A stretch of 64,000 nt of DNA from Flavobacteriales bacterium (GTDB taxonomy: Bacteria; Bacteroidota; Bacteroidia; NS11-12g; UBA955): positions 928 to 64,927 of the forward strand of contig JAHEMG010000008.1 of the NCBI GenBank assembly GCA_024643755.1, given 5' to 3'. Positions within the stretch are counted from its first letter, which is position 1, and each line of letters starts with the position of its first letter. The notes beneath the pieces were generated by a model, which saw nothing but the letters and a program-made list of their open reading frames with translations, was not told the DNA's origin and did not search any database. Shown here piece after piece: positions 1 to 64,000 of this stretch. Made by a program: the position numbers and the translations under genes.

Positions 1-2
1 TC

Positions 3-356
3 GGTCTCGGCTGCTTGATGATGGCCGTATCCATCGCCCTAGGTGCCATGGGTGCCCACACCCTAGAAGGTGCCATTTCGTCCCGCTATTTGGATGTCTG
101 GAAAACCGCATCGCTGTATTTCGCCCTCAACGGACTGGGATTCATGGCCATCTCTGGAAGTGCACCAAGCACCAAAGGACTCTACATCAAAATCACCATC
201 ATCGGAACCTTCATCTTCAGTGTTTCTTTGTGGATTTTGGCCCTGAACGAACTCATTTCCCCGTCCTTGCGCAAATTGGGTGCTATAACCCCCATCGGCG
301 GGTTGCTCATGATTTTCGGCTGGGCGATGATTGGCATTCATCAACTCAGGCGCTAA
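3..356 (+). CDS. DUF423 (YgdD-like) small inner-membrane protein, 5' end cut by window edge
   Basis: The frame is open back to nt 3. It has the ALGAMGAH motif near the N-terminus and four hydrophobic segments, as in YgdD/DUF423 proteins. Stop TAA is at 354-356. Confidence 0.6.
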   Translation, partial: GLGCLMMAVSIALGAMGAHTLEGAISSRYLDVWKTASLYFALNGLGFMAISGSAPSTKGLYIKITIIGTFIFSVSLWILALNELISPSLRKLGAITPIGGLLMIFGWAMIGIHQLRR

Positions 357-402
357 CACAAACGCAAACCCCACGAATGGCATCTCTCAGCAGATGCACT
401 CA

Positions 403-441
403 AACAAAGAAGGGGCGGCCATTGGCCGCCCCTTCTTTGTT
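403..441. terminator. Bidirectional intrinsic terminator (perfect 18-bp arms, ATT loop)
   Basis: AACAAAGAAGGGGCGGCC ATT GGCCGCCCCTTCTTTGTT. An A-tract and a T-tract flank a GC-rich stem. It lies between the convergent DUF423 (+) and FKBP (-) genes. Confidence 0.8.
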
Positions 442-462
442 AAATCCTATTGTACAAGCGGA

Positions 463-1212
463 TTATTTACCCGCTGGTGGTGGAATGTAATCCAATGGTT
501 TCTCGTTGCTTGGCTTCTGACCAGGCACCACATTCATCAACTCAACCTCAATCACAGTTACACCATACATATCCTCGAAACTGCCGGCCATTCTCGCCAA
601 ACTTGGGAATTCTACGTTTGAAACAATCATCTCAAATGATCCTCCCGCAGCGGTTTTCTGGAACGACTCTTCCAAAGGTGCCAAATTCAAGCTCGCAATG
701 TTGCCAATGAATGGCTTCTTGTCCTTGCGATTGTCCTGAAACACCTTACCCTTGCCATTCTTGATGATGAAGTAACAAGTAACCGTATCGTAGATACCTG
801 GAATTGCACCCGTACCCTTTTTCAATTGCTTGTAGTATCCTTTGCTGGCAAGCGGACTTACACCGGCTTCTTTGCTCAATTTCGCCATGTAATCGTTGGT
901 CTCTTTTTGCAAAACCTTGATTTTCTTGTCCTGCACAGCTTGAACGTATCCTTGGTAAACCTTACCCATCGCATCCTGTTTGATGGCAAGGCCACTGTCT
1001 TTAGCCATTCCGTCTTTCACCCCGCGAAGGAAACTGCCGAAATCGATCCCATCGATCCCCTGCTGCTTCATACGCTGAGCGGTTTCATAGCCGTAAACGT
1101 AACTGAATGAATCTTCTGAAGTCTTCAATTCCTTGCTCGTGTCGATTGATTCGCCACATCCGGCCAACAAGCCCAAGGCCATCACCGGTAAGTATATGAT
1201 TTGCTTTTTCAT
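463..1212 (-). CDS. FKBP-type peptidyl-prolyl isomerase lipoprotein (FkpA/Mip-like, divergent catalytic domain)
   Basis: ATG at 1210-1212 gives MKKQIIYLPVMALGLLAGC, a lipoprotein signal. An FKBP_N-like helical region is followed by a C-terminal FKBP-like beta domain. The longer track ORF (to 1398) would overlap the upstream ABC-F gene. Confidence 0.6.
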   Translation of the reverse strand: MKKQIIYLPVMALGLLAGCGESIDTSKELKTSEDSFSYVYGYETAQRMKQQGIDGIDFGSFLRGVKDGMAKDSGLAIKQDAMGKVYQGYVQAVQDKKIKVLQKETNDYMAKLSKEAGVSPLASKGYYKQLKKGTGAIPGIYDTVTCYFIIKNGKGKVFQDNRKDKKPFIGNIASLNLAPLEESFQKTAAGGSFEMIVSNVEFPSLARMAGSFEDMYGVTVIEVELMNVVPGQKPSNEKPLDYIPPPAGK

Positions 1213-1228
1213 TGTTTTCTGTTCGATT

Positions 1229-3708
<2,480 letters not shown>

Positions 3709-3792
3709 TTATACAATAATAAACAAACATTGTTTTTAAAGTGTGTAATTGACACTAAGTGTTTTTTTATTATCTTGCACCCACTTAACACT

Positions 3793-4650
3793 ATGATTCT
3801 AGTAGCAGACAGCGGCAGCACCAAGTGCGATTGGGTATTTACCGATGGGGATTCTCAGCGACTTTCATTCTATACCATGGGTTTCAACCCCTTCTTTCAT
3901 CCCACAGAATTGATCGAAAGTGAGATCAGAAAAAATACGGAACTCTGTGCGGTTGCCCCAATGGTAGAGCATGTGTTTTTCTATGGCGCCGGTGCAAGTC
4001 ACCCCGCCCGAAATATCATCGTAGAAAATGCACTGCGCGCCGTTTTCACCAAAGCCAATGTAGTGGTTGACCATGACCTCACTGGCGCGGTATATGCAAC
4101 TTGTGGCGATAACCCCGGCATCTCTTGTATCCTAGGTACCGGCTCAAATAGCTGCTATTTCGATGGCAAAGAAATCCACGAGGAAGTCCCTGCCCTGGGT
4201 TACGTGCTGGGCGATGAAGCCGGTGGAACCTTCTACGGCAAAGACCTTCTTCGCATGTTCCTCTACCACGAACTCCCCGAAAAAATCCACAATGGCTTGA
4301 TCGAGAGATTCAACCTCACCAAAGAAAGCATCTTCGAAGCCGTTTACAACAAGCCCAATCCCAATGTGTATTTGGCCTCTTTCATGCGTTTCCTGAGCGA
4401 TCATCGCGACGAAAAATGGGTGCGTGATTTCATCTACAACGGCTTCAGCAAATTCATCAATATCCATATCTGGAAATACGAAAACCACAAAGAAGTACCC
4501 GTTCACTTCGTAGGTTCCGTGGCCTATCACTTCAGCGACTTGCTCAAAGAAGCCTGCAAAATCCACCGCCTAAACGTGGGTGTCATTACCAGCGAACCTG
4601 TAGTTAACTTGGTTGAATATCACCTGAGAAAACTGCAAGTGTCTGCATGA
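3793..4650 (+). CDS. BadF/BadG/BcrA/BcrD-type ATPase (N-acetylglucosamine/glucose kinase-like sugar kinase)
   Basis: MILVADSGSTKCDW is an ASKHA phosphate-1 motif, and GILGTGSNS-type (ILGTGSNSCY) is a phosphate-2 motif. Start at ATG 3793. The stop overlaps the next start (ATGA at 4647-4650). Confidence 0.75.
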   Translation: MILVADSGSTKCDWVFTDGDSQRLSFYTMGFNPFFHPTELIESEIRKNTELCAVAPMVEHVFFYGAGASHPARNIIVENALRAVFTKANVVVDHDLTGAVYATCGDNPGISCILGTGSNSCYFDGKEIHEEVPALGYVLGDEAGGTFYGKDLLRMFLYHELPEKIHNGLIERFNLTKESIFEAVYNKPNPNVYLASFMRFLSDHRDEKWVRDFIYNGFSKFINIHIWKYENHKEVPVHFVGSVAYHFSDLLKEACKIHRLNVGVITSEPVVNLVEYHLRKLQVSA

Positions 4651-5288
4651 AACACGGCATCATCCTCGACCTAGACGGGGTTATCTGCGATACCGCCCAC
4701 TTTCATTTTTTGGCTTGGCAGCGTCTGGCCGCAGAATACGACTACAACCTTACGCATGCCGATAATGAACAACTTAAAGGCGTGAGTCGGGCCGATTCAC
4801 TCACCTTCATTTTGGGACTTGCCAACAAAACGTTGAGTGAGGAACAGTTTCTGTCCGACCTCCACCGAAAAAATGAATGGTACCTCGAACTAGTGAAAGA
4901 CATGGGGCCGAAGGATGTCCTCCCCGGTGTACCAACGTTCTTCGCGGAAGTAGCCGCAAGAAAAATACCATTAGCCTTGGGATCGGCAAGTAAAAACGCC
5001 AACATGGTACTCACCCGCGTGGGACTCATCCATGCCTTTGACGCCATCGTAGACGCCTCACAAGTATCGCAAGGAAAACCCCACCCCGAGACCTTCCTGA
5101 AAGCAGCCGAATTGCTGAACATCGCCCCAGAAAACTGCTGGGTATTCGAAGACAGCGCAGCCGGTGTACAAGCCGCCCTCGCAGGAGGCATGACCGCCAT
5201 CGGAATTGGGACTGCTGAAGATCTTCCCGGTGCCATTAGCCACCTGCGCAACTTGGGAGAATTCGATTTCAACACCTTCCCGATGTAA
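4647..5288 (+). CDS. pgmB: Beta-phosphoglucomutase (HAD superfamily)
   Basis: DLDGVICDT is HAD motif I, and LKGVSR, GSASKN and FEDSAAGVQAA are characteristic of beta-PGM. It lies directly upstream of a GH65 phosphorylase. Confidence 0.9.
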   Translation: MKHGIILDLDGVICDTAHFHFLAWQRLAAEYDYNLTHADNEQLKGVSRADSLTFILGLANKTLSEEQFLSDLHRKNEWYLELVKDMGPKDVLPGVPTFFAEVAARKIPLALGSASKNANMVLTRVGLIHAFDAIVDASQVSQGKPHPETFLKAAELLNIAPENCWVFEDSAAGVQAALAGGMTAIGIGTAEDLPGAISHLRNLGEFDFNTFPM

Positions 5289-5360
5289 CTTTCGCCCTCA
5301 AAGCGAACCCATATCCAATCGCAACAATCAAGAAAATCAACCCTAGTAATACCCCTCACC

Positions 5361-7679
5361 ATGATCGACTATTTCAAAGCCCACCCCTGGAAAGTCATTG
5401 AAGAAGGCTTCAACCCAACCATGAACGAAATTGCCGAAAGCGTCTTCTCGCTCGGAAACGGCATGATGGGACAGCGTGGAAACCTCGAAGAAACCTATAG
5501 CGGACATTCACTGCAAGGCACGTATGTAGGCGGTGTTTACTACCCCGATAAAACCCGGGTGGGTTGGTGGAAAAATGGCTATCCCGAGTATTTTGCCAAA
5601 GTACTCAATGCCACCTATTGGAGTGGACTCAATATTTGGGTCAACAACGAATTAATCGACCTAGCCAAATGCACGGTGAAATCGTTTTCCCGAGAACTCG
5701 ATATGCACCAAGGGGTCTTGAACCGTTACTGTGTGGTGGTTTTAAACAATGGCATCGAACTAAACATCGAATCACATCGCTTTTATTCCCTCATTAACAA
5801 GGAATACAGCGCATTGCAATACAACATCACCGCCAACCGCGATTGTATCATCAAAGTTGAAAATTACCTCGATGGCGATGTGGTGAACAAAGACGCTAAC
5901 TACGACGAAAAATTTTGGGATGAGGTAAAACAAGAGGTGCACAATCACACCTTGTTGGTGACCGTAAAAACCAAAAAACTCGATTGGGTGGTAACAAACG
6001 CCCTTTCGTTTGAAATTCACAAAAACGGCGTCAAGCACAATGAAATCGCCAAGCCGTTTACCCGCAGCAAATTTGCCAGCAACACCTATGAAATCTCTGC
6101 AGCCGCTGCCGAGAAAATCACGTTCGTAAAGCACTGTATCACCGGCAGCAGCTTCCACCACGCCCCCGAGGCCCTGGAATTGCATACCAAAAAAGCCCTC
6201 GACAAAATGAGCGCATCGAGCTTCGAAGCCCATTTGCAAATGAGTGCCGCCGCGTGGGCCAAAAAATGGGAAACCACCGATGTACGCATCGATGGCGATG
6301 TGAAAGCCCAACAAGCCGTTCGCTTCAACATCTATCACCTTAACCAAACCTATTGCGGTGATGATGCCCGTCTGAATATCGGTCCCAAAGGATTCACCGG
6401 CGAGAAATACGGCGGAAGCACTTACTGGGATACCGAAGCATATTGCCTGCCCTTCTTCCTGGTATCGGCCGATGCCGCCATCTCTCGTCAGCTATTGGTG
6501 TATCGCTATAAACAGCTCGACAAAGCCATTGAAAACGCCGCAAAACTTGGCTTCACCGATGGTGCAGCCCTGTATCCGATGGTAACCATGAACGGCGAAG
6601 AATGTCACAACGAATGGGAAATCACCTTCGAAGAAATCCACCGGAACGGCGCAATCGCTTATGCCATCTACAACTACATCCAGCATACAGGCGATAAATC
6701 TTACTTGCTCGATGGCGGATTCGAAGTGCTGCTGGGTATCGCACGGTTCTGGAAACAACGCGTTCATTGGAGCACCCACAAACAACGCTATGAAATGCAC
6801 GGCGTTACCGGTCCCAACGAATACGAAAACAACGTCAACAACAACTGGTACACCAGCTACATCGCCAATTGGTGCATGCAGTATACCGCAGACTGTGCCC
6901 AGTGGATTGCCCAAAACCACCCAGGTGAATTTGCATCGCTCTGCGAAAAAACGAAGTTCCAGCAGGCCTCAGAAACCGAAGCTTGGAACCACATCAACCA
7001 ACATCTTTACCTACCTCAAAGCGATGAATTGGGCGTATTTGTGCAGCACGATGGCTTCCTAGAAAAGGAACTCATCCCCGTGCAAGACCTGTCGCCCGCC
7101 CAACGCCCCATCAACCAAAAATGGAGCTGGGACCGCATTCTGCGCAGCGTTTACATCAAACAGGCCGATGTACTTCAAGGACTCTATTTCTTTGAAGACA
7201 ACTTCGACATGGATACCCACGTCAAGAACTTCAAATTCTACGAGCAGTTCACCGTGCATGAGAGTTCCCTCAGTCCCTGCGTTCACAGCATCCTAGCGGC
7301 GAAAATTGGCGAAACCAACAAAGCCTATGAGATGTACCTGCGTACCGCCCGCTTAGACTTAGACAACTATAACAACGATACCGAAGATGGCCTCCATATC
7401 ACCTCCATGGCAGGATCTTACCTCAGCATCGTTCAAGGTTTTGGCGGTTTGCGCATCAAAGACCAAACCCTTCACCTCAACCCACACTGTCCAGCGCAAT
7501 GGGAAGGTTACGGTTTTCAAATCTTGCTGAATGCTGAGCCCGTGAAAATTGAAGTGACCAAGGAAGGACATCAGATCACCAATTTGGGTCCAAACGACAT
7601 CACCGTTATCCTGGGCGATTCGCGTACTTCCCTATCCCTCAAAGCCGGCGAAACCCAATTTACGGCGAAGGCATCGTAG
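5361..7679 (+). CDS. GH65 disaccharide phosphorylase (maltose/kojibiose/trehalose phosphorylase family)
   Basis: 772 aa. The N-terminal WKVIEEGFNP...FSLGNGMMGQRGNLEE and central GFTGEKYGGSTYWDTE regions are typical of GH65. It pairs with pgmB. Confidence 0.9.
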   Translation: MIDYFKAHPWKVIEEGFNPTMNEIAESVFSLGNGMMGQRGNLEETYSGHSLQGTYVGGVYYPDKTRVGWWKNGYPEYFAKVLNATYWSGLNIWVNNELIDLAKCTVKSFSRELDMHQGVLNRYCVVVLNNGIELNIESHRFYSLINKEYSALQYNITANRDCIIKVENYLDGDVVNKDANYDEKFWDEVKQEVHNHTLLVTVKTKKLDWVVTNALSFEIHKNGVKHNEIAKPFTRSKFASNTYEISAAAAEKITFVKHCITGSSFHHAPEALELHTKKALDKMSASSFEAHLQMSAAAWAKKWETTDVRIDGDVKAQQAVRFNIYHLNQTYCGDDARLNIGPKGFTGEKYGGSTYWDTEAYCLPFFLVSADAAISRQLLVYRYKQLDKAIENAAKLGFTDGAALYPMVTMNGEECHNEWEITFEEIHRNGAIAYAIYNYIQHTGDKSYLLDGGFEVLLGIARFWKQRVHWSTHKQRYEMHGVTGPNEYENNVNNNWYTSYIANWCMQYTADCAQWIAQNHPGEFASLCEKTKFQQASETEAWNHINQHLYLPQSDELGVFVQHDGFLEKELIPVQDLSPAQRPINQKWSWDRILRSVYIKQADVLQGLYFFEDNFDMDTHVKNFKFYEQFTVHESSLSPCVHSILAAKIGETNKAYEMYLRTARLDLDNYNNDTEDGLHITSMAGSYLSIVQGFGGLRIKDQTLHLNPHCPAQWEGYGFQILLNAEPVKIEVTKEGHQITNLGPNDITVILGDSRTSLSLKAGETQFTAKAS

Positions 7680-7793
7680 TACGCTAAAAATTTGTTCATA
7701 GTTCCATAACCTCGGCGAATAAATTCGCTGTGTTTGGAGTATTTTTGCCCCACTTTGGCGGAAAATAACCAGCATCCAACAACCAACAACCCA

Positions 7794-8750
7794 ATGACTT
7801 CCGCCGAGAAGCAGGTTGAAGGTGCCATGAATCACCCTACACCAAACACATCGTCTTCACCTTGGCTGATTGTTTGGGCCGGTCTTAGCATCTTTTTGCC
7901 GCTTCTACTATTGTACATATACAGTTGCAGTCCACAAACCCTTCAAATCGGCAACCTAGAAATCAAACAGATTTTAGGCAACCAAGACATCGATGCGATG
8001 TTGGCCGCACTTGATGAGCCCGAAGCAACACCCACAGCCACCGCAAATGCGCAAGCTGTACCTAACAGCACAAACAGCCTTCCGCTGAACGATTCTTCGA
8101 TTCCGTTCCTCAACAATCAATACAACAAACCTTTTGCGCTTCCTGCGTATGAATTGCCGGTTTTCGCCGACACCACCAAACACCGGATATTGCTCATTGG
8201 CGATTCGGAAAGTGGCGGATTGCGCTACCCACTGAACGATTATTGTTTGGCGAACGGACATAAACTCATCTTGTCATTGGAATGGTACTCCGCTACCACC
8301 TTCAATTTTGGTCGGGCAGACACCATCCAAAAAATCATCGCCAAGTACAAACCCACCTATATTTTCCTGGTGTTTGGCTTGAATGAATTGTATGCCCGCG
8401 ATCTGAAAGCCCGCAAAATTGCCGCCAATCAACTGGCGAAAAAACTCAGGGGCATCCCCTACGCTTGGATTGGTCCTGCCAACTGGGATGAAGACAACGG
8501 CATCAACAAAGTCTTTCAAACATCGGCGGATTCTGCCACCTACTTCCTCACCAAAAAACTCACCCTCACCAGAGCGGGCGATGGCCGTCACCCCGATGTG
8601 AAAGGATACCGAGTTTGGATGGATAGCATTGCCGGTTGGTTGCAAACTTCTGCCCGATACAAAATGGCCATGAAGCCGCCGCGCAAGCGCGGCCGGCCGT
8701 TCCGTGCACCCATCATCACCATCAACGCTGCCAAATACCGTGGATACTAA
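7794..8750 (+). CDS. Membrane-anchored SGNH/GDSL-type hydrolase or acyltransferase
   Basis: One N-terminal TM segment (WLIVWAGLSIFLPLLLLYIY). SGNH blocks I (LLIGDSESGG), III (FGLNELY) and V (DGRHPD) are present. The start is uncertain (ATG 7794 or 7827; the track ORF starts at TTG 7734). Confidence 0.6.
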   Translation: MTSAEKQVEGAMNHPTPNTSSSPWLIVWAGLSIFLPLLLLYIYSCSPQTLQIGNLEIKQILGNQDIDAMLAALDEPEATPTATANAQAVPNSTNSLPLNDSSIPFLNNQYNKPFALPAYELPVFADTTKHRILLIGDSESGGLRYPLNDYCLANGHKLILSLEWYSATTFNFGRADTIQKIIAKYKPTYIFLVFGLNELYARDLKARKIAANQLAKKLRGIPYAWIGPANWDEDNGINKVFQTSADSATYFLTKKLTLTRAGDGRHPDVKGYRVWMDSIAGWLQTSARYKMAMKPPRKRGRPFRAPIITINAAKYRGY

Positions 8751-10236
8751 TTGGATTAATCAACTGTTCGCTCCACTGCACGACCCAAAAACTTGGGCCT
8801 CGGCCTTCGGCTACTCCACCAAGGAGCCCTGGTTCTTTACCGAGTTTTCCTTCCTCGCTGTATTTGGCATATTCCTGATTTTTTACGCCGCATTGGTACA
8901 AAAAAACACCTGGCGCAAAATCTACCTCATCACCTTCTCGCTCTTTTTCTATTACAAATCGAGCGGACCGTTCCTGGGCCTCTTTGCCCTGATGATCGTT
9001 TCAGACTACCTGTTTGCCCTGGCCATCGAAAAAGCGGCTGGAGTCCGCAAAAAAGCACTGCTTTGGCTGTCGCTCAGTTATAGCCTCAGCTTTTTGCTAT
9101 ACTTCAAATACGCCAACTTCTTCATTCACAACTGCAATGAACTGTTTGGTACTGAGTTTACCGATCACGACCTATTCCTCCCCATCGGGATATCCTTCTA
9201 CACCTTCCAATCAATCAGTTACTTGATGGATGTATACCGCAGTGAAATCCCCGCCACACGCAATGTGAGCGATTACGCGTTCTACATGACCTTCTTCCCC
9301 CACCTAGTTGCCGGTCCGATCGTACGCGCCAAAGATTTCCTGCCACAAATTTTCACCCCTCAAATCATCAATGCGGCCCTGTACAAAGAAAGCTTGTTTC
9401 GCATTTTGATCGGACTGCTGAAAAAGCTCTTCATCGCCGACTACCTGGGTAAATACGTTGACATCGTACATGAACTACCCGCCAATTTTTCCGGCGCAGA
9501 AAACCTGTTGGGCATGTACGCCTACAGCTTTCAAATTTATTTCGACTTCTCTGGCTACTCCGACATCGCCATAGGTATCGCCCTGATGCTCGGATATCGA
9601 CTCAAAGAGAACTTCGACAACCCCTATGCATCAAGCAACATCACCGTATTTTGGCGTAAATGGCATATCTCCCTCAGCAGCTGGCTCCGCGATTATATCT
9701 ACATCCCCCTGGGTGGCAACCGAAAAGGCGAATTCAACACCTACCTCTTCTTGCTCATCACCATGCTCGTGGGTGGATTCTGGCACGGCGCCGATTGGCG
9801 ATTTGTCTTCTGGGGCTTGGCTCACGGACTGGCACTGGCCTTCCACAAAGCATGGATGCAGCTGTTCCCATCAAAAAGCAATCCTTGGTACACCCGAATC
9901 CCCGCCACCATCCTCACCTTCCACTTCGTGGGATTCTGTTGGATATTTTTCCGCGCCACCTCCTTTGGCTCAGCATTTGCTAGCATAGAGCAAATTGCGT
10001 TTCACACCCAATGGAAAGACTTTGCAGGATTTTGGACCTCCCGACAGGAAATGGGCATCATGATCATGATCGCCGCATTCATTGCATTTTTCCCTCCCAA
10101 CCTCAAAGAACGCGCCTTCCAAAAAATCCAAGTATTACCCACCTTCACTTGGATCCTGTGGGTACTCATCGCATTGCAAATCATCATCCAATTCAAGGAC
10201 GATGTGGTTCAGCCCTTCATCTACTTCCAGTTTTGA
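8704..10236 (+). CDS. MBOAT-family membrane O-acyltransferase (AlgI/PatA/DltB-like)
   Basis: Polytopic membrane protein with MBOAT core motifs (FWRKWHISLSSWLRDYIYIPLGGNR, FWHGADW). The start may be GTG 8740. The stop overlaps the next ATG (TGATG at 10234-10238). Confidence 0.85.
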   Translation: MHPSSPSTLPNTVDTNWINQLFAPLHDPKTWASAFGYSTKEPWFFTEFSFLAVFGIFLIFYAALVQKNTWRKIYLITFSLFFYYKSSGPFLGLFALMIVSDYLFALAIEKAAGVRKKALLWLSLSYSLSFLLYFKYANFFIHNCNELFGTEFTDHDLFLPIGISFYTFQSISYLMDVYRSEIPATRNVSDYAFYMTFFPHLVAGPIVRAKDFLPQIFTPQIINAALYKESLFRILIGLLKKLFIADYLGKYVDIVHELPANFSGAENLLGMYAYSFQIYFDFSGYSDIAIGIALMLGYRLKENFDNPYASSNITVFWRKWHISLSSWLRDYIYIPLGGNRKGEFNTYLFLLITMLVGGFWHGADWRFVFWGLAHGLALAFHKAWMQLFPSKSNPWYTRIPATILTFHFVGFCWIFFRATSFGSAFASIEQIAFHTQWKDFAGFWTSRQEMGIMIMIAAFIAFFPPNLKERAFQKIQVLPTFTWILWVLIALQIIIQFKDDVVQPFIYFQF

Positions 10237-12011
10237 TGAAGCAATTCGAAACCCCATCACATCCATCACCTAGCATTAGCCACACCATCTCGAGCAAGTG
10301 GCTCATTTCTTGTCTGTTATTGCTGCTATCACTCTGTTCTTTTGCCCCATCACTCTTTGGCCAAACAACCCCAAAGCCAGTCAGCAACGCCATCGAACCA
10401 AACAAAGATAGTTCTATCATTTGCCTAACCTGCAATGAGTTGCAAGAATCGCCAAAGCTAAAAAAAGCGTTGCAAAAATTGCATAATGTGCGCCTCAACA
10501 ACCCTCAATTCGCCCAGAAAAACAGCCCAAAACAAACAGTAAATCCTGCCGATACCGTATTTACCATCATCCACATCGGCGATAGCCACATTCAAGGCGA
10601 TTACTTCTCGGGTGAAATTCGCATGCAACTGCAATCGTACTTCGGTAACGCAGGCAGAGGCATCCTTTTCCCCTATGCTTTGGCAAAAAGTTTCGGCCCC
10701 CGCGGTGTATCTGTGAAACCTGTGGGCGTATGGACGGGTTACAAAACACTAACTCAAAGCCTCACTGAACCCTTGGGCGTGGCTGGTTATGGCGCGAGTA
10801 CCCGCAGTGCTGCTGCCAGCATACAACTGTCGCTCACAGAAAAATTCAAAGAAGAAAATGCCTTAGGACTGTTCAGTACCCCCGAAATGCAGAAAATCAA
10901 CATCTGGCACTCTGCGGATAACGCCTCCTTCACCACCCAATTAAATCCTGAATTCCAGTGGACAGGCAGCCAATTCTATCCCACAGGTTGGGGCGTTAGC
11001 TCCTACCTCGCACAGCAACCACAAACTGGATTTACCCTTTCGCTCTCGGCTACAGCACCCACCCAAAACCACTATAACTTCTACGGATTTGAAATTGTAC
11101 CCATGCAGCAGCGCGGGGTGGTTTATCACCACTGTGGCGTGGTTGGAGCACAATTTACCCACCTCATCAACAAAGCCCCGTACACGGTTGAGCAAATCGC
11201 ACATATCAAACCTGATATCCTCATTTTCTCTTTCGGAACCAACGAGGCCTACAACGGAAAGCTCGATAGCCAAGTCTATACCCCTGCCGTCATGAAATTC
11301 CTGAGCGATATCGCCGCGGCAAGTCCCACCACCGCCATCATCCTCACAACAGCCCCTGATACGCGAAGCCAAAATCGCATCCCACCCCAACAAATCAATG
11401 TCAACAACCAACAGCGAAAAATCGCCAAGTTACAAAAGGCCACATTGTACGATCTCAACCAAGCGATGGGCGGATGGGGATCCTTGTACGTGTGGTATAA
11501 GCAGAAATTAACACTTACCGACAAACTGCATTTCAACGCGGCAGGATACGCCTTGCAAGGACAATTACTAACCCTTTCTTTGCTTCAGGCCTACAACAAA
11601 GTAAACGCCAAGGACACCCTCAACATCCAACCGCTCAGAACCACGGTCCACAACAGCATGAAATCTTTGGTGCTTGATTTTGAAGCCGTTTCACTGGGCG
11701 ATTCTTTGGCCAAAGATAGCAGTACAAAAAACCGTAAGGTTGACAGTTCGGGACTAACTGCTGCTGTGATTCATAACGATACGCCACCAACACCGCGCAT
11801 CAATCCAACGTCATCAGGAAATCCTCGTAATGCGAGTCCCTCCAGACAGCCACAACGCGGAGAAATCACCCACACCGTTCGCTCGGGAGAAAACCTGTAT
11901 CGCATCGCACAACGCTACCACGTTACACACGAAGCCATCGCCAAGCGAAACAAATTGAACAATCCAAGGAGTTTGCGTCCCGGACAACGGTTGATCATTC
12001 CAGCCAGATAA
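10236..12011 (+). CDS. Secreted SGNH/GDSL-type hydrolase or acetyltransferase with C-terminal LysM domain
   Basis: ATG 10236 gives a signal peptide (LLLLLSLCSFAPSLFGQ). SGNH blocks are IIHIGDSHIQGD, FSFGTNEAY and DKLHFN. The C-terminal HTVRSGENLYRIAQRYHVTHEAIAKRNKLNNPRSLRPGQRLIIP is a LysM domain. Confidence 0.75.
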   Translation: MKQFETPSHPSPSISHTISSKWLISCLLLLLSLCSFAPSLFGQTTPKPVSNAIEPNKDSSIICLTCNELQESPKLKKALQKLHNVRLNNPQFAQKNSPKQTVNPADTVFTIIHIGDSHIQGDYFSGEIRMQLQSYFGNAGRGILFPYALAKSFGPRGVSVKPVGVWTGYKTLTQSLTEPLGVAGYGASTRSAAASIQLSLTEKFKEENALGLFSTPEMQKINIWHSADNASFTTQLNPEFQWTGSQFYPTGWGVSSYLAQQPQTGFTLSLSATAPTQNHYNFYGFEIVPMQQRGVVYHHCGVVGAQFTHLINKAPYTVEQIAHIKPDILIFSFGTNEAYNGKLDSQVYTPAVMKFLSDIAAASPTTAIILTTAPDTRSQNRIPPQQINVNNQQRKIAKLQKATLYDLNQAMGGWGSLYVWYKQKLTLTDKLHFNAAGYALQGQLLTLSLLQAYNKVNAKDTLNIQPLRTTVHNSMKSLVLDFEAVSLGDSLAKDSSTKNRKVDSSGLTAAVIHNDTPPTPRINPTSSGNPRNASPSRQPQRGEITHTVRSGENLYRIAQRYHVTHEAIAKRNKLNNPRSLRPGQRLIIPAR

Positions 12012-12020
12012 GGCAAAAAA

Positions 12021-12051
12021 GGAGGGGCTTGCGCTGCGCGCAAGCCCCTCC
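12021..12051 (-). terminator. Intrinsic terminator (perfect 14-bp arms, TGC centre)
   Basis: GGAGGGGCTTGCGC TGC GCGCAAGCCCCTCC. The A6 run at 12015-12020 gives a U-tract for the minus-strand gene ending at 12074. It also lies 10 nt after the + strand stop at 12011. Confidence 0.8.
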
Positions 12052-12073
12052 AAAATATCAAATTCAAAACCGA

Positions 12074-13978
12074 TTAGTGTGCTACCTGTAATCCCAAAGA
12101 AGAAATACCTTCTTTTGATTTGATGCGCACTTGGTACAATCCTTCGGTCAAAGTGTTCGTTGGAATCACCACACCCTGATTTCCATTTACTGAGCTGTAT
12201 GACTGACGATATACTTCACGTCCCAATGCATCTACCAACATAACTTCCAAGTTGGCTTCAACACCGTTGAACTTAACCAATACTTGATCGCTGGCTGGGT
12301 TAGGCATCATGTTCAAGTTCATCAACGCCTGAGCGCGTGTGCCCACGTTGGTTACTTTCAAGTCAAAATACATGGTATCAGACAAACATGGAGGATTGTT
12401 GGCAATCAACATGATCTTAAATGTACCATCAGCACTGAATGTATAGGTGGGTTTTGGTTGGAAACTCTCGTTACCATCACTGTAATTCCAATATACATTC
12501 GCTGCGTTGCTTCCCGTAAATTCAAACTGGAACTTACGTCCGCCCAAACTGGTCACCTTATACGCAGCAGAAGGCTTCAATACGCCGTAGATGGTTTTTG
12601 TCTTGATGGTTTCACATCCCGCAGTGTTTTTTACCGAAACTTGGTAGCTTGAACTTGCACCATTGGCTTTGGCAAAAGTGGTACTGGTTGTTGAGCCAGT
12701 ACTCCAAGCATAAGTATATGTTTGTGGAGGACCTCCTACAGGTGCCACAGTAGCAGTCAATTGCACTGAATCACCCTCACACACCATGGTATCAGTTGCA
12801 GTCAATGTCACATTCGGTCCGTTTTGAATTTGAACAGCTACGTTACGCTGACCCGTACATCCCTTGTCGTCAATCCCTGCAACTGTATAAAACGTAGACG
12901 TCGTTGGCAGCGCATAAATGGTATCGCCCGTATTGGAGCTCAATCCAGTTGTTGGCGTCCATGAGTAGGTCAAGGCACCACTAGCTACCAACTTCACACC
13001 GGTTGTTGCACCAGCACACAAGGTGGCATTGTTTGGCGTTACCGTGATGGTTGGAGGTGTTGCAGTGTTATCGATCCAAATGCGAATGCAATTCGATGTG
13101 TCTATTTGTCCACTACTTGCACAAGTTACAATCGCACGGATATAGCGGTATTTACCAATAGCCGCACTGAAATTCGCAGTATTCACATTGGTTGTCCAAG
13201 CGTTTGTGGTGAATGTCGCTGAATCCGTAGAGGTTTCATACTTAATAGAAATACCTGTAGATGCAGTATTTCCAGCCAAAGTAATGGTAGACGGACCTAC
13301 CGCGCCGCATACATAGTAGGTAGAAGCACTCAAAGTACCTGCATCGGGTTTGCCTTCACAGAATGTTGGATAAGCATCCCAAGTTACGCTGTCAATGAAG
13401 ATATTACCACCGCTAGCGCCGCCGCGTGCTGTTGCTTGAATCAAGAAGTAGTTGGTAGTTCCAGTGAAAGAGGATGGAATCGCAAAGGAATATTTGTACC
13501 AACCGTGGGCCACTGAATCAGGATAGGTCTTTTTCGCATAACGTGTAATACCACCCAAACGCTTGGCCCCCGTTAAGCTTCGCGATGTGTTAAACCAAAC
13601 CGTTACAGAATCATCGGTATTGTATACGGTGTCGCGGAACATGTACAATGAAATGTAAGAATTGGCACTGCCACGCTTACTCAAGTCGATCACAGGAGAA
13701 CCCAAGGTTTGTGTTCCTCCGGCTGTAGCGCCTCGAGATGAAAAACGTGCCATCCCCGCACCACCAAAAGGGGTACAAGCTGGCGTAGTACCTGCGTTTG
13801 CAGTGGTACGGCGCGACCAAGTAGGTGCACCAGGTCCGCCACCAAATCCAACGGTTTGCCATCCGGCAGGAGGAAATGCAGTTCCCTCAAAACCCTGTCC
13901 GGTGACTGTTTGTGCCATCAAATCTGAGCCTAAAAAGGCCAGACCCAACGACATTGCATAAGTAAGTATTTTTTTCAT
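12074..13978 (-). CDS. T9SS-secreted surface protein (choice-of-anchor-J-like N-domain, Ig/PKD-like repeats, type A CTD)
   Basis: Signal peptide MKKILTYAMSLGLAFLGSDLMAQ. N-terminal FEGTAFPPAGWQT motif. Cys-containing Ig-like repeats. The C-terminus (PNPASDQVLVKF...LYQVRIKSKEG) is typical of a Por/T9SS sorting domain. Confidence 0.75.
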   Translation of the reverse strand: MKKILTYAMSLGLAFLGSDLMAQTVTGQGFEGTAFPPAGWQTVGFGGGPGAPTWSRRTTANAGTTPACTPFGGAGMARFSSRGATAGGTQTLGSPVIDLSKRGSANSYISLYMFRDTVYNTDDSVTVWFNTSRSLTGAKRLGGITRYAKKTYPDSVAHGWYKYSFAIPSSFTGTTNYFLIQATARGGASGGNIFIDSVTWDAYPTFCEGKPDAGTLSASTYYVCGAVGPSTITLAGNTASTGISIKYETSTDSATFTTNAWTTNVNTANFSAAIGKYRYIRAIVTCASSGQIDTSNCIRIWIDNTATPPTITVTPNNATLCAGATTGVKLVASGALTYSWTPTTGLSSNTGDTIYALPTTSTFYTVAGIDDKGCTGQRNVAVQIQNGPNVTLTATDTMVCEGDSVQLTATVAPVGGPPQTYTYAWSTGSTTSTTFAKANGASSSYQVSVKNTAGCETIKTKTIYGVLKPSAAYKVTSLGGRKFQFEFTGSNAANVYWNYSDGNESFQPKPTYTFSADGTFKIMLIANNPPCLSDTMYFDLKVTNVGTRAQALMNLNMMPNPASDQVLVKFNGVEANLEVMLVDALGREVYRQSYSSVNGNQGVVIPTNTLTEGLYQVRIKSKEGISSLGLQVAH

Positions 13979-13992
13979 GATTAATAATTAGT

Positions 13993-16755
13993 CTATTTTT
14001 TTGCATCCACAACCAAGAAGGTCCCCTGTCTCACCATATTCCTGAACCCGGAAACACTCTCGTCGAACGTCACATTCACAATATACACGTACATCCCTGT
14101 CATTACTGGCTCGTCCATGTACAACCCATTCCACGCTTCAGTAACCGGACGTTTATCAAACACACACTCACCCCAACGGTTGTAAACACTCCAAGTACCT
14201 GATTTCACTGCGCAGGTTTTACCCCAATCATCAACAAACATGGGCTTCACCTCATCGTTAAGTCCTTGCGAAGAATATGGCGAAAATGCCGTTGGCATCC
14301 ACATCTTACAATCACAACGAATGGCATTCACCTTCACCGTGTCTCGGCGCTCACCGCAGGCATTGAATGTGTGTAAACTGTAAAGCCCCGACTGTGAAAC
14401 ATTGAGGTTCCCTGTTTTAGCCCCTGTGTTCCACAAGTACTTGCTGTAACCTGAGAATTGCGCGCCCTTCAAGGTATATGAAACCCCTCCACAGAACCAC
14501 TCTTCTGCAACCAGACGTTTTTCAGGAACCGTATCCTTATAGATATAAAATGTATCAGTACGCACCCCGCAATCATTGGTCATCGTGAGCCAGAACTTGC
14601 CTGTACCCATAATCACGCGCTGGGGCGAACCAGTCATATCATCCCACTGATACCCCTTTACATCGGGGTGGGTCATATCCAAATTCCAAGCGAAGTTGCT
14701 GCTGCAAAAAGTGGTATCCTTCACCCGACTCTTGGTAGGCGGCAGCTTGATCTTGATGTCAAACGTATCGTAAGCAACACCACACAAATTCGTGACTACC
14801 AACGTGGCTTGCGTAGAGGTATAAAACGTCTTAGGCACCATGGTATCTCCATCAGACCATGTATACAAACTCGCAGGTATCTTCGGAAAATCAACCACGA
14901 TATTCTTACCAATACACACACCAGTATCAGCAATCTTGGGCGATACCGGAGGTAATAACAACTTGAAGCGCACAGAATCTACCCTGCTGCCACACGCATT
15001 TCGGGTATCCAACCAAAAGACCCCGGGTTTGGTAAAGGTGCGGGTAGAAAGCGTACTACCATTGTCCCAAACATATTTACAGAAGGGTTGAGCCACATCG
15101 ATGGTGTAGTTGAACGGACTCTTGCAAAACAACGTATCCTTCAAATTGGGCTTTACCGGCGCAGAGGCCTTACCAACTACAACCGTATCCTGTCGCGTAC
15201 CGCAAGCGTTGATTGTATTGATATAAAACGTACCATCAGTCGTAAACGTACGCGTGGGCGATGTTCCTCCGTCTGTCCATGCATAACTCTCAGCTAAAGC
15301 CTGCGTGGCATTGGTCGATACACTCGTGGTAGACGGACACATAACCAAGGGCGATGTAACTACTTTGATGGGCATCGGACAGGCCTGCGTACAGTTAACC
15401 GTTTGGTTGATGTAAAAAGAAGTCGTATCAAAATTCACCGTAGCCAAATCACCAAAACTACTGGCGGTATAACTTGCGGAAGTAGCCCATGTCCAAGTCA
15501 ACGCCGTATTGTTCACCGTAGAAGTTGTCGTGCCACAGTTGGTGTTACACGGACTGTTGATCATAAAATTATTGTGCACCCCGGCGGAGTTATCTACGCC
15601 AATAGCCACCATTCCTCCTTTGGGCATCGAAGCAAACGAACGCATAAAACCCGTAAGGGCGAAGTTTGTGTTACCATTCGACAATATTTTCTGGGTTTGG
15701 GTTGTTGCGCCCGTAGCTGTATCAATCTGAACCAACAATTGTCGGTTATTGGCAAAAGTTTGGTAGGTTGAACTCAACCACAACGAGCCCCCTTCCAGAA
15801 CTAGGTGATGTCCGGTTTCATTTACATTGTTCGCACCAATGCTGCGCGTCCACTTACGGGTTCCATCCGCAGTAAAAGCACATACCATGATTTGCGCAGT
15901 AAGGGCAGCACCCGTGGTTCCTACTGTATAGATGGTTCCTCCCGGCGCAACAAGCACGTGACCAAATTGGTTGATGCCATTGCTCGTTCCTTTCCAAAGC
16001 GATCTTACCGTACCATCATTTTTCACATACACCGCAAAAGGATACGTCTGCAAAGATCTCGCCCAACCCGTGATTACCCATTCATTGCCCACACGAGCTA
16101 CTCCCCAACCATGGTGTTCATTGTTACCCATGTCGAGGTTTAAAGTCCACTTGGTCACCCCGGTACTGTCCAATTGGGCCGCGATCAAATTCCGTTTTCC
16201 CGTTAACTGCGCCCCCGTTCCTACTACAATGATGGTATTAGCGTCATAAACCAACACATGATTCCATACATCACTTTGTCCGTTCCTACTTGAACTCGGC
16301 GTTTCGCGAGTCCACTTGAGTTGCCCTCCAGGCGTGAAATAACTGACCGTTCCCAAAGAGGCATTCACAGAACCAACTACACTGGATCCAACAGCAACCG
16401 CGCCACCCGAAGGCGTTGTGGCCAAATCATTGATAATTTCATTAGAACCCGTCCCCTTAACCCCGTATCGGATTGCACCTACAATTTTCCCAGTATCATC
16501 GTATTTCATCAACCACCCATCTCCATGATTGGCACCATTGACCGTGCCATAACCTGCAACCCAAAATCCTTTACTGCGGTTTGATACCGCCATGGTATTC
16601 CATGAACTAAATTGACGCGTGCCAACTACTTTTTCGGTGTTTGTGAAATACTGTCTTTTGATAAAAGGATAGCAAATCTGAGCGCTCGAAAATAATGTGC
16701 TAAAAAATAATATAACTGATACTAAAGCAATTTTTAATTCTATGCGGGTTTTCAC
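13993..16755 (-). CDS. Large T9SS type B (gliding-motility-associated, CHU_C-like) CTD protein with beta-propeller and five repeat modules
   Basis: GTG start plus signal peptide. The N-terminal part has SBBP-like propeller repeats. There are five ~75-aa modules (Y.W.DG.T...TF...G.F...T.NACG.R.D). The C-terminal CDCKMWMPTAFSPY...GLNDEVKP...VYNRWGECVF matches the type B sorting domain. Confidence 0.8.
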   Translation of the reverse strand: MKTRIELKIALVSVILFFSTLFSSAQICYPFIKRQYFTNTEKVVGTRQFSSWNTMAVSNRSKGFWVAGYGTVNGANHGDGWLMKYDDTGKIVGAIRYGVKGTGSNEIINDLATTPSGGAVAVGSSVVGSVNASLGTVSYFTPGGQLKWTRETPSSSRNGQSDVWNHVLVYDANTIIVVGTGAQLTGKRNLIAAQLDSTGVTKWTLNLDMGNNEHHGWGVARVGNEWVITGWARSLQTYPFAVYVKNDGTVRSLWKGTSNGINQFGHVLVAPGGTIYTVGTTGAALTAQIMVCAFTADGTRKWTRSIGANNVNETGHHLVLEGGSLWLSSTYQTFANNRQLLVQIDTATGATTQTQKILSNGNTNFALTGFMRSFASMPKGGMVAIGVDNSAGVHNNFMINSPCNTNCGTTTSTVNNTALTWTWATSASYTASSFGDLATVNFDTTSFYINQTVNCTQACPMPIKVVTSPLVMCPSTTSVSTNATQALAESYAWTDGGTSPTRTFTTDGTFYINTINACGTRQDTVVVGKASAPVKPNLKDTLFCKSPFNYTIDVAQPFCKYVWDNGSTLSTRTFTKPGVFWLDTRNACGSRVDSVRFKLLLPPVSPKIADTGVCIGKNIVVDFPKIPASLYTWSDGDTMVPKTFYTSTQATLVVTNLCGVAYDTFDIKIKLPPTKSRVKDTTFCSSNFAWNLDMTHPDVKGYQWDDMTGSPQRVIMGTGKFWLTMTNDCGVRTDTFYIYKDTVPEKRLVAEEWFCGGVSYTLKGAQFSGYSKYLWNTGAKTGNLNVSQSGLYSLHTFNACGERRDTVKVNAIRCDCKMWMPTAFSPYSSQGLNDEVKPMFVDDWGKTCAVKSGTWSVYNRWGECVFDKRPVTEAWNGLYMDEPVMTGMYVYIVNVTFDESVSGFRNMVRQGTFLVVDAKK

Positions 16756-17047
16756 AGGTTTTCTGTACTTTATGCGTTTATGGAAGACAAAAATCTACAA
16801 TTGGTTGATTAACAACCAAAAAAGTTTGTCACAGTTGCGTGGAACACAAATTTTTGGACAACCCCCCAAGAAAAATTGCAATTTTTTCAAAAAAAAATTA
16901 AAATCCATCCGGTACCACAGGCAAATTCTGCCAACGCAATCGCTTCACTTGCATTTTTCGCAGAATCGCCCCGGTCTACTTCGCAGGATTTGGAGATTGT
17001 GAAACAAATTACCGACCTTTACACCTTCAAGGCTTTGTTGTTATACA

Positions 17048-17617
17048 GTGGAAAAACTCATCATCTTTTCAGCACCCTCGGGCTCAGGCAAAACCACTGT
17101 GGTTAAGCACCTGCTATCGGTTATGCAAGACAAACTTGCCTTCTCCGTAAGTGCCACCACCCGCAATCCCAGACCGGGTGAAGAAAATGGCAGAGAATAT
17201 CATTTCCTTGACCTCAATGATTTCCGCAACAAAATCAAAGAAGGTGCCTTCCTCGAACACGAAGAAGTATATGCAGGAATCCTTTATGGGACCCTTTGGA
17301 CAGAAGTCAGAAAAATATGGGCCGAAGGCAAAGCCGTTGTTTTTGACGTAGATGTAAAAGGTGGCCTCAACCTCAAACGAGAATTTGGCGACCAAGCACT
17401 CGCTGTGTTTTTACGTCCGCCAAGCGTTGATATCCTCATGGAACGCCTCACCAAACGCAGTACCGAAGTAGAACATCAACTCCAAGAGCGTATCGCCAAA
17501 GCCAACTACGAATTGAGCTTTGAATCACAATACGATACCGTAGTCGTGAACGACAAATTGGATGAAACTTTTGCCACCTGTGAAAAGCTCGTCAGTGATT
17601 TTATCGCCAAGCCCTAA
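17048..17617 (+). CDS. gmk: Guanylate kinase
   Basis: GTG start. P-loop SAPSGSGKTT, plus SATTRNPRPGEENGREYHF and the remainder typical of Gmk. Confidence 0.9.
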   Translation: MEKLIIFSAPSGSGKTTVVKHLLSVMQDKLAFSVSATTRNPRPGEENGREYHFLDLNDFRNKIKEGAFLEHEEVYAGILYGTLWTEVRKIWAEGKAVVFDVDVKGGLNLKREFGDQALAVFLRPPSVDILMERLTKRSTEVEHQLQERIAKANYELSFESQYDTVVVNDKLDETFATCEKLVSDFIAKP

Positions 17618-17651
17618 ACAAAACCCTCTCTAGTTTCGTTTACATAGATAC

Positions 17652-18242
17652 ATGCGCGTAGGATTATATTTTGGATCGTTCAACCCCCTGCACATCGGAC
17701 ACATTCAGGTTGGGCGATACTTCCGAGATATCCAAGCCTTCGACGTAATATGGTTTATCCCATCACCACTCAACCCGCACAAATCAGAAGAGACCCTCGT
17801 ACCAGCAGATCTGCGTTTGCAATGGGTCAATCAAGCGCTGGCCGAGGAACAAAATATGGTTTGCTGCGATGTTGAATTTGGTCTCGGATTACCAAGCTAT
17901 ACCCATCGCACAGTAACACACCTTCAATCACTACACCCCGAACATACTTTTTCACTGATTATGGGGGCCGACAACCTTTTACACTTCCACAAATGGAACC
18001 ATGCAGAAGAACTCGCCAACATCTGTCCACTGTACGTATACGCACGTCCAGGATACAACAAACCCCAAGAACCCTTGCCTTTTGGTGCCAATTGGCACGA
18101 TGCACCCCTGCTGCATATATCAGCCACCGAAATTCGCGACAAACTCACCAACCACCAAGACATTAGCGCCCTCGTCCCTTCAAGCATCCTGCCCCAGGTC
18201 GAGACTTTTTTTCAGCACTTTTTCGCGGAACAAGACCAATAA
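17652..18242 (+). CDS. nadD: Nicotinate-nucleotide adenylyltransferase
   Basis: GSFNPLHIGH (HxGH nucleotidyltransferase motif), ISATEIR (ISSTxxR-type motif), 196 aa. Confidence 0.9.
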   Translation: MRVGLYFGSFNPLHIGHIQVGRYFRDIQAFDVIWFIPSPLNPHKSEETLVPADLRLQWVNQALAEEQNMVCCDVEFGLGLPSYTHRTVTHLQSLHPEHTFSLIMGADNLLHFHKWNHAEELANICPLYVYARPGYNKPQEPLPFGANWHDAPLLHISATEIRDKLTNHQDISALVPSSILPQVETFFQHFFAEQDQ

Positions 18243-19100
18243 ATACCCCACGGTAAAGGTCACAACCACACTGTACAACGCATACACCAACGCCGGTTTC
18301 TCCATCGCAGGCATCCGCAACTTATCACCCGCAATCAACAAGGCCAACGCCGTATTGTGTAACCCCACCTCAATGGCAATCGTAATTCGGTTGCGATAAC
18401 TGAGCGCAAATGGGATGCCCACCGCAAAGCCCAACAACATCGACAACACATTGAGTCCGATTACATAAGGCGTTAAAATAAGAATGTCGCCGGCCGACAT
18501 ATCCGTACCCCCCTGATCCTGTCCCGCCAGAATTTTAAACCCAAAAACCGCCAGCAGCAACAGGGGCAAAATTACATTCAACCACTTGCTGATGCCAGAT
18601 ACCCTTTTTCCCAACCGCAATCGCGTGGCCATCCCCAACCAAGCCGGGATGATCGTAACTACGAAAATCTCCAAAAGGGTATTCCAAAATGGCAGAGCAA
18701 CCGATGTCCCCTGGTTCATAATGTGCGTGAGAAACAAATTCACCATTAGGGGGATCGACAACAGCGATAGCAATGCGTTACAAACCGTGAGCGACACCGC
18801 CAAGGCCACATTGCCCTTGACAAAATAACTCACCAAATTGGAAGTGATACCACCCGGACAAACACTCAAAATCATGATACCCACCTTCCATTCGGGCGAT
18901 AACGGCGCTGAATATATCAACACCGCGGCCAGCATCGGCAATAACACCATCTGTGCAAACAATCCAATTGCCAAGGATTTTGGTTGGTCAAACAGGGCTT
19001 GAAAATCTTCACGCTTCAAGGAAAGTCCCAACCCAAACATGATCAGTGCCAGCACCCCATTGAGGAGATAGTTGATATTAATGACCGACAGGAGTAACAT
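18180..19100 (-). CDS. Bile acid:sodium symporter (BASS/SBF) family transporter
   Basis: ALIMFGLGLSLKREDF and SVCPGGITSNL motifs; polytopic. The start is uncertain (ATG 19098-19100 or TTG 19122-19124). The 3' end overlaps nadD convergently by 63 nt. Confidence 0.75.
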   Translation of the reverse strand: MLLLSVININYLLNGVLALIMFGLGLSLKREDFQALFDQPKSLAIGLFAQMVLLPMLAAVLIYSAPLSPEWKVGIMILSVCPGGITSNLVSYFVKGNVALAVSLTVCNALLSLLSIPLMVNLFLTHIMNQGTSVALPFWNTLLEIFVVTIIPAWLGMATRLRLGKRVSGISKWLNVILPLLLLAVFGFKILAGQDQGGTDMSAGDILILTPYVIGLNVLSMLLGFAVGIPFALSYRNRITIAIEVGLHNTALALLIAGDKLRMPAMEKPALVYALYSVVVTFTVGYLLVLFREKVLKKSLDLGQDA

Positions 19101-19737
19101 ACCAAGCGTGCAGCAGAACGACAAAATGATAGGTAAAATACAAACCGATGGCTGATAAAATCGCCCCGAAGTATCGATTTACCAATTGATATACCCGATC
19201 GCTCAATTTCTTTCCAATGTAATCGCTGAGATACACCTTGCCCAAATCCAGGGCCAACAGGGTACACAAAATGGTGATCAATTCAACCAAAATAAGGGTC
19301 CTACCGTGTTCAGTATGTGCCTCCCCGCCAACGCTCAATGTGGCAATCACACTCACCCACAGCAGCATCACAAAAGGATTGATGATATTCATGAAAAATC
19401 CCCGGTACACCGATGCCGAGGCACTCACCTTGATTTCAGGCAACGTATGGTGTTTTGTAAAAACCGATTGAATCCCCAAATACAGAATGGCTGCGGCCGC
19501 CATCCCAGTAAAAACCAATTGAAAAGACGCTGTTGTGAAATATCGACTCAGACCAAAGAAGCAAAGCAATGCTACGAACATTTCGCTTAAGAATATGCCC
19601 AAAGCGACTTGCATCCCTTGCTTTTTACCGCCTTGAATTCCCGTGTGGATCAGCGTAAAGAAAGAGGGCCCAAAACTGAGCAGTCCGATCAAAAAACCGT
19701 ACCAAACTCCCTTCCCTATAGATAGCAATAATTCCAA
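19078..19737 (-). CDS. LysE/RhtB-family amino-acid exporter
   Basis: About 219 aa with 5-6 TM segments. N-terminal GFLIGLLSFGPSFFTLI is typical of LysE translocators. TTG start. Confidence 0.65.
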   Translation of the reverse strand: MELLLSIGKGVWYGFLIGLLSFGPSFFTLIHTGIQGGKKQGMQVALGIFLSEMFVALLCFFGLSRYFTTASFQLVFTGMAAAAILYLGIQSVFTKHHTLPEIKVSASASVYRGFFMNIINPFVMLLWVSVIATLSVGGEAHTEHGRTLILVELITILCTLLALDLGKVYLSDYIGKKLSDRVYQLVNRYFGAILSAIGLYFTYHFVVLLHAWYVTPVGH

Positions 19738-19791
19738 AGTGTTGGGCGCAAATTAGCCCCGAAAAACGGCAAGTACAAACCGGTTTCAGGA

Positions 19792-20607
19792 TTAGCCCAA
19801 TTTATCCGACACTCGTTGTAAAAACGCGCGCGATAACGAGGGATGCGCTGCCACAATCTCTCGCTGAAACAACACTTGGTGTCCGCCAGAAAAATTCGAC
19901 ACAAACCCACCGGCTTCTTCCACAATCAGGGCGCCCGCTGCTACATCCCATGGGGCTAGGCCCATTTCATAAAACGCATCGAACCGGCCTGCCGCCGTAT
20001 AAGCCAAGTCAATCGCAGCTGAACCCATTCTGCGCAATCCATGCGTTGCGCGCATCAAATCGGACAGCAACTCAAGGTATGGCGTCATTTTTTCAAAGTC
20101 GTAATAGGGAAATCCAGTGGCAATCAACGACTGCGACAACGACACTTCACCCTCTAATTGCAATGTTCTGCCATTGAAATAAGCACCTCCACCGCGAACG
20201 GCGGTAAAGGTCTCACCCATGGCTGGCGCATGCACCACCCCCAACTGCGTATCACCAGAATCCCATAACGCCACACTCACGGCAAAGACCGGAAGTCCGT
20301 GTAGGAAATTCGTTGTCCCATCCAACGGATCAATAATCCAAGTGGGTTCATCGCTCAATACTGAATCAGGGTTAAATTCTTCGCCGATAAAACAGGATCC
20401 GGGTAAAATGGCCGACAATCCATCCATCAATCGCTGTTCGGATTCTTTGTCAACAAAACTCACCAACTGATTGAGCCCTTTGTCAACGATATCACCCGAC
20501 TTTACCGATTGCCAATGTTGCAACTGAAAGTCCCCAACCTCCACACACAGCGATTCAACCTGTGATAACCAACCCTGCAATTGCGGGAGTGTAAAGGCAG
20601 AAGTCAT
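19792..20607 (-). CDS. Inositol monophosphatase family protein (SuhB-like)
   Basis: IGEE, WIIDPLDGTTNF and GSAAIDLAYTAAGR motifs of the IMPase family. Confidence 0.85.
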   Translation of the reverse strand: MTSAFTLPQLQGWLSQVESLCVEVGDFQLQHWQSVKSGDIVDKGLNQLVSFVDKESEQRLMDGLSAILPGSCFIGEEFNPDSVLSDEPTWIIDPLDGTTNFLHGLPVFAVSVALWDSGDTQLGVVHAPAMGETFTAVRGGGAYFNGRTLQLEGEVSLSQSLIATGFPYYDFEKMTPYLELLSDLMRATHGLRRMGSAAIDLAYTAAGRFDAFYEMGLAPWDVAAGALIVEEAGGFVSNFSGGHQVLFQREIVAAHPSLSRAFLQRVSDKLG

Positions 20608-20610
20608 TAT

Positions 20611-21027
20611 TTAACAATGGGTTGCGTAAGCACCTTGAAGGTTATCGGCAACCATATCGGCTGTTCTACCCTCAATCATGTGACGCTCAACCATGTGCAC
20701 CACTTCGCCACCTTTGAACAAAGCAACTGCTGGAGACGATGGTGGGTAAGGTGCCATATATTCACGAATCTTTGCCACAGCATCTAAATCCTGTCCGGCA
20801 AACACTGTCACCATTTTCGCAGGTTTCTTATCGCCGGTCAATGATTTCAATACCCCAGGACGAGCAGAACCTGCTGCGCATCCGCATACAGAATTCACCA
20901 TCACCAACGTGGTATCTTCATTTCCTTCCATGAACGCAACTACTTCATCAGCCGATTTCAATTCGGTAAAACCGCCGTTTGTCAATTCAGCACGCATCGG
21001 TGCTACAAGCATTTCTGGGTATGGCAT
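20611..21027 (-). CDS. BrxA/BrxB-type bacilliredoxin (YphP/YqiW, DUF1094)
   Basis: 138 aa with a CGCAAG redox motif in the NSVCGCAAGSARPG context; full-length similarity to bacilliredoxins. Confidence 0.8.
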   Translation of the reverse strand: MPYPEMLVAPMRAELTNGGFTELKSADEVVAFMEGNEDTTLVMVNSVCGCAAGSARPGVLKSLTGDKKPAKMVTVFAGQDLDAVAKIREYMAPYPPSSPAVALFKGGEVVHMVERHMIEGRTADMVADNLQGAYATHC

Positions 21028-21203
21028 AAGGGTTAAATATTAATTTTTACAAAGATACAAAAATTGCTTGGTGCAACTATTCGAGATTCTTGCGTCATTT
21101 CAACAAAACATTGTTCAGTAAACAAGTAAATTTCAGTAAATTTCAGGTTTACAAACGGACAACAAAATTGAACGAACCCGTGTCTCTATTAAAAATTCAA
21201 TAC

Positions 21204-24200
21204 ATGCAAAAACGCTACATGCTGAAAAAAGCCGCACTATACTTCTTTTTGTTTTTATTCGGGCAATTGGCATCTCCTTTGAAGGCCTCTCATTACACAT
21301 TTGGTAGTGAGGTTTGGGCTACTCACATCACCAAGAACAAATACGAAATTAGTTACCGTGCATACAGAGTTTGTGGAGCAGTAATATCGGCCCCAAGTTC
21401 AGTATTTGTCGTAGCCTACGGCGGCAAAAGTGCTGCCTGCGGAACCGTTTCCTTGACCGCCTCACTGGTTTCGAGCAAAGCCGTTGATCCAAAATGCTCG
21501 ACCTCCGTGGATTGCGATAAAAGCTACCTATTCAAAGAGCATCTATATAAGTGCACCGCTGACCTCGATAGCTCAATTTTCAAAACCATCCTATCGGGCA
21601 GTACCTGTAAAAATATCACGTTTGCAGTTTATGGCTACCTCTACCCCACCGTATTGCCATGTTATAATTGGGACGCATATTCCGCTACCACTATCTATTT
21701 AGAAAATTTGGCCAATTGTACCAAAACTACCAATACGCCCCCTGCCAGAATGTTTGAACCAATAAGGGTTTTGCATATCGATAGGACTGCTATTTTCAAT
21801 CAAGGACTTGCCGATACCGCTGAAAGGGATGTATTGCGTTACGAACTGTCGCCATCCAATTGGGATGTACCCTATAAAAACAAGACTTGCGTAAATACCC
21901 CAACCAAAGACCTAAGCCACCCTTTCACCCCTACCTGCGCGGGTACGACCCTTTGCAGTGCAAATACCAAAACCAATCCCGTACGTGGTACCTATTTCGA
22001 CACAAGCGATGGCGTATTCATATTTACACCCAGCGTGGATGGAGAATTTGGGGTGGCCTGCGTAAAAGTCAAGGAATATCGCATCAACAAAAATGGCAAA
22101 TACACGTTAATCGCCGAACACCAAAGAGAGGTAGCAGCATATGTCGTTGATACCAAAGGCGATAACGAACCTCCTAAAGCACTGCTCACTCAAAAAAGCG
22201 TTATTAAAGTATGCGTTGGCAACACCATCAAACAAAAATTTGTGGACTTCGACGACGTGGTAGCACCCTTTCAATCGATATCAGACAGCCTACAAGTAAT
22301 TGTACCACCAACCTATCGCGGGGCATCCATCAAAGTCTACAGCTCTGCCAAAAATAAGCGCAGCTTGGAATTCAACTGGACACCTACCCTGGCAGACACT
22401 TTCGCTGAAGGCTATGTATTCCCAATTAAAGTGGTTGATTTGCATTGCTCTGAACCACTATCAACAACCTACAACCTCATCGTAAAGGTTTACCCCCAAC
22501 CAACCGGAACACCACAAGTTGCTTACAAAGGTTGCAACAAACTCACCTTAAACGTCAAAAATTTCGGCGGCGGCAGCGCCCCAAAAGTAAGTTGGCAAAT
22601 CCTCAACTCAACGGGTAATACCGTAGGCACTTCCAACCGTGTTAGTGATAGTTTGCTACTCGATGGAACCGGAACATACAAAGTGCTAGCACTTTTCTCC
22701 AATGAAGGAGGATGTTTGAAACCATGGGATACCACCATCAGCATTGTTGATACTGTCATCAATTTTCAATTGGGATCACAAAAGCCATTCTCTGATACCC
22801 TAAACTGTCCAAATGGTTCTCTCTACCTCGAACCAAAAAATGTAACCGCCCGCAAAGGTGCGTTGCAATATAATTGGTATGGACTTTCATTTGATATCGC
22901 AATGCAAAACAAAACACCGCGCGATATCTCAACATCTACACTTGCAAAGATTGGAAGCGGCAAGAACATCACAGTAAAAACCAACAAAGACACCGCTATT
23001 TTGCTATTCATTACCGATGCCAAAGGATGTACCGAGGCACGACAGCTCAATATCACACAACTTTTCAGCGACCCCGTTGAATGGAATAAATCGCCCCTAT
23101 CACCCATTTGCGCATCAGACCCACCATTCAAGTTGATCGATCCCGTAAACAAGGACTTGCTCGACGGTGGCCCAATGACCAATATTCGATGTCTCAATGG
23201 CAAATACCTCGATAGCCTCGGTCCAAACTACTACAAATTGCGATCGCCGCAAGCCATCAAAGGGGTAGATAAAATCACTTTAAGTTTGGTAGCGAGTTAC
23301 GACACACTGGGCTGTATCAGCAGAGATACCAACACCATCGATGTGATGTATCTGCCACAATTTGACTTGGCAACGACCACAACGGTGTGCAGTGGCGATT
23401 CGGCCTTCTTCCCTGAAGACGCCGTAATTAAACCAGCCAAAAATGCCCTGCCCTACGATTGGAAAATCATCGGTATGCCATCAAAATCCATCGCCCAACT
23501 GATGCCCCTCACCGTGGGTGGCAGAACCGGAACGCATTTGGTAACACACCTCGATTCAATCGCCGTGGGCACTTACAAATTACAGGCCTGCACAGCCGAT
23601 TCAACGTTGGGTTGCAGATCCTGCGACACAGCCATCATCATCGCCAAACCACAAATCAAATTCCAATACACCGGTGATACCTTAATTTGTCCGAACGATG
23701 CCCCATTCCGCCTGCGCGATAAAATCAAACTAAGCTCCGGGGAATTGAATGACAGTTTATACAGTGTTTCGCTATATGCAATCAATGGCAATACCAACCC
23801 GTCGGCCAACGTACAACGCGTGTTTGACAAAAACAGCAGCGAACTCCATCCTAGAATTGTGGTTGGAACCGTGCGTGTTCGCCTAGAATCTCCCAAGTAT
23901 TGCTATGCTGATGGATATGTCAATGTGCGCATCCAAGACACACTGCCTGTTAACTATAGTGTGAGTCCCGATAGCGTGATTCGACTCCCCCGCACTTCAT
24001 TTACCTTCACCGCTAGCACCACTTCACCACGCGTTTGGTGGTATTTTGGCACCGGCAATCTGGGCGATACATCCACCCTCAATCCCATTACCTGGTCGTT
24101 CGATAGCAAAATTGCGGACTACAAAGTATCTGCACGCAGTTATCACAACAATGGTTGTTATGGCGAGTTCACACGCAAAGCTTCGATTTGGGATGTTTCA

Positions 24201-24443
24201 GCGATCAACCAATTTGACCAAGACGCGAAAATCAACCAAGATTTACTACTCATTTCAACGCGTTGGGAGCTAAATCAATTGGATATTTTCGACACCCAAG
24301 GAAAACTCGTCTACCGCACCTTGGAAAATCGCGGCGCACCAAAAATGCAACTAGCCCCAGGATTGTATACCTACAAAATTCGCGCTTCACGCGGTGCTGA
24401 TGTGGTTGAAAAATCTGGAAAGTGGTTGAACTTTGGCGGGTAA
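21204..24443 (+). CDS. Very large secreted Cys-rich adhesin-like protein, probable T9SS cargo
   Basis: ATG 21204 (or 21219) gives a signal peptide (LYFFLFLFGQLASPLKA). The protein is Cys-rich with Ig-like repeats. The C-terminal ~80 aa (LDIFDTQGKLVYRT...GLYTYKIRA) resemble a type A CTD. No enzymatic motif recognised. Confidence 0.6.
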   Translation: MQKRYMLKKAALYFFLFLFGQLASPLKASHYTFGSEVWATHITKNKYEISYRAYRVCGAVISAPSSVFVVAYGGKSAACGTVSLTASLVSSKAVDPKCSTSVDCDKSYLFKEHLYKCTADLDSSIFKTILSGSTCKNITFAVYGYLYPTVLPCYNWDAYSATTIYLENLANCTKTTNTPPARMFEPIRVLHIDRTAIFNQGLADTAERDVLRYELSPSNWDVPYKNKTCVNTPTKDLSHPFTPTCAGTTLCSANTKTNPVRGTYFDTSDGVFIFTPSVDGEFGVACVKVKEYRINKNGKYTLIAEHQREVAAYVVDTKGDNEPPKALLTQKSVIKVCVGNTIKQKFVDFDDVVAPFQSISDSLQVIVPPTYRGASIKVYSSAKNKRSLEFNWTPTLADTFAEGYVFPIKVVDLHCSEPLSTTYNLIVKVYPQPTGTPQVAYKGCNKLTLNVKNFGGGSAPKVSWQILNSTGNTVGTSNRVSDSLLLDGTGTYKVLALFSNEGGCLKPWDTTISIVDTVINFQLGSQKPFSDTLNCPNGSLYLEPKNVTARKGALQYNWYGLSFDIAMQNKTPRDISTSTLAKIGSGKNITVKTNKDTAILLFITDAKGCTEARQLNITQLFSDPVEWNKSPLSPICASDPPFKLIDPVNKDLLDGGPMTNIRCLNGKYLDSLGPNYYKLRSPQAIKGVDKITLSLVASYDTLGCISRDTNTIDVMYLPQFDLATTTTVCSGDSAFFPEDAVIKPAKNALPYDWKIIGMPSKSIAQLMPLTVGGRTGTHLVTHLDSIAVGTYKLQACTADSTLGCRSCDTAIIIAKPQIKFQYTGDTLICPNDAPFRLRDKIKLSSGELNDSLYSVSLYAINGNTNPSANVQRVFDKNSSELHPRIVVGTVRVRLESPKYCYADGYVNVRIQDTLPVNYSVSPDSVIRLPRTSFTFTASTTSPRVWWYFGTGNLGDTSTLNPITWSFDSKIADYKVSARSYHNNGCYGEFTRKASIWDVSAINQFDQDAKINQDLLLISTRWELNQLDIFDTQGKLVYRTLENRGAPKMQLAPGLYTYKIRASRGADVVEKSGKWLNFGG

Positions 24444-24534
24444 TTTCCAACGCAGAGGCCAAATTTTTCTGAGTCGCGTTTAATTATTGTATTTTTTACA
24501 ATATATTCGCCATCGGTGAATAATATTAGCGCGG

Positions 24535-25227
24535 ATGGACAATCAATTTGAATCGTATTTTAAAGCAGCGGTATCCGTTGACAACGTAGTTTTTGGATTT
24601 GACAATACCGGCCTCAAAGTACTCCTCATTTATCGCGGTGCAGACCCTTACAGAAATTGCTGGGCCTTGCCAGGTGATTTAATTAGCCTAGATACTAATC
24701 TTTTAGATTCCGCTGAAAAGGTTTTGCAAGACCTCACCGGACTTGAGGAAATCTACATGGAGCAGATCCACACGTTTGGTAAGGTGGACCGACATCCCTA
24801 CGGACGTGTATTCACCGTTGCGTATTTCGCCTTGATCAAAATCGAGGATTATCACCTTCACCCATCATCGTGGGCCGAAGAAGCTGCTTGGTTTCCAATC
24901 AGCGAAATTCCCGAATTGCCCTTTGACCACAATGAAATATTGGCCTATGCCAAAGAGCAGTTGAAGAGTAAAATCCGTCGCCAACCCATAGGATTTGAAC
25001 TACTCCCTAAGCATTTTACCCTCACTGAGTTACAAACGCTGTACGAATCCATTTTAGAAAGGGGCTTCGATGTAAGGAACTTCCGCAAAAAGATCCTTTC
25101 CATGGATTTCATCACCGATACGGGCTTGAAACAAACCAGCGTTACCCATCGCCCCGCAAAACTGTACAAGTACAACGCCAAACGCTATAGCAATCTCATC
25201 AACACCGGGTTTGCGTTTGATTTATAA
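24535..25227 (+). CDS. NrtR/AraR-like transcriptional regulator (degenerate Nudix plus wHTH), paralog of 2905-3708
   Basis: Colinear with the first copy (VSVDNVVFGF, ALPGDL, FDHNEIL, LQTLYESILERGFDVRNFRKKI). The Nudix box is degenerate (SAEKVLQDLTGL). Confidence 0.75.
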   Translation: MDNQFESYFKAAVSVDNVVFGFDNTGLKVLLIYRGADPYRNCWALPGDLISLDTNLLDSAEKVLQDLTGLEEIYMEQIHTFGKVDRHPYGRVFTVAYFALIKIEDYHLHPSSWAEEAAWFPISEIPELPFDHNEILAYAKEQLKSKIRRQPIGFELLPKHFTLTELQTLYESILERGFDVRNFRKKILSMDFITDTGLKQTSVTHRPAKLYKYNAKRYSNLINTGFAFDL

Positions 25228-25236
25228 CCTACTTTC

Positions 25237-27591
25237 ATGATACGATTGAACATTCAACGCCAACTGCGCGTGCTTACTGTCATGGCGATACTATCATTTT
25301 GTGGTAGTACCCAAAACGCCATCGCACAGAAAGATCAACCTGCCACTTCTGAGGCAAACCCCATTCCCAATGTAGCCATTATTTCGCTCGACAAGGCGAT
25401 AAGCGACCACGTAAATTCCCTCACTTTGGAACAGAAGGTGGGACAGATGACGCAGATCGATTTGGGTGTCATCGCCGTGGGAAGTCCATGTGGCTTGCAA
25501 CAACCACAGACCCTCGATCTTGAAAAGTTGCGCATCGCCATCGAAAAATACCACATTGGATCGGTGTTGAACGTTGGTTGCGGATCGGGAACCATCGCCT
25601 TGGACCGCTGGCAAGAAATTCACAAAGGCATCTCAAAGGCATCAAGTCAATACTCCAGCACGCACATCCCCATTTTGTTTGGAATCGATGCGATACATGG
25701 CGTGAACTACACTGTGGGTGGCACCTTATTCCCGCAGCAAATTGGCCAGGCCGCTACATGGAACCCCGACTTGGTCCTCAAAGGTGCCGAAATCACCGCA
25801 CTGGAATGTAGGATATCAGGAATTCCATGGAATTTTTCGCCCGTTTTGGATTTGGGCCGACAGCCCCTGTGGTCGCGCTTCTTCGAAACCTACGGCGAGG
25901 ATGTGTATTTGGCCAAAACGATGACCTCCGCTAGCATTCGCGGATATCAGGGCAATCACCCAGAGCTGGGTATTGATGACCGACATGTTGCGGCCTGCAT
26001 GAAACATTTTTTGGGTTACAGCTATCCCTTGAGTGGGAAGGATCGCACCCCGGCATGGATTCCTGAGCGAGAGTTAAGAGAATACTATTTGCCTACATTT
26101 CAGACTGCCATTGATCAAGGTGCTTTGACTGTAATGATCAATTCTGGCGAATTGAATGGCACGCCGGTGCATGTAAATCATGACATCCTCACAAAATTGT
26201 TGCGTAACGAACTCGGATTTAAGGGCTTGGCGGTAACCGATTGGGAAGACATTTATAAGCTCCACACCACACACAAAGTGGCGGCCTCGCTGCGCGAGGC
26301 CGTGAAACTGGCCATCAATGCCGGGATCGACATGTCGATGACCCCCAACGATTTTCAGTTCAATGACTTGTTGATTGATTTGGTAAAAACTGGCGAAGTC
26401 CCCGTGGAACGCATCAACGAAGCCGTACACCGCATCCTATATATAAAACACCAATTGGGGATTTATGATGCGATGAGTCCTTCCGTCGGCAGCATTCGAG
26501 AAGCCCTCAACCCTGAAGATTTGGGTTGCGCAAAACACCGTGAGGCAGCTTTGAAAACCGCAGAAGAAAGTATCACGTTGCTAAAGAACGACACAACCGC
26601 CAATGGCAAACCACTCCTTCCGCTGGGAAATCAATCCCTATACGTGTTTGGTAACGCCGCGGATGATTTGAATTTATTGAATGGCGCATGGACAAACACT
26701 TGGCAAGGGAACGATAGTCAATATCGCCACAATCCGCTGTACCCCACCATTTGGGAGGCTTTGATCAAGAACCACGCCCAAGCCCTTTCAAGTAATACAC
26801 GCACGGCAAAACAATTAAAAACATTGAAAAAATCGCTCTCCCCCAATGCCGTGGCCATCTTCTGCGTTGGTGAAACACCTGGAACGGAAATAGTTGGAAA
26901 CATTGACGATTTGGCCGCCGAAATTGGTGCGGGCGATAAACAACTCTTCGATTTTTTCGTACAAAATCAAGTACCGGTGGTGCTGGTATTGGTGACAGGC
27001 CGTCCGCGCATCATTACCGAATACGCCAATCAATCCACGGCGGTTTTACAGGCATACCTCCCCGGAAATGAAGGTGGCACCGCCATCGCCAAAATCCTCA
27101 TAGGCCAAACCAACCCTTCAGGCAAATTGCCATACACCTATCCAAGATTCGCTGGCGATGTGGTGCATTATGATCACAAGTCTACGGAGCGCAACGACAA
27201 ACTTTTTGGCACCAACGCCTACCAGCCGCTGTTCGATTTCGGACATGGTTTGAGTTATACGCAGTTTAAATATGGCACCTTGACTGTTACACCCACCGCT
27301 AACCAATCATTTCGGGTAACAACCACCATCACCAATACAGGCGACAAACCAGGCAAGGAAGTATGCCAATTGTACTACCGCGATGAATTTGCCAGTATCA
27401 CCCCATCGGTGAAAAAGCTTTGTGCATACCATAAAACCAACGTATTGCAACCCGGCGAAAGCGAAACCATCGAATTCACCATCACACAGAAAGATCTGAG
27501 TTTCATCAACAAGGATTTACAGCGTGTAACCGAACCCGGCGATATCACTTTCATGCTCAAAGACCAAACAACCACGGTTCAGATTAAGTAA
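25237..27591 (+). CDS. GH3 beta-glucosidase (BglX-like), secreted
   Basis: Signal peptide; KVGQMTQ, GIDAIHG, FKGLAVTDWEDI (SDW-type nucleophile region) and a C-terminal FnIII-like domain. Confidence 0.9.
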   Translation: MIRLNIQRQLRVLTVMAILSFCGSTQNAIAQKDQPATSEANPIPNVAIISLDKAISDHVNSLTLEQKVGQMTQIDLGVIAVGSPCGLQQPQTLDLEKLRIAIEKYHIGSVLNVGCGSGTIALDRWQEIHKGISKASSQYSSTHIPILFGIDAIHGVNYTVGGTLFPQQIGQAATWNPDLVLKGAEITALECRISGIPWNFSPVLDLGRQPLWSRFFETYGEDVYLAKTMTSASIRGYQGNHPELGIDDRHVAACMKHFLGYSYPLSGKDRTPAWIPERELREYYLPTFQTAIDQGALTVMINSGELNGTPVHVNHDILTKLLRNELGFKGLAVTDWEDIYKLHTTHKVAASLREAVKLAINAGIDMSMTPNDFQFNDLLIDLVKTGEVPVERINEAVHRILYIKHQLGIYDAMSPSVGSIREALNPEDLGCAKHREAALKTAEESITLLKNDTTANGKPLLPLGNQSLYVFGNAADDLNLLNGAWTNTWQGNDSQYRHNPLYPTIWEALIKNHAQALSSNTRTAKQLKTLKKSLSPNAVAIFCVGETPGTEIVGNIDDLAAEIGAGDKQLFDFFVQNQVPVVLVLVTGRPRIITEYANQSTAVLQAYLPGNEGGTAIAKILIGQTNPSGKLPYTYPRFAGDVVHYDHKSTERNDKLFGTNAYQPLFDFGHGLSYTQFKYGTLTVTPTANQSFRVTTTITNTGDKPGKEVCQLYYRDEFASITPSVKKLCAYHKTNVLQPGESETIEFTITQKDLSFINKDLQRVTEPGDITFMLKDQTTTVQIK

Positions 27592-27638
27592 TGAATCAAA
27601 TCATATCCATGTAGATTTATCACCTATCTCGAGTCAAA

Positions 27639-27675
27639 AAAAGGAGGGGCCCCGCTGCGCGGGGCCCCTCCTTTT
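27639..27675. terminator. Bidirectional intrinsic terminator (perfect 17-bp arms, TGC centre)
   Basis: AAAAGGAGGGGCCCCGC TGC GCGGGGCCCCTCCTTTT, between the convergent GH3 (+) and GH16 (-) genes. Confidence 0.85.
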
Positions 27676-27696
27676 ATAATCACTTCGTGTGATGAA

Positions 27697-28809
27697 TCAA
27701 TTCTTCTGAAACACCCGCACGTAATCTACATCCATCTGCTGTGGAAATACCGTGGTCCCATCAGGATAACCCGGCCAATTGCCTCCCACCGCGATATTGA
27801 AAATAAAGAAAAACTTCTGATTGAAAGGATAAATTCCACCCGTATTCGCCGGAGTTAACGTGTGAAATTTCACATCGTCGACATACCACTCAACCAAATT
27901 GTTCTCCCACTTCAAGGTAAACACATGGTACGCATCGGAGAAATTGCCGGTCGACAATCCATAGGAAGCGGTTCTCTGCGTCGATGGTGGCTGATTGCCA
28001 AAATGCGCTGTACCATGCACTCGATTGGGCTGATTACCAATCAATTCCATGATATCCAACTCACCACAATTGGGCCATCCAACCGAACTGAAATTCGATC
28101 CCAACATCCACAACGCAGGCCAAATACCCTGTCCTTTTGGCAATCTCGCACGTATATCAATTCTTCCATACTGAAACTCGCGCTTGCCTTTGGTCAAAAT
28201 CCGCGCAGAAGTATAATTGAAACCTCCCTGCGATTCTTTTTTCGCTGTAATCGTCAATTTGCCATTGCCCACCACACAGTTTGCAGTGCCCGAAGTGTAA
28301 TACTGAGACTCATTGTTGCCCCATCCACCAGAGCCATTGCCTACATCATAGCCCCAGCTCGACAAATCCAATGCATCGCCAGAAAATTCATCGGCCCAAG
28401 CCAAATTGTAACCAGCATATGCCGTGGGTGTTGAATACCCATCTGCCAAGGTTGTGGCCTCAATCTTTACGGTATCCAATGCCGAGATATACTGAGCCGC
28501 ACTCGCATGCGCTTTCAATATCACCTCGTAGGTTCCATCAGCCGCAAACGTGTAAGAAACTACCCCTGTGGGCGATTCCACCGTAACATCACCCGACTTG
28601 TCCTTGAACGTAGCCGAGAAATAGTTGGCGTGGTTGGCCTTCATCGTAAAGGTCACCTTGCCCTTTGGAGCAGCAGCGTAATCCAACGTCCAAGTAAAAT
28701 TATCGGGTAGCACGACAGGATCAACGGGCTTCTCTTCGCAGCCCATCATTCCCAGCGATAAACCCAAGGAAACAAGCATCAACATGGCCATATTCAGGAT
28801 GCGACGCAT
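27697..28809 (-). CDS. GH16 endo-beta-1,3-glucanase (laminarinase) lipoprotein
   Basis: ATG 28807-28809 gives MRRILNMAMLMLVSLGLSLGMMGC (lipobox). Catalytic ELDIME (ExDxxE) motif, WPALWMLG, and an N-terminal Ig-like domain. Confidence 0.9.
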   Translation of the reverse strand: MRRILNMAMLMLVSLGLSLGMMGCEEKPVDPVVLPDNFTWTLDYAAAPKGKVTFTMKANHANYFSATFKDKSGDVTVESPTGVVSYTFAADGTYEVILKAHASAAQYISALDTVKIEATTLADGYSTPTAYAGYNLAWADEFSGDALDLSSWGYDVGNGSGGWGNNESQYYTSGTANCVVGNGKLTITAKKESQGGFNYTSARILTKGKREFQYGRIDIRARLPKGQGIWPALWMLGSNFSSVGWPNCGELDIMELIGNQPNRVHGTAHFGNQPPSTQRTASYGLSTGNFSDAYHVFTLKWENNLVEWYVDDVKFHTLTPANTGGIYPFNQKFFFIFNIAVGGNWPGYPDGTTVFPQQMDVDYVRVFQKN

Positions 28810-28810
28810 G

Positions 28811-30148
28811 TTATTTCTGTTTGATATCATCTACGTAAAATGTGCCTGCATTGGCAACGCTCCAACCTGGGAACAATACCAATCGACCGTATTTACCAGC
28901 TACAGCATCGCTGAAGTCAATGCTCACCTCTACCCACTGATTGGCAACGGTAACATCTACATCCTTCTCCACAAATTCTGTGGTGTTATCACGGTTTTCC
29001 AATTTGATACGGAAGGTGCCTGTTGCAGGGGCCCAAACTTTCACAGAAATCGTTTTGCTGCTGCTGAAATCGAACTTGTTGGTCATATCGAAATAAAAAC
29101 CAGCCCAGGTCTCATTGCCATGAACGGTTTCCAACACTTTTGCACTGGTATTGATACCGCCTGAATGAGGGTTATTTACCACAGCCACAGTGCTACCTCC
29201 AAAGGTATTGCTCTTGGGCTCAACCGATTCGAAATCAATAGGCAATGTGTATGTTGGATCATTGCTTCCACCATTGTCAACAGGATACGTATCAGGCACC
29301 AAACGAATGTACCAAGCCAATTGGCTGTTTGAGGCATCTACATAACGTAAGAACAATTCATTCTCCGACATGCGAACCACTTTGTACGTATTCACGCCTG
29401 TATAGTAGCCGATGAATGATTTACCAGAAACGGTCAAAGTGGTGTCTGTACCCATGGTTAGAGTCCAAGTTTGACCCATTTGGTCTGCAAAAGGAGCCGT
29501 GTAATCTGTTTTTGGGTTTAGCGTAGCGCCAGGAAAGTTGCCTGCTTGACCCGTATTTACATAAACATCCCCTTTGGTCATTTGGTCAAAGCCAAATCCC
29601 TTCAGATGAAATCTGAACTGGTCATTGTACAAACCTGTGTTAGACTTATCCATTTTCTTTGCAGCCCACCACTCAGGGTAGTCACCTGCTGCACCTGAAG
29701 GATTTGGACCTACGCCCATATGTCCGTCACGGGTTGAATCAATCACCCAAGTTTTGTAGCCCTTACCTGCACTTCCACCGGTCAATAAGGTGTACAATGG
29801 ATTATTCAATAAGGTGGCATCGTCTTGTGCGATGGTAATTGTTTGTGTGGTCGATGCGCTTCCGCCTGAATTAAACACGGTCAAAGTAACTTGATACGTG
29901 CCTTTCAAAGGGAAGGTACCCAATACGGTTGGACCTTCAGCGGTTGTACCGTTTCCGAAATCCCACTTGGCAATCAAATCCTTGTTCTTCGCATTGAATT
30001 CAATCACGTTTGGATTCGTGGCAGTTGGGGCATACGTAAATTCCGCATCCGCAGTGGTTGGCGGAGTTCCCAAACTGGGTTCTTCTTCACATCCAGCGAG
30101 GGCAAATGCACCCAAAACGCCGAGAAATAACATTTTTATGGTTTTCAT
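28811..30148 (-). CDS. PUL-encoded surface glycan-binding lipoprotein (PKD domain plus beta-glucan-binding-like modules)
   Basis: Lipobox LAGC. PKD domain (FDFGNGT-type WDFGNGTTAEG...YQVTLTVFN). Central W..GVGP....WW...DD.F module. C-terminal CBM-like beta-sandwich. It occupies the position directly after susD. Confidence 0.7.
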   Translation of the reverse strand: MKTIKMLFLGVLGAFALAGCEEEPSLGTPPTTADAEFTYAPTATNPNVIEFNAKNKDLIAKWDFGNGTTAEGPTVLGTFPLKGTYQVTLTVFNSGGSASTTQTITIAQDDATLLNNPLYTLLTGGSAGKGYKTWVIDSTRDGHMGVGPNPSGAAGDYPEWWAAKKMDKSNTGLYNDQFRFHLKGFGFDQMTKGDVYVNTGQAGNFPGATLNPKTDYTAPFADQMGQTWTLTMGTDTTLTVSGKSFIGYYTGVNTYKVVRMSENELFLRYVDASNSQLAWYIRLVPDTYPVDNGGSNDPTYTLPIDFESVEPKSNTFGGSTVAVVNNPHSGGINTSAKVLETVHGNETWAGFYFDMTNKFDFSSSKTISVKVWAPATGTFRIKLENRDNTTEFVEKDVDVTVANQWVEVSIDFSDAVAGKYGRLVLFPGWSVANAGTFYVDDIKQK

Positions 30149-30172
30149 AGCTTTAGTTTTTCTAAGATAATA

Positions 30173-31651
30173 TTAATAGTTCGGATTTTGTTTCCAGTTA
30201 CCACCAGCCAAATCAATTTCTACCTGGGGAATGGGAAATAATTCATGCTTACCCGTCACGAAACCGGTCAAGGAGGTTGCCGCTTGCTTGGTACGCACCA
30301 AATCAAAGTAACGATGCCCTTCGCAAGCCAATTCCAATCTGCGTTCGTTCCAAATGTCTGAAACCAATGTCTGACCTGAACTGGTCACATCGCTCAAATT
30401 CACCCGTTTTCTCACCAAATTCAAATAGGTCTTCGCCTTATTTTCATCAGGCGATGCTTTTCTTGCATTGGCCTCAGCTGCCATCAACAACACATCAGCA
30501 TAACGAATCACTTTGTAGTTCACCGGACTGGTCAAATCGTTATCAGGCAATCCAATTTCGCCCTCCTTTTTGATGTATTTGTTGTTGTAGTAGCCCGTAT
30601 GTCCGCCCGCACCCTTCGCATAGCTAATATCCTGGGGTTTCGCTTGCTTGGCGATAAACGCATCGATATCCAAAATCGTGGCATCCCTGCGAATGTCGGT
30701 TAGAGCAAATGCATCATACAAATTCTTGGTGGGCAAATTGTAACTGTTACCATCGCCATAGATCGGACCTTTATACTGTCTGATGCCCTGAAAGCCCGGA
30801 CCCGCATTGCCTTCCAAACAAATCAAGCAACCATATCCACCACCTTCGGCACCGGTGTATTCAACATCAAAAACAGTCTCTTTGTGTCCTTCGTTTGCCA
30901 CGGTAAACAACTGATTGTAGTTTGGAATCAAGCTATACAAATTCTGATCAATCAACGTTTGGAAGGTTACTGCTGCCTCATCAAACTTATCTTGATATAA
31001 CTGAACCTTACCCAACAAAGCAATCGCTGCACCTTTGGTTACACGACCCTTCTCTGCTGCCGTCCAATCCAATTTAGATGCGGCATATGTTAAGTCTGCC
31101 TCTATTTGCTTGTACACCTCTGCTTTGGGCGTTCTGTCCAAACTGGTCACCTGGTCTGCACCCAAACGCTTGTCTACCACCAATGGCACATCGCCAAAGA
31201 ATTTCACCAATTCAAAGTAGTAGAAAGCACGCAAGAACGAGGCCTGCGCCAAGATGTTCTCCTTACCTGCAAAATCAATCTTGTTCTTGTTTTCCATGAT
31301 GAAATTCACACGGGTGATGCCCGCGTAATTCCAACGAAACACGTTGCGCAACTCTTGGTTTACCGCCACGTGGCTCATATCGTCGATTTCATGCAAACCT
31401 TTGGTATCAGTAACACTCTCACCACCAGCAATGGTGTTGTCTGAAGCGATTTCGCCGATCCAAACCGACAAGAAAGATCCTTGCATCAAATCATAAGCCC
31501 CAGTCAATGCACGCTGATAATCAACAGGCGTATTAAAATAGTTGTCCGCATCTTGCGTATAGGCAGGATCTACATCCAAGAACTTTTCACACCCAAACTG
31601 GGGTAATAAAAGCAGTCCGCCGATTAAGGTTGTTAAAATTGTCTTTTTCAT
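30173..31651 (-). CDS. susD: SusD/RagB-family nutrient-binding outer-membrane lipoprotein
   Basis: Lipobox (FGC), TPR-like SusD fold motifs, and a C-terminal R.LELACEGHRYFDLVR motif; adjacent to susC. Confidence 0.9.
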   Translation of the reverse strand: MKKTILTTLIGGLLLLPQFGCEKFLDVDPAYTQDADNYFNTPVDYQRALTGAYDLMQGSFLSVWIGEIASDNTIAGGESVTDTKGLHEIDDMSHVAVNQELRNVFRWNYAGITRVNFIMENKNKIDFAGKENILAQASFLRAFYYFELVKFFGDVPLVVDKRLGADQVTSLDRTPKAEVYKQIEADLTYAASKLDWTAAEKGRVTKGAAIALLGKVQLYQDKFDEAAVTFQTLIDQNLYSLIPNYNQLFTVANEGHKETVFDVEYTGAEGGGYGCLICLEGNAGPGFQGIRQYKGPIYGDGNSYNLPTKNLYDAFALTDIRRDATILDIDAFIAKQAKPQDISYAKGAGGHTGYYNNKYIKKEGEIGLPDNDLTSPVNYKVIRYADVLLMAAEANARKASPDENKAKTYLNLVRKRVNLSDVTSSGQTLVSDIWNERRLELACEGHRYFDLVRTKQAATSLTGFVTGKHELFPIPQVEIDLAGGNWKQNPNY

Positions 31652-31653
31652 CT

Positions 31654-34542
31654 TTAGAAACGAATTGAGAAGCCCAACATCATGGTTCTAGCCTGTGGAT
31701 AGAAACCGTTATCAATACCTGCACCCAAAGCACCACCCACTGAACCCAAATCGGGATCGTAGCCCATGTACTTAGTGAGGGTGTAGAGGTTATTGGCCGA
31801 CAAATACACACGCAAACCAGCCATTTTCAATTTTTTCAATGACTGTCCTTTGAGCGTATATCCAATCTGCAAATTGCGCAAACGCAAGAACGAACCGTCT
31901 TCCACATAATAATCAGAGAATACGTTGTTTCTGGTCAGCGAAGTGGTCAAACGAGGATTCACATTGGTACTGTTTGGACCTGTCCATCGATCAATGGTAT
32001 ACGCCAACTGATTCGCATAGGGTTGCTGACGCTCGTAATTACGGACGATTTTTTGTCCCACCGCGGCATACAACTGCATCGAAATATCCCATCCTTTGCG
32101 TGAAAGGCTCAAATTATAACCCGCAGTAAATTTGGGCAATGGCGAACCCAACATCTTCTTGTCGCTGTCGTCTGAGAAGTTGATCACACCGTCACCATTC
32201 TGATCCACAAATTTCAAATCACCAGGTTTTGCTCCGGCTTGTTTCACAGTTGCATTGTCGATTTCTGCTTGCGATTGGAAAATACCCGCTGTTTCATAGC
32301 CCATGAAGAAACCAATGGGATAATCTTTCTGGAATCGCGATGCAGTACTTCCACCTACCCCAAAGGCAGCGCCTGGAATGAAATCCACGCCATCTGGGGT
32401 GCTAAGCACAACGTTTTTCAAATAAGCAAAATTCAATCCCATAGAAACATTCCAGCGATTTTTCACGGCACTTTGGTATTGAACATCCAATTCCACACCA
32501 CTGTTCGATACGTCACCAGCATTGATGATTGGCGGATAGCTACCAGGTCCGGCAGTACCCAACACACCCGAAACCTCAGGTTGAAACAACAAATCCTTGG
32601 TGCGCTTTACAAAGTAGTTCACCGTGGTGGTAAATTTCTTGCCCAAGGTCACATCCGCCCCCACGTTGAATTGAGACGTTGATTCCCATTTCAAATCAGG
32701 GTTGCTGGCGCGACCGATCGCCACACCTTTTACGATGATGTCGTTGAAAATATAATCCCCCTCACCGTTGAGCAAACCACGGTAAGCAAAATTCTCGATT
32801 TGGTCATTTCCGCTAATACCATAACTCATACGCAACTTGGCGCTACGCATCCAAGAAATGTTGTAAAAGTCCTCGTCTGAAATCAACCAAGCCCCAGACA
32901 AAGTAGGGAACCAACCCCAACGGGCGTTCGGACCAAATTTGCTAGATCCATCGCGACGTAAAATGCCCGACAAGAAATAGCGATTTTTTACATTGTATTC
33001 ACTGCGAACGAAGGCAGATAGCAATCGCTCGGTAAACTCCCAAGAATAAACGTTGTTCAAGTATCCGCCCGCTGCCAAGTTTGCAGAGATATCGGCGAAT
33101 TCCAAGGAATTATTGGGAATGTTATAGGCAGTACCTCCAAGGTAGTTGCCACGGCGTTGAAACACAGAGAAACCTGCAGTGGTTTTCAACTTGTTTCCGC
33201 CGGCAAATTCTTTTTGATGATTCAAAAATGATTCAAAGTTCAAGTCGCCATAAGTGGCACGTCCTTCAGAAACTGATGCACCTCGCTCAATTTTGGTCCC
33301 CGGTGCGATTTCCACCATAGTGGGATCCAAGTTTTCATTGAGGGCCGTATTCTGGGCTTTGCCAGGACCGAACCACGACAAAGGTGAAAATGACTTGTTA
33401 TCAACCAATGCGAAGTTGTAGTTAAAGCGATTGGTGAACGACAAGTTATCGGTCAAATCAGCAGTTAATTCTTGCTTGCCCACAAATTTGTTTACCCAGG
33501 CCCAGTTGTAGGTATTCTCCATTTGGGCGAAGGGATTGATGATATCAGCCACCTCTTCTAAGTAGGTGTATTTTCCATTCGATGAGCGAATAGGATCTGT
33601 AGGAAATGCGTTGATGGTATTATACAATACGCTGCCAATGCCATTTTCTGGCAATGCAGAACGCTTCTCGTTGGTGTACAAAAACACGCTACTGTAGCGC
33701 CATTTGTCAGACAATCGGGTATCAAAGTTGGCCCGACCGTTTAAGCGGTTAAAGTTGGCTTTTTCCAAGCCCACGATTCCCTGTTGATTAAATATACTTC
33801 CGCCGATGGAATAAGTTGATTTTTCATTTCCCCCACTCACCGATGCGTTGTACTGGTAAACCGGCGCCAATTTGAAGATCGAATCTTGCCAGTTGGTACC
33901 CTCACCCAAAGAGGTGTTTTTGAATGGCATGGGCTCTCCGCCGGCTGCGAACATTTCGTTCTTCAGTACGGCATATTCCTTTGCATTCAACAAGTCCAAC
34001 TTTTTTGCGGTTTGTTGGAGTCCCTGAAACCCAGAAATCTCCCAACGCGGTGCCGATTTAAGCTGTCCTTTCTTTGTCTCCACAATGATTACGCCATTGG
34101 CCGCACGAACACCGTAAATACCAGCAGTTGCATCCTTCAATACGTTAATCGATGCGATATCGTTCGGGTTCAAAGCATTCAATCCCTCACTGTCATACAC
34201 AACACCATCCACCAAAATCAGTGGATCGTTATCGCCAAACGTACTTAGTCCACGAATGCGAATACTCGATGTACCACCAGGAGAACCTGAGTTTGTACTC
34301 ACCACTACACCGGGAATCTGACCTTGCAGGGCTTGGTCCATCCGTGGAATGTTCAACTTCTCCAAGGCTTGACCTTTAATCGAGGAGTTGGCACCCGTAA
34401 ATTCTTTTTTTGTGGCCTTACCATAACCGATAATCAACACATCCTCCATCTTTCCGGAGGTGTCTGTATTGTTGGTTTGTCCTTGCAGGGAGGTTCCGTA
34501 GAACGCACAGCAAGCCACGACGCATTGAAACGACAATCGCAT
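31654..34542 (-). CDS. susC: SusC-type TonB-dependent transporter (no carboxypeptidase-like N-terminal extension)
   Basis: Plug domain begins about 30 aa after the signal peptide (VLIIGYGKATKKEFTGA, IRIRGLSTF, PLILVDGV). Large barrel ending in ...MLGFSIRF. Confidence 0.9.
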   Translation of the reverse strand: MRLSFQCVVACCAFYGTSLQGQTNNTDTSGKMEDVLIIGYGKATKKEFTGANSSIKGQALEKLNIPRMDQALQGQIPGVVVSTNSGSPGGTSSIRIRGLSTFGDNDPLILVDGVVYDSEGLNALNPNDIASINVLKDATAGIYGVRAANGVIIVETKKGQLKSAPRWEISGFQGLQQTAKKLDLLNAKEYAVLKNEMFAAGGEPMPFKNTSLGEGTNWQDSIFKLAPVYQYNASVSGGNEKSTYSIGGSIFNQQGIVGLEKANFNRLNGRANFDTRLSDKWRYSSVFLYTNEKRSALPENGIGSVLYNTINAFPTDPIRSSNGKYTYLEEVADIINPFAQMENTYNWAWVNKFVGKQELTADLTDNLSFTNRFNYNFALVDNKSFSPLSWFGPGKAQNTALNENLDPTMVEIAPGTKIERGASVSEGRATYGDLNFESFLNHQKEFAGGNKLKTTAGFSVFQRRGNYLGGTAYNIPNNSLEFADISANLAAGGYLNNVYSWEFTERLLSAFVRSEYNVKNRYFLSGILRRDGSSKFGPNARWGWFPTLSGAWLISDEDFYNISWMRSAKLRMSYGISGNDQIENFAYRGLLNGEGDYIFNDIIVKGVAIGRASNPDLKWESTSQFNVGADVTLGKKFTTTVNYFVKRTKDLLFQPEVSGVLGTAGPGSYPPIINAGDVSNSGVELDVQYQSAVKNRWNVSMGLNFAYLKNVVLSTPDGVDFIPGAAFGVGGSTASRFQKDYPIGFFMGYETAGIFQSQAEIDNATVKQAGAKPGDLKFVDQNGDGVINFSDDSDKKMLGSPLPKFTAGYNLSLSRKGWDISMQLYAAVGQKIVRNYERQQPYANQLAYTIDRWTGPNSTNVNPRLTTSLTRNNVFSDYYVEDGSFLRLRNLQIGYTLKGQSLKKLKMAGLRVYLSANNLYTLTKYMGYDPDLGSVGGALGAGIDNGFYPQARTMMLGFSIRF

Positions 34543-34582
34543 ATCTAGTAATTGGGTTTTGTGAAGTTAAAGATAAAAAAAA

Positions 34583-34600
34583 GGGGGTGTTTCCACCCCC
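34583..34600 (-). terminator. Intrinsic terminator after the tandem-module T9SS gene, about 40 nt upstream of the susC ATG
   Basis: On the minus strand: GGGGGUG GAAA CACCCCC followed by U8 (A-run 34575-34582 on +). Confidence 0.75.
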
Positions 34601-34620
34601 CAATATAAACTATGAAAAAA

Positions 34621-35904
34621 TTATTGCTTGATAAAGCGCTGAACTGCAGTGCCTTCGTTAGTCTCAACAGAGATCAAGTACGCACCAGCAGCCAATTGGG
34701 TAGCAGAGATCTGGGCAGAGCTGTTTTTCACAGACACTTCCTTCACGATCTGACCGCTCAAATTCAATACACGAACGACATTGATGGTAGCACCATTGGC
34801 CAAGCTCACGTTGAAATCGCCGTTGCTAGGGTTAGGATAGATAACCAATCCGTTAACAACATTGTTCTTAACTGCGCTCACTGGACGGGTGGTTTTCACC
34901 AACTCGTAGTGCCAGTACGCACCGTTTCCAATTCCGATGTCTACTTTCATGGTATCTGCAACGATAGCAACTTCGTAAGTGATTGTGTCTTTTGCGTTTG
35001 CTGGCGCAGACAATTCACCACCGTTGTAGGCCTTTGGCAATCCCAAGTATGAACCTTTACCCACCAAAGTGATGGTTCCATTGTTTTTATTGGCTGACCA
35101 CTTGCCTGCATTTGCACCATCGTGAGGCGCTACTGGCGTACCGCAAGCAAATGAACCACCCTGCCATCCTTCCAAGAAGGTTGAACCTTGCAATTCATTT
35201 TTGAATGTACCGTCTGCATCGAAATTGTAGATATCGTCGTACTGACAAGCACGCACACCGGTAATTTCCGCTGCAGGAACTTTCCACCAACCGAAATCGC
35301 CTTTGGCAGGTCCTACGGCCATTGAAGTTTCAACGGGACGCAATTTCCACAAACCAACTGGGTTGATTTCAGGCATTTTCTTCACCAATTCGAAGTGCCA
35401 GTATCCACCACCAATTGAAATATCTACAGACATGTTGCTTCCGGTAACAGATACTTCGTAAGTGATAGAATCTTTGGCATCAGCCACTTTCGACAATTCA
35501 CCACCGTTGTAGGCCTTTGGCAAACCAATGAAAGCACCCTTACCGTACAAGGTAACAGTACCTTTGGCCGCATCGTACTTCCAAGTTGCATTACCTGAAC
35601 CATCAAAAGGAGCTACAGGAGTTCCACAAGCAAAACTTCCACCCATCCATCCTTCAACGAAGGTTGAACCTTGGAAGTTCATTTTGTAAGTACCGTCTGC
35701 ATTGAATACAAACTCGTCATCGTACTGACAAGTACGTGCACCTGTGATTTCTGCTGCAGGTACTTTCCACCAACCATAATCACCTTTGGCAGGTCCTACC
35801 GCCAAAGAAGTTTCTACTGGCGACAAAGTCCATGTACCAGCGATTTGAGCCAAGCTGCTACCAACGAGGGCGGCGAACACGGCGAGAGTAGTTATTTTTT
35901 TCAT
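34621..35904 (-). CDS. T9SS-secreted protein with two tandem ~165-aa putative glycan-binding modules
   Basis: Signal peptide. There are two highly similar repeats (GTWTLSPVETSLAVGPAKGDYGWWKV...QYDDEFVFNADG / GLWKLRPVETSMAVGPAKGDFGWWKV...QYDDIYNFDADG). The C-terminal CTD is IYPNPSNGDFNVSL...GAYLISVETNEG. Confidence 0.7.
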   Translation of the reverse strand: MKKITTLAVFAALVGSSLAQIAGTWTLSPVETSLAVGPAKGDYGWWKVPAAEITGARTCQYDDEFVFNADGTYKMNFQGSTFVEGWMGGSFACGTPVAPFDGSGNATWKYDAAKGTVTLYGKGAFIGLPKAYNGGELSKVADAKDSITYEVSVTGSNMSVDISIGGGYWHFELVKKMPEINPVGLWKLRPVETSMAVGPAKGDFGWWKVPAAEITGVRACQYDDIYNFDADGTFKNELQGSTFLEGWQGGSFACGTPVAPHDGANAGKWSANKNNGTITLVGKGSYLGLPKAYNGGELSAPANAKDTITYEVAIVADTMKVDIGIGNGAYWHYELVKTTRPVSAVKNNVVNGLVIYPNPSNGDFNVSLANGATINVVRVLNLSGQIVKEVSVKNSSAQISATQLAAGAYLISVETNEGTAVQRFIKQ

Positions 35905-36189
35905 GTAAAATTAATTTTATTGGCTCAAATATAGCCGAATAATTGAGTTATGGTAATTTCAACAATAACTTTTTGGTAATAAATCCCCTTTGTTTGACAA
36001 TAGACATTCGCAAATTCAACAAAAAGGGCTATCCCCTCTCAAATACAGCGGGAATTCAACATTTCACGACAAACAATAAGGTTGCTTTGTCATAGAAATG
36101 TCATAAAAATATTACACAATTAGCATTAAACCCCTTCCAATATTCATCGTCTAACACCCAAATTCGTAACTATTTATATTTTCCATATC

Positions 36190-37821
36190 GTGAAAACCCG
36201 CCTATCGCAATTACTACCAATTTTACTGTTTTCGTTGACTACAGTTATCAAGGCCCAACTGCCAAACATCATTCTCGGAAGGCCCACCGATACCTCTATC
36301 ACGGCCTCCATTCAATTTTCCCAAGACGTAGACTATTACCTTGAATATGGAACACAGCCCGGCAACTATACCCACACAACGCCCACCATCAGTCACAAAT
36401 CCACCCAGCCCGACGAAATTGTGCTGCACAACTTGTTCCCCAATACCCGATACGTATATCGCGTTCAGTCCAAAATACCCGCAAAACCATCGTTCACACC
36501 CTCTCCAGAATACAACTTCCACACCCAACGACCCCAAGGTAGCGCATTCACATTCACCATTGAAGCAGACGAGCACCTTTACGATAAAAAGGGGGTGGCA
36601 AACATGTATAAAATCACCCTAGAAAATCAGGCGAAAGACAAGCCCGACTTCATGCTTTCGCTGGGTGATATTTTCGGTGATGACCACAACCCATTTACCA
36701 TCACCCCCACCGAAATTGATGCGCTTCACAAAAACTACAGACCCTACCTAGGTGCCATCACACACTCAATCCCTTTCTACGTTTGCTTAGGCAACCACGA
36801 AGGCGAAATGGACTATTACCTTCTGAAAAACCCTGGCAACAACCTCGCGCATCACAGCACGTACTATCGAAAGTTTTACTACCCCAATCCCTCTCCCAAT
36901 GGTTTTTATTCAGGTAATATCGACCAAGAACCCTTCGGTATCGATATGCCCGAAAACTACTATGCATGGACTTGGGGCGATGCACTATTTGTTGTGATGG
37001 ATGTGTATCGCGATCAGTGCGACACCTCCGCAAAACCTGGCGGCTGGGCATGGTCGCTCGGAAAACCCCAATACGACTGGCTAAAAAGCACCCTTGAAAA
37101 CAGCACCGCTAAACACAAACTCGTGTTTGCACACCATGTTTCTGGACAAGGGAGGGGTGGCATTGTACAAGCAAAATACTATGAATGGGGTGGACTCGAC
37201 AAAAACAACACCAATACGTTTGCCGCCAAAAGACCCGGTTGGGCAAAGCCCATTCATCGATTGTTTGTAGACAACGGGGTAGATATATTTTTCCAGGGAC
37301 ATGATCATGTGTTTGCCCACGAAATCATGGATGGTGTTACATATCAAGCCGTACCGATGCCCAGTGATTCTACTTACCTTATTGGAAAACTCGCCAACGC
37401 CGATGCCTACACCGCAGACACCTTGGATGGCACAGGTCACATCCGCGTAACGGTAAATAACGCCTGTATCACCGTGGACTATGTAAAGGCCTTCCTTCCC
37501 AAAGATACATTAGATGGCAAACATAAAAATGGAGAAATCGCATTCTCATATACCGTAGGCGACTGCAGTTTATCGCAAACACAACCCAACAAAGAAATCC
37601 TGAAGATCCAACCCAATCCTGCTAACCAGCGCTTGCTGATTCAATACCCAGAACATTGGCAATCGCCCAACATTCAACTGTTCAATACAAAAGGACAATT
37701 GGTGCATTTATCGAATTCCCCTGAAATCAATACACATTCCCTCCTACCCGGCCTCTACTACGTGGTTGTGGATAATGGTCATCAAAAAGTTACAGAAAAA
37801 GTCATCATTCAACACCCCTAA
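36190..37821 (+). CDS. Purple-acid-phosphatase-like metallophosphoesterase with T9SS type A CTD
   Basis: GTG start plus signal peptide. N-terminal PAP Fn3-like domain. Metallophosphoesterase motifs are GDIFGDD, LGNHE, FAHH and GHDHVF. The CTD is IQPNPANQRLLIQY...GLYYVVVDNG. Confidence 0.8.
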   Translation: MKTRLSQLLPILLFSLTTVIKAQLPNIILGRPTDTSITASIQFSQDVDYYLEYGTQPGNYTHTTPTISHKSTQPDEIVLHNLFPNTRYVYRVQSKIPAKPSFTPSPEYNFHTQRPQGSAFTFTIEADEHLYDKKGVANMYKITLENQAKDKPDFMLSLGDIFGDDHNPFTITPTEIDALHKNYRPYLGAITHSIPFYVCLGNHEGEMDYYLLKNPGNNLAHHSTYYRKFYYPNPSPNGFYSGNIDQEPFGIDMPENYYAWTWGDALFVVMDVYRDQCDTSAKPGGWAWSLGKPQYDWLKSTLENSTAKHKLVFAHHVSGQGRGGIVQAKYYEWGGLDKNNTNTFAAKRPGWAKPIHRLFVDNGVDIFFQGHDHVFAHEIMDGVTYQAVPMPSDSTYLIGKLANADAYTADTLDGTGHIRVTVNNACITVDYVKAFLPKDTLDGKHKNGEIAFSYTVGDCSLSQTQPNKEILKIQPNPANQRLLIQYPEHWQSPNIQLFNTKGQLVHLSNSPEINTHSLLPGLYYVVVDNGHQKVTEKVIIQHP

Positions 37822-37835
37822 GACATCAACACTTT

Positions 37836-39551
37836 ATGAAATTACCCCTACTCATTTTGGGACTGCTCGGTGCAATCCAACTCCAATCGCAAAACCTGTA
37901 TCACCGAGAATTGTTGGGCAGACCCACCGATAAAGAAATTACTTTACAAGTAGCCTTTGCGGATAGTGCCGAAGCCTATGTGCGATACGGAACAGCATCT
38001 GGCAATCTCACGAATCAAACGCCTTGGCAAATGATGCGCGTGGGTGATCCAACTGAAATCATTATCAACAATCTCACCCCCAACAAACAGTATTTCTACC
38101 AGCTGGTCTATCGCAAACCCAAAACCACACAGGAAACCATCAGGCCCGAATTCACATTTCACACCCAAAGACCTTCGAATCAAGCCTTCACCTTCGTGGT
38201 TCAAGCCGATCCGCATTTGGACCCATTGAGCGATACCGCTGTTTACAAACGCTGCCTGCAAAATCAGCTTGAAGACAAGCCCGATTTCATGATTGACCTG
38301 GGCGATATCATCATGACAGACAAGTTAGTTCGGGCTGGCAGCAAGGTTGTTACACAAGACACCATCGTATACCGCAACCACCTGATGCGCAAATATTATG
38401 AAACCATCACCCACTCAGTACCCTTGTTTATTGCCATCGGTAATCACGAAGCCGAAAATGGATGGAATTTGAATGGCACTGCCAACAATATGGCTGTTTG
38501 GGGCACCAATGAACGCAACAAATATTTTATCAACCCCAAACCAGACAACTTCTATACGGGTGACCAAACTTCACACCCATTTGTGGGACAACGAAAAAGT
38601 TATTACGCATGGACATGGGGCGATGCACTTTTCATTGTGCTCGATCCTTATTTCCATACTGCCGTAAAACCCGATAGCTTGAACGGATGGCGATGGACAC
38701 TGGGCAAAACCCAATATGATTGGTTAAGAAGCACTTTGGAAGGCAGCACAGCAAAATACAAATTCGTCTTCTCCCACCAATTGGTAGGTGGCGACAAAGA
38801 TGGTAGAGGTGGTGTAGAACCAGCCAACAAATATGAATGGGGTGGCGACAACCTTGATGGAACCCGCGGATTTGAAACCCAACGTCCCGGATGGTACAAA
38901 CCCATCAAAGACCTACTCACCGATCATCGAGTGACCATCTTCTTCCACGGGCATGACCACTTTTTTGGCAAACAACAAAAAGAGTGTCTTGTGTACCAAG
39001 AAACCCCTCAACCCAGCCATCCCAATTATTCGAGCGCCAACTACGCTGATGATTATGGATATTTTGAAGGACAGATTTTGCCCAATTCTGGCCATCTACG
39101 CGTAACGGTTGCACCCGAAGGCGTGAAAGTGGATTACGTGAGGGTCTACAAAGCATCTGTAGAATCGGCCACACGCAAAAACAAAGATGTTTCTGCTACC
39201 TATTTTATCGGGGCGGTTAATTGCTATGATTCCTTGAATACCAACTCTCCTGTGATATGGAATTCCAATTATGTACAAGAATGGGTACAACCCAATCCAT
39301 CGCCAGGTGAAACCCTATTGCGATTTCAAATCGTTCAAACCGAGCCCGTAAATTTACAAATCTTTGATGCGCAAGGTCGGTTAGTGCGTAACTTGCTCAA
39401 CCAAAACACATTGCAAACTGGCGAGTTCACAGTGGTTTGGGATGGATGCAATGCCCTCGGCGCTCCCTTGCCCAATGGAACTTATACCTACTGCTTAAAA
39501 GGCAAAACCCACGGTGAACGCTGCGGAAAAATCATACTCAACAGACCCTAA
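37836..39551 (+). CDS. Purple-acid-phosphatase-like metallophosphoesterase with T9SS CTD (paralog of 36190-37821)
   Basis: Colinear with its neighbour (YAWTWGDALFIVLD, GKTQYDWLRSTLEGSTAKYKFVFSHQ, GHDHFF). The CTD is VQPNPSPGETLLRF...GTYTYCLKGK. Confidence 0.8.
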   Translation: MKLPLLILGLLGAIQLQSQNLYHRELLGRPTDKEITLQVAFADSAEAYVRYGTASGNLTNQTPWQMMRVGDPTEIIINNLTPNKQYFYQLVYRKPKTTQETIRPEFTFHTQRPSNQAFTFVVQADPHLDPLSDTAVYKRCLQNQLEDKPDFMIDLGDIIMTDKLVRAGSKVVTQDTIVYRNHLMRKYYETITHSVPLFIAIGNHEAENGWNLNGTANNMAVWGTNERNKYFINPKPDNFYTGDQTSHPFVGQRKSYYAWTWGDALFIVLDPYFHTAVKPDSLNGWRWTLGKTQYDWLRSTLEGSTAKYKFVFSHQLVGGDKDGRGGVEPANKYEWGGDNLDGTRGFETQRPGWYKPIKDLLTDHRVTIFFHGHDHFFGKQQKECLVYQETPQPSHPNYSSANYADDYGYFEGQILPNSGHLRVTVAPEGVKVDYVRVYKASVESATRKNKDVSATYFIGAVNCYDSLNTNSPVIWNSNYVQEWVQPNPSPGETLLRFQIVQTEPVNLQIFDAQGRLVRNLLNQNTLQTGEFTVVWDGCNALGAPLPNGTYTYCLKGKTHGERCGKIILNRP

Positions 39552-39561
39552 TCCCTTCCCC

Positions 39562-41202
39562 ATGAAAACAAAAATCTTCCTATTACTCTGTATTATTTCT
39601 TACCTACTTCCGCTCAAGATTTCTGCCCACGATGCACACTACCAAGATGCTAAACCAAGGGTTTGGAACACCCACAACGGGCCAGTGACAGCCACCTTTT
39701 TCCTCCTAAAAAATCAAGACGTTTTATTGGAAGAGCCAAACGGACAAATTAAAACGATTCCATTGTTATCATTTTCGCGGAACGACCAACAATTTATCGC
39801 ACAGAAGCAAGCCTGGATACAAAAAATCAACCAACTCCAGCAGTCGAAAAGCGCACAAAACAGCACTCGGTATACGCAATTACAGCAACCCAATTCAACA
39901 GAAGTCAATAACCGCCGTGAATTATTGTGGATCGTAATCATACTAGGCTTTTTGGCCATTATCATCCGATTCACATCGCGTTTACAACCCCTAAGATTTG
40001 TCTTACCCATACTTGCAACAATTATCTTATTGACTGCCAGTAGCTTTACCTACAAATCAATGAAATGGATGGGACTTAGCACCCGTATTTCATTTCTCGA
40101 TAGCGCATTCTCTTATTACAAACCGAGCATCGCAACGCGGTCAGACAACAATTATTACTATGTAGAATCCACTGGTTTGCCTGATCATGAAACCATGCTT
40201 GGCATTACCTCTTGGCAACAGCAAGTACCCATTCCACAGTGTTACATTGGAAGCAACGCATGGTCTATTCCTGTTAACCCGACCATCGCCGCCACGCCTG
40301 TTCCTGTAAATCAAAACCACTTTTTGCGCGGTGCCATTGCATTGGCAGTCAATGGCATTCCCATCTTTAATCCCTACACAAATACAGGGGTGGATGCCTT
40401 TTTAGACGGTCAGTTAGACCAATACGGAGGACACAGCGGCAGAGCCGACGACTACCATTACCACATCGCACCTACCATACTCTACAATAAAATCCCAAAA
40501 ACGTCTCCAGTAGCTTTTGCCTTGGATGGATTTGCCGTTTACGGAAACCTTGAACCCGATGGTTCGGCGCAAAAATCGCTCGACGCCAATCATGGCCATT
40601 ACGGCAGCGATGGCATCTACCATTACCACTCCAGTGCAACCGCTCCATACATGATTGGCAATATGGTTGGCACCGTTACCGAAGATGCAACAATGCAAAT
40701 CATTCCACAAGCAGCCGCAAAAGGCGTAAGACCCGCACTCACTCCCTTGAAAGGCGCCACCATTACCCACTGCCACCCGTATCCCGCAGGAAATGGATTC
40801 AAGCTCACCTACACCGTGGGCACCGAAAAAGATACGGTGGATTACAGTTGGACCGCCACAGGAGATTACACCTATAAGTTCATCACACCTGCAGGCACTA
40901 CCACCAGCAATTACAAAGGTCAAGCCATCTGCAAAGTCACCGTCGGAAATCACAAAACCACGGAATTGATCTCTGCCGTTTTTGTAGATCCCAACCGAAT
41001 CATACAAATCATTTCCCAACAAGAATCTCAACTCAATCAAGAAATTGTTATCATCAACAGTGCAGGTCAAATAATTTACAGCACCAACAACCAAAGTAAG
41101 CAACTCCAAATCCCTACAGATGGATGGCCATCAGGCATCTATTACCTTCAATCAAAATCCCCTAGAACTACAGGGAAAACGCATAAATTCTTATTACACT
41201 AA
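39562..41202 (+). CDS. SHD1-like domain / two TM segments / YHYH-domain protein with CTD-like tail
   Basis: ATG 39562 plus signal peptide. RVWNTHNGPVTATFFLLKNQDVLLEEPNGQIKTIPLLSFSRNDQQF resembles the SLA1-homology SHD1 domain. Hydrophobic segments are LLWIVIILGFLAIIIRF and FVLPILATIILLTASSF. It carries DDYHYH and GIYHYH motifs (YHYH family) and a C-terminal beta-sandwich tail. Confidence 0.65.
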   Translation: MKTKIFLLLCIISYLLPLKISAHDAHYQDAKPRVWNTHNGPVTATFFLLKNQDVLLEEPNGQIKTIPLLSFSRNDQQFIAQKQAWIQKINQLQQSKSAQNSTRYTQLQQPNSTEVNNRRELLWIVIILGFLAIIIRFTSRLQPLRFVLPILATIILLTASSFTYKSMKWMGLSTRISFLDSAFSYYKPSIATRSDNNYYYVESTGLPDHETMLGITSWQQQVPIPQCYIGSNAWSIPVNPTIAATPVPVNQNHFLRGAIALAVNGIPIFNPYTNTGVDAFLDGQLDQYGGHSGRADDYHYHIAPTILYNKIPKTSPVAFALDGFAVYGNLEPDGSAQKSLDANHGHYGSDGIYHYHSSATAPYMIGNMVGTVTEDATMQIIPQAAAKGVRPALTPLKGATITHCHPYPAGNGFKLTYTVGTEKDTVDYSWTATGDYTYKFITPAGTTTSNYKGQAICKVTVGNHKTTELISAVFVDPNRIIQIISQQESQLNQEIVIINSAGQIIYSTNNQSKQLQIPTDGWPSGIYYLQSKSPRTTGKTHKFLLH

Positions 41203-41230
41203 TTCCTGTAACATATCAGTCCAAAACCAA

Positions 41231-42448
41231 ATGAACATCCGTCATTTTCTCTCACATATTTTCGTTACGATAGGGCTCTTTGGAACCCAATCCGTTGGAT
41301 TGGGCCAATCGGTTTACCGCACTTTGAAAAAGCTGCCCGACACAGGACAATACCTGAGTTACACCAGCACATATGGCGAAGACAACGACTACACGATCAA
41401 TCCACCCAACCTAAAAGTCAACAATAGCACTATGGTCTACGATTCTGTGACTACCCTTCTTTGGCAGCTGAGCGATGGGGGCGAAATGACTTTCGATCAG
41501 GCCATCAACTATTGCGACACCCTAACCTTGGGCGGATTTACAGACTGGCGATTGCCATCGCCTGCAGAAGCCTATTCTATATTAAACCACCAAAACCCCA
41601 ATCCTGCGGTTGATATCAAAATCTTCCCAAAAACCGGTGCAGAATATTGGTATACATCGGCCGTTCAAGCCAACGACCCCAGTAAGTCCTGGGTTACCAA
41701 TGCAGGTGGAGGCATCGGAAATCACCCCAAGACAGAGACCATCTCTGCCGGAGGAACAAAAAAATTCCATGCCCGAGCGGTACGATCCACCACCCCCGAC
41801 GTATTCATTGCCAATCGTTTTATAGACAATGGCGATGGCACCGTCACCGACCAACTCACCGATCTCATGTGGGTAAAATCACCCGGCACAACGGCAAGCA
41901 CTTGGGAAGATGCAATTTTACTGTCGGAATACAACACAACCGGCGGACACACAGACTGGCGATTACCCAACATCAAAGAAATCAGAAGTCTGAATGACGA
42001 AACACGTACCCAACCCTCAGTTTCAACCACTGCATTCCCGGGTATAGAACAATCCAAATTTTGGTCATCCACCACCCTCCCCAATCAGTCTAGCAAAGCT
42101 TGGTATTATGACAACCAATATGGCATCACCACATATGATGTAAAATCGGCTACCCATTTGGTTTGGATGGTGCGCTCCGCGAACAACATTGCTTCTATGA
42201 ATCCCGTTGAAAAAAATCAACCTACAGGTTTCCGGATTTTTCCAAATCCAACAGATCACATCTTGACCATTCAAAGCGATATAATCATCACCATGGTCGA
42301 AATTAGAAACCCGCTGGGACAGGAAATCACAAAGATCTACAACACCAATAAAATCAACATTTCAGCACTACCTACCGGGCAGTATGTACTTACGGTATAC
42401 AATCAAAATAGTCAACCCGTAGGACGAACCATCTTCCTAAAAAACTAA
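41231..42448 (+). CDS. DUF1566 (Lcl C-terminal-like) domain protein with T9SS type A CTD
   Basis: Signal peptide. DWRLP motifs are repeated (TDWRLPSPAE, TDWRLPNIKE). The CTD is IFPNPTDHILTIQS...GQYVLTVYNQ. Confidence 0.7.
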   Translation: MNIRHFLSHIFVTIGLFGTQSVGLGQSVYRTLKKLPDTGQYLSYTSTYGEDNDYTINPPNLKVNNSTMVYDSVTTLLWQLSDGGEMTFDQAINYCDTLTLGGFTDWRLPSPAEAYSILNHQNPNPAVDIKIFPKTGAEYWYTSAVQANDPSKSWVTNAGGGIGNHPKTETISAGGTKKFHARAVRSTTPDVFIANRFIDNGDGTVTDQLTDLMWVKSPGTTASTWEDAILLSEYNTTGGHTDWRLPNIKEIRSLNDETRTQPSVSTTAFPGIEQSKFWSSTTLPNQSSKAWYYDNQYGITTYDVKSATHLVWMVRSANNIASMNPVEKNQPTGFRIFPNPTDHILTIQSDIIITMVEIRNPLGQEITKIYNTNKINISALPTGQYVLTVYNQNSQPVGRTIFLKN

Positions 42449-42449
42449 A

Positions 42450-43808
42450 TCAATCCTTCAAGACCACCACGCGTTCAGTGATCACTGCATTGGGTGTATT
42501 CACCCGCACCAAATAATCGCCTGAATACATTTTTCTTAGATCGAAATGTGCCATGGTACTGCCAGCGTAAACGGTTTGTTGATCCATTACACGTCCCTGC
42601 AAATCCATCAATTCAACCACCACATTTGTTGATAGGTACTTCGCAATTTGAACCACCAAAACATCAGAAGATGGATTGGGATACAGCGAAACTTTCACAA
42701 TCTCTTTCTGTGAAAGACCATTAGATTGAGGCACATACGTAGTCACCGCCTCCGTTACTGAAGTCACCTTTGATGCCGTGCGCACACCATAATAGGTTGG
42801 TCCCACCACATAAGGATAGCTCGAATTCCATTGAGCATCCACCGTGGCGAAATAGCAATATATGCCGTTGGGGTATTCTGGGGTTACACAAAAACGACCG
42901 TTGTGCTCATCCAGATACTCGCTTTGCTGAGCAGACGGTGCCACGTACTCATAATCCTCCCGAAACAAACCCAAAGGATAGGTTGAATTCACGGCCGGAC
43001 CATCCACTACATCGGAACCATCGGCATAATGGGTTCTCACCGCAATGTTTCTTAGTTTGTAGCTACTTTTCATCCGAACCAATCCACCAGTACCATCCAC
43101 ATTCTTGAATCCATAGGCACCATATATCGGGAAACCATCAACCGCATAGCCCAACAAAGGGGCATGTTGCGCACTATCAATCAAATACAAACCGTCTGCC
43201 GCATACAAATCGCAGACATTCGATATCACCTTTTTATCCAATTTGAACGCCGAAGGATTTTGATGATGGTGATAATTGCCCATCGCCGGATGTCCTTTCG
43301 CACAATCAAACCCACCCCGCTCAGCAACCACAGCATCCCGGTTCCAAACATTGTCGCCCATCCCCATAAGCGGCCCGCCTTTCAACGCTTGCTGCGCATT
43401 GCTCCAACTCACGCCATCTCTGTAATCAAACAAAGCAACCCCATTGATAAAAATCCCAATATTACCGCCGGTTGTACTCGTTGGTGTACCCGAATTTTTC
43501 ACTGGCTTCAGGGATATTTTGAAAATCGCATTCTGATTTTGCGCCAAACTGGGATTGCCATCCAAAAACGGACCCGTGATGTATGATGGAATTCCAGTAG
43601 TTGTCACATACACCCAATCCGTGGAGTATTGCACCTTTTGAACATTCGCTAGCACATCATCCGCCACCGGGGTTGAATTGCCTTTTACATAATGTCTACC
43701 CTTGATATTGGTGGTGTTTTGAATCCATTGAGTGATCCCTGGATTGGTTTGGGCGATGGCCGATCCGCCCATCATCAACAAACAGAAGAAGTGTATTTTT
43801 CGTAACAT
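42450..43808 (-). CDS. YHYH-domain protein with T9SS type A CTD
   Basis: ATG 43806-43808 plus signal peptide (FFCLLMMGGSAIAQ). It has GNYHHHQNP and DEHNGR...GIYCYFAT motifs colinear with the YHYH region of 39562-41202. The CTD is LYPNPSSDVLVVQI...GDYLVRVNTP. Confidence 0.7.
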   Translation of the reverse strand: MLRKIHFFCLLMMGGSAIAQTNPGITQWIQNTTNIKGRHYVKGNSTPVADDVLANVQKVQYSTDWVYVTTTGIPSYITGPFLDGNPSLAQNQNAIFKISLKPVKNSGTPTSTTGGNIGIFINGVALFDYRDGVSWSNAQQALKGGPLMGMGDNVWNRDAVVAERGGFDCAKGHPAMGNYHHHQNPSAFKLDKKVISNVCDLYAADGLYLIDSAQHAPLLGYAVDGFPIYGAYGFKNVDGTGGLVRMKSSYKLRNIAVRTHYADGSDVVDGPAVNSTYPLGLFREDYEYVAPSAQQSEYLDEHNGRFCVTPEYPNGIYCYFATVDAQWNSSYPYVVGPTYYGVRTASKVTSVTEAVTTYVPQSNGLSQKEIVKVSLYPNPSSDVLVVQIAKYLSTNVVVELMDLQGRVMDQQTVYAGSTMAHFDLRKMYSGDYLVRVNTPNAVITERVVVLKD

Positions 43809-43868
43809 ACTGTCCCTTAGACGACAAAGTTCAACCAATCACGCGCATTTTCTTCTTTTTTCTCCATC

Positions 43869-44996
43869 TCATTTTCTTGGCGATTGTCGAGGATCCACAA
43901 AATCCATCGAATACAAAAATTTCCGATCGGTCAACGTCATCAAAAAAGCCACCAAATCCACGCGCTCATTGGCATCCAACGATATATCAATCACCTTTCG
44001 CTGCCCCTCACCAGAATCCCCAGAAATACCCGAACCACCCCCATCGCCCCGAACCACCAACCGCTTTCCTGAATAGTTTTTCACCACCTGATATAAAGAT
44101 TGAAACCCGCCATTGTGCATATACGGAAAACTCACCTCCACATTCCGCAACGTAGGAATCTTCATGTGATACGCATCATTCACCAAACCTGTAACCAGCG
44201 CCCTACCCCTATCCAAACCACTCACCACAACACCCGCAGAATCCATGCCTTTCAACCCATCAGCCCATCCATTGTATTCGTATCCGGGACGGGTAAACAG
44301 GGGCTCGGTATGACAAGCAGCGCAGAATTTTTGAAACAACGCATACCCCCTATTTTCTTGTTGGGTGAAGCTGATCTGTTGTCGACGCATAGAATCGTAT
44401 CGAGACTGATCACTCACGAATGTGAGCTCAAACCGGGCGATGGCTTTTAGCGCCAGGGGCAATGAAATCGGCTGATTTGGGTACGCTAAGGCAAACAGGG
44501 ATTGATACCGCGGATTTTGTTTTATGCCATTCAAATAGTCTTGGAGCGACATGCCCATTTCTGTGTGTGCGGCGATGGGTGCCATGGATTGCAACTCCAG
44601 ATGTTGGATGGCACCGTCCCACATGAATCCCGATTGCCAAGCGAGGTTCATGAGGGCCGGCGCGTTGCGCCGGCCCTCCCTATCGAAAACACCGTGACTC
44701 AATTTGTGGTCCACGTGTGCAAATGCCGTGTATGACGTATGACAGCTGCCACAGCTCACTTTGCCATCCGCCGATAGCGATTCATCGTAAAACAAAACCC
44801 TGCCCAACGCAATTTCTGCATCCACGTTCACACCATTCGAAAATACCAATATGGGCTTTGGCCATCCCTCCCGCGACAATCGCTCATACCTGCGCTCCAC
44901 AGATTTCGCATCGCCCAATCCACCCCCCGCATATCCCAAAATCACACAGCCGCTCAAGGCAACACAAACAATCCCAATCCAGCCTGTCCTTCTCAT
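43869..44996 (-). CDS. Di-haem cytochrome c peroxidase family protein (MauG/MbnH-like)
   Basis: Two CxxCH motifs (CGSCH, CAACH), the RNAPALMN motif and PYMHNG. It lies immediately downstream of an MbnP-like gene. Confidence 0.85.
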   Translation of the reverse strand: MRRTGWIGIVCVALSGCVILGYAGGGLGDAKSVERRYERLSREGWPKPILVFSNGVNVDAEIALGRVLFYDESLSADGKVSCGSCHTSYTAFAHVDHKLSHGVFDREGRRNAPALMNLAWQSGFMWDGAIQHLELQSMAPIAAHTEMGMSLQDYLNGIKQNPRYQSLFALAYPNQPISLPLALKAIARFELTFVSDQSRYDSMRRQQISFTQQENRGYALFQKFCAACHTEPLFTRPGYEYNGWADGLKGMDSAGVVVSGLDRGRALVTGLVNDAYHMKIPTLRNVEVSFPYMHNGGFQSLYQVVKNYSGKRLVVRGDGGGSGISGDSGEGQRKVIDISLDANERVDLVAFLMTLTDRKFLYSMDFVDPRQSPRK

Positions 44997-45000
44997 CTTC

Positions 45001-45771
45001 TTATTCCCGACGATTTCTGCGTCTCACGCTATTCAATACATTTCGATGCCTAGGCGACACCGATATCTCATCATCTACCCAAATACCTTCGGCAACCAAC
45101 GAACAGTATCTGCGCCCAGCGGAGCTGGGCGACATCACACGCAGCTCATCGCCCAAATTCAACAGCAGCGAATCCAATGCCCAAACAAAACCCAAATTAC
45201 GTTTTGATGGTCGTTTACCACCGTGAATTGCATCTAGAAAAAATCCATATGACGCCATTGAGGTTTTATTCTCACCCTCAAATCCTCCCAAATGCAATTC
45301 CAATTTCCGTTCACCCGCCGAATCCCGCAACAACCCCTCCAATTTAAATTGGATATACCCCGATTGCCAAGTCCAATACATCCCGTGAACTGGATCCAAA
45401 TCGCCATCCATCACCCCGCTGCGCTGCAACAAACTATCCACACCAAACAATATCCAAACAGCAAAATCAACTTTACGAGCATATACTTGGCGATGTAAAC
45501 TTGCGCTATCAGCCAAATCCAAGAGCCAAGCATCACCTACTCTGGTCTGCCGTCTGTTCGCCAAATATGGCGTAACATACCAGCGCATCACATCAACTTT
45601 GCATTCCAAACCGCCCGGCAACACCGTCCACTGATTCAACACCAATGGCTTTCCAGCCAACGTAACCCGATGATGAAAATCCAGTCTTTGCCCATGTAGC
45701 CGTCCCATCGCTGCGAACAAAAGTCCGAGCACCAACCGACGAAGGCCCAAGCCCAACAAAAAATCCATCAT
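45001..45771 (-). CDS. MbnP-like periplasmic (copper-binding-type) protein
   Basis: Signal peptide. All-beta protein with HGMYWTWQSGYIQFKLEG and LELHLGG segments, which I recognise as MbnP-family-like. The 4-nt spacing to the di-haem peroxidase gene mirrors mbnP-mbnH pairs. This assignment was made by eye and needs an HMM check. Confidence 0.55.
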   Translation of the reverse strand: MMDFLLGLGLRRLVLGLLFAAMGRLHGQRLDFHHRVTLAGKPLVLNQWTVLPGGLECKVDVMRWYVTPYLANRRQTRVGDAWLLDLADSASLHRQVYARKVDFAVWILFGVDSLLQRSGVMDGDLDPVHGMYWTWQSGYIQFKLEGLLRDSAGERKLELHLGGFEGENKTSMASYGFFLDAIHGGKRPSKRNLGFVWALDSLLLNLGDELRVMSPSSAGRRYCSLVAEGIWVDDEISVSPRHRNVLNSVRRRNRRE

Positions 45772-45794
45772 GATTGCATCAAATCTAGGGCAAA

Positions 45795-46283
45795 TTACCG
45801 CCTTCTTGGCATTTTTTCACCGCCCGGACGATGTCCAAACATCTCGTTAAATTCAACTACCATCTCTTCAAACGCCTTCACCTGCCTACCCTCACACAAA
45901 CCTTTAATTTGCTTAAAATGAGCCACATGTATTTGATGTATTTCTGCTTGAAGCGAACCAATTTCCTTACAAATTTGCATCGTCTCAGTTGAATCCATCC
46001 CAGAACCAACCCCCTCAAACAGCGTTTGCCTCAACGCATTAATTTTCCGCTCTCGCTCCCCCACCGCTTTTCTATGCAATGCGATAAATCCCTCATATTT
46101 TTTCACTTGCCAATCTTCAAATTGCAAGCGCTTGATAATTTCTTTTTTCGGACCCTCTCCCCTGCCATTCCTTCTACCCATCTCGCCCTTCCCCAGAAAC
46201 GCGCTCAACCAAAATCCCGCTACCACCAACAAATTGAGCAACAGAAGTCCCATTACCCAACGACGATTGAATTCAATTCTCAT
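45795..46283 (-). CDS. Spy/CpxP-like periplasmic protein (heavy-metal-sensor/chaperone family)
   Basis: N-terminal TM/signal anchor followed by helical LTxxQ-like repeats (LQFEDWQVKKYEGF..., GSLQAEIHQIHVAHFKQIKGL). The start is uncertain (ATG at 46283, 46289 or 46313). Confidence 0.55.
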   Translation of the reverse strand: MRIEFNRRWVMGLLLLNLLVVAGFWLSAFLGKGEMGRRNGRGEGPKKEIIKRLQFEDWQVKKYEGFIALHRKAVGERERKINALRQTLFEGVGSGMDSTETMQICKEIGSLQAEIHQIHVAHFKQIKGLCEGRQVKAFEEMVVEFNEMFGHRPGGEKMPRRR

Positions 46284-46683
46284 AGACATATAGTTGTTCG
46301 GTTTGATTGACAAAATCGCCCAATAAATTCACTGTATCGGCCTCTGGGTCATGGATGGATGGCGATACACCGCTGAAGGCAATCACTTCCAGAAGCAACA
46401 AAAAAACCGCAACAAAAGTCCAGGCCAGTGGAACTGTAGAGTTCGAATTCACACGCTGCGCACCTGCATCAAAACCCTGCACCGACATTGCTTCACGCCG
46501 TGCATCAATCTTCGCAACTATCCTTGAAAATACAAATGGGGATATTTCCACCCGATTTACGCGGCTCGCCATTGCAAGGGGATCATTGTCTTGGTATTTA
46601 CGCATTGTTTTATCGATAGTTTCTGCTTTAGCATCCACTGCAAATCGTTTACTAACTAGTCGCTTAGACGATAATTTTATCAT
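46273..46683 (-). CDS. Small single-pass membrane protein in the anti-sigma position
   Basis: ATG 46681-46683 overlaps the sigma-factor stop (ATGA). There is one TM segment (VPLAWTFVAVFLLLLEVIAFSGV). No recognisable zinc-finger anti-sigma motif. Confidence 0.5.
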   Translation of the reverse strand: MIKLSSKRLVSKRFAVDAKAETIDKTMRKYQDNDPLAMASRVNRVEISPFVFSRIVAKIDARREAMSVQGFDAGAQRVNSNSTVPLAWTFVAVFLLLLEVIAFSGVSPSIHDPEADTVNLLGDFVNQTEQLYVYEN

Positions 46684-47207
46684 TTTCCTTCGCTTTTTTG
46701 TGAGAATTTGAGCAATTTTTTTCTTGCGCGAGACAGCAATGCATCTACTGCTTTCACGCTGATGTTCATGATTTGTGCAACTTCCGATATCTCCAATCCT
46801 TCCAATCGCACCAATATCAGGGCTGTTCGCTGCTTTTCTGGCAGTTGATCGATCCAACCAAACCATTGTTGGAGGGTTTCTTTGTATTCCAATGCCACAC
46901 CGGGGTGATTGAATTCTGTGTTCTGCTGCGGCACCCATTGGGTAAACACATCAAAATATTGCAACACGCCCCAGCCCCGTTTTTGTGCGCTTCTCGATTT
47001 CAACTTATCCAAGGAACGATTTACAGCGATGCGGTAAATCCAGGTGCCCAGGGTTGACTTCCCCTCAAACTGCATGGCCTTTTCATGTACGGCTAAAAAC
47101 ACATCTTGAACCACCTCCTCGGCATCTTCAACATTCCTCAAATGATTCAGGGCGATGTTATAGACGCGATTTGCGTATTGTCGGTATATTTCCTCCAGAG
47201 ACTGCAA
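46680..47207 (-). CDS. ECF-type sigma-70 family RNA polymerase sigma factor
   Basis: Region 2 (AEEVVQDVFLAVHEK...WIYRIAVNRSLD) and region 4 (LPEKQRTALILVRLEGLEISEVAQIMNISVKAVDALLSRARKKL). TTG start. Confidence 0.85.
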   Translation of the reverse strand: MQSLEEIYRQYANRVYNIALNHLRNVEDAEEVVQDVFLAVHEKAMQFEGKSTLGTWIYRIAVNRSLDKLKSRSAQKRGWGVLQYFDVFTQWVPQQNTEFNHPGVALEYKETLQQWFGWIDQLPEKQRTALILVRLEGLEISEVAQIMNISVKAVDALLSRARKKLLKFSQKSEGK

Positions 47208-47272
47208 TGATGTTGTTTTTGTTCAAAAACAAGACGACAAAAATCATCGCTGTCCCCCTCAACCGAAAAAAT

Positions 47273-48559
47273 TTATTTCAATAAAAATTCTTCACCGTTG
47301 ACAAATACGCGATCACAATGATTTTGCGCAACAAAATACGGGATGGCCTTTATGGCGTCTACCGTATTGGTGGTAAAGAAGTTGGCGCGCTGGCCTGCGG
47401 CCAGCGCGCCAACTTCTTTTTCGCAACGCAGCGCCCGCGCTGCGTTGCACGTAACAGCATAAAATGCCTCTGCCGGCAACAGTTTCTGTTGCGTACAGCC
47501 CAAAGCCCATACCATTTGCAAACTCGCTATCGGACTGCTCCCCGGGTTAAAATCAGTAGCCATCGCAAAAGGCAATCCTGCATCAATCAATGCCCTCCCC
47601 GGAGCATATGGAATCCCCAAAAAATAACTCGTACCCGGCAATCCCACTGGTACCGTCCCTCCGTATTCTAATTCCAACGACGACCGCAACAAATCAATCT
47701 CTACCTCGCTGCAATGCTCCAAATGATCTGCACTCCAACTGACATTGGCCACCGCCACCTGAACACCTCCCGTTAACCCCAACTCATTCGCGTGAATTTT
47801 CGATGGCAAACCCATCGCCGCAGCCGCCTTCAAAATTCGATCGGTCTGCTCAACCGTAAAAAACCCACGATCACAAAACACATCGATATGATCTGCCAAC
47901 CCCTCTTCCACCACCTTCGGCAACATGTCTGTTATCACCAAATCCACATACTTATCTGGCTCCCCCTTAAACTCCATCGGAATGCCATGCGCTCCCAAAA
48001 AAGTAGCCTTAATCAAAATGTCAAAATCCTGCTTCAATCGCTTTACCACCCGCAACATCTTCAACTCACTCTCGGTGGTTAACCCGTAACCACTTTTGAT
48101 CTCCACCGTGGTTGTGCCATGGGCAATCATCACCTTCAATCTATCCGCTGCCGCTGCATACAAATCATCCTCCGACATCACCTGCAACTTGCGCGCAGAA
48201 TTCAATATCCCTCCCCCGGCTGCCGCAATCGCTTCGTAACTCTCACCGCGCAATCGCATTTCAAATTCTTCGTGCCTCGGCGCCGCAAAAACAATGTGCG
48301 TATGCGAATCCACCAAACCCGGCAAAACCTCAACCCCTCCCAAATCTATGCGCTCCAAAATTTCGTCCTCACCCATCGCCCCAACATCCTCTCCATAAGA
48401 ACCCTCAGCCCCACCCAAGCCCACGATCCTGCCATCTTCCACCAACATCCAAGCCGAAGTGAATGCCTCCACCTCGCCCATTTCCGCTCCACATCGATAA
48501 CGACCCCGCTCAGCAGCCACACCCCACATCTTTGAAATACCATGAAATAACTTGCGCAT
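47273..48559 (-). CDS. hutI: Imidazolonepropionase
   Basis: LPGLVDSHTHIVFAAPR, GGGILNS, TTVEIKSGYGL, KIHANEL and ATDFNPGSS motifs. Start at ATG 48557-48559. The 97-codon N-terminal extension in the track ORF has no homology-like features. Confidence 0.9.
   Translation of the reverse strand: MRKLFHGISKMWGVAAERGRYRCGAEMGEVEAFTSAWMLVEDGRIVGLGGAEGSYGEDVGAMGEDEILERIDLGGVEVLPGLVDSHTHIVFAAPRHEEFEMRLRGESYEAIAAAGGGILNSARKLQVMSEDDLYAAAADRLKVMIAHGTTTVEIKSGYGLTTESELKMLRVVKRLKQDFDILIKATFLGAHGIPMEFKGEPDKYVDLVITDMLPKVVEEGLADHIDVFCDRGFFTVEQTDRILKAAAAMGLPSKIHANELGLTGGVQVAVANVSWSADHLEHCSEVEIDLLRSSLELEYGGTVPVGLPGTSYFLGIPYAPGRALIDAGLPFAMATDFNPGSSPIASLQMVWALGCTQQKLLPAEAFYAVTCNAARALRCEKEVGALAAGQRANFFTTNTVDAIKAIPYFVAQNHCDRVFVNGEEFLLK
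47375..47448. repeat. Two adjacent perfect palindromes inside hutI (21-bp arms with TGC centre; 12-bp arms)
   Basis: 47375-47419: AAAGAAGTTGGCGCGCTGGCC TGC GGCCAGCGCGCCAACTTCTTT. 47423-47448: GCAACGCAGCGC CC GCGCTGCGTTGC. Both verified base by base. Confidence 0.95.
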
Positions 48560-48587
48560 CAGGTGCAAATTACGCAATTTTGAAAGG

Positions 48588-49115
48588 ATGACCACCGATG
48601 AATTGTTGCAAAAATTGCAACATCCCCCACAAATACACCCCAGTGCATTCGTAGCGCCCAACGCCACAGCCATCGGTGATGTTCTCGTTGATGCAGACGC
48701 TTCCCTGTGGTTTGGTGCTGTCCTTCGTGGCGATACCGACACCATCTCTGTGGGTGCAAGAACCAACATCCAAGACAATGCCGTGATCCATGCCGATCCA
48801 GGTGCCCCTTGTACCATCGGCGCTGATTGCGTGATCGGACATACAGCCATCGTTCACGGAGCCACACTATCACACCACGTGCTGGTTGGCATGCACGCAA
48901 CCGTGTTAAACCATGCTCAAATTGGCGAATACAGCATCATTGGTGCCAACGCCATGGTACCTCAAGGCATGATCATTCCTCCCTATTCCCTGGTCTTGGG
49001 AACCCCCGCCAAAGTAGTTAAAACCCTGGGTCCGGAAGTCGAATCCCAAATCCAAAACAATGTTGACGAGTACGTTTTGAGGGCAAAAGCTTATAAAAAG
49101 CACTTTGCGGAATGA
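48588..49115 (+). CDS. Gamma-carbonic-anhydrase-like / left-handed beta-helix (hexapeptide repeat) protein
   Basis: Hexapeptide repeats and the motifs LRGDTDTISVGARTNIQDNAVIH and IGHTAIVHGA, as in YrdA/PaaY-type gamma-CA family proteins. ATG 48588. Confidence 0.8.
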   Translation: MTTDELLQKLQHPPQIHPSAFVAPNATAIGDVLVDADASLWFGAVLRGDTDTISVGARTNIQDNAVIHADPGAPCTIGADCVIGHTAIVHGATLSHHVLVGMHATVLNHAQIGEYSIIGANAMVPQGMIIPPYSLVLGTPAKVVKTLGPEVESQIQNNVDEYVLRAKAYKKHFAE

Positions 49116-49153
49116 TTTTTGACCACCCAAAAACTGCACCCTAACCACCGCCC

Positions 49154-50113
49154 ATGGCACGGAGAACAAAATATTTCTACAACCCCAAATCACTGAGCTT
49201 TGAACGGGTGTCTGAACACCGGAGCTATGTGCTTTGGCGCAGACTTGGTGCCACCTCGTTGTTTGTGGTTCTTGTTGTGGGATTGAGTTTTCTCATCAGT
49301 CACTTTTATGTGCGATTCAACCTCCTGCCCAGCCAACAAAATCCGCTCGCCGTATTGAGGGAATTGGAAACAGTGAACCGACAAATTCAAGCGTTGGAAT
49401 CGCGGCTCGCCGACCTTGAAGACAAAGACATCAACCTATACCGGGCGATTTTCAATGTAGCGCCGCCCAAACCCACCGATTTTCGTGGAAAAGACTACGC
49501 CGAACTCTCTCAGATGCCCAATGGCAAAATGCTGATGCGCATCAAACAAAAAGCTGATCAGCTCGAAGCACTAGCACTAGCCCAAGAAGCCAGCTTCATC
49601 AAATTGCAAAAACTATCCAAAAACCGAATTACCGCCATTGACGCCATCCCCGCCATCATGCCCGTGGCCAACAAAGATCTCCGTCAAATGGCCTCTGGCT
49701 TTGGATACCGTCGCGACCCCTTCTATCATACGCCTTCGTTTCACCCCGGCATGGACTTTACCGCACCCACAGGCACCGAGGTATACGCAACCGCCAGCGG
49801 CAGTGTTGTCCTAACCAAAACCGAACCTTGGGGCTACGGCAACCACATCATCATCAACCACGGAAACGGGTATACCACGCTTTACGGACATTTGAGTCGT
49901 TTCGCCGTGCGAGGAGGACAGAAAATCAAGCGCGGACAACTGATTGGCTATGTTGGGAACACCGGACGATCTACCGGCAGCCATTTGCATTATGAAGTGC
50001 GCAAACACAAGAATCCATTGAACCCGGCCTTCTTCTATCGCAACGATTTGAGCGATGAACAATACCAAAAAATGATCGAACTATCGCAGCGAGAAGCCAC
50101 CCGTTTCGATTAA
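49154..50113 (+). CDS. M23-family metallopeptidase (LytM-like), membrane anchored
   Basis: N-terminal TM segment, a coiled-coil region, then HPGMDFTAP and GNTGRSTGSHLHYEV (HxxxD and HxH motifs). Confidence 0.85.
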   Translation: MARRTKYFYNPKSLSFERVSEHRSYVLWRRLGATSLFVVLVVGLSFLISHFYVRFNLLPSQQNPLAVLRELETVNRQIQALESRLADLEDKDINLYRAIFNVAPPKPTDFRGKDYAELSQMPNGKMLMRIKQKADQLEALALAQEASFIKLQKLSKNRITAIDAIPAIMPVANKDLRQMASGFGYRRDPFYHTPSFHPGMDFTAPTGTEVYATASGSVVLTKTEPWGYGNHIIINHGNGYTTLYGHLSRFAVRGGQKIKRGQLIGYVGNTGRSTGSHLHYEVRKHKNPLNPAFFYRNDLSDEQYQKMIELSQREATRFD

Positions 50114-50143
50114 TCTCCAACCCCATTACCTTTGTAGCATCGC

Positions 50144-50473
50144 ATGGAAAACAGCACCGAAAAAAAATACATGAAAATTGGCGAAGCGGCCGCAATCATC
50201 GGTGTTCCAGCCAGTACCCTTCGCTTTTGGGAGAAGAATTTTCCGCAAATCAAGCCCATGAAAAACAAAAAGGGCGATCGGTTTTACACCCAGAAGGACC
50301 TGGAGGTGCTGAAAGAAATTCACTATCTTTCACATAACAAAGGGTTAAAACTGTCGAGCGTCTCCAAATCAGTAAAGCGAAACGACGATGGAATTACGCC
50401 ACAAGCAAAGCTGATACAAGAACTCAGGGGATTCAGGGAAACACTCATCAAACTCAAGGAACAATTGGAATGA
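50144..50473 (+). CDS. Small MerR-family HTH transcriptional regulator
   Basis: YMKIGEAAAIIGVPASTLRFWEKNF...DRFYTQKDLEVLKEI is a MerR-type HTH, followed by a C-terminal coiled coil. The stop overlaps the next ATG (ATGA). Confidence 0.75.
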   Translation: MENSTEKKYMKIGEAAAIIGVPASTLRFWEKNFPQIKPMKNKKGDRFYTQKDLEVLKEIHYLSHNKGLKLSSVSKSVKRNDDGITPQAKLIQELRGFRETLIKLKEQLE

Positions 50474-51333
50474 CAAGGCGCGGCAGGGATATCGGAAAGT
50501 TGAATTTTCTCCTCTTTTCGATGTTGCACTTGCCGGTACTTTTCTGCCAGTCCACCCCACCCGCTGCATCCTCAACACCATCCACCGAAATAACCCAAAT
50601 GGTATTCCCAAACCTGTTTTTGGGCGATATTCAGGGGGGTAGCTCAGAAACTTTTTGCATTTTTCGCAACTACGGTCTCACTGTGCAAGGATTGAGGGAT
50701 GTTAGCATGAACCACATCACACCCAGGTGGCGATTAAGCTACGAAAACAAGGGGTCGAATGAATGGAATACCCAAACAGGGATGATCTCACATCGTTTAT
50801 CATTGATGCGTAACCAACAAATCAGTGTTGGCATCGGCGGTCTGCACACCCAATCTCAGTGGGGCGGCTTATTGGATCTGCAATACCTATTTCAAACCGA
50901 TCGAACCGGCACATTTGCTGCACATTATCGCAATGTGTTGACCCCCGGTTCTTTTCAAGGCGATGCGATAAAAAGACTGCTGTTGGGACCCTCAATACAA
51001 TCAATGGAAGGCAGTTGGCAATACAACGAGCAATTAGTCCAACTGACGTGGGTGGGCAACTCCACAAAAAAATTGGCCAAATCAACCAAACGAGGCGGCA
51101 TTATCCCTTTTGTGCAAGCTGTTTATTCACCACAACAACAGTACATAGAACTGGGTGGTACAAAACCGCTGCAAGGAGGATTTGCCGCGATGATGGCAAT
51201 CAATAGCACACAACAACCCCTGAGATGGGGTATTTACTATACAACAAAATCATGGCGTGGAGGATTGGAAGGAAAGTGGCTGAGGCCCTTGGGAATGGTT
51301 TACGGATGGCAAGTGCGCTATCGTTGGGAGTAA
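50470..51333 (+). CDS. Hypothetical secreted protein, beta-strand rich (possible outer-membrane beta-barrel)
   Basis: Signal-like N-terminus (LNFLLFSMLHLPVLFCQS). Alternating aromatic/Gly-rich beta pattern. No family recognised. Confidence 0.4.
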   Translation: MTRRGRDIGKLNFLLFSMLHLPVLFCQSTPPAASSTPSTEITQMVFPNLFLGDIQGGSSETFCIFRNYGLTVQGLRDVSMNHITPRWRLSYENKGSNEWNTQTGMISHRLSLMRNQQISVGIGGLHTQSQWGGLLDLQYLFQTDRTGTFAAHYRNVLTPGSFQGDAIKRLLLGPSIQSMEGSWQYNEQLVQLTWVGNSTKKLAKSTKRGGIIPFVQAVYSPQQQYIELGGTKPLQGGFAAMMAINSTQQPLRWGIYYTTKSWRGGLEGKWLRPLGMVYGWQVRYRWE

Positions 51334-53255
51334 TATCGCTACACGCTGCTGCGGGACAGGCACAATCGCACAGTCACAGTGAAGGTTGTGAGGATGAATC
51401 TGTGGCGATTCACAGCGATAGCGCATGGAACAAAAATGCGAATGACCAAGGAGCAAAGAAATCGCAGTTTGGAGATAGTGTATTATATATCAATCAGATC
51501 AAAGATGGAGACATTTTATGGCATCCTTTGCTCTCAGAAGAGGAAGCCATGAATGTGGTGCAGCACAAACAGCGGTTTGGCGACATTTTAGATCCGGCGG
51601 AGTTGATCCAATGTGGTTTTTCCGTTGAACGTATTGCGGCGATCCAAAAATTCTTGGTTTGCGACATCCCCTTGCAATGGCAGTGGAAACAATGGTTAGC
51701 AGCAGCCCAAACATGTAAAACAACCGTTTTGATGGGTGGAAAAACGCTGTGGAACGACATTGGGAGCAGTGAAGGAAGCGGGTATCAAATGCAGGTTAGG
51801 ATCAACAACAACAAAACAGTATCGCTGGGTGCTTCCTTGCAGCGCGATCCCGGAGAATGGTTCCGCATTGTCCCAAATCGCAAAAATCTCAGTGCCATAT
51901 TTACGAATTACCACCTTCGTGTTTCGGCATTTCGAGGAATTGAATCACTGATTTTCGGTCGATACACGCTACAACTCGGACAGGGCCTGGTACAAGCGGG
52001 GATGTCGGGCTTCTGGAATGCACCCATCATTTGGGCACGACGAACGCCAGACTGGGGATTATCAGAAAAGCGGGGTTGGGACGAATACCAGGGACATACG
52101 GGATTGGCCATGGATTACAGGGTATTGGGCGGAAGATTGCGGGTGATTACGGCAGTTTCGCGAGGGCGGGTTTCGGCCCGATTGGATTCCATGGGTGGGA
52201 TGAGCAGTTTGATTACCGATGGCAATTTTGCTTCCGAGCGACAGCGAGCCTATGAGAACAATACTTGGCAGGAGCATGTAACGGGGGCGCTATTATTGGG
52301 GAAAGCTGGGGCATCGTGGAGTAGTTATCGGTACGATCGGATGTGGCAGAGCAAGGCAGACTGGCCGCGGCCCGCGCTGCGCGCGGGCCGCATGTTCCAT
52401 TATCCTGAATGTTGGGTAACCCAACACACCCCCGGCGGCGGTTTGGCGTTTTTGCATATTGCACTACAATGTCAACCCAACCAAACGCCCAAACCCGCCG
52501 CCGTGGCCGGCTGGATACTCCCGCTCAACCGACAATCCGATATTTCGCTTCGCGGCTATGTGATACACAACCAATTCAGACCACCCCAAGGACTATTTAA
52601 TCAACTCAGCCCCAACCATTGGAGTGGCTCCGCCACCTTTTCCCACGGCGCCACCGGCAAGCAAAGCTTGCGGTGGGCCGTGGAACTCAAACAACCCCTT
52701 TTGCCCAATCAAAATCTGGAGCGACCATTAACCTACCGACATCAATGCCTCTGGGAACAACGACTCAAAAACCACCTACACCTTCAAGGAATCTGGCAGT
52801 GGAACAACGAAATCGACGCAACAACACCCGAACACAAAATCACCCTCATCCTCAAATACCAACAAAATCCGGCAAATACCCTTGAACATCAAATCACCAT
52901 CGTCCCCCAGCCCCAATCCTCCCAAGCCTCTTGCCTGTACGCCTTTACTTTGGTCCACAGACACCCTTTCTCACCCCTGAAATGGGCCGCCGAATGCATC
53001 GCCTTTGATACCGAAACACCCTTGTATTTCACCCAACAAACCCTACCCCATGAAATCACCCACTTCACCCTTTCACAAAAAGGAATTGCCCTCAACACCC
53101 TCCTCCAATACACCTTAAAACACACCATCTCACACCACCACAACAAACACCCGCACTGGCAAATCCATATGGCCGCACGCAGCGAAATCATCATCAAAAA
53201 CACAACAGAAAACCCCTTACAACCCCGTATTTTTGTATCATTATGGCTGAAATAA
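51306..53255 (+). CDS. Hypothetical large secreted protein with N-terminal helix-hairpin-helix (ComEA-like) motif and beta-rich body
   Basis: ATG 51306 gives the signal peptide [58 protein letters not shown] resembles an HhH DNA-binding motif. The remaining ~550 aa are beta-rich. The start is uncertain (51225 also possible). Confidence 0.45.
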
Positions 53256-53977
53256 TGTCCCCCAAACTCTCCGTCAACGTCAACAAAATCGCCACAATCA
53301 GAAATGCGCGCGGTGGTAACAACCCCAATGTGCTCAACGTGGCCCTGGACTGTGAACGCTTTGGAGCGCAAGGCATTACTGTGCATCCACGTCCGGATGA
53401 GCGACATATCCGCTTCACCGACGTGCACGATTTGGCCAATCACGTCACCACAGAATTCAACATCGAAGGATACCCTTCCGAAGACTTTTTACAACTCATC
53501 GAACGCGTAAAACCCCACCAAGTAACCTTGGTGCCAGACCCCCCGCACGTGCTCACTTCCAATGCCGGGTGGGATACCCAAACACACCAAGAATTCCTCA
53601 CCCAAATCATTGCACGAATCAAGCAAACCGGCGCCCGTGTCTCGATATTTTTGGATCCCAACCCCGCCCTCATTGCATCCGCAAAAGCCACCGGAACCGA
53701 TCGCATAGAACTCTACACAGAAGCCTATGCCGCGCAGTTCCACCAAGACCCAGCCAAAGCCATTGAACCCTATGTAGCCACCGCCAAAGCGGCAATGGAA
53801 GCAAATTTGGGCATCAATGCCGGACATGACCTAGACCTACACAACCTGAATTATTTGGTCAAAAATCTACCCGGATTGATGGAGGTTTCGATCGGACATG
53901 CACTGGTCTGCGATGCGCTTTATCACGGTTTACAAAACACGGTACAACTTTACTTAAGGGCCCTCAAATTGGATTAA
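53255..53977 (+). CDS. pdxJ: Pyridoxine 5'-phosphate synthase
   Basis: [31 protein letters not shown] and EVSIGHAL motifs. ATG 53255 overlaps the previous stop (TAATG); ATG 53243 is also possible. Confidence 0.9.
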
Positions 53978-54069
53978 TTGCTATAATTTTTTCCGTTCCC
54001 CAGCTCACCGTATACAATTAACCAACCCCTGAAAATAACGGCAAACCCCCATCAACCGCTTTCACTGAA

Positions 54070-54969
54070 ATGCTTTGCTTCTTCCATCAATATCGCAAAG
54101 AAATTGCCCTTGTTTTGCTGTGTTCCTTGGCGCAGACTCAATTGTTGGCATGGGGATTTTTGGGCCACAAAACCATCAACCGCCAAGCAGTTTTCGCCTT
54201 ACCACAACCCCTGTTTGGATTTTATAAGTCGCACATCGATTTCATCACCGAACACGCGGTAGATCCAGATGAACGTCGATATACCGATACAGCAGAGGCA
54301 TGCCGACATTATATCGACTTAGAGCGATATGAGCAGGCGATGCCCATCGACACTTTGCCCAAATTTTGGAAGCAAGCTGTAGAAAAATATTCGGCCGACA
54401 CCCTCTATGCCTATGGCATTGTACCTTACCATGTTCAAACCATGCTGTATCGACTAACCGAAGCTTTCAAAAACAAGGATGTAGATAGGATTCTTCAGTT
54501 GTCGGCAGATATCGGCCACTACGTGGCCGACGCCCATGTTCCCTTGCATACCACCATGAATTACGATGGTCAGTTCACCCAACAAAAAGGCATCCATGCC
54601 CTTTGGGAAACCCGCATTCCAGAGATCAGCTTAAGTCAATACAACTTGCTCTTGCCGAGGGCTGGATATTTAGAAAATCCGAACGACAGTCTTTGGCATT
54701 GCATTGAAACATCACACAAACACCTGCCCGATGTGTTAATGCATGAAAAACAGTTGAGTCAAACTTGGGGCGAAGAGCGGAAATACGAACTCACCACCGA
54801 TGGAAAAGGGAAAACCAAAAAGCAAGTGAAAACGGACTTTGCTTTGGCTTACGAAAATAGCCTCAACCACATGGTAGAAGACAGAATGCGTGCCGCAATC
54901 ACCTCGGTTTCAAGTTATTGGTATACGGCATGGATGCTGGCCGGACAGCCAGACATGACGGGGTTATGA
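54070..54969 (+). CDS. Zinc-dependent phospholipase C / S1-P1 nuclease-like superfamily protein
   Basis: The mature N-terminus WGFLGHKTI after the signal peptide, HAVDPDE and HYVADAHVPLHTT are metal-ligand motifs of this superfamily. Confidence 0.6.
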   Translation: MLCFFHQYRKEIALVLLCSLAQTQLLAWGFLGHKTINRQAVFALPQPLFGFYKSHIDFITEHAVDPDERRYTDTAEACRHYIDLERYEQAMPIDTLPKFWKQAVEKYSADTLYAYGIVPYHVQTMLYRLTEAFKNKDVDRILQLSADIGHYVADAHVPLHTTMNYDGQFTQQKGIHALWETRIPEISLSQYNLLLPRAGYLENPNDSLWHCIETSHKHLPDVLMHEKQLSQTWGEERKYELTTDGKGKTKKQVKTDFALAYENSLNHMVEDRMRAAITSVSSYWYTAWMLAGQPDMTGL

Positions 54970-56910
54970 AACTTTGAGAATCACCAACTCGATACGTCGG
55001 TTCTTCGCCCGTCCGGCCTCCGTATCATTCGCGGCCGCAGGCCGCGAATCACCATACCCTTTTGATTTTAATCTCGCCGGCGCAATGCCTGCTTTTACCA
55101 AATAGGTTACCACCGCCGCAGCACGATTTTCAGACAATTTTACGTTGTATTCCACCGCACCTTGGTTATCGGTATGTCCGGTAATCATCACCTCCATTTT
55201 CGGATTCATCTTCATCAACTCCACCAATTGGGTTAATTCTTCGGTACTCTCCGATTTCAAATCAAATTTGTCGGTATCAAAAAACAAATTCTGTAACACA
55301 AACACGGCGTTATTGTTAATGGGAGTCAATTTCGCCACCACTTTAAACGGCTGATCCAACGTAGATGCCGTTGGCTGAAAATTCAAACTCTGTGGCACGT
55401 AACCCTTCGCTGTAGCGAACAAGGCGTAGTTTCCGCCGGCAGTCAGTGGAATGAAAAAGTTCGACACACTGTCAGAAAAAACCACTTTACCAGTACTCAA
55501 TTCCACCACCCGGATCCTTGCCATCAAGGGTAACCCACCCTTTGCATCCTCAATATCACCAGACACATAGGTCACAGGTTTTGGCTTAAACTTCTCAGGC
55601 ACTTCAAATTGGTAGATATCCAACCTACCCAATCCACCCTTTCGATCAGAAGCAAAGTAGCCCTTCTTTCCAATCGCATCGATGTACAAACCAAATTCAT
55701 CATCCGATGTATTCAATCCAGACCCCAAATTTTCAGGGGTTGACCACTGTCCATCCGCGCCCAACCTCGACATGAAAATATCCGAACCTCCGTAACCGGG
55801 ATGTCCCAAACTACTGAAATACAACGTAGCACCATCGTAATGGATAAAGGGTGCATCATCATCTTCACGGGTATTGATGGCAGGACCCATGTTCTTGGGA
55901 ATGCTCCATTTTCCTTGCTTTAAGTAACTCACCCACAAATCTTTACCACCAAATCCACCAGGCCTACTGCTTGAAAAGATGAGGGTATGTCCATCCCCAC
56001 TAATGGCAGGTTGACAGTCCCATGCAGGCCCATTCACAGGCGAACCCAGATTATTACCACGCTTCCAACCTTTCCCATCCAAATCACTTACAAACAAATC
56101 ACAGCTACCCAACCCACCGGGCTGATTACAGCGGGTATAGTACAGGGCTGAGCCATCGGCCTTTACACTCAAAGTACCCTCATTTTCTGGGGTATTGATG
56201 TCGCCCGGCGCAGGATAGGCCTTCCCCCAAAACGTATCGCGCCAATCACTCATATAAAAATCTTCCTGCAACATGGCATTCTCCGTGCCACCCAATCTAC
56301 GCGTGAACACAAAACGATCACCTGAAAAGGGCATCCCTGGCCAATATTCGTCCTTTTCCGTATTGATCGAAGGACCCATGTTCCTAATCTTTAAATTCTC
56401 TGCGATATTCACATCGTCCATCGCCGTTTTTACGCTGGCCTGCAACCGCGTTGCCTTCTCTTTTAATCGTACCGAAGCCCCCTGTTTCTGGGCGATAAAT
56501 CCTGGTTTATTGGGCACCTCCTCAAAGGCAACAAGCATAGCCGATGCTTCCTGCAGCCGTTTGTTTCGATACAAGTATTCTGCGTAATAAAAATACATGG
56601 GCTGAAACAAAGGGGCTACGCGCAAACAATTTTGGTAAGATTTGGAGGCATTCAGGGTGTCGTGCATCGCCTCGTAAATGGAAGCTTGGAGCGAATATGC
56701 ATCCGCATAGGCCGGATCAGATTTCAGGGCTTTGTTCACCGACGACAAGGCCTTGGGAAATTCTGCCGCATTATAGGCCATAAACGCTTCATCCAATTGC
56801 TTTTTGGCTTTGGGATTTTGGGCAACCAAACAAGACGATAATCCAAAAACAACCCAAACACCAACAAGGCGAATTTGCTGTATCCAAAAGTGCTTCTGCG
56901 TTAATCTCAT
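54964..56910 (-). CDS. OmpA-family peptidoglycan-associated lipoprotein with TPR and TolB-like (WD40-like) repeats
   Basis: Lipobox GLSSC, N-terminal TPR repeats, repeated PD40-like segments, and a C-terminal OmpA_C domain (FDTDKFDL...TGHTDNQG...NVKLSENRA...NRRIEL). Confidence 0.85.
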   Translation of the reverse strand: MRLTQKHFWIQQIRLVGVWVVFGLSSCLVAQNPKAKKQLDEAFMAYNAAEFPKALSSVNKALKSDPAYADAYSLQASIYEAMHDTLNASKSYQNCLRVAPLFQPMYFYYAEYLYRNKRLQEASAMLVAFEEVPNKPGFIAQKQGASVRLKEKATRLQASVKTAMDDVNIAENLKIRNMGPSINTEKDEYWPGMPFSGDRFVFTRRLGGTENAMLQEDFYMSDWRDTFWGKAYPAPGDINTPENEGTLSVKADGSALYYTRCNQPGGLGSCDLFVSDLDGKGWKRGNNLGSPVNGPAWDCQPAISGDGHTLIFSSSRPGGFGGKDLWVSYLKQGKWSIPKNMGPAINTREDDDAPFIHYDGATLYFSSLGHPGYGGSDIFMSRLGADGQWSTPENLGSGLNTSDDEFGLYIDAIGKKGYFASDRKGGLGRLDIYQFEVPEKFKPKPVTYVSGDIEDAKGGLPLMARIRVVELSTGKVVFSDSVSNFFIPLTAGGNYALFATAKGYVPQSLNFQPTASTLDQPFKVVAKLTPINNNAVFVLQNLFFDTDKFDLKSESTEELTQLVELMKMNPKMEVMITGHTDNQGAVEYNVKLSENRAAAVVTYLVKAGIAPARLKSKGYGDSRPAAANDTEAGRAKNRRIELVILKVS

Positions 56911-57512
56911 TTTTTCCAGTGCATGGTTTTGATCATGTGGTACACATCCTGTTCCACAAATTGAAACACGGGTGCAACACTATCAGATTCTGTGCGATTG
57001 TTGAAGTACAACGCACCCCGCACAAAGTGTTTCACGCTGTCTGTAAGATAAAAGTTGAAGTTGGTGGCGGTGTTTCCTTGAATGCTAAAAATTAAGCCCT
57101 TGGCTTCAGGATTCAATGAAGATGTAGGTCGCTCCAAAATATCATCCGCCTTTTGTAGATGCTTATTCACCAACTTCCGCGTGTCGTATAACAGACTGTC
57201 GAAAAATGCCCAATCCTTAAACTCATAATATGTCATATGGAGGGTCATATCAAACAGTGGAAATTGCAAATTGTACCAACCGGGGGTATGAACGCCTTGT
57301 GCATTGGTATCGGCTTTCATCTGAGCGTAGGCAGGCAATTCCATGGACATAGGAAAATCTGCTGCAGAAAACGGCTGATAGGATTTTGTGGGCAAATCCA
57401 TCCGTGGATACGCTTTGGGTTTTGGAACATAAGCCGTATCGCCACCGCCACAACTTGCCAAGACCAACAATAGCAGGGCTAGCAAAGGTGACAATTCCTT
57501 ATTGAACTTCAT
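56907..57512 (-). CDS. gldD: Gliding motility lipoprotein GldD
   Basis: Lipobox LASC. The VPKPKAYPRMDLPTKSY start is characteristic of GldD. It lies directly downstream of gldE, as in Flavobacterium johnsoniae. Confidence 0.8.
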   Translation of the reverse strand: MKFNKELSPLLALLLLVLASCGGGDTAYVPKPKAYPRMDLPTKSYQPFSAADFPMSMELPAYAQMKADTNAQGVHTPGWYNLQFPLFDMTLHMTYYEFKDWAFFDSLLYDTRKLVNKHLQKADDILERPTSSLNPEAKGLIFSIQGNTATNFNFYLTDSVKHFVRGALYFNNRTESDSVAPVFQFVEQDVYHMIKTMHWKK

Positions 57513-58851
57513 GGTTGTTTTCTATGGTTATGCGGATTTTCTTCACTTTTCTGGCATCCGCCGATTCTACTTTAAACTGCAAATGCGATACGGCCACTTC
57601 ATCACCGCGTTTGGGCATTCTACCCAAGCGCTCGCCAATCATACCGCCCAAACTATCGCTCTCCAAGTCTAAATGATCAAACAAATCAATCGACAAACCC
57701 AACTCACGCACAAAATCTACCAACAGCACTTTGGCTTCAAACATGTAAACGCCCTCTTTCAATTTCACATAGCCCTTCTCTTCGTCGTCAAACTCATCCT
57801 GCATGTCACCAAAGACCTCATCCAAAATATCTTCCATGGTGATCATTCCGCTGGTACCACCAAATTCATCTACCACAATGGCCAAATGATTATGATTGGT
57901 TCGCATTTCCCCGAGGGTATCGTCAATGGCTTTGTTTTCAGGGATAAAATAAGGGGCTTTAACAAACTGCATCCAGTCAAAATCTGCAGCTGCATCCAAG
58001 TGCGGAATCAATCGCTTGATGCTTAGCACACCCACAATTGCATCGATGGTTTTGTCGTAAACGGGTATTCGAGAAAATCCACTATCGCGGACCACTTTAA
58101 GCAACTTGTGATAATCGGCAGATTTTTCCACCGCAGTCATATCAACACGTGAACGCATGATTTGCTTCACTTGAATGCTACTCATATTCACGATACCCTT
58201 GAGAATTTCCTTTTCCTGCTGAGCGTCTTCCTGATCTGTGGCCATATCAATGGCCATCGACAGTTCCTCGGGCGTTAACTCATTGGCTTGCACTTTTACG
58301 CCTCGTTCCAAGACGCTCCCAAATTTTACGAGCAAATGACTCACAGGAGCAAAGAACCAAACAAATGCGCGCATCGGGTAAACCAAAAAACGTGCTGCTG
58401 ACCGATAATTTTGGGTTGCAAATACCTTTGGCACAACCTCACCAAAAACCAAAATAATTACGGTCACTACAATCGCCTCCACAAAAAACTTCAACCAAGG
58501 CAAGGCCGCTAAATCGAATAGTTTTTCTGTTAACAAAATCGCAATCAATACAAAAGCTACGTTCACCAAACTATTCAATAACAGCATGGTCGCCAGCAAT
58601 TGCTTCGGTCTTTCCAGCAAAGCCAATATGTACTTGGCCGTTTTGCTTTTCTCTTCACGCAATGATTCTGTATCAGAATCTCGGTGAGAAAAGAAGGCAT
58701 TTTCAGAACTTGAACAAATGGCAGAAACCAGAAGACAAACCAATAAAATCAATATGTAAAGCACAACTTCCGGCACATCCGTGGAAGAAATTGGCTGAAT
58801 AATAGATTGTAAAATCAATGTGGTCGCGGGACCAGGATCATCTATACCCAT
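57499..58851 (-). CDS. gldE: Gliding motility protein GldE (DUF21-CBS-CorC_HlyC family)
   Basis: N-terminal DUF21 TM domain, a CBS pair and a C-terminal CorC/HlyC domain; synteny with gldD. Confidence 0.8.
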   Translation of the reverse strand: MGIDDPGPATTLILQSIIQPISSTDVPEVVLYILILLVCLLVSAICSSSENAFFSHRDSDTESLREEKSKTAKYILALLERPKQLLATMLLLNSLVNVAFVLIAILLTEKLFDLAALPWLKFFVEAIVVTVIILVFGEVVPKVFATQNYRSAARFLVYPMRAFVWFFAPVSHLLVKFGSVLERGVKVQANELTPEELSMAIDMATDQEDAQQEKEILKGIVNMSSIQVKQIMRSRVDMTAVEKSADYHKLLKVVRDSGFSRIPVYDKTIDAIVGVLSIKRLIPHLDAAADFDWMQFVKAPYFIPENKAIDDTLGEMRTNHNHLAIVVDEFGGTSGMITMEDILDEVFGDMQDEFDDEEKGYVKLKEGVYMFEAKVLLVDFVRELGLSIDLFDHLDLESDSLGGMIGERLGRMPKRGDEVAVSHLQFKVESADARKVKKIRITIENNHEVQ

Positions 58852-58860
58852 GTTGTTAAA

Positions 58861-59295
58861 TTAAAAAGGAAGACCGTCATGATCCTCATCCATACCCATG
58901 CTATGGGTTGAATCTGATGGGTGAGAATCTCCTTGGGAATCGTTGCGCTGACCATCTTCATTTCTCGAAGCCAACATAGAACCCATCATTTGAAAATTGT
59001 TCACGCGAATTTTACGCGTTTGTCGCTCCTGTCCCTCCGCATCCGTATATCGATCAGTGCGAATTTTACCCTCCACGTAGAGCAAACTGCCCTTTTTGAG
59101 GTATTTCTCCGCTGTTTCCGCTTGCTTATCCCACATCTCCAAATTGTGCCATTCTGTACTCTCCATACGTTGGCCGTCTTTTGTGTAGTAGTCGTTGGTT
59201 GCCAGCGTCACATTGGCTACAACCCTGCCGTTTTCCAATCGACGTACCACTGGGTCTTTGCCCAATCGTCCCAATAAAATCACCTTGTTAATCAT
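58861..59295 (-). CDS. ssb: Single-stranded DNA-binding protein
   Basis: MINKVILLGRLGKDP... OB fold and an acidic C-terminal tip DEDHDGLPF. Confidence 0.9.
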   Translation of the reverse strand: MINKVILLGRLGKDPVVRRLENGRVVANVTLATNDYYTKDGQRMESTEWHNLEMWDKQAETAEKYLKKGSLLYVEGKIRTDRYTDAEGQERQTRKIRVNNFQMMGSMLASRNEDGQRNDSQGDSHPSDSTHSMGMDEDHDGLPF

Positions 59296-59333
59296 AATCT
59301 ACTGTATTTAACTGCTTCAAAAACTTGTTTTCT

Positions 59334-60368
59334 TTAGGTAAATCTAATCATTTTTTCCATCAAACGATGCAAGGGCAAAGATAGAATCGACGCTTCCTCT
59401 AGCCACTGCCATCCGTCTGCTTGTACAAACTTATTATCGGGAAGGCACAAATACCAACACTTGGCATGAATCGTTTGGTGTGTGAGTTGATGCTTAAAGG
59501 ATTTTTGTCCCTCCACCGTTAATTTTTCCACAATACCCCATTCCCCGAGAACGCGGTCTAATTCCCAAGCATCACTATCGCCTTCAAGTAATGGAAATTC
59601 GTGCAGGTGCGACCAAATTCCTTGGTCGGGCCGACGTACAACGGCATGTTGATTGCCACAGCGGATATCCACATAATAGAAGTACTTATTGACGGGCTTT
59701 TGCTTTTTTTGCGATACTGGAAGTTGTTTTTGCAATTGTTGCAAACGGGCGATGCAGGCATCGGCTAAAGGACAAACATCGCATTGAGGTTGTGTGGGGG
59801 TACACAATGTTGCACCCAACTCAATCATGGCTTGGTTAAAAATATTGGCGTCGGCCGTTTTCATGGCATCCTGAAGCAGTAAAAAAAGCTTTTTTTGGAA
59901 GGATTGCGACTGAATATCATCGAACAATCCGAACAATCTGGCTCCTACTCGCTTCACATTTCCGTCGATCGCCGGCACTTTTTCTCCAAAAGCGAAGGAA
60001 GCGATGGCCGCAGCGGTGTACAAACCCACCCCTGGCAATCGCTGAATGTCTTGGAAGGTAGACGGAAAAACACCATTTAACTCATCCACTACCATACGCG
60101 CTGCACGGTGCATATTTCGCGCCCTGGAGTAGTATCCCAACCCCTGCCAAAGCTTCAGCACCTCACCCTCGTCTACTCGGGCAAGTGACTGTATATCTGG
60201 CAGCTGACTCACAAATCGCTCATAGTATGAAAGTCCTTGCGCTACGCGGGTTTGCTGCAAGATGATCTCCGATACCCATATCAAATATGGATCGCGGGTG
60301 TGTCGCCAAGGCAAGTCCCTTGACTCAAGATTGTACCATCTTGACAAAGTTTGGATAACTATTTCCAT
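59334..60368 (-). CDS. mutY: A/G-specific adenine DNA glycosylase
   Basis: LPWRHTRDPYLIWVSEIILQQTRV, an HhH-GPD region, the 4Fe-4S cluster loop C..C.. (CTPTQPQCDVCPLADAC) and a C-terminal Nudix-like domain. Start at ATG 60366-60368. Confidence 0.9.
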   Translation of the reverse strand: MEIVIQTLSRWYNLESRDLPWRHTRDPYLIWVSEIILQQTRVAQGLSYYERFVSQLPDIQSLARVDEGEVLKLWQGLGYYSRARNMHRAARMVVDELNGVFPSTFQDIQRLPGVGLYTAAAIASFAFGEKVPAIDGNVKRVGARLFGLFDDIQSQSFQKKLFLLLQDAMKTADANIFNQAMIELGATLCTPTQPQCDVCPLADACIARLQQLQKQLPVSQKKQKPVNKYFYYVDIRCGNQHAVVRRPDQGIWSHLHEFPLLEGDSDAWELDRVLGEWGIVEKLTVEGQKSFKHQLTHQTIHAKCWYLCLPDNKFVQADGWQWLEEASILSLPLHRLMEKMIRFT

Positions 60369-60419
60369 AATCAATGGCAAAAGAACGGCTTTTGTATTTT
60401 TTTTGCACCTCAATTTATT

Positions 60420-60719
60420 ATGACAAAGTCTGAAATCGTAAACGAAATTGCAGTGCGCACAGGTTTGGAGAAGACCGCGATTGCCGACACTATCGATAAC
60501 TTCTTCGTAGTTGTTAAAAACTCCATGGTGAACGGTAGCAATATCTACCTCCGTGGATTTGGAACTTTCGAATTGAAAAAACGCAAAACCAAAGTAGCGA
60601 GAAACATCAAGCGCAATACCAGCTTGGTAGTTCCTGCCCACCACGTTGCGCGTTTTAAACCCGCCAAAGAATTTGCTACCTTGGTGAAAGATAGCAAGGT
60701 ATTGGCAGACAAGCTCTAA
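60420..60719 (+). CDS. HU-family DNA-binding protein
   Basis: MTKSEIVNEIAVRTGLEK...LRGFGTFELKKRK...ARFKPAKEF. ATG 60420. Confidence 0.85.
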   Translation: MTKSEIVNEIAVRTGLEKTAIADTIDNFFVVVKNSMVNGSNIYLRGFGTFELKKRKTKVARNIKRNTSLVVPAHHVARFKPAKEFATLVKDSKVLADKL

Positions 60720-60742
60720 TATTCTTTCCCTACCTTTGTCGC

Positions 60743-61567
60743 GTGGGAAACGCTAACCTTCGCGTATGGATTTACGCTTCAGTCATTGGATTACTGGGCG
60801 TTGTATTGGTCATTAATCGCTGGAAATCGGCAGAGTTTGTCCCTGATTCAAACCAGAAACAAACCGCTCCGATGCAAGGCATGCAGTCTGATGGCCTGCC
60901 ACAACAACCCATTACACGCATTGAATTCCTTAATGCGATATTCGAAAAGACGAAGCCAAGTCCACTCGTTACACGCATCCTAACTGCCAAAGCCGGCAGT
61001 TATCCGAAAGATTCACTTGAATTGGCCTTGCGATGGGCTGAAGAAACAAACCTTGTTCCTTTGGTTGCATTACTACAAACCGATTTGGCTGAATTGGTGC
61101 CTGAAAACCAAACAGCACAACAAAAAACGGAGGTTGCACGCAATCTGATCTTTTCCGCTGCGATGTCGGTCGAAACACCCATCGCCGCGGCTTATTTGTT
61201 TCAGTTGGGAAAGCAACACATCGACAAAGGCCTGGAGGAGAATGCAAAGAATGTAGATTTATTGAATGCGTTGATCGTGTATCAGAGCGAATATTTGAAT
61301 GCGCCTATGCAGTTCTTAGGCACCCTTAAAACCGCGCTGGCAACCGATAGTTCCAACCTCGAAACCCACTACATTCACTTAAATCTGCTAAAAAAGTCGC
61401 AACAGTGGCCAAAAGCGCTGAAAAAATGCGAAAAATTGATATCTTTGCAGCCCCAAAATCCTCGATGGTTGTTCGAAATGAGCGATGTCTTCGGTGGTAT
61501 GGGGGATTCTGTCAATGCAAAGGTTTACCTCGATTTGGCAGTAAAAACACAAAAATCAGTTCAATAA
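60743..61567 (+). CDS. Hypothetical membrane-anchored helical-repeat (TPR-like) protein
   Basis: GTG start, one N-terminal TM segment (VWIYASVIGLLGVVLVI), then an all-helical repeat region. No specific family recognised. Confidence 0.4.
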   Translation: MGNANLRVWIYASVIGLLGVVLVINRWKSAEFVPDSNQKQTAPMQGMQSDGLPQQPITRIEFLNAIFEKTKPSPLVTRILTAKAGSYPKDSLELALRWAEETNLVPLVALLQTDLAELVPENQTAQQKTEVARNLIFSAAMSVETPIAAAYLFQLGKQHIDKGLEENAKNVDLLNALIVYQSEYLNAPMQFLGTLKTALATDSSNLETHYIHLNLLKKSQQWPKALKKCEKLISLQPQNPRWLFEMSDVFGGMGDSVNAKVYLDLAVKTQKSVQ

Positions 61568-61582
61568 TTTAAATAAAGTACT

Positions 61583-61672
61583 ATGCCAAGCGGTAAAAAA
61601 AGAAAACGTCATAAGATTGCAACGCACAAGCGTAAAAAGCGTTTGCGCAAGAATCGTCACAAGAAGAAATAA
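61583..61672 (+). CDS. 29-aa highly basic peptide, bS22-like small ribosomal protein (AURKAIP1/COX24-type)
   Basis: ATG CCA AGC GGT ... TAA encodes MPSGKKRKRHKIATHKRKKRLRKNRHKKK. It is too short for the ORF track. It resembles the small basic protein conserved upstream of rng in Bacteroidota, which I recall being annotated as bS22. Confidence 0.6.
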   Translation: MPSGKKRKRHKIATHKRKKRLRKNRHKKK

Positions 61673-61700
61673 GTTGGTTCTTCCACAATAACTAGGCATT

Positions 61701-63257
61701 TTGTCCAACGAATTAATCATACAAAAAGGTTCGTCTGGGGTAGAAATTGCACTGCTATCGAACCGTAAACTCATAGAATTCCACCGTGAAACCGCCTCTG
61801 ACGGATTTCAGGTTGGAGACTTCTACCTTGGGAAAGTCAAAAAGATTTCTCCATCACTCAATGCTGCCTTCATCCATGTAGGTGGCGAGAAAGATGGATT
61901 TTTGACCTATTTCGATCTCGGCCCAAATCTCAAATCCCTGCGAAAAGTGGTCAAAGCGGCCATTGGTGGACATCCACGCGCTGCTGATCTTGATGAATTC
62001 ACCATCGAAGAACCCATTGTTAAAACGGGTAAAATCGGACAGGCTCTCAAATCTGGAGAACCCCTGTTGGTGCAAATTATCAAAGAACCCATCGCCAACA
62101 AAGGACCCAAAGTAACCTGCGACATCTCCATTCCGGGTCGCTACTTCATCCTTGTCCCCTTCACCAACCACATCTCCATCAGCCGGAAAATTGGTAACCC
62201 CAAAGAAAAGGCCCGACTGAAAGACCTGGCAAACAGCATCCGACCACACAATTTTGGCGTGATCGTGCGTACCGTCAGCGAAGGTGTTGCCATCGAAGAA
62301 CTCGACAAAGACATGCGAGACTTGGTGAAAAAGTGGAATGACCTGGTCAAAGGACTTAAAAACGCCACCACCGCAACCAAAGTGCTCGGCGAAGGCAATC
62401 GCCTGCAAACCCTGCTCCGCGATATCCTCAACGATTCATTCACCCAAATCGTTACCAACGACAACGACATTCACGCTGCAGTCAAAGAAACCCTTGGCAA
62501 ATACAATACCGATGCCGACAAAATTCTAAAACTGCATACAGCCAAGAATAGTCCGTTCGACCAATACAACGTCAACCGCCAAATACAATCAAGCTTCGGT
62601 AGAAACGTCCCCTTCAGCGGCGGCGCATACCTGGTCATCGACCACACAGAAGCCCTGCACGTTATTGATGTAAACTCTGGAAGCACCTCGTTCGACCCAA
62701 GTAATCGGGAAGAAAATGTGTTGAAAGTAAACCTCGAGGCCGTGGAAGAAATTGCGCGACAAGTGAGACTTCGCGACATGGGAGGAATCATTGTTATTGA
62801 CTTCATCGACATGCGCGACCCTAAGAAGAAGAACGAACTGTTCACCGCTTTGAAGGATGCCATGAAAACCGATCGGGCCCGACACACCATCTTGCCAATG
62901 AGTAAGTTTGGTTTGGTGCAAATCACCCGTGAGCGTGTAAGACCTGCCACCGAAATCGCTACGCAAGAAGTGTGTATCAGTTGCAACGGTACCGGCAAAA
63001 TGGACGCTAGCGTTCAGTTGTTGGATCGCATCGAAAACGAAATCAATTACTTGTGGGAAAACATGAACCAAAAGCATGTCACCCTGCGCGCCAATCCTTT
63101 GATCACCAACTACTTCCGCCACGGATTCCCTTCCCTGCGCATGAAATGGTGGTTGAAACACAAACATTGGCTCAAATTACAAGCCGATCCAGCCCTAGCA
63201 CTCACCGCCTATCAATTGGAAAACGACCTCAAACAGGTTGTTAACCAAGAAGCGTAA
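61701..63257 (+). CDS. rng: Ribonuclease E/G family (RNase G)
   Basis: N-terminal S1 domain (GDFYLGKVKKISPSLNAAFIHVGGEKDGFL), catalytic core (HVIDVNSG, GGIIVIDFIDM) and a Zn-link-like region (CISCNGTG). TTG start. Confidence 0.9.
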   Translation: MSNELIIQKGSSGVEIALLSNRKLIEFHRETASDGFQVGDFYLGKVKKISPSLNAAFIHVGGEKDGFLTYFDLGPNLKSLRKVVKAAIGGHPRAADLDEFTIEEPIVKTGKIGQALKSGEPLLVQIIKEPIANKGPKVTCDISIPGRYFILVPFTNHISISRKIGNPKEKARLKDLANSIRPHNFGVIVRTVSEGVAIEELDKDMRDLVKKWNDLVKGLKNATTATKVLGEGNRLQTLLRDILNDSFTQIVTNDNDIHAAVKETLGKYNTDADKILKLHTAKNSPFDQYNVNRQIQSSFGRNVPFSGGAYLVIDHTEALHVIDVNSGSTSFDPSNREENVLKVNLEAVEEIARQVRLRDMGGIIVIDFIDMRDPKKKNELFTALKDAMKTDRARHTILPMSKFGLVQITRERVRPATEIATQEVCISCNGTGKMDASVQLLDRIENEINYLWENMNQKHVTLRANPLITNYFRHGFPSLRMKWWLKHKHWLKLQADPALALTAYQLENDLKQVVNQEA

Positions 63258-63279
63258 TCGCTTGACCATCATTCCCTGT

Positions 63280-63337
63280 TGCGATTTTCCGTAAACTTAT
63301 TGTGATTCATTTGCGATTTTCCGTAATGACGAAAATC
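63280..63337 (+). promoter_or_regulatory. 15-nt direct repeat plus 7-bp inverted repeat upstream of the TonB-dependent receptor gene
   Basis: TGCGATTTTCCGTAA occurs at 63280-63294 and 63312-63326. GATTTTC (63315-63321) pairs with GAAAATC (63331-63337). The gene's ATG is at 63360. Confidence 0.35.
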
Positions 63338-63359
63338 AGAATCCCCTTACTTTCGGAAC

Positions 63360-64000
63360 ATGAAAAAATACATTACTCTTTTTCTGTCCTTCTGCATCGG
63401 CCTAGTCGCCATGGCACAAAACCAAACCGTTCGGGGTGTGCTGCGCGACAAAGAATCACAGACCGTGATTGCCAATGCCAAAGTTTTTTTTGAAGGACCG
63501 ATCACCAACCCACCTGCCAGTTTTGAAGCAACCACCAACACCAAAGGTGAGTTTGTTTTTACCGAGGTGCCCGTTGGTAGGTATGCACTAGCCGTTGAAG
63601 CCAAAGACTACCAAATTTTCAGTACCAACAACATCGTGGTTACCTCTGGAAAAGAAGTCATCCTTAGCTACGAACTCGAGCAAATCATTGAGCGCGTGGG
63701 TGAAGTCACCATCAAAGGCAAGGGCAAGGGCGACAAACCCAATAACGATGCGGCCCTCATTTCTGCGCGATTGTTTACCGTAGACGAAACCGACCGATTT
63801 GCGGGAAGCAGGGGCGACCCAGCACGTATGGCTTCGAACTTCGCTGGTGTGCAAGGGGCTGATGATTCTCGAAATGATATAGTAGTTCGTGGAAACTCAC
63901 CCCAAGGCATTTTGTGGCGCATGGAGGGAATTGATATCCCCAACCCCAACCACTTTGCCATTCCCGGCACAACCGGAGGATCTGTATCGATCATCAACAA
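63360..64000 (+). CDS. TonB-dependent receptor with carboxypeptidase-regulatory-like N-domain (3' end cut by window edge)
   Basis: Own translation: MKKYITLFLSFCIGLVAMAQNQTVRGVLRDKESQTVIANAKVFF...GRYALAVEAKDYQ... (CarboxypepD_reg-like), then a plug region (DETDRFAGSRGDPARMASNFAGVQG...NDIVVRGNSPQGILWRMEGIDIPNPNHF). The frame is open to the window end. Confidence 0.8.
   Translation, partial: MKKYITLFLSFCIGLVAMAQNQTVRGVLRDKESQTVIANAKVFFEGPITNPPASFEATTNTKGEFVFTEVPVGRYALAVEAKDYQIFSTNNIVVTSGKEVILSYELEQIIERVGEVTIKGKGKGDKPNNDAALISARLFTVDETDRFAGSRGDPARMASNFAGVQGADDSRNDIVVRGNSPQGILWRMEGIDIPNPNHFAIPGTTGGSVSIIN

Follow-up and report, generated by a model that had tools for sequence, protein, structure and literature searches.

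A secreted YHYH-domain protein encoded in a conserved gene cluster with MbnP and MbnH in Bacteroidota

Introduction

An uncultured freshwater Bacteroidota genome is the source of a cluster in which genes for MbnP- and MbnH-like proteins lie next to a gene for a YHYH-domain protein, and this raises the question of what connects the YHYH protein with its neighbours. We address it here for a 64,000-nucleotide stretch of this genome, referred to as the window, and for related loci. In Methylosinus, Cu(I) binding by MbnP depends on the kynurenine made by MbnH, in line with the background given in an initial annotation of the window, and Cu(I) binding is the sole characterised function of MbnPH (review PMC11951088). 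The same annotation regarded YHYH domains as having no assigned function, which is nearly right, the exception being a published prediction, made for phage YHYH domains, of a Zn-dependent hydrolase with a His3Asp arrangement (PMC7824862). We found no report in the literature connecting YHYH with MbnPH.

Results

Re-reading of the open reading frames reproduced all ten genes previously described, their spacing and the 1-nt junction between the two convergent operons, whilst HMM searches bore out nearly all of the domain calls. Minus-strand genes are separated by gaps of 23, 4 and 60 nt, the last of which presumes a YHYH start at the ATG at 43808 (alternative ORF bounds 42450-43808/43838, minus strand), a start that 452-aa homologues back. 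On the plus strand the gaps are 14, 10 and 28 nt. The operons meet tail to tail at 42446-42452, where the TAA stop of the plus-strand operon (42446-42448) and the TGA stop of the YHYH gene (read as TCA, 42450-42452) are 1 nt apart. No terminator-like site was found at this junction, in agreement with the annotation, and no significant RNA structure (z = -0.17 and -0.98); in the relative L001 the counterparts of the two converging end genes overlap by 4 nt. The minus-strand gene order is repeated in dozens of independent Bacteroidota lineages, a recurrence that is not due to chance.

The product of 45001-45771 (minus strand, 256 aa) passes the MbnP-family model PF20243 with 67 bits (gathering score 27), as had been anticipated, and scores only 21 bits against TIGR04052 (cut-off 140). 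It had no PDB match, either as a single sequence or as a profile, and the family profile falls short of 7L6G, the characterised protein; this subfamily is thus remote from that protein and copper binding by it is extrapolated. Alignment A2 contains an invariant GMYWTWQSGY (W133-x-W135), H160 and M213-S-P215, together with a basic C-terminal tail confined to the window clade. The adjacent gene (43869-44996, minus strand) encodes an MbnH/MauG-like di-haem enzyme of 375 aa with two CxxCH haem motifs (CGSCH, CAACH) and a lipobox-like LSGC at its N-terminus. Its assignment held: CCP_MauG was matched with 153 bits, the MbnH family TIGR04039 was the best in NCBIfam (196 bits, under the cut-off of 363) and 6e1c was the best match in the PDB (E = 2e-36, residues 53-373).

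Among 80 genome loci found via their MbnP-like protein, MbnH follows MbnP directly in all 71 evaluable cases, and a T9SS-tagged YHYH of the window type follows MbnP-MbnH in 55 of 62, usually with less than 100 nt between MbnH and YHYH. In the reverse test, MbnH lay directly upstream of YHYH in 52 of 59 metagenome YHYH loci, and precomputed Pfam labels from an independent source concur. The conserved core is therefore a reciprocal triad, MbnP-MbnH-YHYH(T9SS CTD), present across many Bacteroidota families, and the proposed conservation of the YHYH/MbnPH adjacency proved strong. YHYH is accompanied by the sigma trio described below without MbnPH in L087 and by MbnPH without sigma in L088, as would suit a hub of the cluster. 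T9SS-tagged multicopper oxidases occur between MbnH and YHYH or beside YHYH in some lineages (L054, L058, L081, L104, L128, L101), strengthening the suggested link to copper, and MsrBA and a thioredoxin-like (AhpC/TSA-type) gene recur in these arrays. No recurring copper efflux genes of the CopA, Cus or CopCD types were found in the neighbourhoods examined.

The minus-strand YHYH protein (42450-43808, 452 aa) has a signal peptide, a YHYH domain (PF14240, 194 bits) and a T9SS type A C-terminal sorting domain (Por_Secre_tail 41 bits, TIGR04183 45 bits). It is the best-conserved product of the cluster, with orthologues 54-76% identical compared with 28-38% for MbnP. A 60-sequence alignment (36-81% identity) defined the invariant residues H173, H180, H182 and D224 (H154, H161, H163 and D205 in the mature protein), and these three His and one Asp would constitute a candidate metal site. 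The AF2 model is confident (pLDDT 94.3) and has no fold match in the PDB. Phages, giant viruses and eukaryotes also have YHYH domains, and solitary orthologues were found in L003, L086, L140, L144 and L150, so that the fold does not generally need MbnPH.

The YHYH gene carries its own conserved, predicted ECF-type promoter, of which it is the main putative target. The site (CGCGTGATTGGTTGAACTTTGTCGTCTA, 43818-43845, minus strand) lies inside the 60-nt MbnH-YHYH spacer and scores 12.6 with a PWM trained on other lineages, a value reached by only 0.4% of control windows. The family motif, CGAAGGAWT-N11-CGTCTAA, was present upstream of YHYH in 18 of 69 genome loci compared with 18 of 5000 control windows (~70-fold enrichment), and in independent metagenome loci 26 of 73 upstream regions reached the 99th control percentile (1% expected). 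Such a promoter also precedes solitary YHYH genes and is associated with an adjacent sigma gene (15/35 vs 3/23, Fisher p = 0.02). No other of the ten window genes, those of the plus-strand operon included, rose above background in the PWM scan. The motif was absent upstream of MbnH and of the Metal_resist-like gene, and the YHYH-type motif was found in 0 of 34 and 0 of 22 sigma upstream regions outside the window clade. In the window only 9 nt separate the end of the -10-like element from the YHYH ATG, so the mRNA would be nearly leaderless, which counts against the explanation favoured below. The sigma gene itself is preceded by a promoter-like phylogenetic footprint (GGGGGACAGCGATGATTTTTGTCGTCT, 47232-47258, minus strand) whose -10-like element TGTCGTCT is kept in the window clade (10 relatives compared, with diverged flanking sequence).

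That sigma gene (46680-47207, minus strand, 175 aa, TTG start) encodes an ECF-type sigma-70 factor in which regions 2 and 4 are both matched (Sigma70_r2 62 bits, Sigma70_r4_2 62 bits, Sigma70_ECF 38 bits; TIGR02937 95 bits, cut-off 43). Its stop codon overlaps the ATG of the next gene (ATGA, 46680-46683), which encodes a small single-pass membrane protein (46273-46683, minus strand, 136 aa) with one hydrophobic segment, WTFVAVFLLLLEVIAF. This protein matched nothing in Pfam or NCBIfam, orthologues of 86-108 aa occupy the equivalent position, and from its position we infer an anti-sigma role. The third member (45795-46313, minus strand; start likely 46289 or 46283) is a 172-aa membrane-anchored periplasmic helical protein of the Metal_resist/LTXXQ (CnrX, ZraP, CpxP-like) type. 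The window copy had no Pfam match at E<=1, and the earlier CpxP-like call draws its support from orthologues, of which 12 of 20 match Metal_resist PF13801 (best E = 4e-6) and 4 of 20 LTXXQ PF07813; a weak PF13801 label was already recorded for those in L004/L005. Alignment A3 shows an N-terminal TM helix, the motifs RLxFDxxQ and LCKxxQ, invariant H70, C130 and Q134 and near-invariant H119 and H122. CnrX/ZraP-type sensors are classical reporters of metal excess. The sigma factor had been considered dedicated to the cluster; it is indeed often attached, with an orthologue upstream of MbnP in 25 of 60 evaluable genome loci and in 22 of 40 of a second locus set, but the trio is an optional front end (~40-55% of loci) and about half of the clusters are without it.

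The plus-strand operon opens with two PAP-like metallophosphoesterases with T9SS CTDs, both combining Metallophos and PAP N-terminal domains: 36190-37821 (Metallophos 39 bits; Pur_ac_phosph_N 32 bits, gathering score 30; Por_Secre_tail 40 bits) and 37836-39551 (Metallophos 35 bits, FlgD_ig 41 bits; TIGR04183 26 bits, cut-off 23). The third gene (39562-41202) encodes a divergent YHYH protein with a signal peptide, two hydrophobic segments, an SHD1-like N-terminal domain, a YHYH domain (PF14240, 54 bits; motifs DDYHYH and GIYHYH) and a T9SS CTD (TIGR04183 29 bits, cut-off 23). The SHD1 call was partly sustained, since the window protein had no SHD1 match whilst PF03983 is recorded on the 73-77% identical homologues P0393 and P0394. 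The last gene (41231-42448) encodes an Lcl_C (DUF1566) protein in which the domain is present twice (PF07603, 164 bits in two stretches) and a T9SS CTD (Por_Secre_tail 33 bits). Across both operons, all five proposed T9SS cargo proteins carry the type A sorting domain (TIGR04183) above cut-off.

Discussion

We tentatively favour the explanation, largely inferred, that the minus-strand genes form an ECF-controlled envelope copper-handling module serving a secreted YHYH metalloenzyme, with YHYH as its hub. The Metal_resist-like protein would sense a signal in the periplasm, copper or accompanying oxidative damage being the likeliest, and pass it on through the small anti-sigma-like protein in the manner of CnrYXH; the sigma factor thereby released would transcribe the operon and act at the promoter before YHYH. 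MbnH, as a periplasmic di-haem MauG-type enzyme, would oxidise Trp133 of the invariant WxW of MbnP to kynurenine, which together with the invariant His160 and a Met would form a Cu(I) site. MbnP may then buffer periplasmic Cu(I) or pass it to T9SS cargo folding there prior to export, its main client being YHYH, with the invariant three His and Asp as the metal site, and in some lineages the T9SS multicopper oxidase a further one. Once exported by the T9SS, YHYH would work as a metalloenzyme either on the cell surface or extracellularly. Metal-excess reporting by CnrX/ZraP-type sensors, which suits defence more than supply, counts against this explanation, as does the naming of a Zn hydrolase in the published YHYH prediction (PMC7824862). 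The distance of this MbnP subfamily from the characterised protein and the occurrence of YHYH without MbnPH weigh on the same side. Neighbouring genes for PAP-like phosphoesterases, sulfatase-family proteins and an S1-P1 nuclease likewise suggest ester hydrolysis over copper chemistry.

The same parts could operate in the reverse physiological direction, as a defence against copper or oxidative envelope stress, although we consider this rather unlikely. Excess copper or oxidants would activate the ECF sigma via the ZraP/CnrX-like sensor, MbnP would sequester Cu(I) and the multicopper oxidase oxidise it, MsrBA and the thioredoxin-like protein would repair oxidised Met/Cys, and the exported YHYH would either soak up metal at the surface or have a protective enzymatic role. 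The Metal_resist/LTXXQ matches of the 172-aa protein orthologues, the CnrYXH-like trio, the recurrence of MsrBA, AhpC/TSA-type thioredoxin-like and multicopper oxidase genes and the predicted targeting of YHYH by the ECF-type promoter are all consistent with such a role. However, the T9SS sorting domains on the multicopper oxidases imply exit from the periplasm, the site where Cu(I) detoxification is needed, and CopA-, Cus- and CopCD-type genes do not recur nearby. The conservation of YHYH (54-76% identity) is also enzyme-like, unlike that of a sacrificial binding protein, and the sigma trio is missing from about half of the clusters.

A poorer prospect is that the secreted YHYH protein is a metallohydrolase that uses Zn or another metal than copper and attacks cell-wall polymers or polymers bearing phosphoesters or sulfoesters, with the MbnPH link reflecting shared regulation or a copper-unspecific metal supply. 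This is the function that the His3Asp prediction would favour (PMC7824862), and the second YHYH type shares a conserved operon with the two PAP-like metallophosphoesterases (window, L170, L171), T9SS sulfatase-family proteins adjoin the first type in ~11 loci and in L088 a gene for an S1-P1 nuclease shares an overlap with the start of MbnP. Such hydrolase neighbours are nevertheless a minority or lineage-specific, whereas MbnPH (~89%) is the strongest and most general partner of YHYH and has Cu(I) binding as its only characterised function; nor does the YHYH model match any solved hydrolase fold.

It is improbable that YHYH is a second MbnH substrate, acquiring a Trp-/Tyr-derived cofactor or cross-link in the periplasm before T9SS export, on the model of MauG and its formation of the tryptophan tryptophylquinone of methylamine dehydrogenase. 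The short MbnH-YHYH spacing and the near-invariant W9, W136, Y160, Y210, Y298 and Y300 of YHYH (mature numbering) would fit, as would the fact that MbnH/MauG-family enzymes have partner proteins as substrates (PMC11951088). Yet MbnP with its invariant WxW, the expected substrate, is always present (71/71), and YHYH orthologues and the wider family occur without any MbnH.

Least probable of all is the initial proposal that the ten genes constitute a single secreted metal-acquisition/redox system, for although all of the window clade (L001, L011-L013, L016, L017, L091, L093) retains the tail-to-tail order, the four-gene operon is complete in L170 and L171, where MbnPH, sigma and the minus-strand type of YHYH are missing. 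Of this operon the syntenic L172, with equal flanking genes, retains just the last two genes, and both the six-gene cluster and the phosphoesterases are absent there; the phosphoesterases occur in only 5 of 80 MbnP loci (all close relatives), and no promoter motif common to both operons was found. The PAP-PAP-YHYH-DUF1566 operon makes up a secreted-enzyme module of its own, which is simply a neighbour of the cluster here and occasionally joins it. Its YHYH protein and the minus-strand one, initially described as paralogs, are very distant from each other (BLASTP E = 0.1). Orthologues of the TM-YHYH protein of 39562-41202 were found in L010, L101 and L128 (45-59% identity), the L128 array holding in addition a 47% identical orthologue of the DUF1566 gene; in L101 and L128 the TM-YHYH and DUF1566 orthologues are co-directional within the MbnPH-YHYH array, making a looser functional relation possible.

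With the YHYH fold unsolved, the linkage to MbnPH in the copper-handling module that we favour is a first testable lead on YHYH function. Compared with known systems, the sigma trio resembles CnrYXH in its architecture, and the invariant three His and Asp of the window YHYH agree with the His3Asp predicted for the phage domains (PMC7824862).

Gene organisation and the sigma trio

The ORF map placed the genes of both operons at the positions given by the initial annotation. On the minus strand the six-gene cluster comprises a 175-aa sigma factor (46680-47207), a 136-aa protein with one hydrophobic segment whose ATG overlaps the sigma stop codon (ATGA; 46273-46683), a 172-aa protein with a hydrophobic helix at its N-terminus (45795-46313) and, with Pfam matches in addition to the ORF map, an MbnP-like protein (45001-45771), an MbnH-like di-haem protein (43869-44996) and a YHYH protein with a T9SS CTD (42450-43808). 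Gaps are 23, 4 and 60 nt, the 4 nt separating MbnP from MbnH, and the YHYH start was set at 43808 on the basis of the 452-aa length of its homologues. The plus-strand operon, likewise defined by the ORF map and Pfam, encodes two PAP-like phosphoesterases (36190-37821 and 37836-39551), a second YHYH protein (39562-41202) and an Lcl_C/DUF1566 protein (41231-42448) with gaps of 14, 10 and 28 nt. The operons meet tail-to-tail with their stop codons 1 nt apart and, as had been proposed, without a terminator: a bidirectional one was ruled out at the junction since there is no terminator-like site and no RNA structure above shuffled controls.

The ECF sigma call was confirmed by both Pfam and NCBIfam searches, the protein matching Sigma70_r2, r4_2 and Sigma70_ECF, having regions 2 and 4 only in its 175 aa and scoring 95 bits against TIGR02937 (cut-off 43). 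The small membrane protein encoded downstream of, and overlapping, the sigma gene would be anti-sigma-like by position only. The CpxP-like label of the 172-aa protein stood for its orthologues and not for the window copy, which matched no family model at E<=1 (LTXXQ PF07813, Metal_resist PF13801); 12 of 20 orthologues matched PF13801 (best E = 4e-6) and 4 of 20 PF07813 (best E = 0.0017). A family profile of this protein recovered none of the solved structures of CnrX, ZraP, Spy or CpxP.

Around the two operons, the listed 525-aa ORF of a HutI-like amidohydrolase (47273-48850, minus strand) is too long at its N-terminus, its relatives having 407-443 aa and starting near MRKLFHGISKMW. A 427-aa T9SS-tagged protein (34621-35904, minus strand), which adjoins a SusC/SusD-like pair (30173-34542), has two clearly duplicated halves (AGTWTLSPVETSLAVGPAKGDYGWWKVPAAEITG... 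repeated) and is kept beside the cluster in relatives, a faint Lipocalin_4 match being recorded there (homologous locus L172). GC skew over 1-64000 is negative in almost all 2-kb bins regardless of gene orientation, down to -0.30 at 44-46 kb, with 50001-52000 the sole exception.

A remote MbnP/MbnH pair

The MbnP call held at the Pfam level (PF20243, 67 bits against a gathering score of 27) and the protein scored 20.9 bits against the NCBIfam equivalog TIGR04052, below its cut-off of 140; on sequence criteria it is a superfamily-level MbnP member of a remote subfamily. In an alignment (A2) of 30 sequences with 24-93% identity to the window protein, W133-T-W135, H160, M131 and M213 are invariant, and the MbnP family profile gave no PDB match and did not reach 7L6G. 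MbnH acts on the WxW motif of MbnP, turning its first Trp into kynurenine, a change required for Cu(I) binding at a His/Met/Kyn site (PMC11951088), and the MbnP/MbnH pair is found well outside methanobactin producers (PMC3621798).

The di-haem assignment was upheld by CCP_MauG PF03150 (153 bits) and by two CxxCH haem motifs, CGSCH and CAACH, in the translation. The best NCBIfam model was the MbnH family TIGR04039 (196 bits, under the equivalog cut-off of 363), the score against MauG TIGR03791 being 136 bits, and the best PDB chain was 6e1c (E = 2e-36) with canonical peroxidases close behind (~1e-33). We take PDB 6E1C to be MbnH, the PDB record itself reading 'Di-heme enzyme'; in the alignment a Tyr of the window protein falls opposite the ...IYS Tyr of 6e1c, presumably the axial ligand there.

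The N-terminus of the MbnH-like protein (43869-44996, minus strand) reads MRRTGWIGIVCVALSGC... and holds a lipobox-like LSGC, so that the enzyme, instead of being soluble in the periplasm, may be a lipoprotein; the genes of relatives are called with later starts (293-343 aa). At the C-terminus of the MbnP-like protein (45001-45090, minus strand) a basic ~25-30-aa extension (…SPRHRNVLNSVRRRNRRE) is present in the window clade, the close relatives with similar synteny, and absent from all other A2 lineages. Elsewhere, MbnP-matching ORFs of ~512 aa, about twice the usual size, may represent a fusion or an N-terminal extension (L126:4609-6144 and L127:5412-6947), and in a cluster lacking the sigma gene an S1-P1 nuclease gene and the MbnP start overlap by 17 nt (L088:4310-5176).

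Family and predicted fold of the YHYH protein

Both YHYH calls were borne out by PF14240 (194 bits for 42450-43808 and 54 bits for 39562-41202; gathering score 25), as were the T9SS CTD calls on five cargo proteins by TIGR04183 (41.3, 26.3, 29.3, 28.3 and 44.7 bits; cut-off 23), whose translations also have hydrophobic N-termini in keeping with predicted secretion. In alignment A4 (60 YHYH sequences) H154, H161, H163 and D205 in mature numbering (full-length H173, H180, H182 and D224) are invariant, and H196, several Asp/Glu, three Arg and several Tyr/Trp are near-invariant; the motifs GH..YHxH, DGFxxYG and (E/N)HxG are common to both window paralogues. YHYH has been predicted to be a metal-dependent hydrolase with a His3Asp metal site, a prediction that the invariant His triad and Asp would fit (PMC7824862).

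Sequence and profile searches of the PDB with the YHYH, MbnP and 172-aa proteins, using jackhmmer profiles iterated on a small database, returned nothing beyond CTD matches. An AF2 model of YHYH from 33 close orthologues (64-77% identity) had a pLDDT of 43 and was discarded, and the AlphaFold model from the diverse 60-sequence alignment, built from 50%-identity representatives, reached pLDDT 94.3 and pTM 0.92. Foldseek found no relative of this model in the PDB (best E = 1.7, TM ~0.1), and in BFVD it matched solely YHYH-domain proteins, from cyanophage (structural/baseplate) and giant viruses (best E = 1.7e-19).

MbnP, MbnH and YHYH form a conserved unit

A forward scan for the A2 family, with one genome per species and the pattern MYWTWQ[ST]G, gave 497 relatives, the best 80 of which were used as loci, all of them Bacteroidota MAGs from many families. 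Loci were screened by searching six-frame ORFs with the window proteins, with genes delimited from stop to stop. Each 80-locus sample consists of the most similar matches, some near-duplicates among them; in the best 80 of 497, MbnH followed MbnP in 71/71 evaluable loci, a YHYH gene of the 42450-43808 type lay downstream in the same orientation in 55/62, for the most part <100 nt from MbnH, and upstream of MbnP lay the sigma gene in 25/60 and the 172-aa gene in 26/60. The reverse scan, of metagenome contigs with the YHYH alignment, placed MbnH immediately before YHYH in 52/59 evaluable loci and the sigma or 172-aa gene upstream in 22/40. The adjacency of YHYH with MbnP/MbnH noted at the start is thus kept in both directions, at ~89% of evaluable loci, in Saprospiraceae, Chitinophagaceae, Flavobacteriales, Crocinitomicaceae, Cytophagales and others, and the ECF adjacency holds in part, being missing from the remaining evaluable loci.

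Independent gene calls, with precomputed Pfam labels, recovered all six genes in L004 and L089; such calls also gave MbnP-MbnH-YHYH without the sigma gene in L088, the sigma trio followed directly by YHYH without MbnPH in L087, and a solitary YHYH in L003 and L086. Judged by these patterns, YHYH is the hub of the cluster, and by far its most conserved gene: identity in relatives is 76, 66, 60 and 54% for YHYH, 28-38% for MbnP, 41-51% for MbnH and 42-61% for sigma.

The plus-strand operon is a separate module

Pfam agreed with the two PAP-like metallophosphoesterase calls (36190-37821: Metallophos 39 bits and PAP N-terminal domain 32 bits, gathering score 30; 37836-39551: Metallophos 35 bits and N-domain 22 bits, under the gathering score) and with DUF1566 (Lcl_C PF07603, 164 bits in two stretches, above the gathering score). 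The SHD1 assignment of the second YHYH protein was not reproduced in the window, PF03983 having no match at E<=0.01 on the whole 39562-41202 protein or residues 1-113; it stands for the homologues P0393 and P0394 (73-77% identity), for which PF03983 is on record, and for that reason the SHD1 resemblance of the N-terminus is probably real but weak. This protein (39562-41202, plus strand) combines a signal peptide, the SHD1-like domain, two strongly hydrophobic segments (LLWIVIILGFLAIII and FVLPILATIILLTASSF) and a T9SS CTD, an architecture kept at 45-59% identity in L010, L101:7392-8984 and L128:10021-11631; predicted membrane helices are odd in a T9SS cargo.

The view of the convergent operons as one unit was not sustained. 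The phosphoesterases co-occur with the cluster only in close relatives of shared overall synteny. In the reverse test started from 39562-41202 homologues, the whole Metallophos-Metallophos-YHYH-Lcl_C operon was present among unrelated neighbours in L170 and L171 (51-52% identity), and L172 (65% identity) has the flanks of the window (SusC/SusD, the 427-aa CTD protein, HutI-like amidohydrolase, M23 peptidase) and only the last two plus-strand genes, without both phosphoesterases and the whole six-gene cluster. This gene content makes the two operons separable modules, and gene absence between the same flanks in L172 makes window 36190-47207 a site of gene gain or loss in the clade. The PAP-PAP-YHYH-DUF1566 operon is an independent conserved module, to be kept apart from the cluster. 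An occasional functional relation is plausible, since orthologues of TM-YHYH (45-50% identity) and DUF1566 (47%) are co-directional with the MbnP-MbnH-YHYH array in two other lineages: MbnP-MbnH-MCO-YHYH-Trx-YHYH2-CTD protein-DUF1566 (L128) and MbnP-GNAT-MbnH-YHYH-MCO-YHYH2 (L101).

A promoter motif upstream of YHYH

In the window clade a footprint upstream of the sigma gene ends in TGTCGTCT (window 47232-47258), and its -10-like element recurs in the 60-nt MbnH-YHYH spacer (43817-43825). YHYH upstream regions across lineages have CGAAGGA(A/T)T-N11-(T)CGTCTAA in common, the strict pattern occurring in 18 of 69 unique YHYH upstream regions versus 18 of 5000 random windows, and upstream of MbnH in 0/76, the 172-aa gene in 0/36, MbnP in 1/79 and the sigma gene in 0/34. 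A PWM trained on genome loci was run on independent metagenome loci with the 99th control percentile as threshold, which was reached by 26/73 YHYH upstream regions, 0/22 of those of sigma and 0/27, 0/53 and 6/48 of the other upstream sets. Its sole scoring site in the window is 43818-43845, with a score reached by 0.4% of controls, and none lies upstream of the plus-strand genes.

The motif is commoner where a sigma gene is adjacent (15/35 vs 3/23, p = 0.02), and we infer that the adjacent sigma reads the YHYH promoter; solitary YHYH genes carry the motif too (L003, L086, L144), and there sigma would therefore act in trans. Three promoter variants were recognised, CGAAGGAWT..CGTCTAA, CGCAAGTTT..CAWCTAA and CGCGTGATT..GTCGTCTAA, the second (CGCAAGTTT...CAWCTAA) occurring in other lineages, L087 included. 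A sigma autoregulatory promoter common to all lineages was rejected, as the footprint is clear in the window clade only and the YHYH-type motif is missing upstream of sigma genes elsewhere. In front of the plus-strand operon, an ECF-like TAAACC-N16-CGTCTAA (36118-36154, plus strand) is partly conserved in L001; it was rejected as evidence of co-regulation because its -35 element differs and it has no YHYH PWM score, and given this unlike -35 element the operon may be controlled by another ECF sigma.

Putative role of the cluster

Beyond domain identity and gene linkage, the functional statements that follow are what we infer from sequence. The best reading is an ECF-controlled envelope module in which MbnP/MbnH would handle periplasmic Cu(I) for T9SS cargo that folds before export, in the periplasm, the clients being always YHYH and sometimes a multicopper oxidase. 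Remaining locus ORFs were clustered and representatives scanned against Pfam; a single 'multicopper oxidase' cluster, in which a fusion protein had joined two families, was divided into a set of sulfatase-family proteins and one of genuine multicopper oxidases. In L054, L058, L081, L104, L128, L101 and L161, multicopper oxidases that carry a T9SS sorting domain lie between MbnH and YHYH or beside YHYH, and in L032:10009-13641 and L082:3508-7140 a single 1211-aa ORF between MbnH and YHYH encodes a three-domain multicopper oxidase fused to a sulfatase-family domain and a T9SS sorting domain.

The main rival takes the same parts for a defence against copper or oxidative stress. A periplasmic MsrB-MsrA fusion is encoded upstream of MbnP in 7 loci and an AhpC/TSA-redoxin-type thioredoxin-like protein in ~10, and such Msr/Trx genes in the arrays favour stress defence, as does the sensor type of the 172-aa protein. 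However, no recurrent copper exporters or importers, CopCD-, PCuAC- or Sco-type genes or TonB-dependent transporters were found in 160 loci, and this lack of efflux genes argues against defence, as do the T9SS tags on multicopper oxidases and the enzyme-like conservation of YHYH.

T9SS sulfatase-family proteins occur in ~11 loci, those beside YHYH (L109, L114, L144, L155/L156, L106) having CSSTR or CSATR at the position of the formylglycine motif C-x-P/A-x-R. The phosphoesterase, sulfatase and nuclease neighbours of YHYH suggest a second alternative, that it is a non-copper hydrolase. Less probably, YHYH may be a second substrate of MbnH.

The boldest version of the copper reading, which we consider rather improbable, is that YHYH is a new class of secreted copper-dependent enzyme (an oxidase or H2O2-using) with a fold unlike any solved, for which a dedicated MbnP/MbnH kynurenine-copper pair would load the metal or build the cofactor in the periplasm before type IX export. 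If true, it would define a periplasm-to-T9SS metallation pathway and give a first function to a domain found across Bacteroidota, cyanophage baseplates, giant viruses and diatoms.

Each component is of a familiar type: the MbnPH pair, the T9SS cargo, and an ECF sigma accompanied by one small anti-sigma-like and one Metal_resist-like protein. In the searchable literature, which does not include the main MbnP neighbourhood study, we found neither the constant MbnPH-YHYH coupling, nor the promoter upstream of YHYH, nor the absence of a solved relative for the confidently predicted YHYH fold; the only mentions of YHYH/PF14240/MbnP/copper there were the jumbo-phage prediction (PMC7824862) and a diatom Pfam list. 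Strong linkage and a dedicated ECF-type promoter merge the roles of MbnPH and YHYH into one question, whether YHYH metal content or activity is MbnPH-dependent, and the cluster poses the wider one of where T9SS-secreted metalloenzymes, secreted multicopper oxidases included, obtain their metal. It also offers a compact sigma/promoter pair for ECF specificity studies in Bacteroidota.

Comparison with known systems

CnrYXH and NccYXH of Cupriavidus are metal-sensing ECF systems with an RND efflux pump in their regulon. The sigma trio resembles them in architecture: beside the ECF sigma stands a very small single-pass protein, the putative anti-sigma, and the membrane-anchored 172-aa protein, helical and with conserved His residues, would be the periplasmic sensor, probably of the Metal_resist/LTXXQ fold. 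Here, however, the order starts with sigma, the 172-aa protein has no detectable sequence similarity to solved CnrX/ZraP/Spy/CpxP and falls below the Pfam model in its window copy, and the putative regulon would be a secreted protein plus MbnPH rather than an RND efflux pump.

Phage tail/baseplate and giant-virus YHYH proteins belong to the same Pfam family (PF14240), with Foldseek matches in cyanophage and mimivirus, and share the conserved His triad and Asp on which the metal-dependent hydrolase prediction is based. They differ in that the window YHYH would be a free-standing cellular T9SS cargo, not a virion component, and is linked to MbnPH and an ECF promoter.

MauG and pre-methylamine dehydrogenase likewise pair a di-haem enzyme with a neighbouring gene for a periplasmic protein matured post-translationally (PMC11951088), but the window di-haem protein scores lower for MauG than for MbnH (136 vs 196 bits) and there are no methylamine dehydrogenase genes. 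In methanotrophs MopE and CorA, with their di-haem peroxidase partners MCA2590 and CorB, have kynurenine in the copper site (PMC11951088, PMC3621798) and resemble our cluster in that a secreted or surface-associated protein, copper-related in their case and putatively so here, is encoded beside a MauG-like di-haem enzyme. In contrast, the kynurenine candidate here is the periplasmic MbnP and not the secreted protein, the YHYH fold differs and is without a solved relative, and T9SS is the predicted export route.

The methanobactin operons of Methylosinus trichosporium OB3b (MbnP PDB 7L6G) are similar in placing a Trp-rich periplasmic WxW protein beside a MauG-like di-haem enzyme, with Pfam MbnP and CCP_MauG matches and 6e1c as the nearest solved relative of the di-haem protein. 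The window proteins nevertheless lie far below both NCBIfam equivalog cut-offs, and the family profile misses 7L6G. Whereas those operons belong with methanobactin genes, the MbnT TonB-dependent transporter and the FecIR-type MbnIR, the set conserved here is without them, and its constant third partner is the YHYH protein, predicted to be secreted by the T9SS.

Follow-up and report, generated by a model that had tools for sequence, protein, structure and literature searches.

Twin perfect palindromes in the hutI coding sequence of an uncultured freshwater Bacteroidota clade, probably kept perfect by template switching between their arms

Shortly before the stop codon of the hutI gene in a 64,000-nucleotide stretch of DNA (hereafter the window) from an uncultured freshwater Bacteroidota MAG, two perfect palindromes lie side by side in codons that specify a conserved enzyme motif. 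This raises the question of what keeps a coding sequence perfectly self-complementary. The gene (47273..48559, minus strand, with the start chosen at MRKLFHG) encodes an imidazolonepropionase of 428 amino acids, as indicated by a score of 397.7 bits against the NCBIfam equivalog TIGR01224 (cut-off 298), a match to Pfam Amidohydro_1 and the imidazolonepropionase 2bb0 as the best match in the PDB. A repeat search together with direct reading of the sequence confirmed the two structures, 21+3+21 and 12+2+12, that a preliminary description of the window had placed in frame in hutI. Palindrome 1 (47375-47419) is made of two 21-nt arms (47375-47395 and 47399-47419) that are 100% complementary and are separated by a 3-nt spacer (47396-47398), which reads GCA on the coding strand and encodes Ala388. 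Palindrome 2 (47423-47448) has 12-nt arms (47423-47434 and 47437-47448), likewise 100% complementary, and a 2-nt spacer. Jointly the two palindromes encode the peptide CNAARALRCEKEVGALAAGQRANFF, in frame and 100-175 nt upstream of the hutI stop. Palindrome 2 spans codons 371-379 (C-N-A-A-R-A-L-R-C) and palindrome 1 occupies exactly 15 codons, 381-395, with K-E-V-G-A-L-A on one side of the central A and G-Q-R-A-N-F-F on the other. The symmetry centre of palindrome 1 is the middle base of codon A388, and every third codon position therefore pairs with the first position of the partner codon. Folding of both strands, which the preliminary description had proposed as a check, gave -66 kcal/mol for each strand of a 106-nt stretch, with a z of about -7.8.

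Within the window the 21-mer of palindrome 1 is present only as its own two arms, with 0 matches in 100 dinucleotide shuffles when up to 3 mismatches were allowed, and at the same tolerance the arms are unique across the whole 2.36-Mb genome. The identical perfect 45-nt palindrome was found in several independent metagenome assemblies or MAGs (L092, L093, L096, L098 and L104), which excludes an assembly artefact in the window. The twin palindromes in hutI are real and long-lived.

We codon-aligned 126 distinct C-terminal hutI sequences collected from genomes of the genus, family and order, from GTDB species genomes and from metagenome contigs, the relatives of the host genome coming from lake, pond and river metagenomes. 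In all 126 distinct orthologues the palindrome region aligned without a gap to the segment G-x-[IL]-x-x-G-[KMQ]-x-A-[DN]. The encoded peptide is thus the conserved C-terminal motif, as the preliminary description had recognised, and since there is no indel relative to any of the 126 orthologues the palindromes are not an inserted element. Both palindromes were kept, with 0-5 mismatches and mostly 0-2, in every hutI sequence of 81% or more identity to the query, and all those with 70% identity or less were without them, including the sequences of two species of the same genus (G012 and G017). Among the collected hutI sequences no lineage intermediate between carriers and non-carriers (70-81% identity) was found. 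The non-carriers have AT-rich third codon positions, S, M and D where the clade has A, Q and N, and just 8-13 complementary positions out of 21 in the arms. In a maximum-likelihood tree of hutI built with the palindrome codons left out, the 32 rows of carriers group as a single clade (support 100/99), whose branches sum to 2.19 substitutions per site. One lineage of this clade, G004 (L041), has accumulated 5 mismatches in the palindrome, and this decay indicates that the palindrome is dispensable. The preliminary description had asked whether hutI orthologues, compared at the nucleotide level, preserve the palindrome beyond what the amino acid sequence requires, and the answer is divided: in close orthologues the palindromic codons are retained to a degree well in excess of what the peptide needs, and distant orthologues differ in the peptide itself and have no palindrome.

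The conservation of the stems is most evident at synonymous positions. Within the clade 85-100% of the four-fold sites in the stems are identical, compared with about 50% in the rest of hutI. In the comparison of the window with L007 (80% amino acid identity), 13/13 stem four-fold sites are identical versus 68/137 in the rest of the gene, and seven other comparisons gave a similar contrast. Along hutI the synonymous codon identity among clade members reaches a peak of 0.88-0.93 over codons 366-395, the mean of the gene being 0.69. By parsimony on the clade tree, a codon of the palindromes underwent 1.05 synonymous changes on average and a codon elsewhere 2.73 (0.83 against 3.71 for Ala codons and 1.0 against 4.23 for Gly codons), and the seven lowest of 295 contiguous 25-codon segments all fall in codons 364-400, over or beside the palindromes. 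On the same tree the loop codons vary freely, with four changes at the third position of R375 and five at A388. Of the 12 pairs of palindrome 2, 10 are invariant within the clade; the outermost-but-one pair is covariant, C-G in some members and G-C in others. The codon register of palindrome 1 offers a simple account of this pattern. With third positions paired to first positions, enforced complementarity would place the synonymous sites under amino acid constraint, so that stems freeze and loops remain free, and the frozen sites then need no extra assumption.

Where the stems do change, they tend to change on both sides. Pair counting over 23 distinct clade sequences showed that 95.3% of the cells are paired and that five stem pairs are altered on both sides. 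Covariation reached a score of 0.088, as compared with 0.041 for shuffles (0/500 reach 0.088) and 0.007-0.023 for slid partners. In palindrome 1, GTT/AAC became GTG/CAC (N393H) in L105 and L102, and L015 carries the one-sided intermediate GTG/AAC. GCG/CGC was replaced by TCG/CGA (A385S) and, in L116, by ACG/CGT, for which L035 has the one-sided intermediate ACG/CGC; both intermediates persist in lineages that are sisters of the doubly changed ones. AAA/TTT changed to GAA/TTC, and AAT is found with ATC (F395I). In palindrome 2, TGC...TGC was changed to CGG...TCC, that is C371R together with C379S. Changes in one arm are therefore mirrored in the other, multinucleotide and nonsynonymous ones included, which is what homogenisation of the arms would leave behind. 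The nonsynonymous paired changes hit positions of the motif (N393H, F395I and A385S, and C371R with C379S). Several of the altered pairs are those of the outer end (F395I, K/E381 and N393H), which lie beyond 18 GC-rich pairs and bring a negligible gain in stability. A mutational bias directly explains why the end of the stem was perfected at a cost in amino acids.

A further kind of change affects the centre of palindrome 1. L091, which is 99% identical to the window, has TGC (Cys) at codon 388 where the window has GCA (Ala), its reverse complement; this loop flip is a single case, and its 21-nt arms make it ambiguous in an assembly graph of k=21. In addition, in another subclade L106, L107 and L041 have GCC TGC GGA, the exact reverse complement of the TCC GCA GGC of L004/L033 and L099. 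The two forms of this 9-nt centre, TCCGCAGGC and GCCTGCGGA, which set L004 and L099 against L106, L107 and L041, were read in contigs, not in reads, and the inversion shifts a single mismatch onto the opposite arm. An assembly error is unlikely for the inverted 9-nt form, because its 18-nt arms are shorter than 21, the smallest k that assemblers usually apply, and because three independent assemblies contain it. When the palindrome codons are left out of the hutI tree, L106 groups with L004 as its sister (99/86), L107 branches off before them and L099 earlier still; this topology requires at least two inversion events in the subclade, unless alleles moved by recombination. To judge from these comparisons, the centre of palindrome 1 was inverted at least twice and probably three times. 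Taken as they stand in the contigs, the inversions reveal a DNA-level interaction between the arms, frequent enough to be seen in strains that differ by 1%.

The hutI palindromes are not the only ones inside genes. We counted perfect palindromes in long ORFs, using the last 70% of each, and compared the counts with those obtained after synonymous codon shuffling within each gene; this ORF-based proxy may include a few terminators. In the host genome 14 intragenic palindromes with arms of at least 12 nt were observed versus 0.7-0.9 expected, and 9 with arms of at least 13 nt versus 0.1-0.2 expected per 1.46 Mb. Most of them are 70-96% GC, 14/19 have a 3-nt loop, and the longest is that of hutI (21-nt arm); the longest palindromes of the host genome overall are bidirectional terminators. 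An excess over the codon-shuffled expectation was found in all three genomes analysed, the host, the sister species G012 (800 kb) and the order-level relative G039 (400 kb), and this fits a general process. The density of palindromes with arms of at least 12 nt is 9.6 per Mb in the host and 4.1 and 12.3 per Mb in the two relatives. A lineage-specific syndrome of coding palindromes, which we also considered, was rejected since G012 and G039 have similar densities and excesses. Ladoukakis and Eyre-Walker reportedly described, in 2008, an excess of inverted repeats in prokaryotic coding sequences and attributed it to sequence-directed mutagenesis. Two other genes provide individual cases. In a SelD-like gene GAGGCCGCGC-TNC-GCGCGGCC is kept across the clade that carries the hutI palindromes, only the centre of the loop varying, and the residues that flank it are just about 60% identical. 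In a YyaL-like gene perfect loopless palindromes of 32 nt are present in G008 and G009 and a 14+4+14 version in the host genome, and these palindromes differ by a paired change of TCG...CGA to GCG...CGC (S to A and D to A).

The reading that we favour, with a probability of about 60%, is that the palindromes are kept perfect by inverted-repeat template switching, and that hutI would thus be a bacterial case of a known mutational process. According to this reading the coding palindromes arose in the common ancestor of one clade, within an uncultured freshwater Bacteroidota genus, from a motif that would already have been partly self-complementary at the codon level (G/GGC with A/GCC, L/CTG with Q/CAG, A/GCG with R/CGC and V/GTT with N/AAC). 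They would since have been maintained by intramolecular copying from arm to arm, in which the DNA polymerase switches template at the hairpin (quasi-palindrome correction, or sequence-directed mutagenesis). Two outcomes would be expected: a mismatched base in one arm either disappears or is transferred to the partner arm, and the sequence between perfect arms may be replaced by its reverse complement. The hairpins would need no function, and would persist as long as conversion outruns decay and the protein tolerates the residues imposed on it. Template switching, as quasi-palindrome correction, was one of several options in the preliminary description, and it gained support from the spacer inversions, from the paired changes and from the outer arms perfected through amino acid changes. 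The hutI data fit the model in all respects that could be tested. From these patterns we infer that template switching, and not selection on the hairpins, is the maintaining force, and the mode of first formation proposed here has the same comparative basis. What favours template switching over hairpin selection is that outer pairs were perfected nonsynonymously and that inversions occurred.

Several observations run against template switching. Starting from the non-carriers (70% identity or less), at least 4 amino acid replacements and many synonymous changes are required, and a weak quasi-palindrome is a poor substrate for switching. One branch gave rise to two strong hairpins next to each other, and this has more the look of design than of accident. 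The inversion pattern could partly be explained by one inversion that spread between strains by homologous recombination. Finally, hairpin selection would produce the same conservation and covariation. An origin of the palindrome in a single step, by one template switch, was rejected because each arm differs from the outgroup consensus at two residues.

Because the nearest non-palindromic relatives offer so poor a quasi-palindrome, no single switch would account for both arms, and both hairpins appeared on one branch, a selected function stays a rival. The twin hairpins would then be a cis-element whose pairing is under purifying selection, which would account for the compensatory changes as well as for the frozen stems. 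Such an element might be an intrinsic terminator of an antisense transcript that enters the 3' end of hutI on the + strand; an intragenic terminator or insulator on the sense strand that is sensitive to translation; or a structure that stabilizes the mRNA or pauses the ribosome. We consider this unlikely, though a serious contender. It draws on the strong folding of both strands, on stems that are conserved with variable loops and significant covariation, and on the emergence of the two adjacent hairpins from a poorly palindromic ancestor on one branch. The real terminators of the host genome are also long perfect palindromes of similar shape, and TTCTTTTTC comes after the GC-rich core on the + strand. 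For the core stem to abut this tract, the A-T base of the full stem has to open, and the tail varies among relatives (TTCATTTTC, TTCTTCTTC), its U-rich character being set by ancestral E-x-E and F-F codons. The palindromes also lie inside the hutI coding sequence, not at the end of a transcription unit, and termination on the sense strand at this place would leave a non-stop mRNA. On the + strand there is no convergent gene; a consensus scan for promoters and terminators called nothing at or beside the palindromes and, within 47208-47374, found no promoter on the + strand. A Bacteroidota-type -7 motif matched by eye near 47320 was dropped, as its codons have no extra synonymous conservation. 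A search of Rfam 15 returned nothing above threshold, only matches to miRNA precursors of 17.5-23.6 bits against a cut-off of 90 bits. Downstream of hutI, the window and some relatives carry an ECF sigma factor gene, and other relatives have a gene that is lipoprotein-like, convergent or of another kind; as the palindromes are kept in all of them, they are not tied to a particular neighbour. That no terminator-like hairpin follows the hutI stop speaks for the cis-element, and we looked at whether the terminator could have moved into the coding sequence, but this proved uninformative since no clear terminator follows the stop in either clade members or outgroups and the downstream genes differ. 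The G-U pairs that arise from transition mismatches are about equally frequent on the sense and antisense strands, which gives no preferred RNA strand, with counts too few to decide. Selection for stability also cannot explain why the outermost pairs of an 18-21-bp stem were perfected at the expense of amino acids, and G004 let its palindrome decay. The preliminary description had read palindrome 1 as sharing the anatomy of the bidirectional terminator at 403-441 and as a possible terminator; nothing that could be tested supported the terminator reading, given the absence of a + strand gene or promoter that would feed it, the lack of a call in the scan, the varied downstream genes and the ancestral codons of the outer arms. 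The A-/T-rich outer arms derive from ancestral E-x-E-V and [DN]-F-F codons that are also present in non-palindromic orthologues, so the likeness to 403-441 is generic. A wider form of the proposal, in which the hairpins are a selected element (a translation-sensitive intragenic or antisense terminator, or an RNA-stability structure) or else the loop flip is a two-state switch, seems to us unlikely. In the first case upkeep of the hairpin may have forced S385A, M/K390Q and D393N, and later N393H and F395I, in a conserved amidohydrolase motif; in the second a recombinase-free flip of the loop may toggle residue 388 between Ala and Cys.

The remaining explanations have far less to recommend them. 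The stretch might have been homogenised recently among clade members by homologous recombination or horizontal exchange, the palindromic form being incidental. The 75-nt stretch is indeed near-identical between lineages that are otherwise about 50% identical at four-fold sites, and freshwater populations recombine, so that shared alleles could imitate repeated inversions. The conserved block, however, matches the stems to the nucleotide and loop codons inside it change 4-5 times, the pairs specific to subclades (TGC/TGC versus CGG/TCC and GCG/CGC versus TCG/CGA) track the gene tree, and recombination leaves unexplained both the self-complementarity and the SelD-like and YyaL-like cases; we regard it as very improbable. 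Hardly any weight can be given to chance, that is to a peptide rich in Ala, Gly, Arg and Leu combined with codon usage, or to an artefact of assembly. The motif is in part intrinsically self-complementary at the codon level, as shown by the partial arm matches of the outgroups, but the number of palindromes with arms of 13 nt or more, the longest of which is that of hutI, is far above expectation, no shuffle matched, and the same sequence recurs in independent assemblies; a chance origin was refuted by the synonymous shuffling. That a mobile or dispersed palindromic element (REP, MITE or RPE type) was inserted in frame has a probability close to nil. The host genome has many GC-rich palindromes with GGCC close to the loop, which would suit such an element, but there is no difference in length from the 126 orthologues, the arms have no further copy in the 2.36 Mb, and the residues encoded by the palindromes are the conserved motif itself. 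The gap-free alignment refutes the insertion, and a family of dispersed repeats was rejected on the uniqueness of the arms in the genome.

If template switching is the right reading, hutI indicates that mutation alone, through such a mechanism, suffices for three patterns that are commonly taken for selection: strong constraint on synonymous sites, compensatory covariation of base pairs, and nonsynonymous changes that recur in parallel within a conserved enzyme motif. The case is a warning for the prediction of RNA structures from covariation in coding regions and for inference of the dN/dS type. It also means that a DNA palindrome can dictate which amino acids are open to a protein. If the hairpins are functional instead, hutI would hold a rare regulatory structure that overrides a conserved protein motif.

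Several known systems can be set beside hutI. The terminator at 403-441 resembles palindrome 1 in its GC-rich core, its loop of 1-3 nt closed by GGCC and its A-/T-rich outer arms; palindrome 1 differs from it in lying inside a coding sequence 100 nt before the stop, away from the end of any transcription unit, and in not being called by the scan. In Proteobacteria perfect inverted repeats are over-abundant and over-conserved, and correction by template switching has been invoked to explain this (Lavi et al. 2018, PMC5941160). The excess of long perfect inverted repeats over a null model and conservation beyond that of the flanks are common to both cases, but those repeats are non-coding and proteobacterial, whereas hutI is a coding sequence of the Bacteroidota with explicit inversion and covariation events. 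In the mitochondria of Nematomorpha perfect palindromes occur in coding sequences, and active conversion of the arms has been argued to make a function unnecessary (Mikhailov et al. 2019, PMC6649704). As in hutI, conserved protein is encoded by both arms, intermediates between a perfect repeat and none are few, and the repeats are dynamic between lineages. Unlike in hutI, they are up to 284 bp long and numerous in most mitochondrial genes, whereas the intragenic palindrome density of the hutI host genome is no higher than in relatives without the hutI palindromes. Template switching and its signatures have also been reported for RNA hairpins (PMC8794818). The closest parallel is found in protein-coding genes of S. 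cerevisiae, where template switches homogenise arms and invert spacers recurrently and leave clustered amino acid changes (Abraham & Hazkani-Covo 2021, PMC8604942). As in hutI, these are short inverted repeats of the type corrected as Ripley-type quasi-palindromes, with arms made identical by multinucleotide changes, spacers reverse-complemented recurrently in parallel lineages and clustered nonsynonymous changes that mimic positive or compensatory selection. hutI differs from the yeast cases in that the bacterium is known only from metagenomes and the mechanism is read from comparative patterns, in its much longer perfect arms (21 and 12 nt), and in that two adjacent palindromes within a conserved enzyme motif have been held over deep divergence (about 50% four-fold identity elsewhere in the gene). 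hutI would be an unusually clean natural bacterial example of a mechanism already described for coding DNA in yeast.

The first of the two palindromes in hutI, the imidazolonepropionase gene of the window, has decayed in one species. In the hutI sequence of this relative (L041, from contig C25 of genome G004) palindrome 1 has 5/18 mismatches, and the changes include the synonymous replacements GGC to GGT, CTG to TTG and GCC to GCG. Despite this decay, the inverted spacer has been retained.

On the opposite strand of hutI lies a 117-aa ORF (window 47318-47671, + strand) whose predicted product contains GKEVGALACGQRANFF, a mirror image of the hutI peptide. Because the palindrome is in frame in hutI, such a peptide arises automatically in the antisense frame, and it therefore provides no evidence that this ORF is a gene. 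We also compared the regions downstream of hutI in close relatives (L001-L116), where the neighbouring gene is variously an ECF sigma factor gene, a lipoprotein-like gene with the start MKKITTLALFAA or a convergent gene. This variation among close relatives points to frequent rearrangement at the junction downstream of hutI, and none of these regions has a clear terminator after the gene. At the other end of the gene, the listed TTG start (48552) of a divergent hexapeptide-repeat gene, gamma-carbonic-anhydrase-like, overlaps the hutI start codon region (48559) over window positions 48552-48559; the true start of one or the other gene probably lies further in.

Perfect palindromes were also found within other ORFs of G000, the genome to which the window belongs. 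The second longest of its intragenic palindromes (19+3+19, 51% GC) lies outside the window, at C187:14875-14915, in a 275-aa ComEA-like (helix-hairpin-helix) ORF where it encodes NPYGSRPLAWNHMD. Two GC-rich ones with 3-nt loops, GAGGGCCGGCGC-AAC-GCGCCGGCCCTC (window ~44652-44678) and GCGGCCCGCGC-TGC-GCGCGGGCCGC (~52367-52391), are located in long ORFs; the census records each of them under the bounds of its ORF on contig C150, and their window coordinates are approximate.

A perfect 14+3+14 palindrome encoding EVEAALRAAST is present in a SelD/AIR-synthase-like gene (L171 1755-1785, corresponding to C7:4318-4348 of G000). Its core of 8-10 bp, GAGGCCGCGC-TNC-GCGCGGCC, shows no synonymous variation across 11 species of the genus, in which the flanking residues diverge down to ~60% identity. 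The two species whose hutI has no palindromes, G012 and G017, lack it as well. G012, a sister lineage within the genus without the hutI and SelD palindromes, has a coding GC of 41.1%, versus 46.7% in G000 (whole genomes).

Finally, a YyaL/thioredoxin-domain gene (L185 1672-1703, C3:7245-7276 of G000) carries a 14+4+14 palindrome encoding AQAAAAAAAWA, and the same site in relatives G008 and G009 (sequences L186 and L190) is occupied by perfect, loopless palindromes of 32 nt. The versions are separated by paired changes, two of which are nonsynonymous (S to A and D to A).
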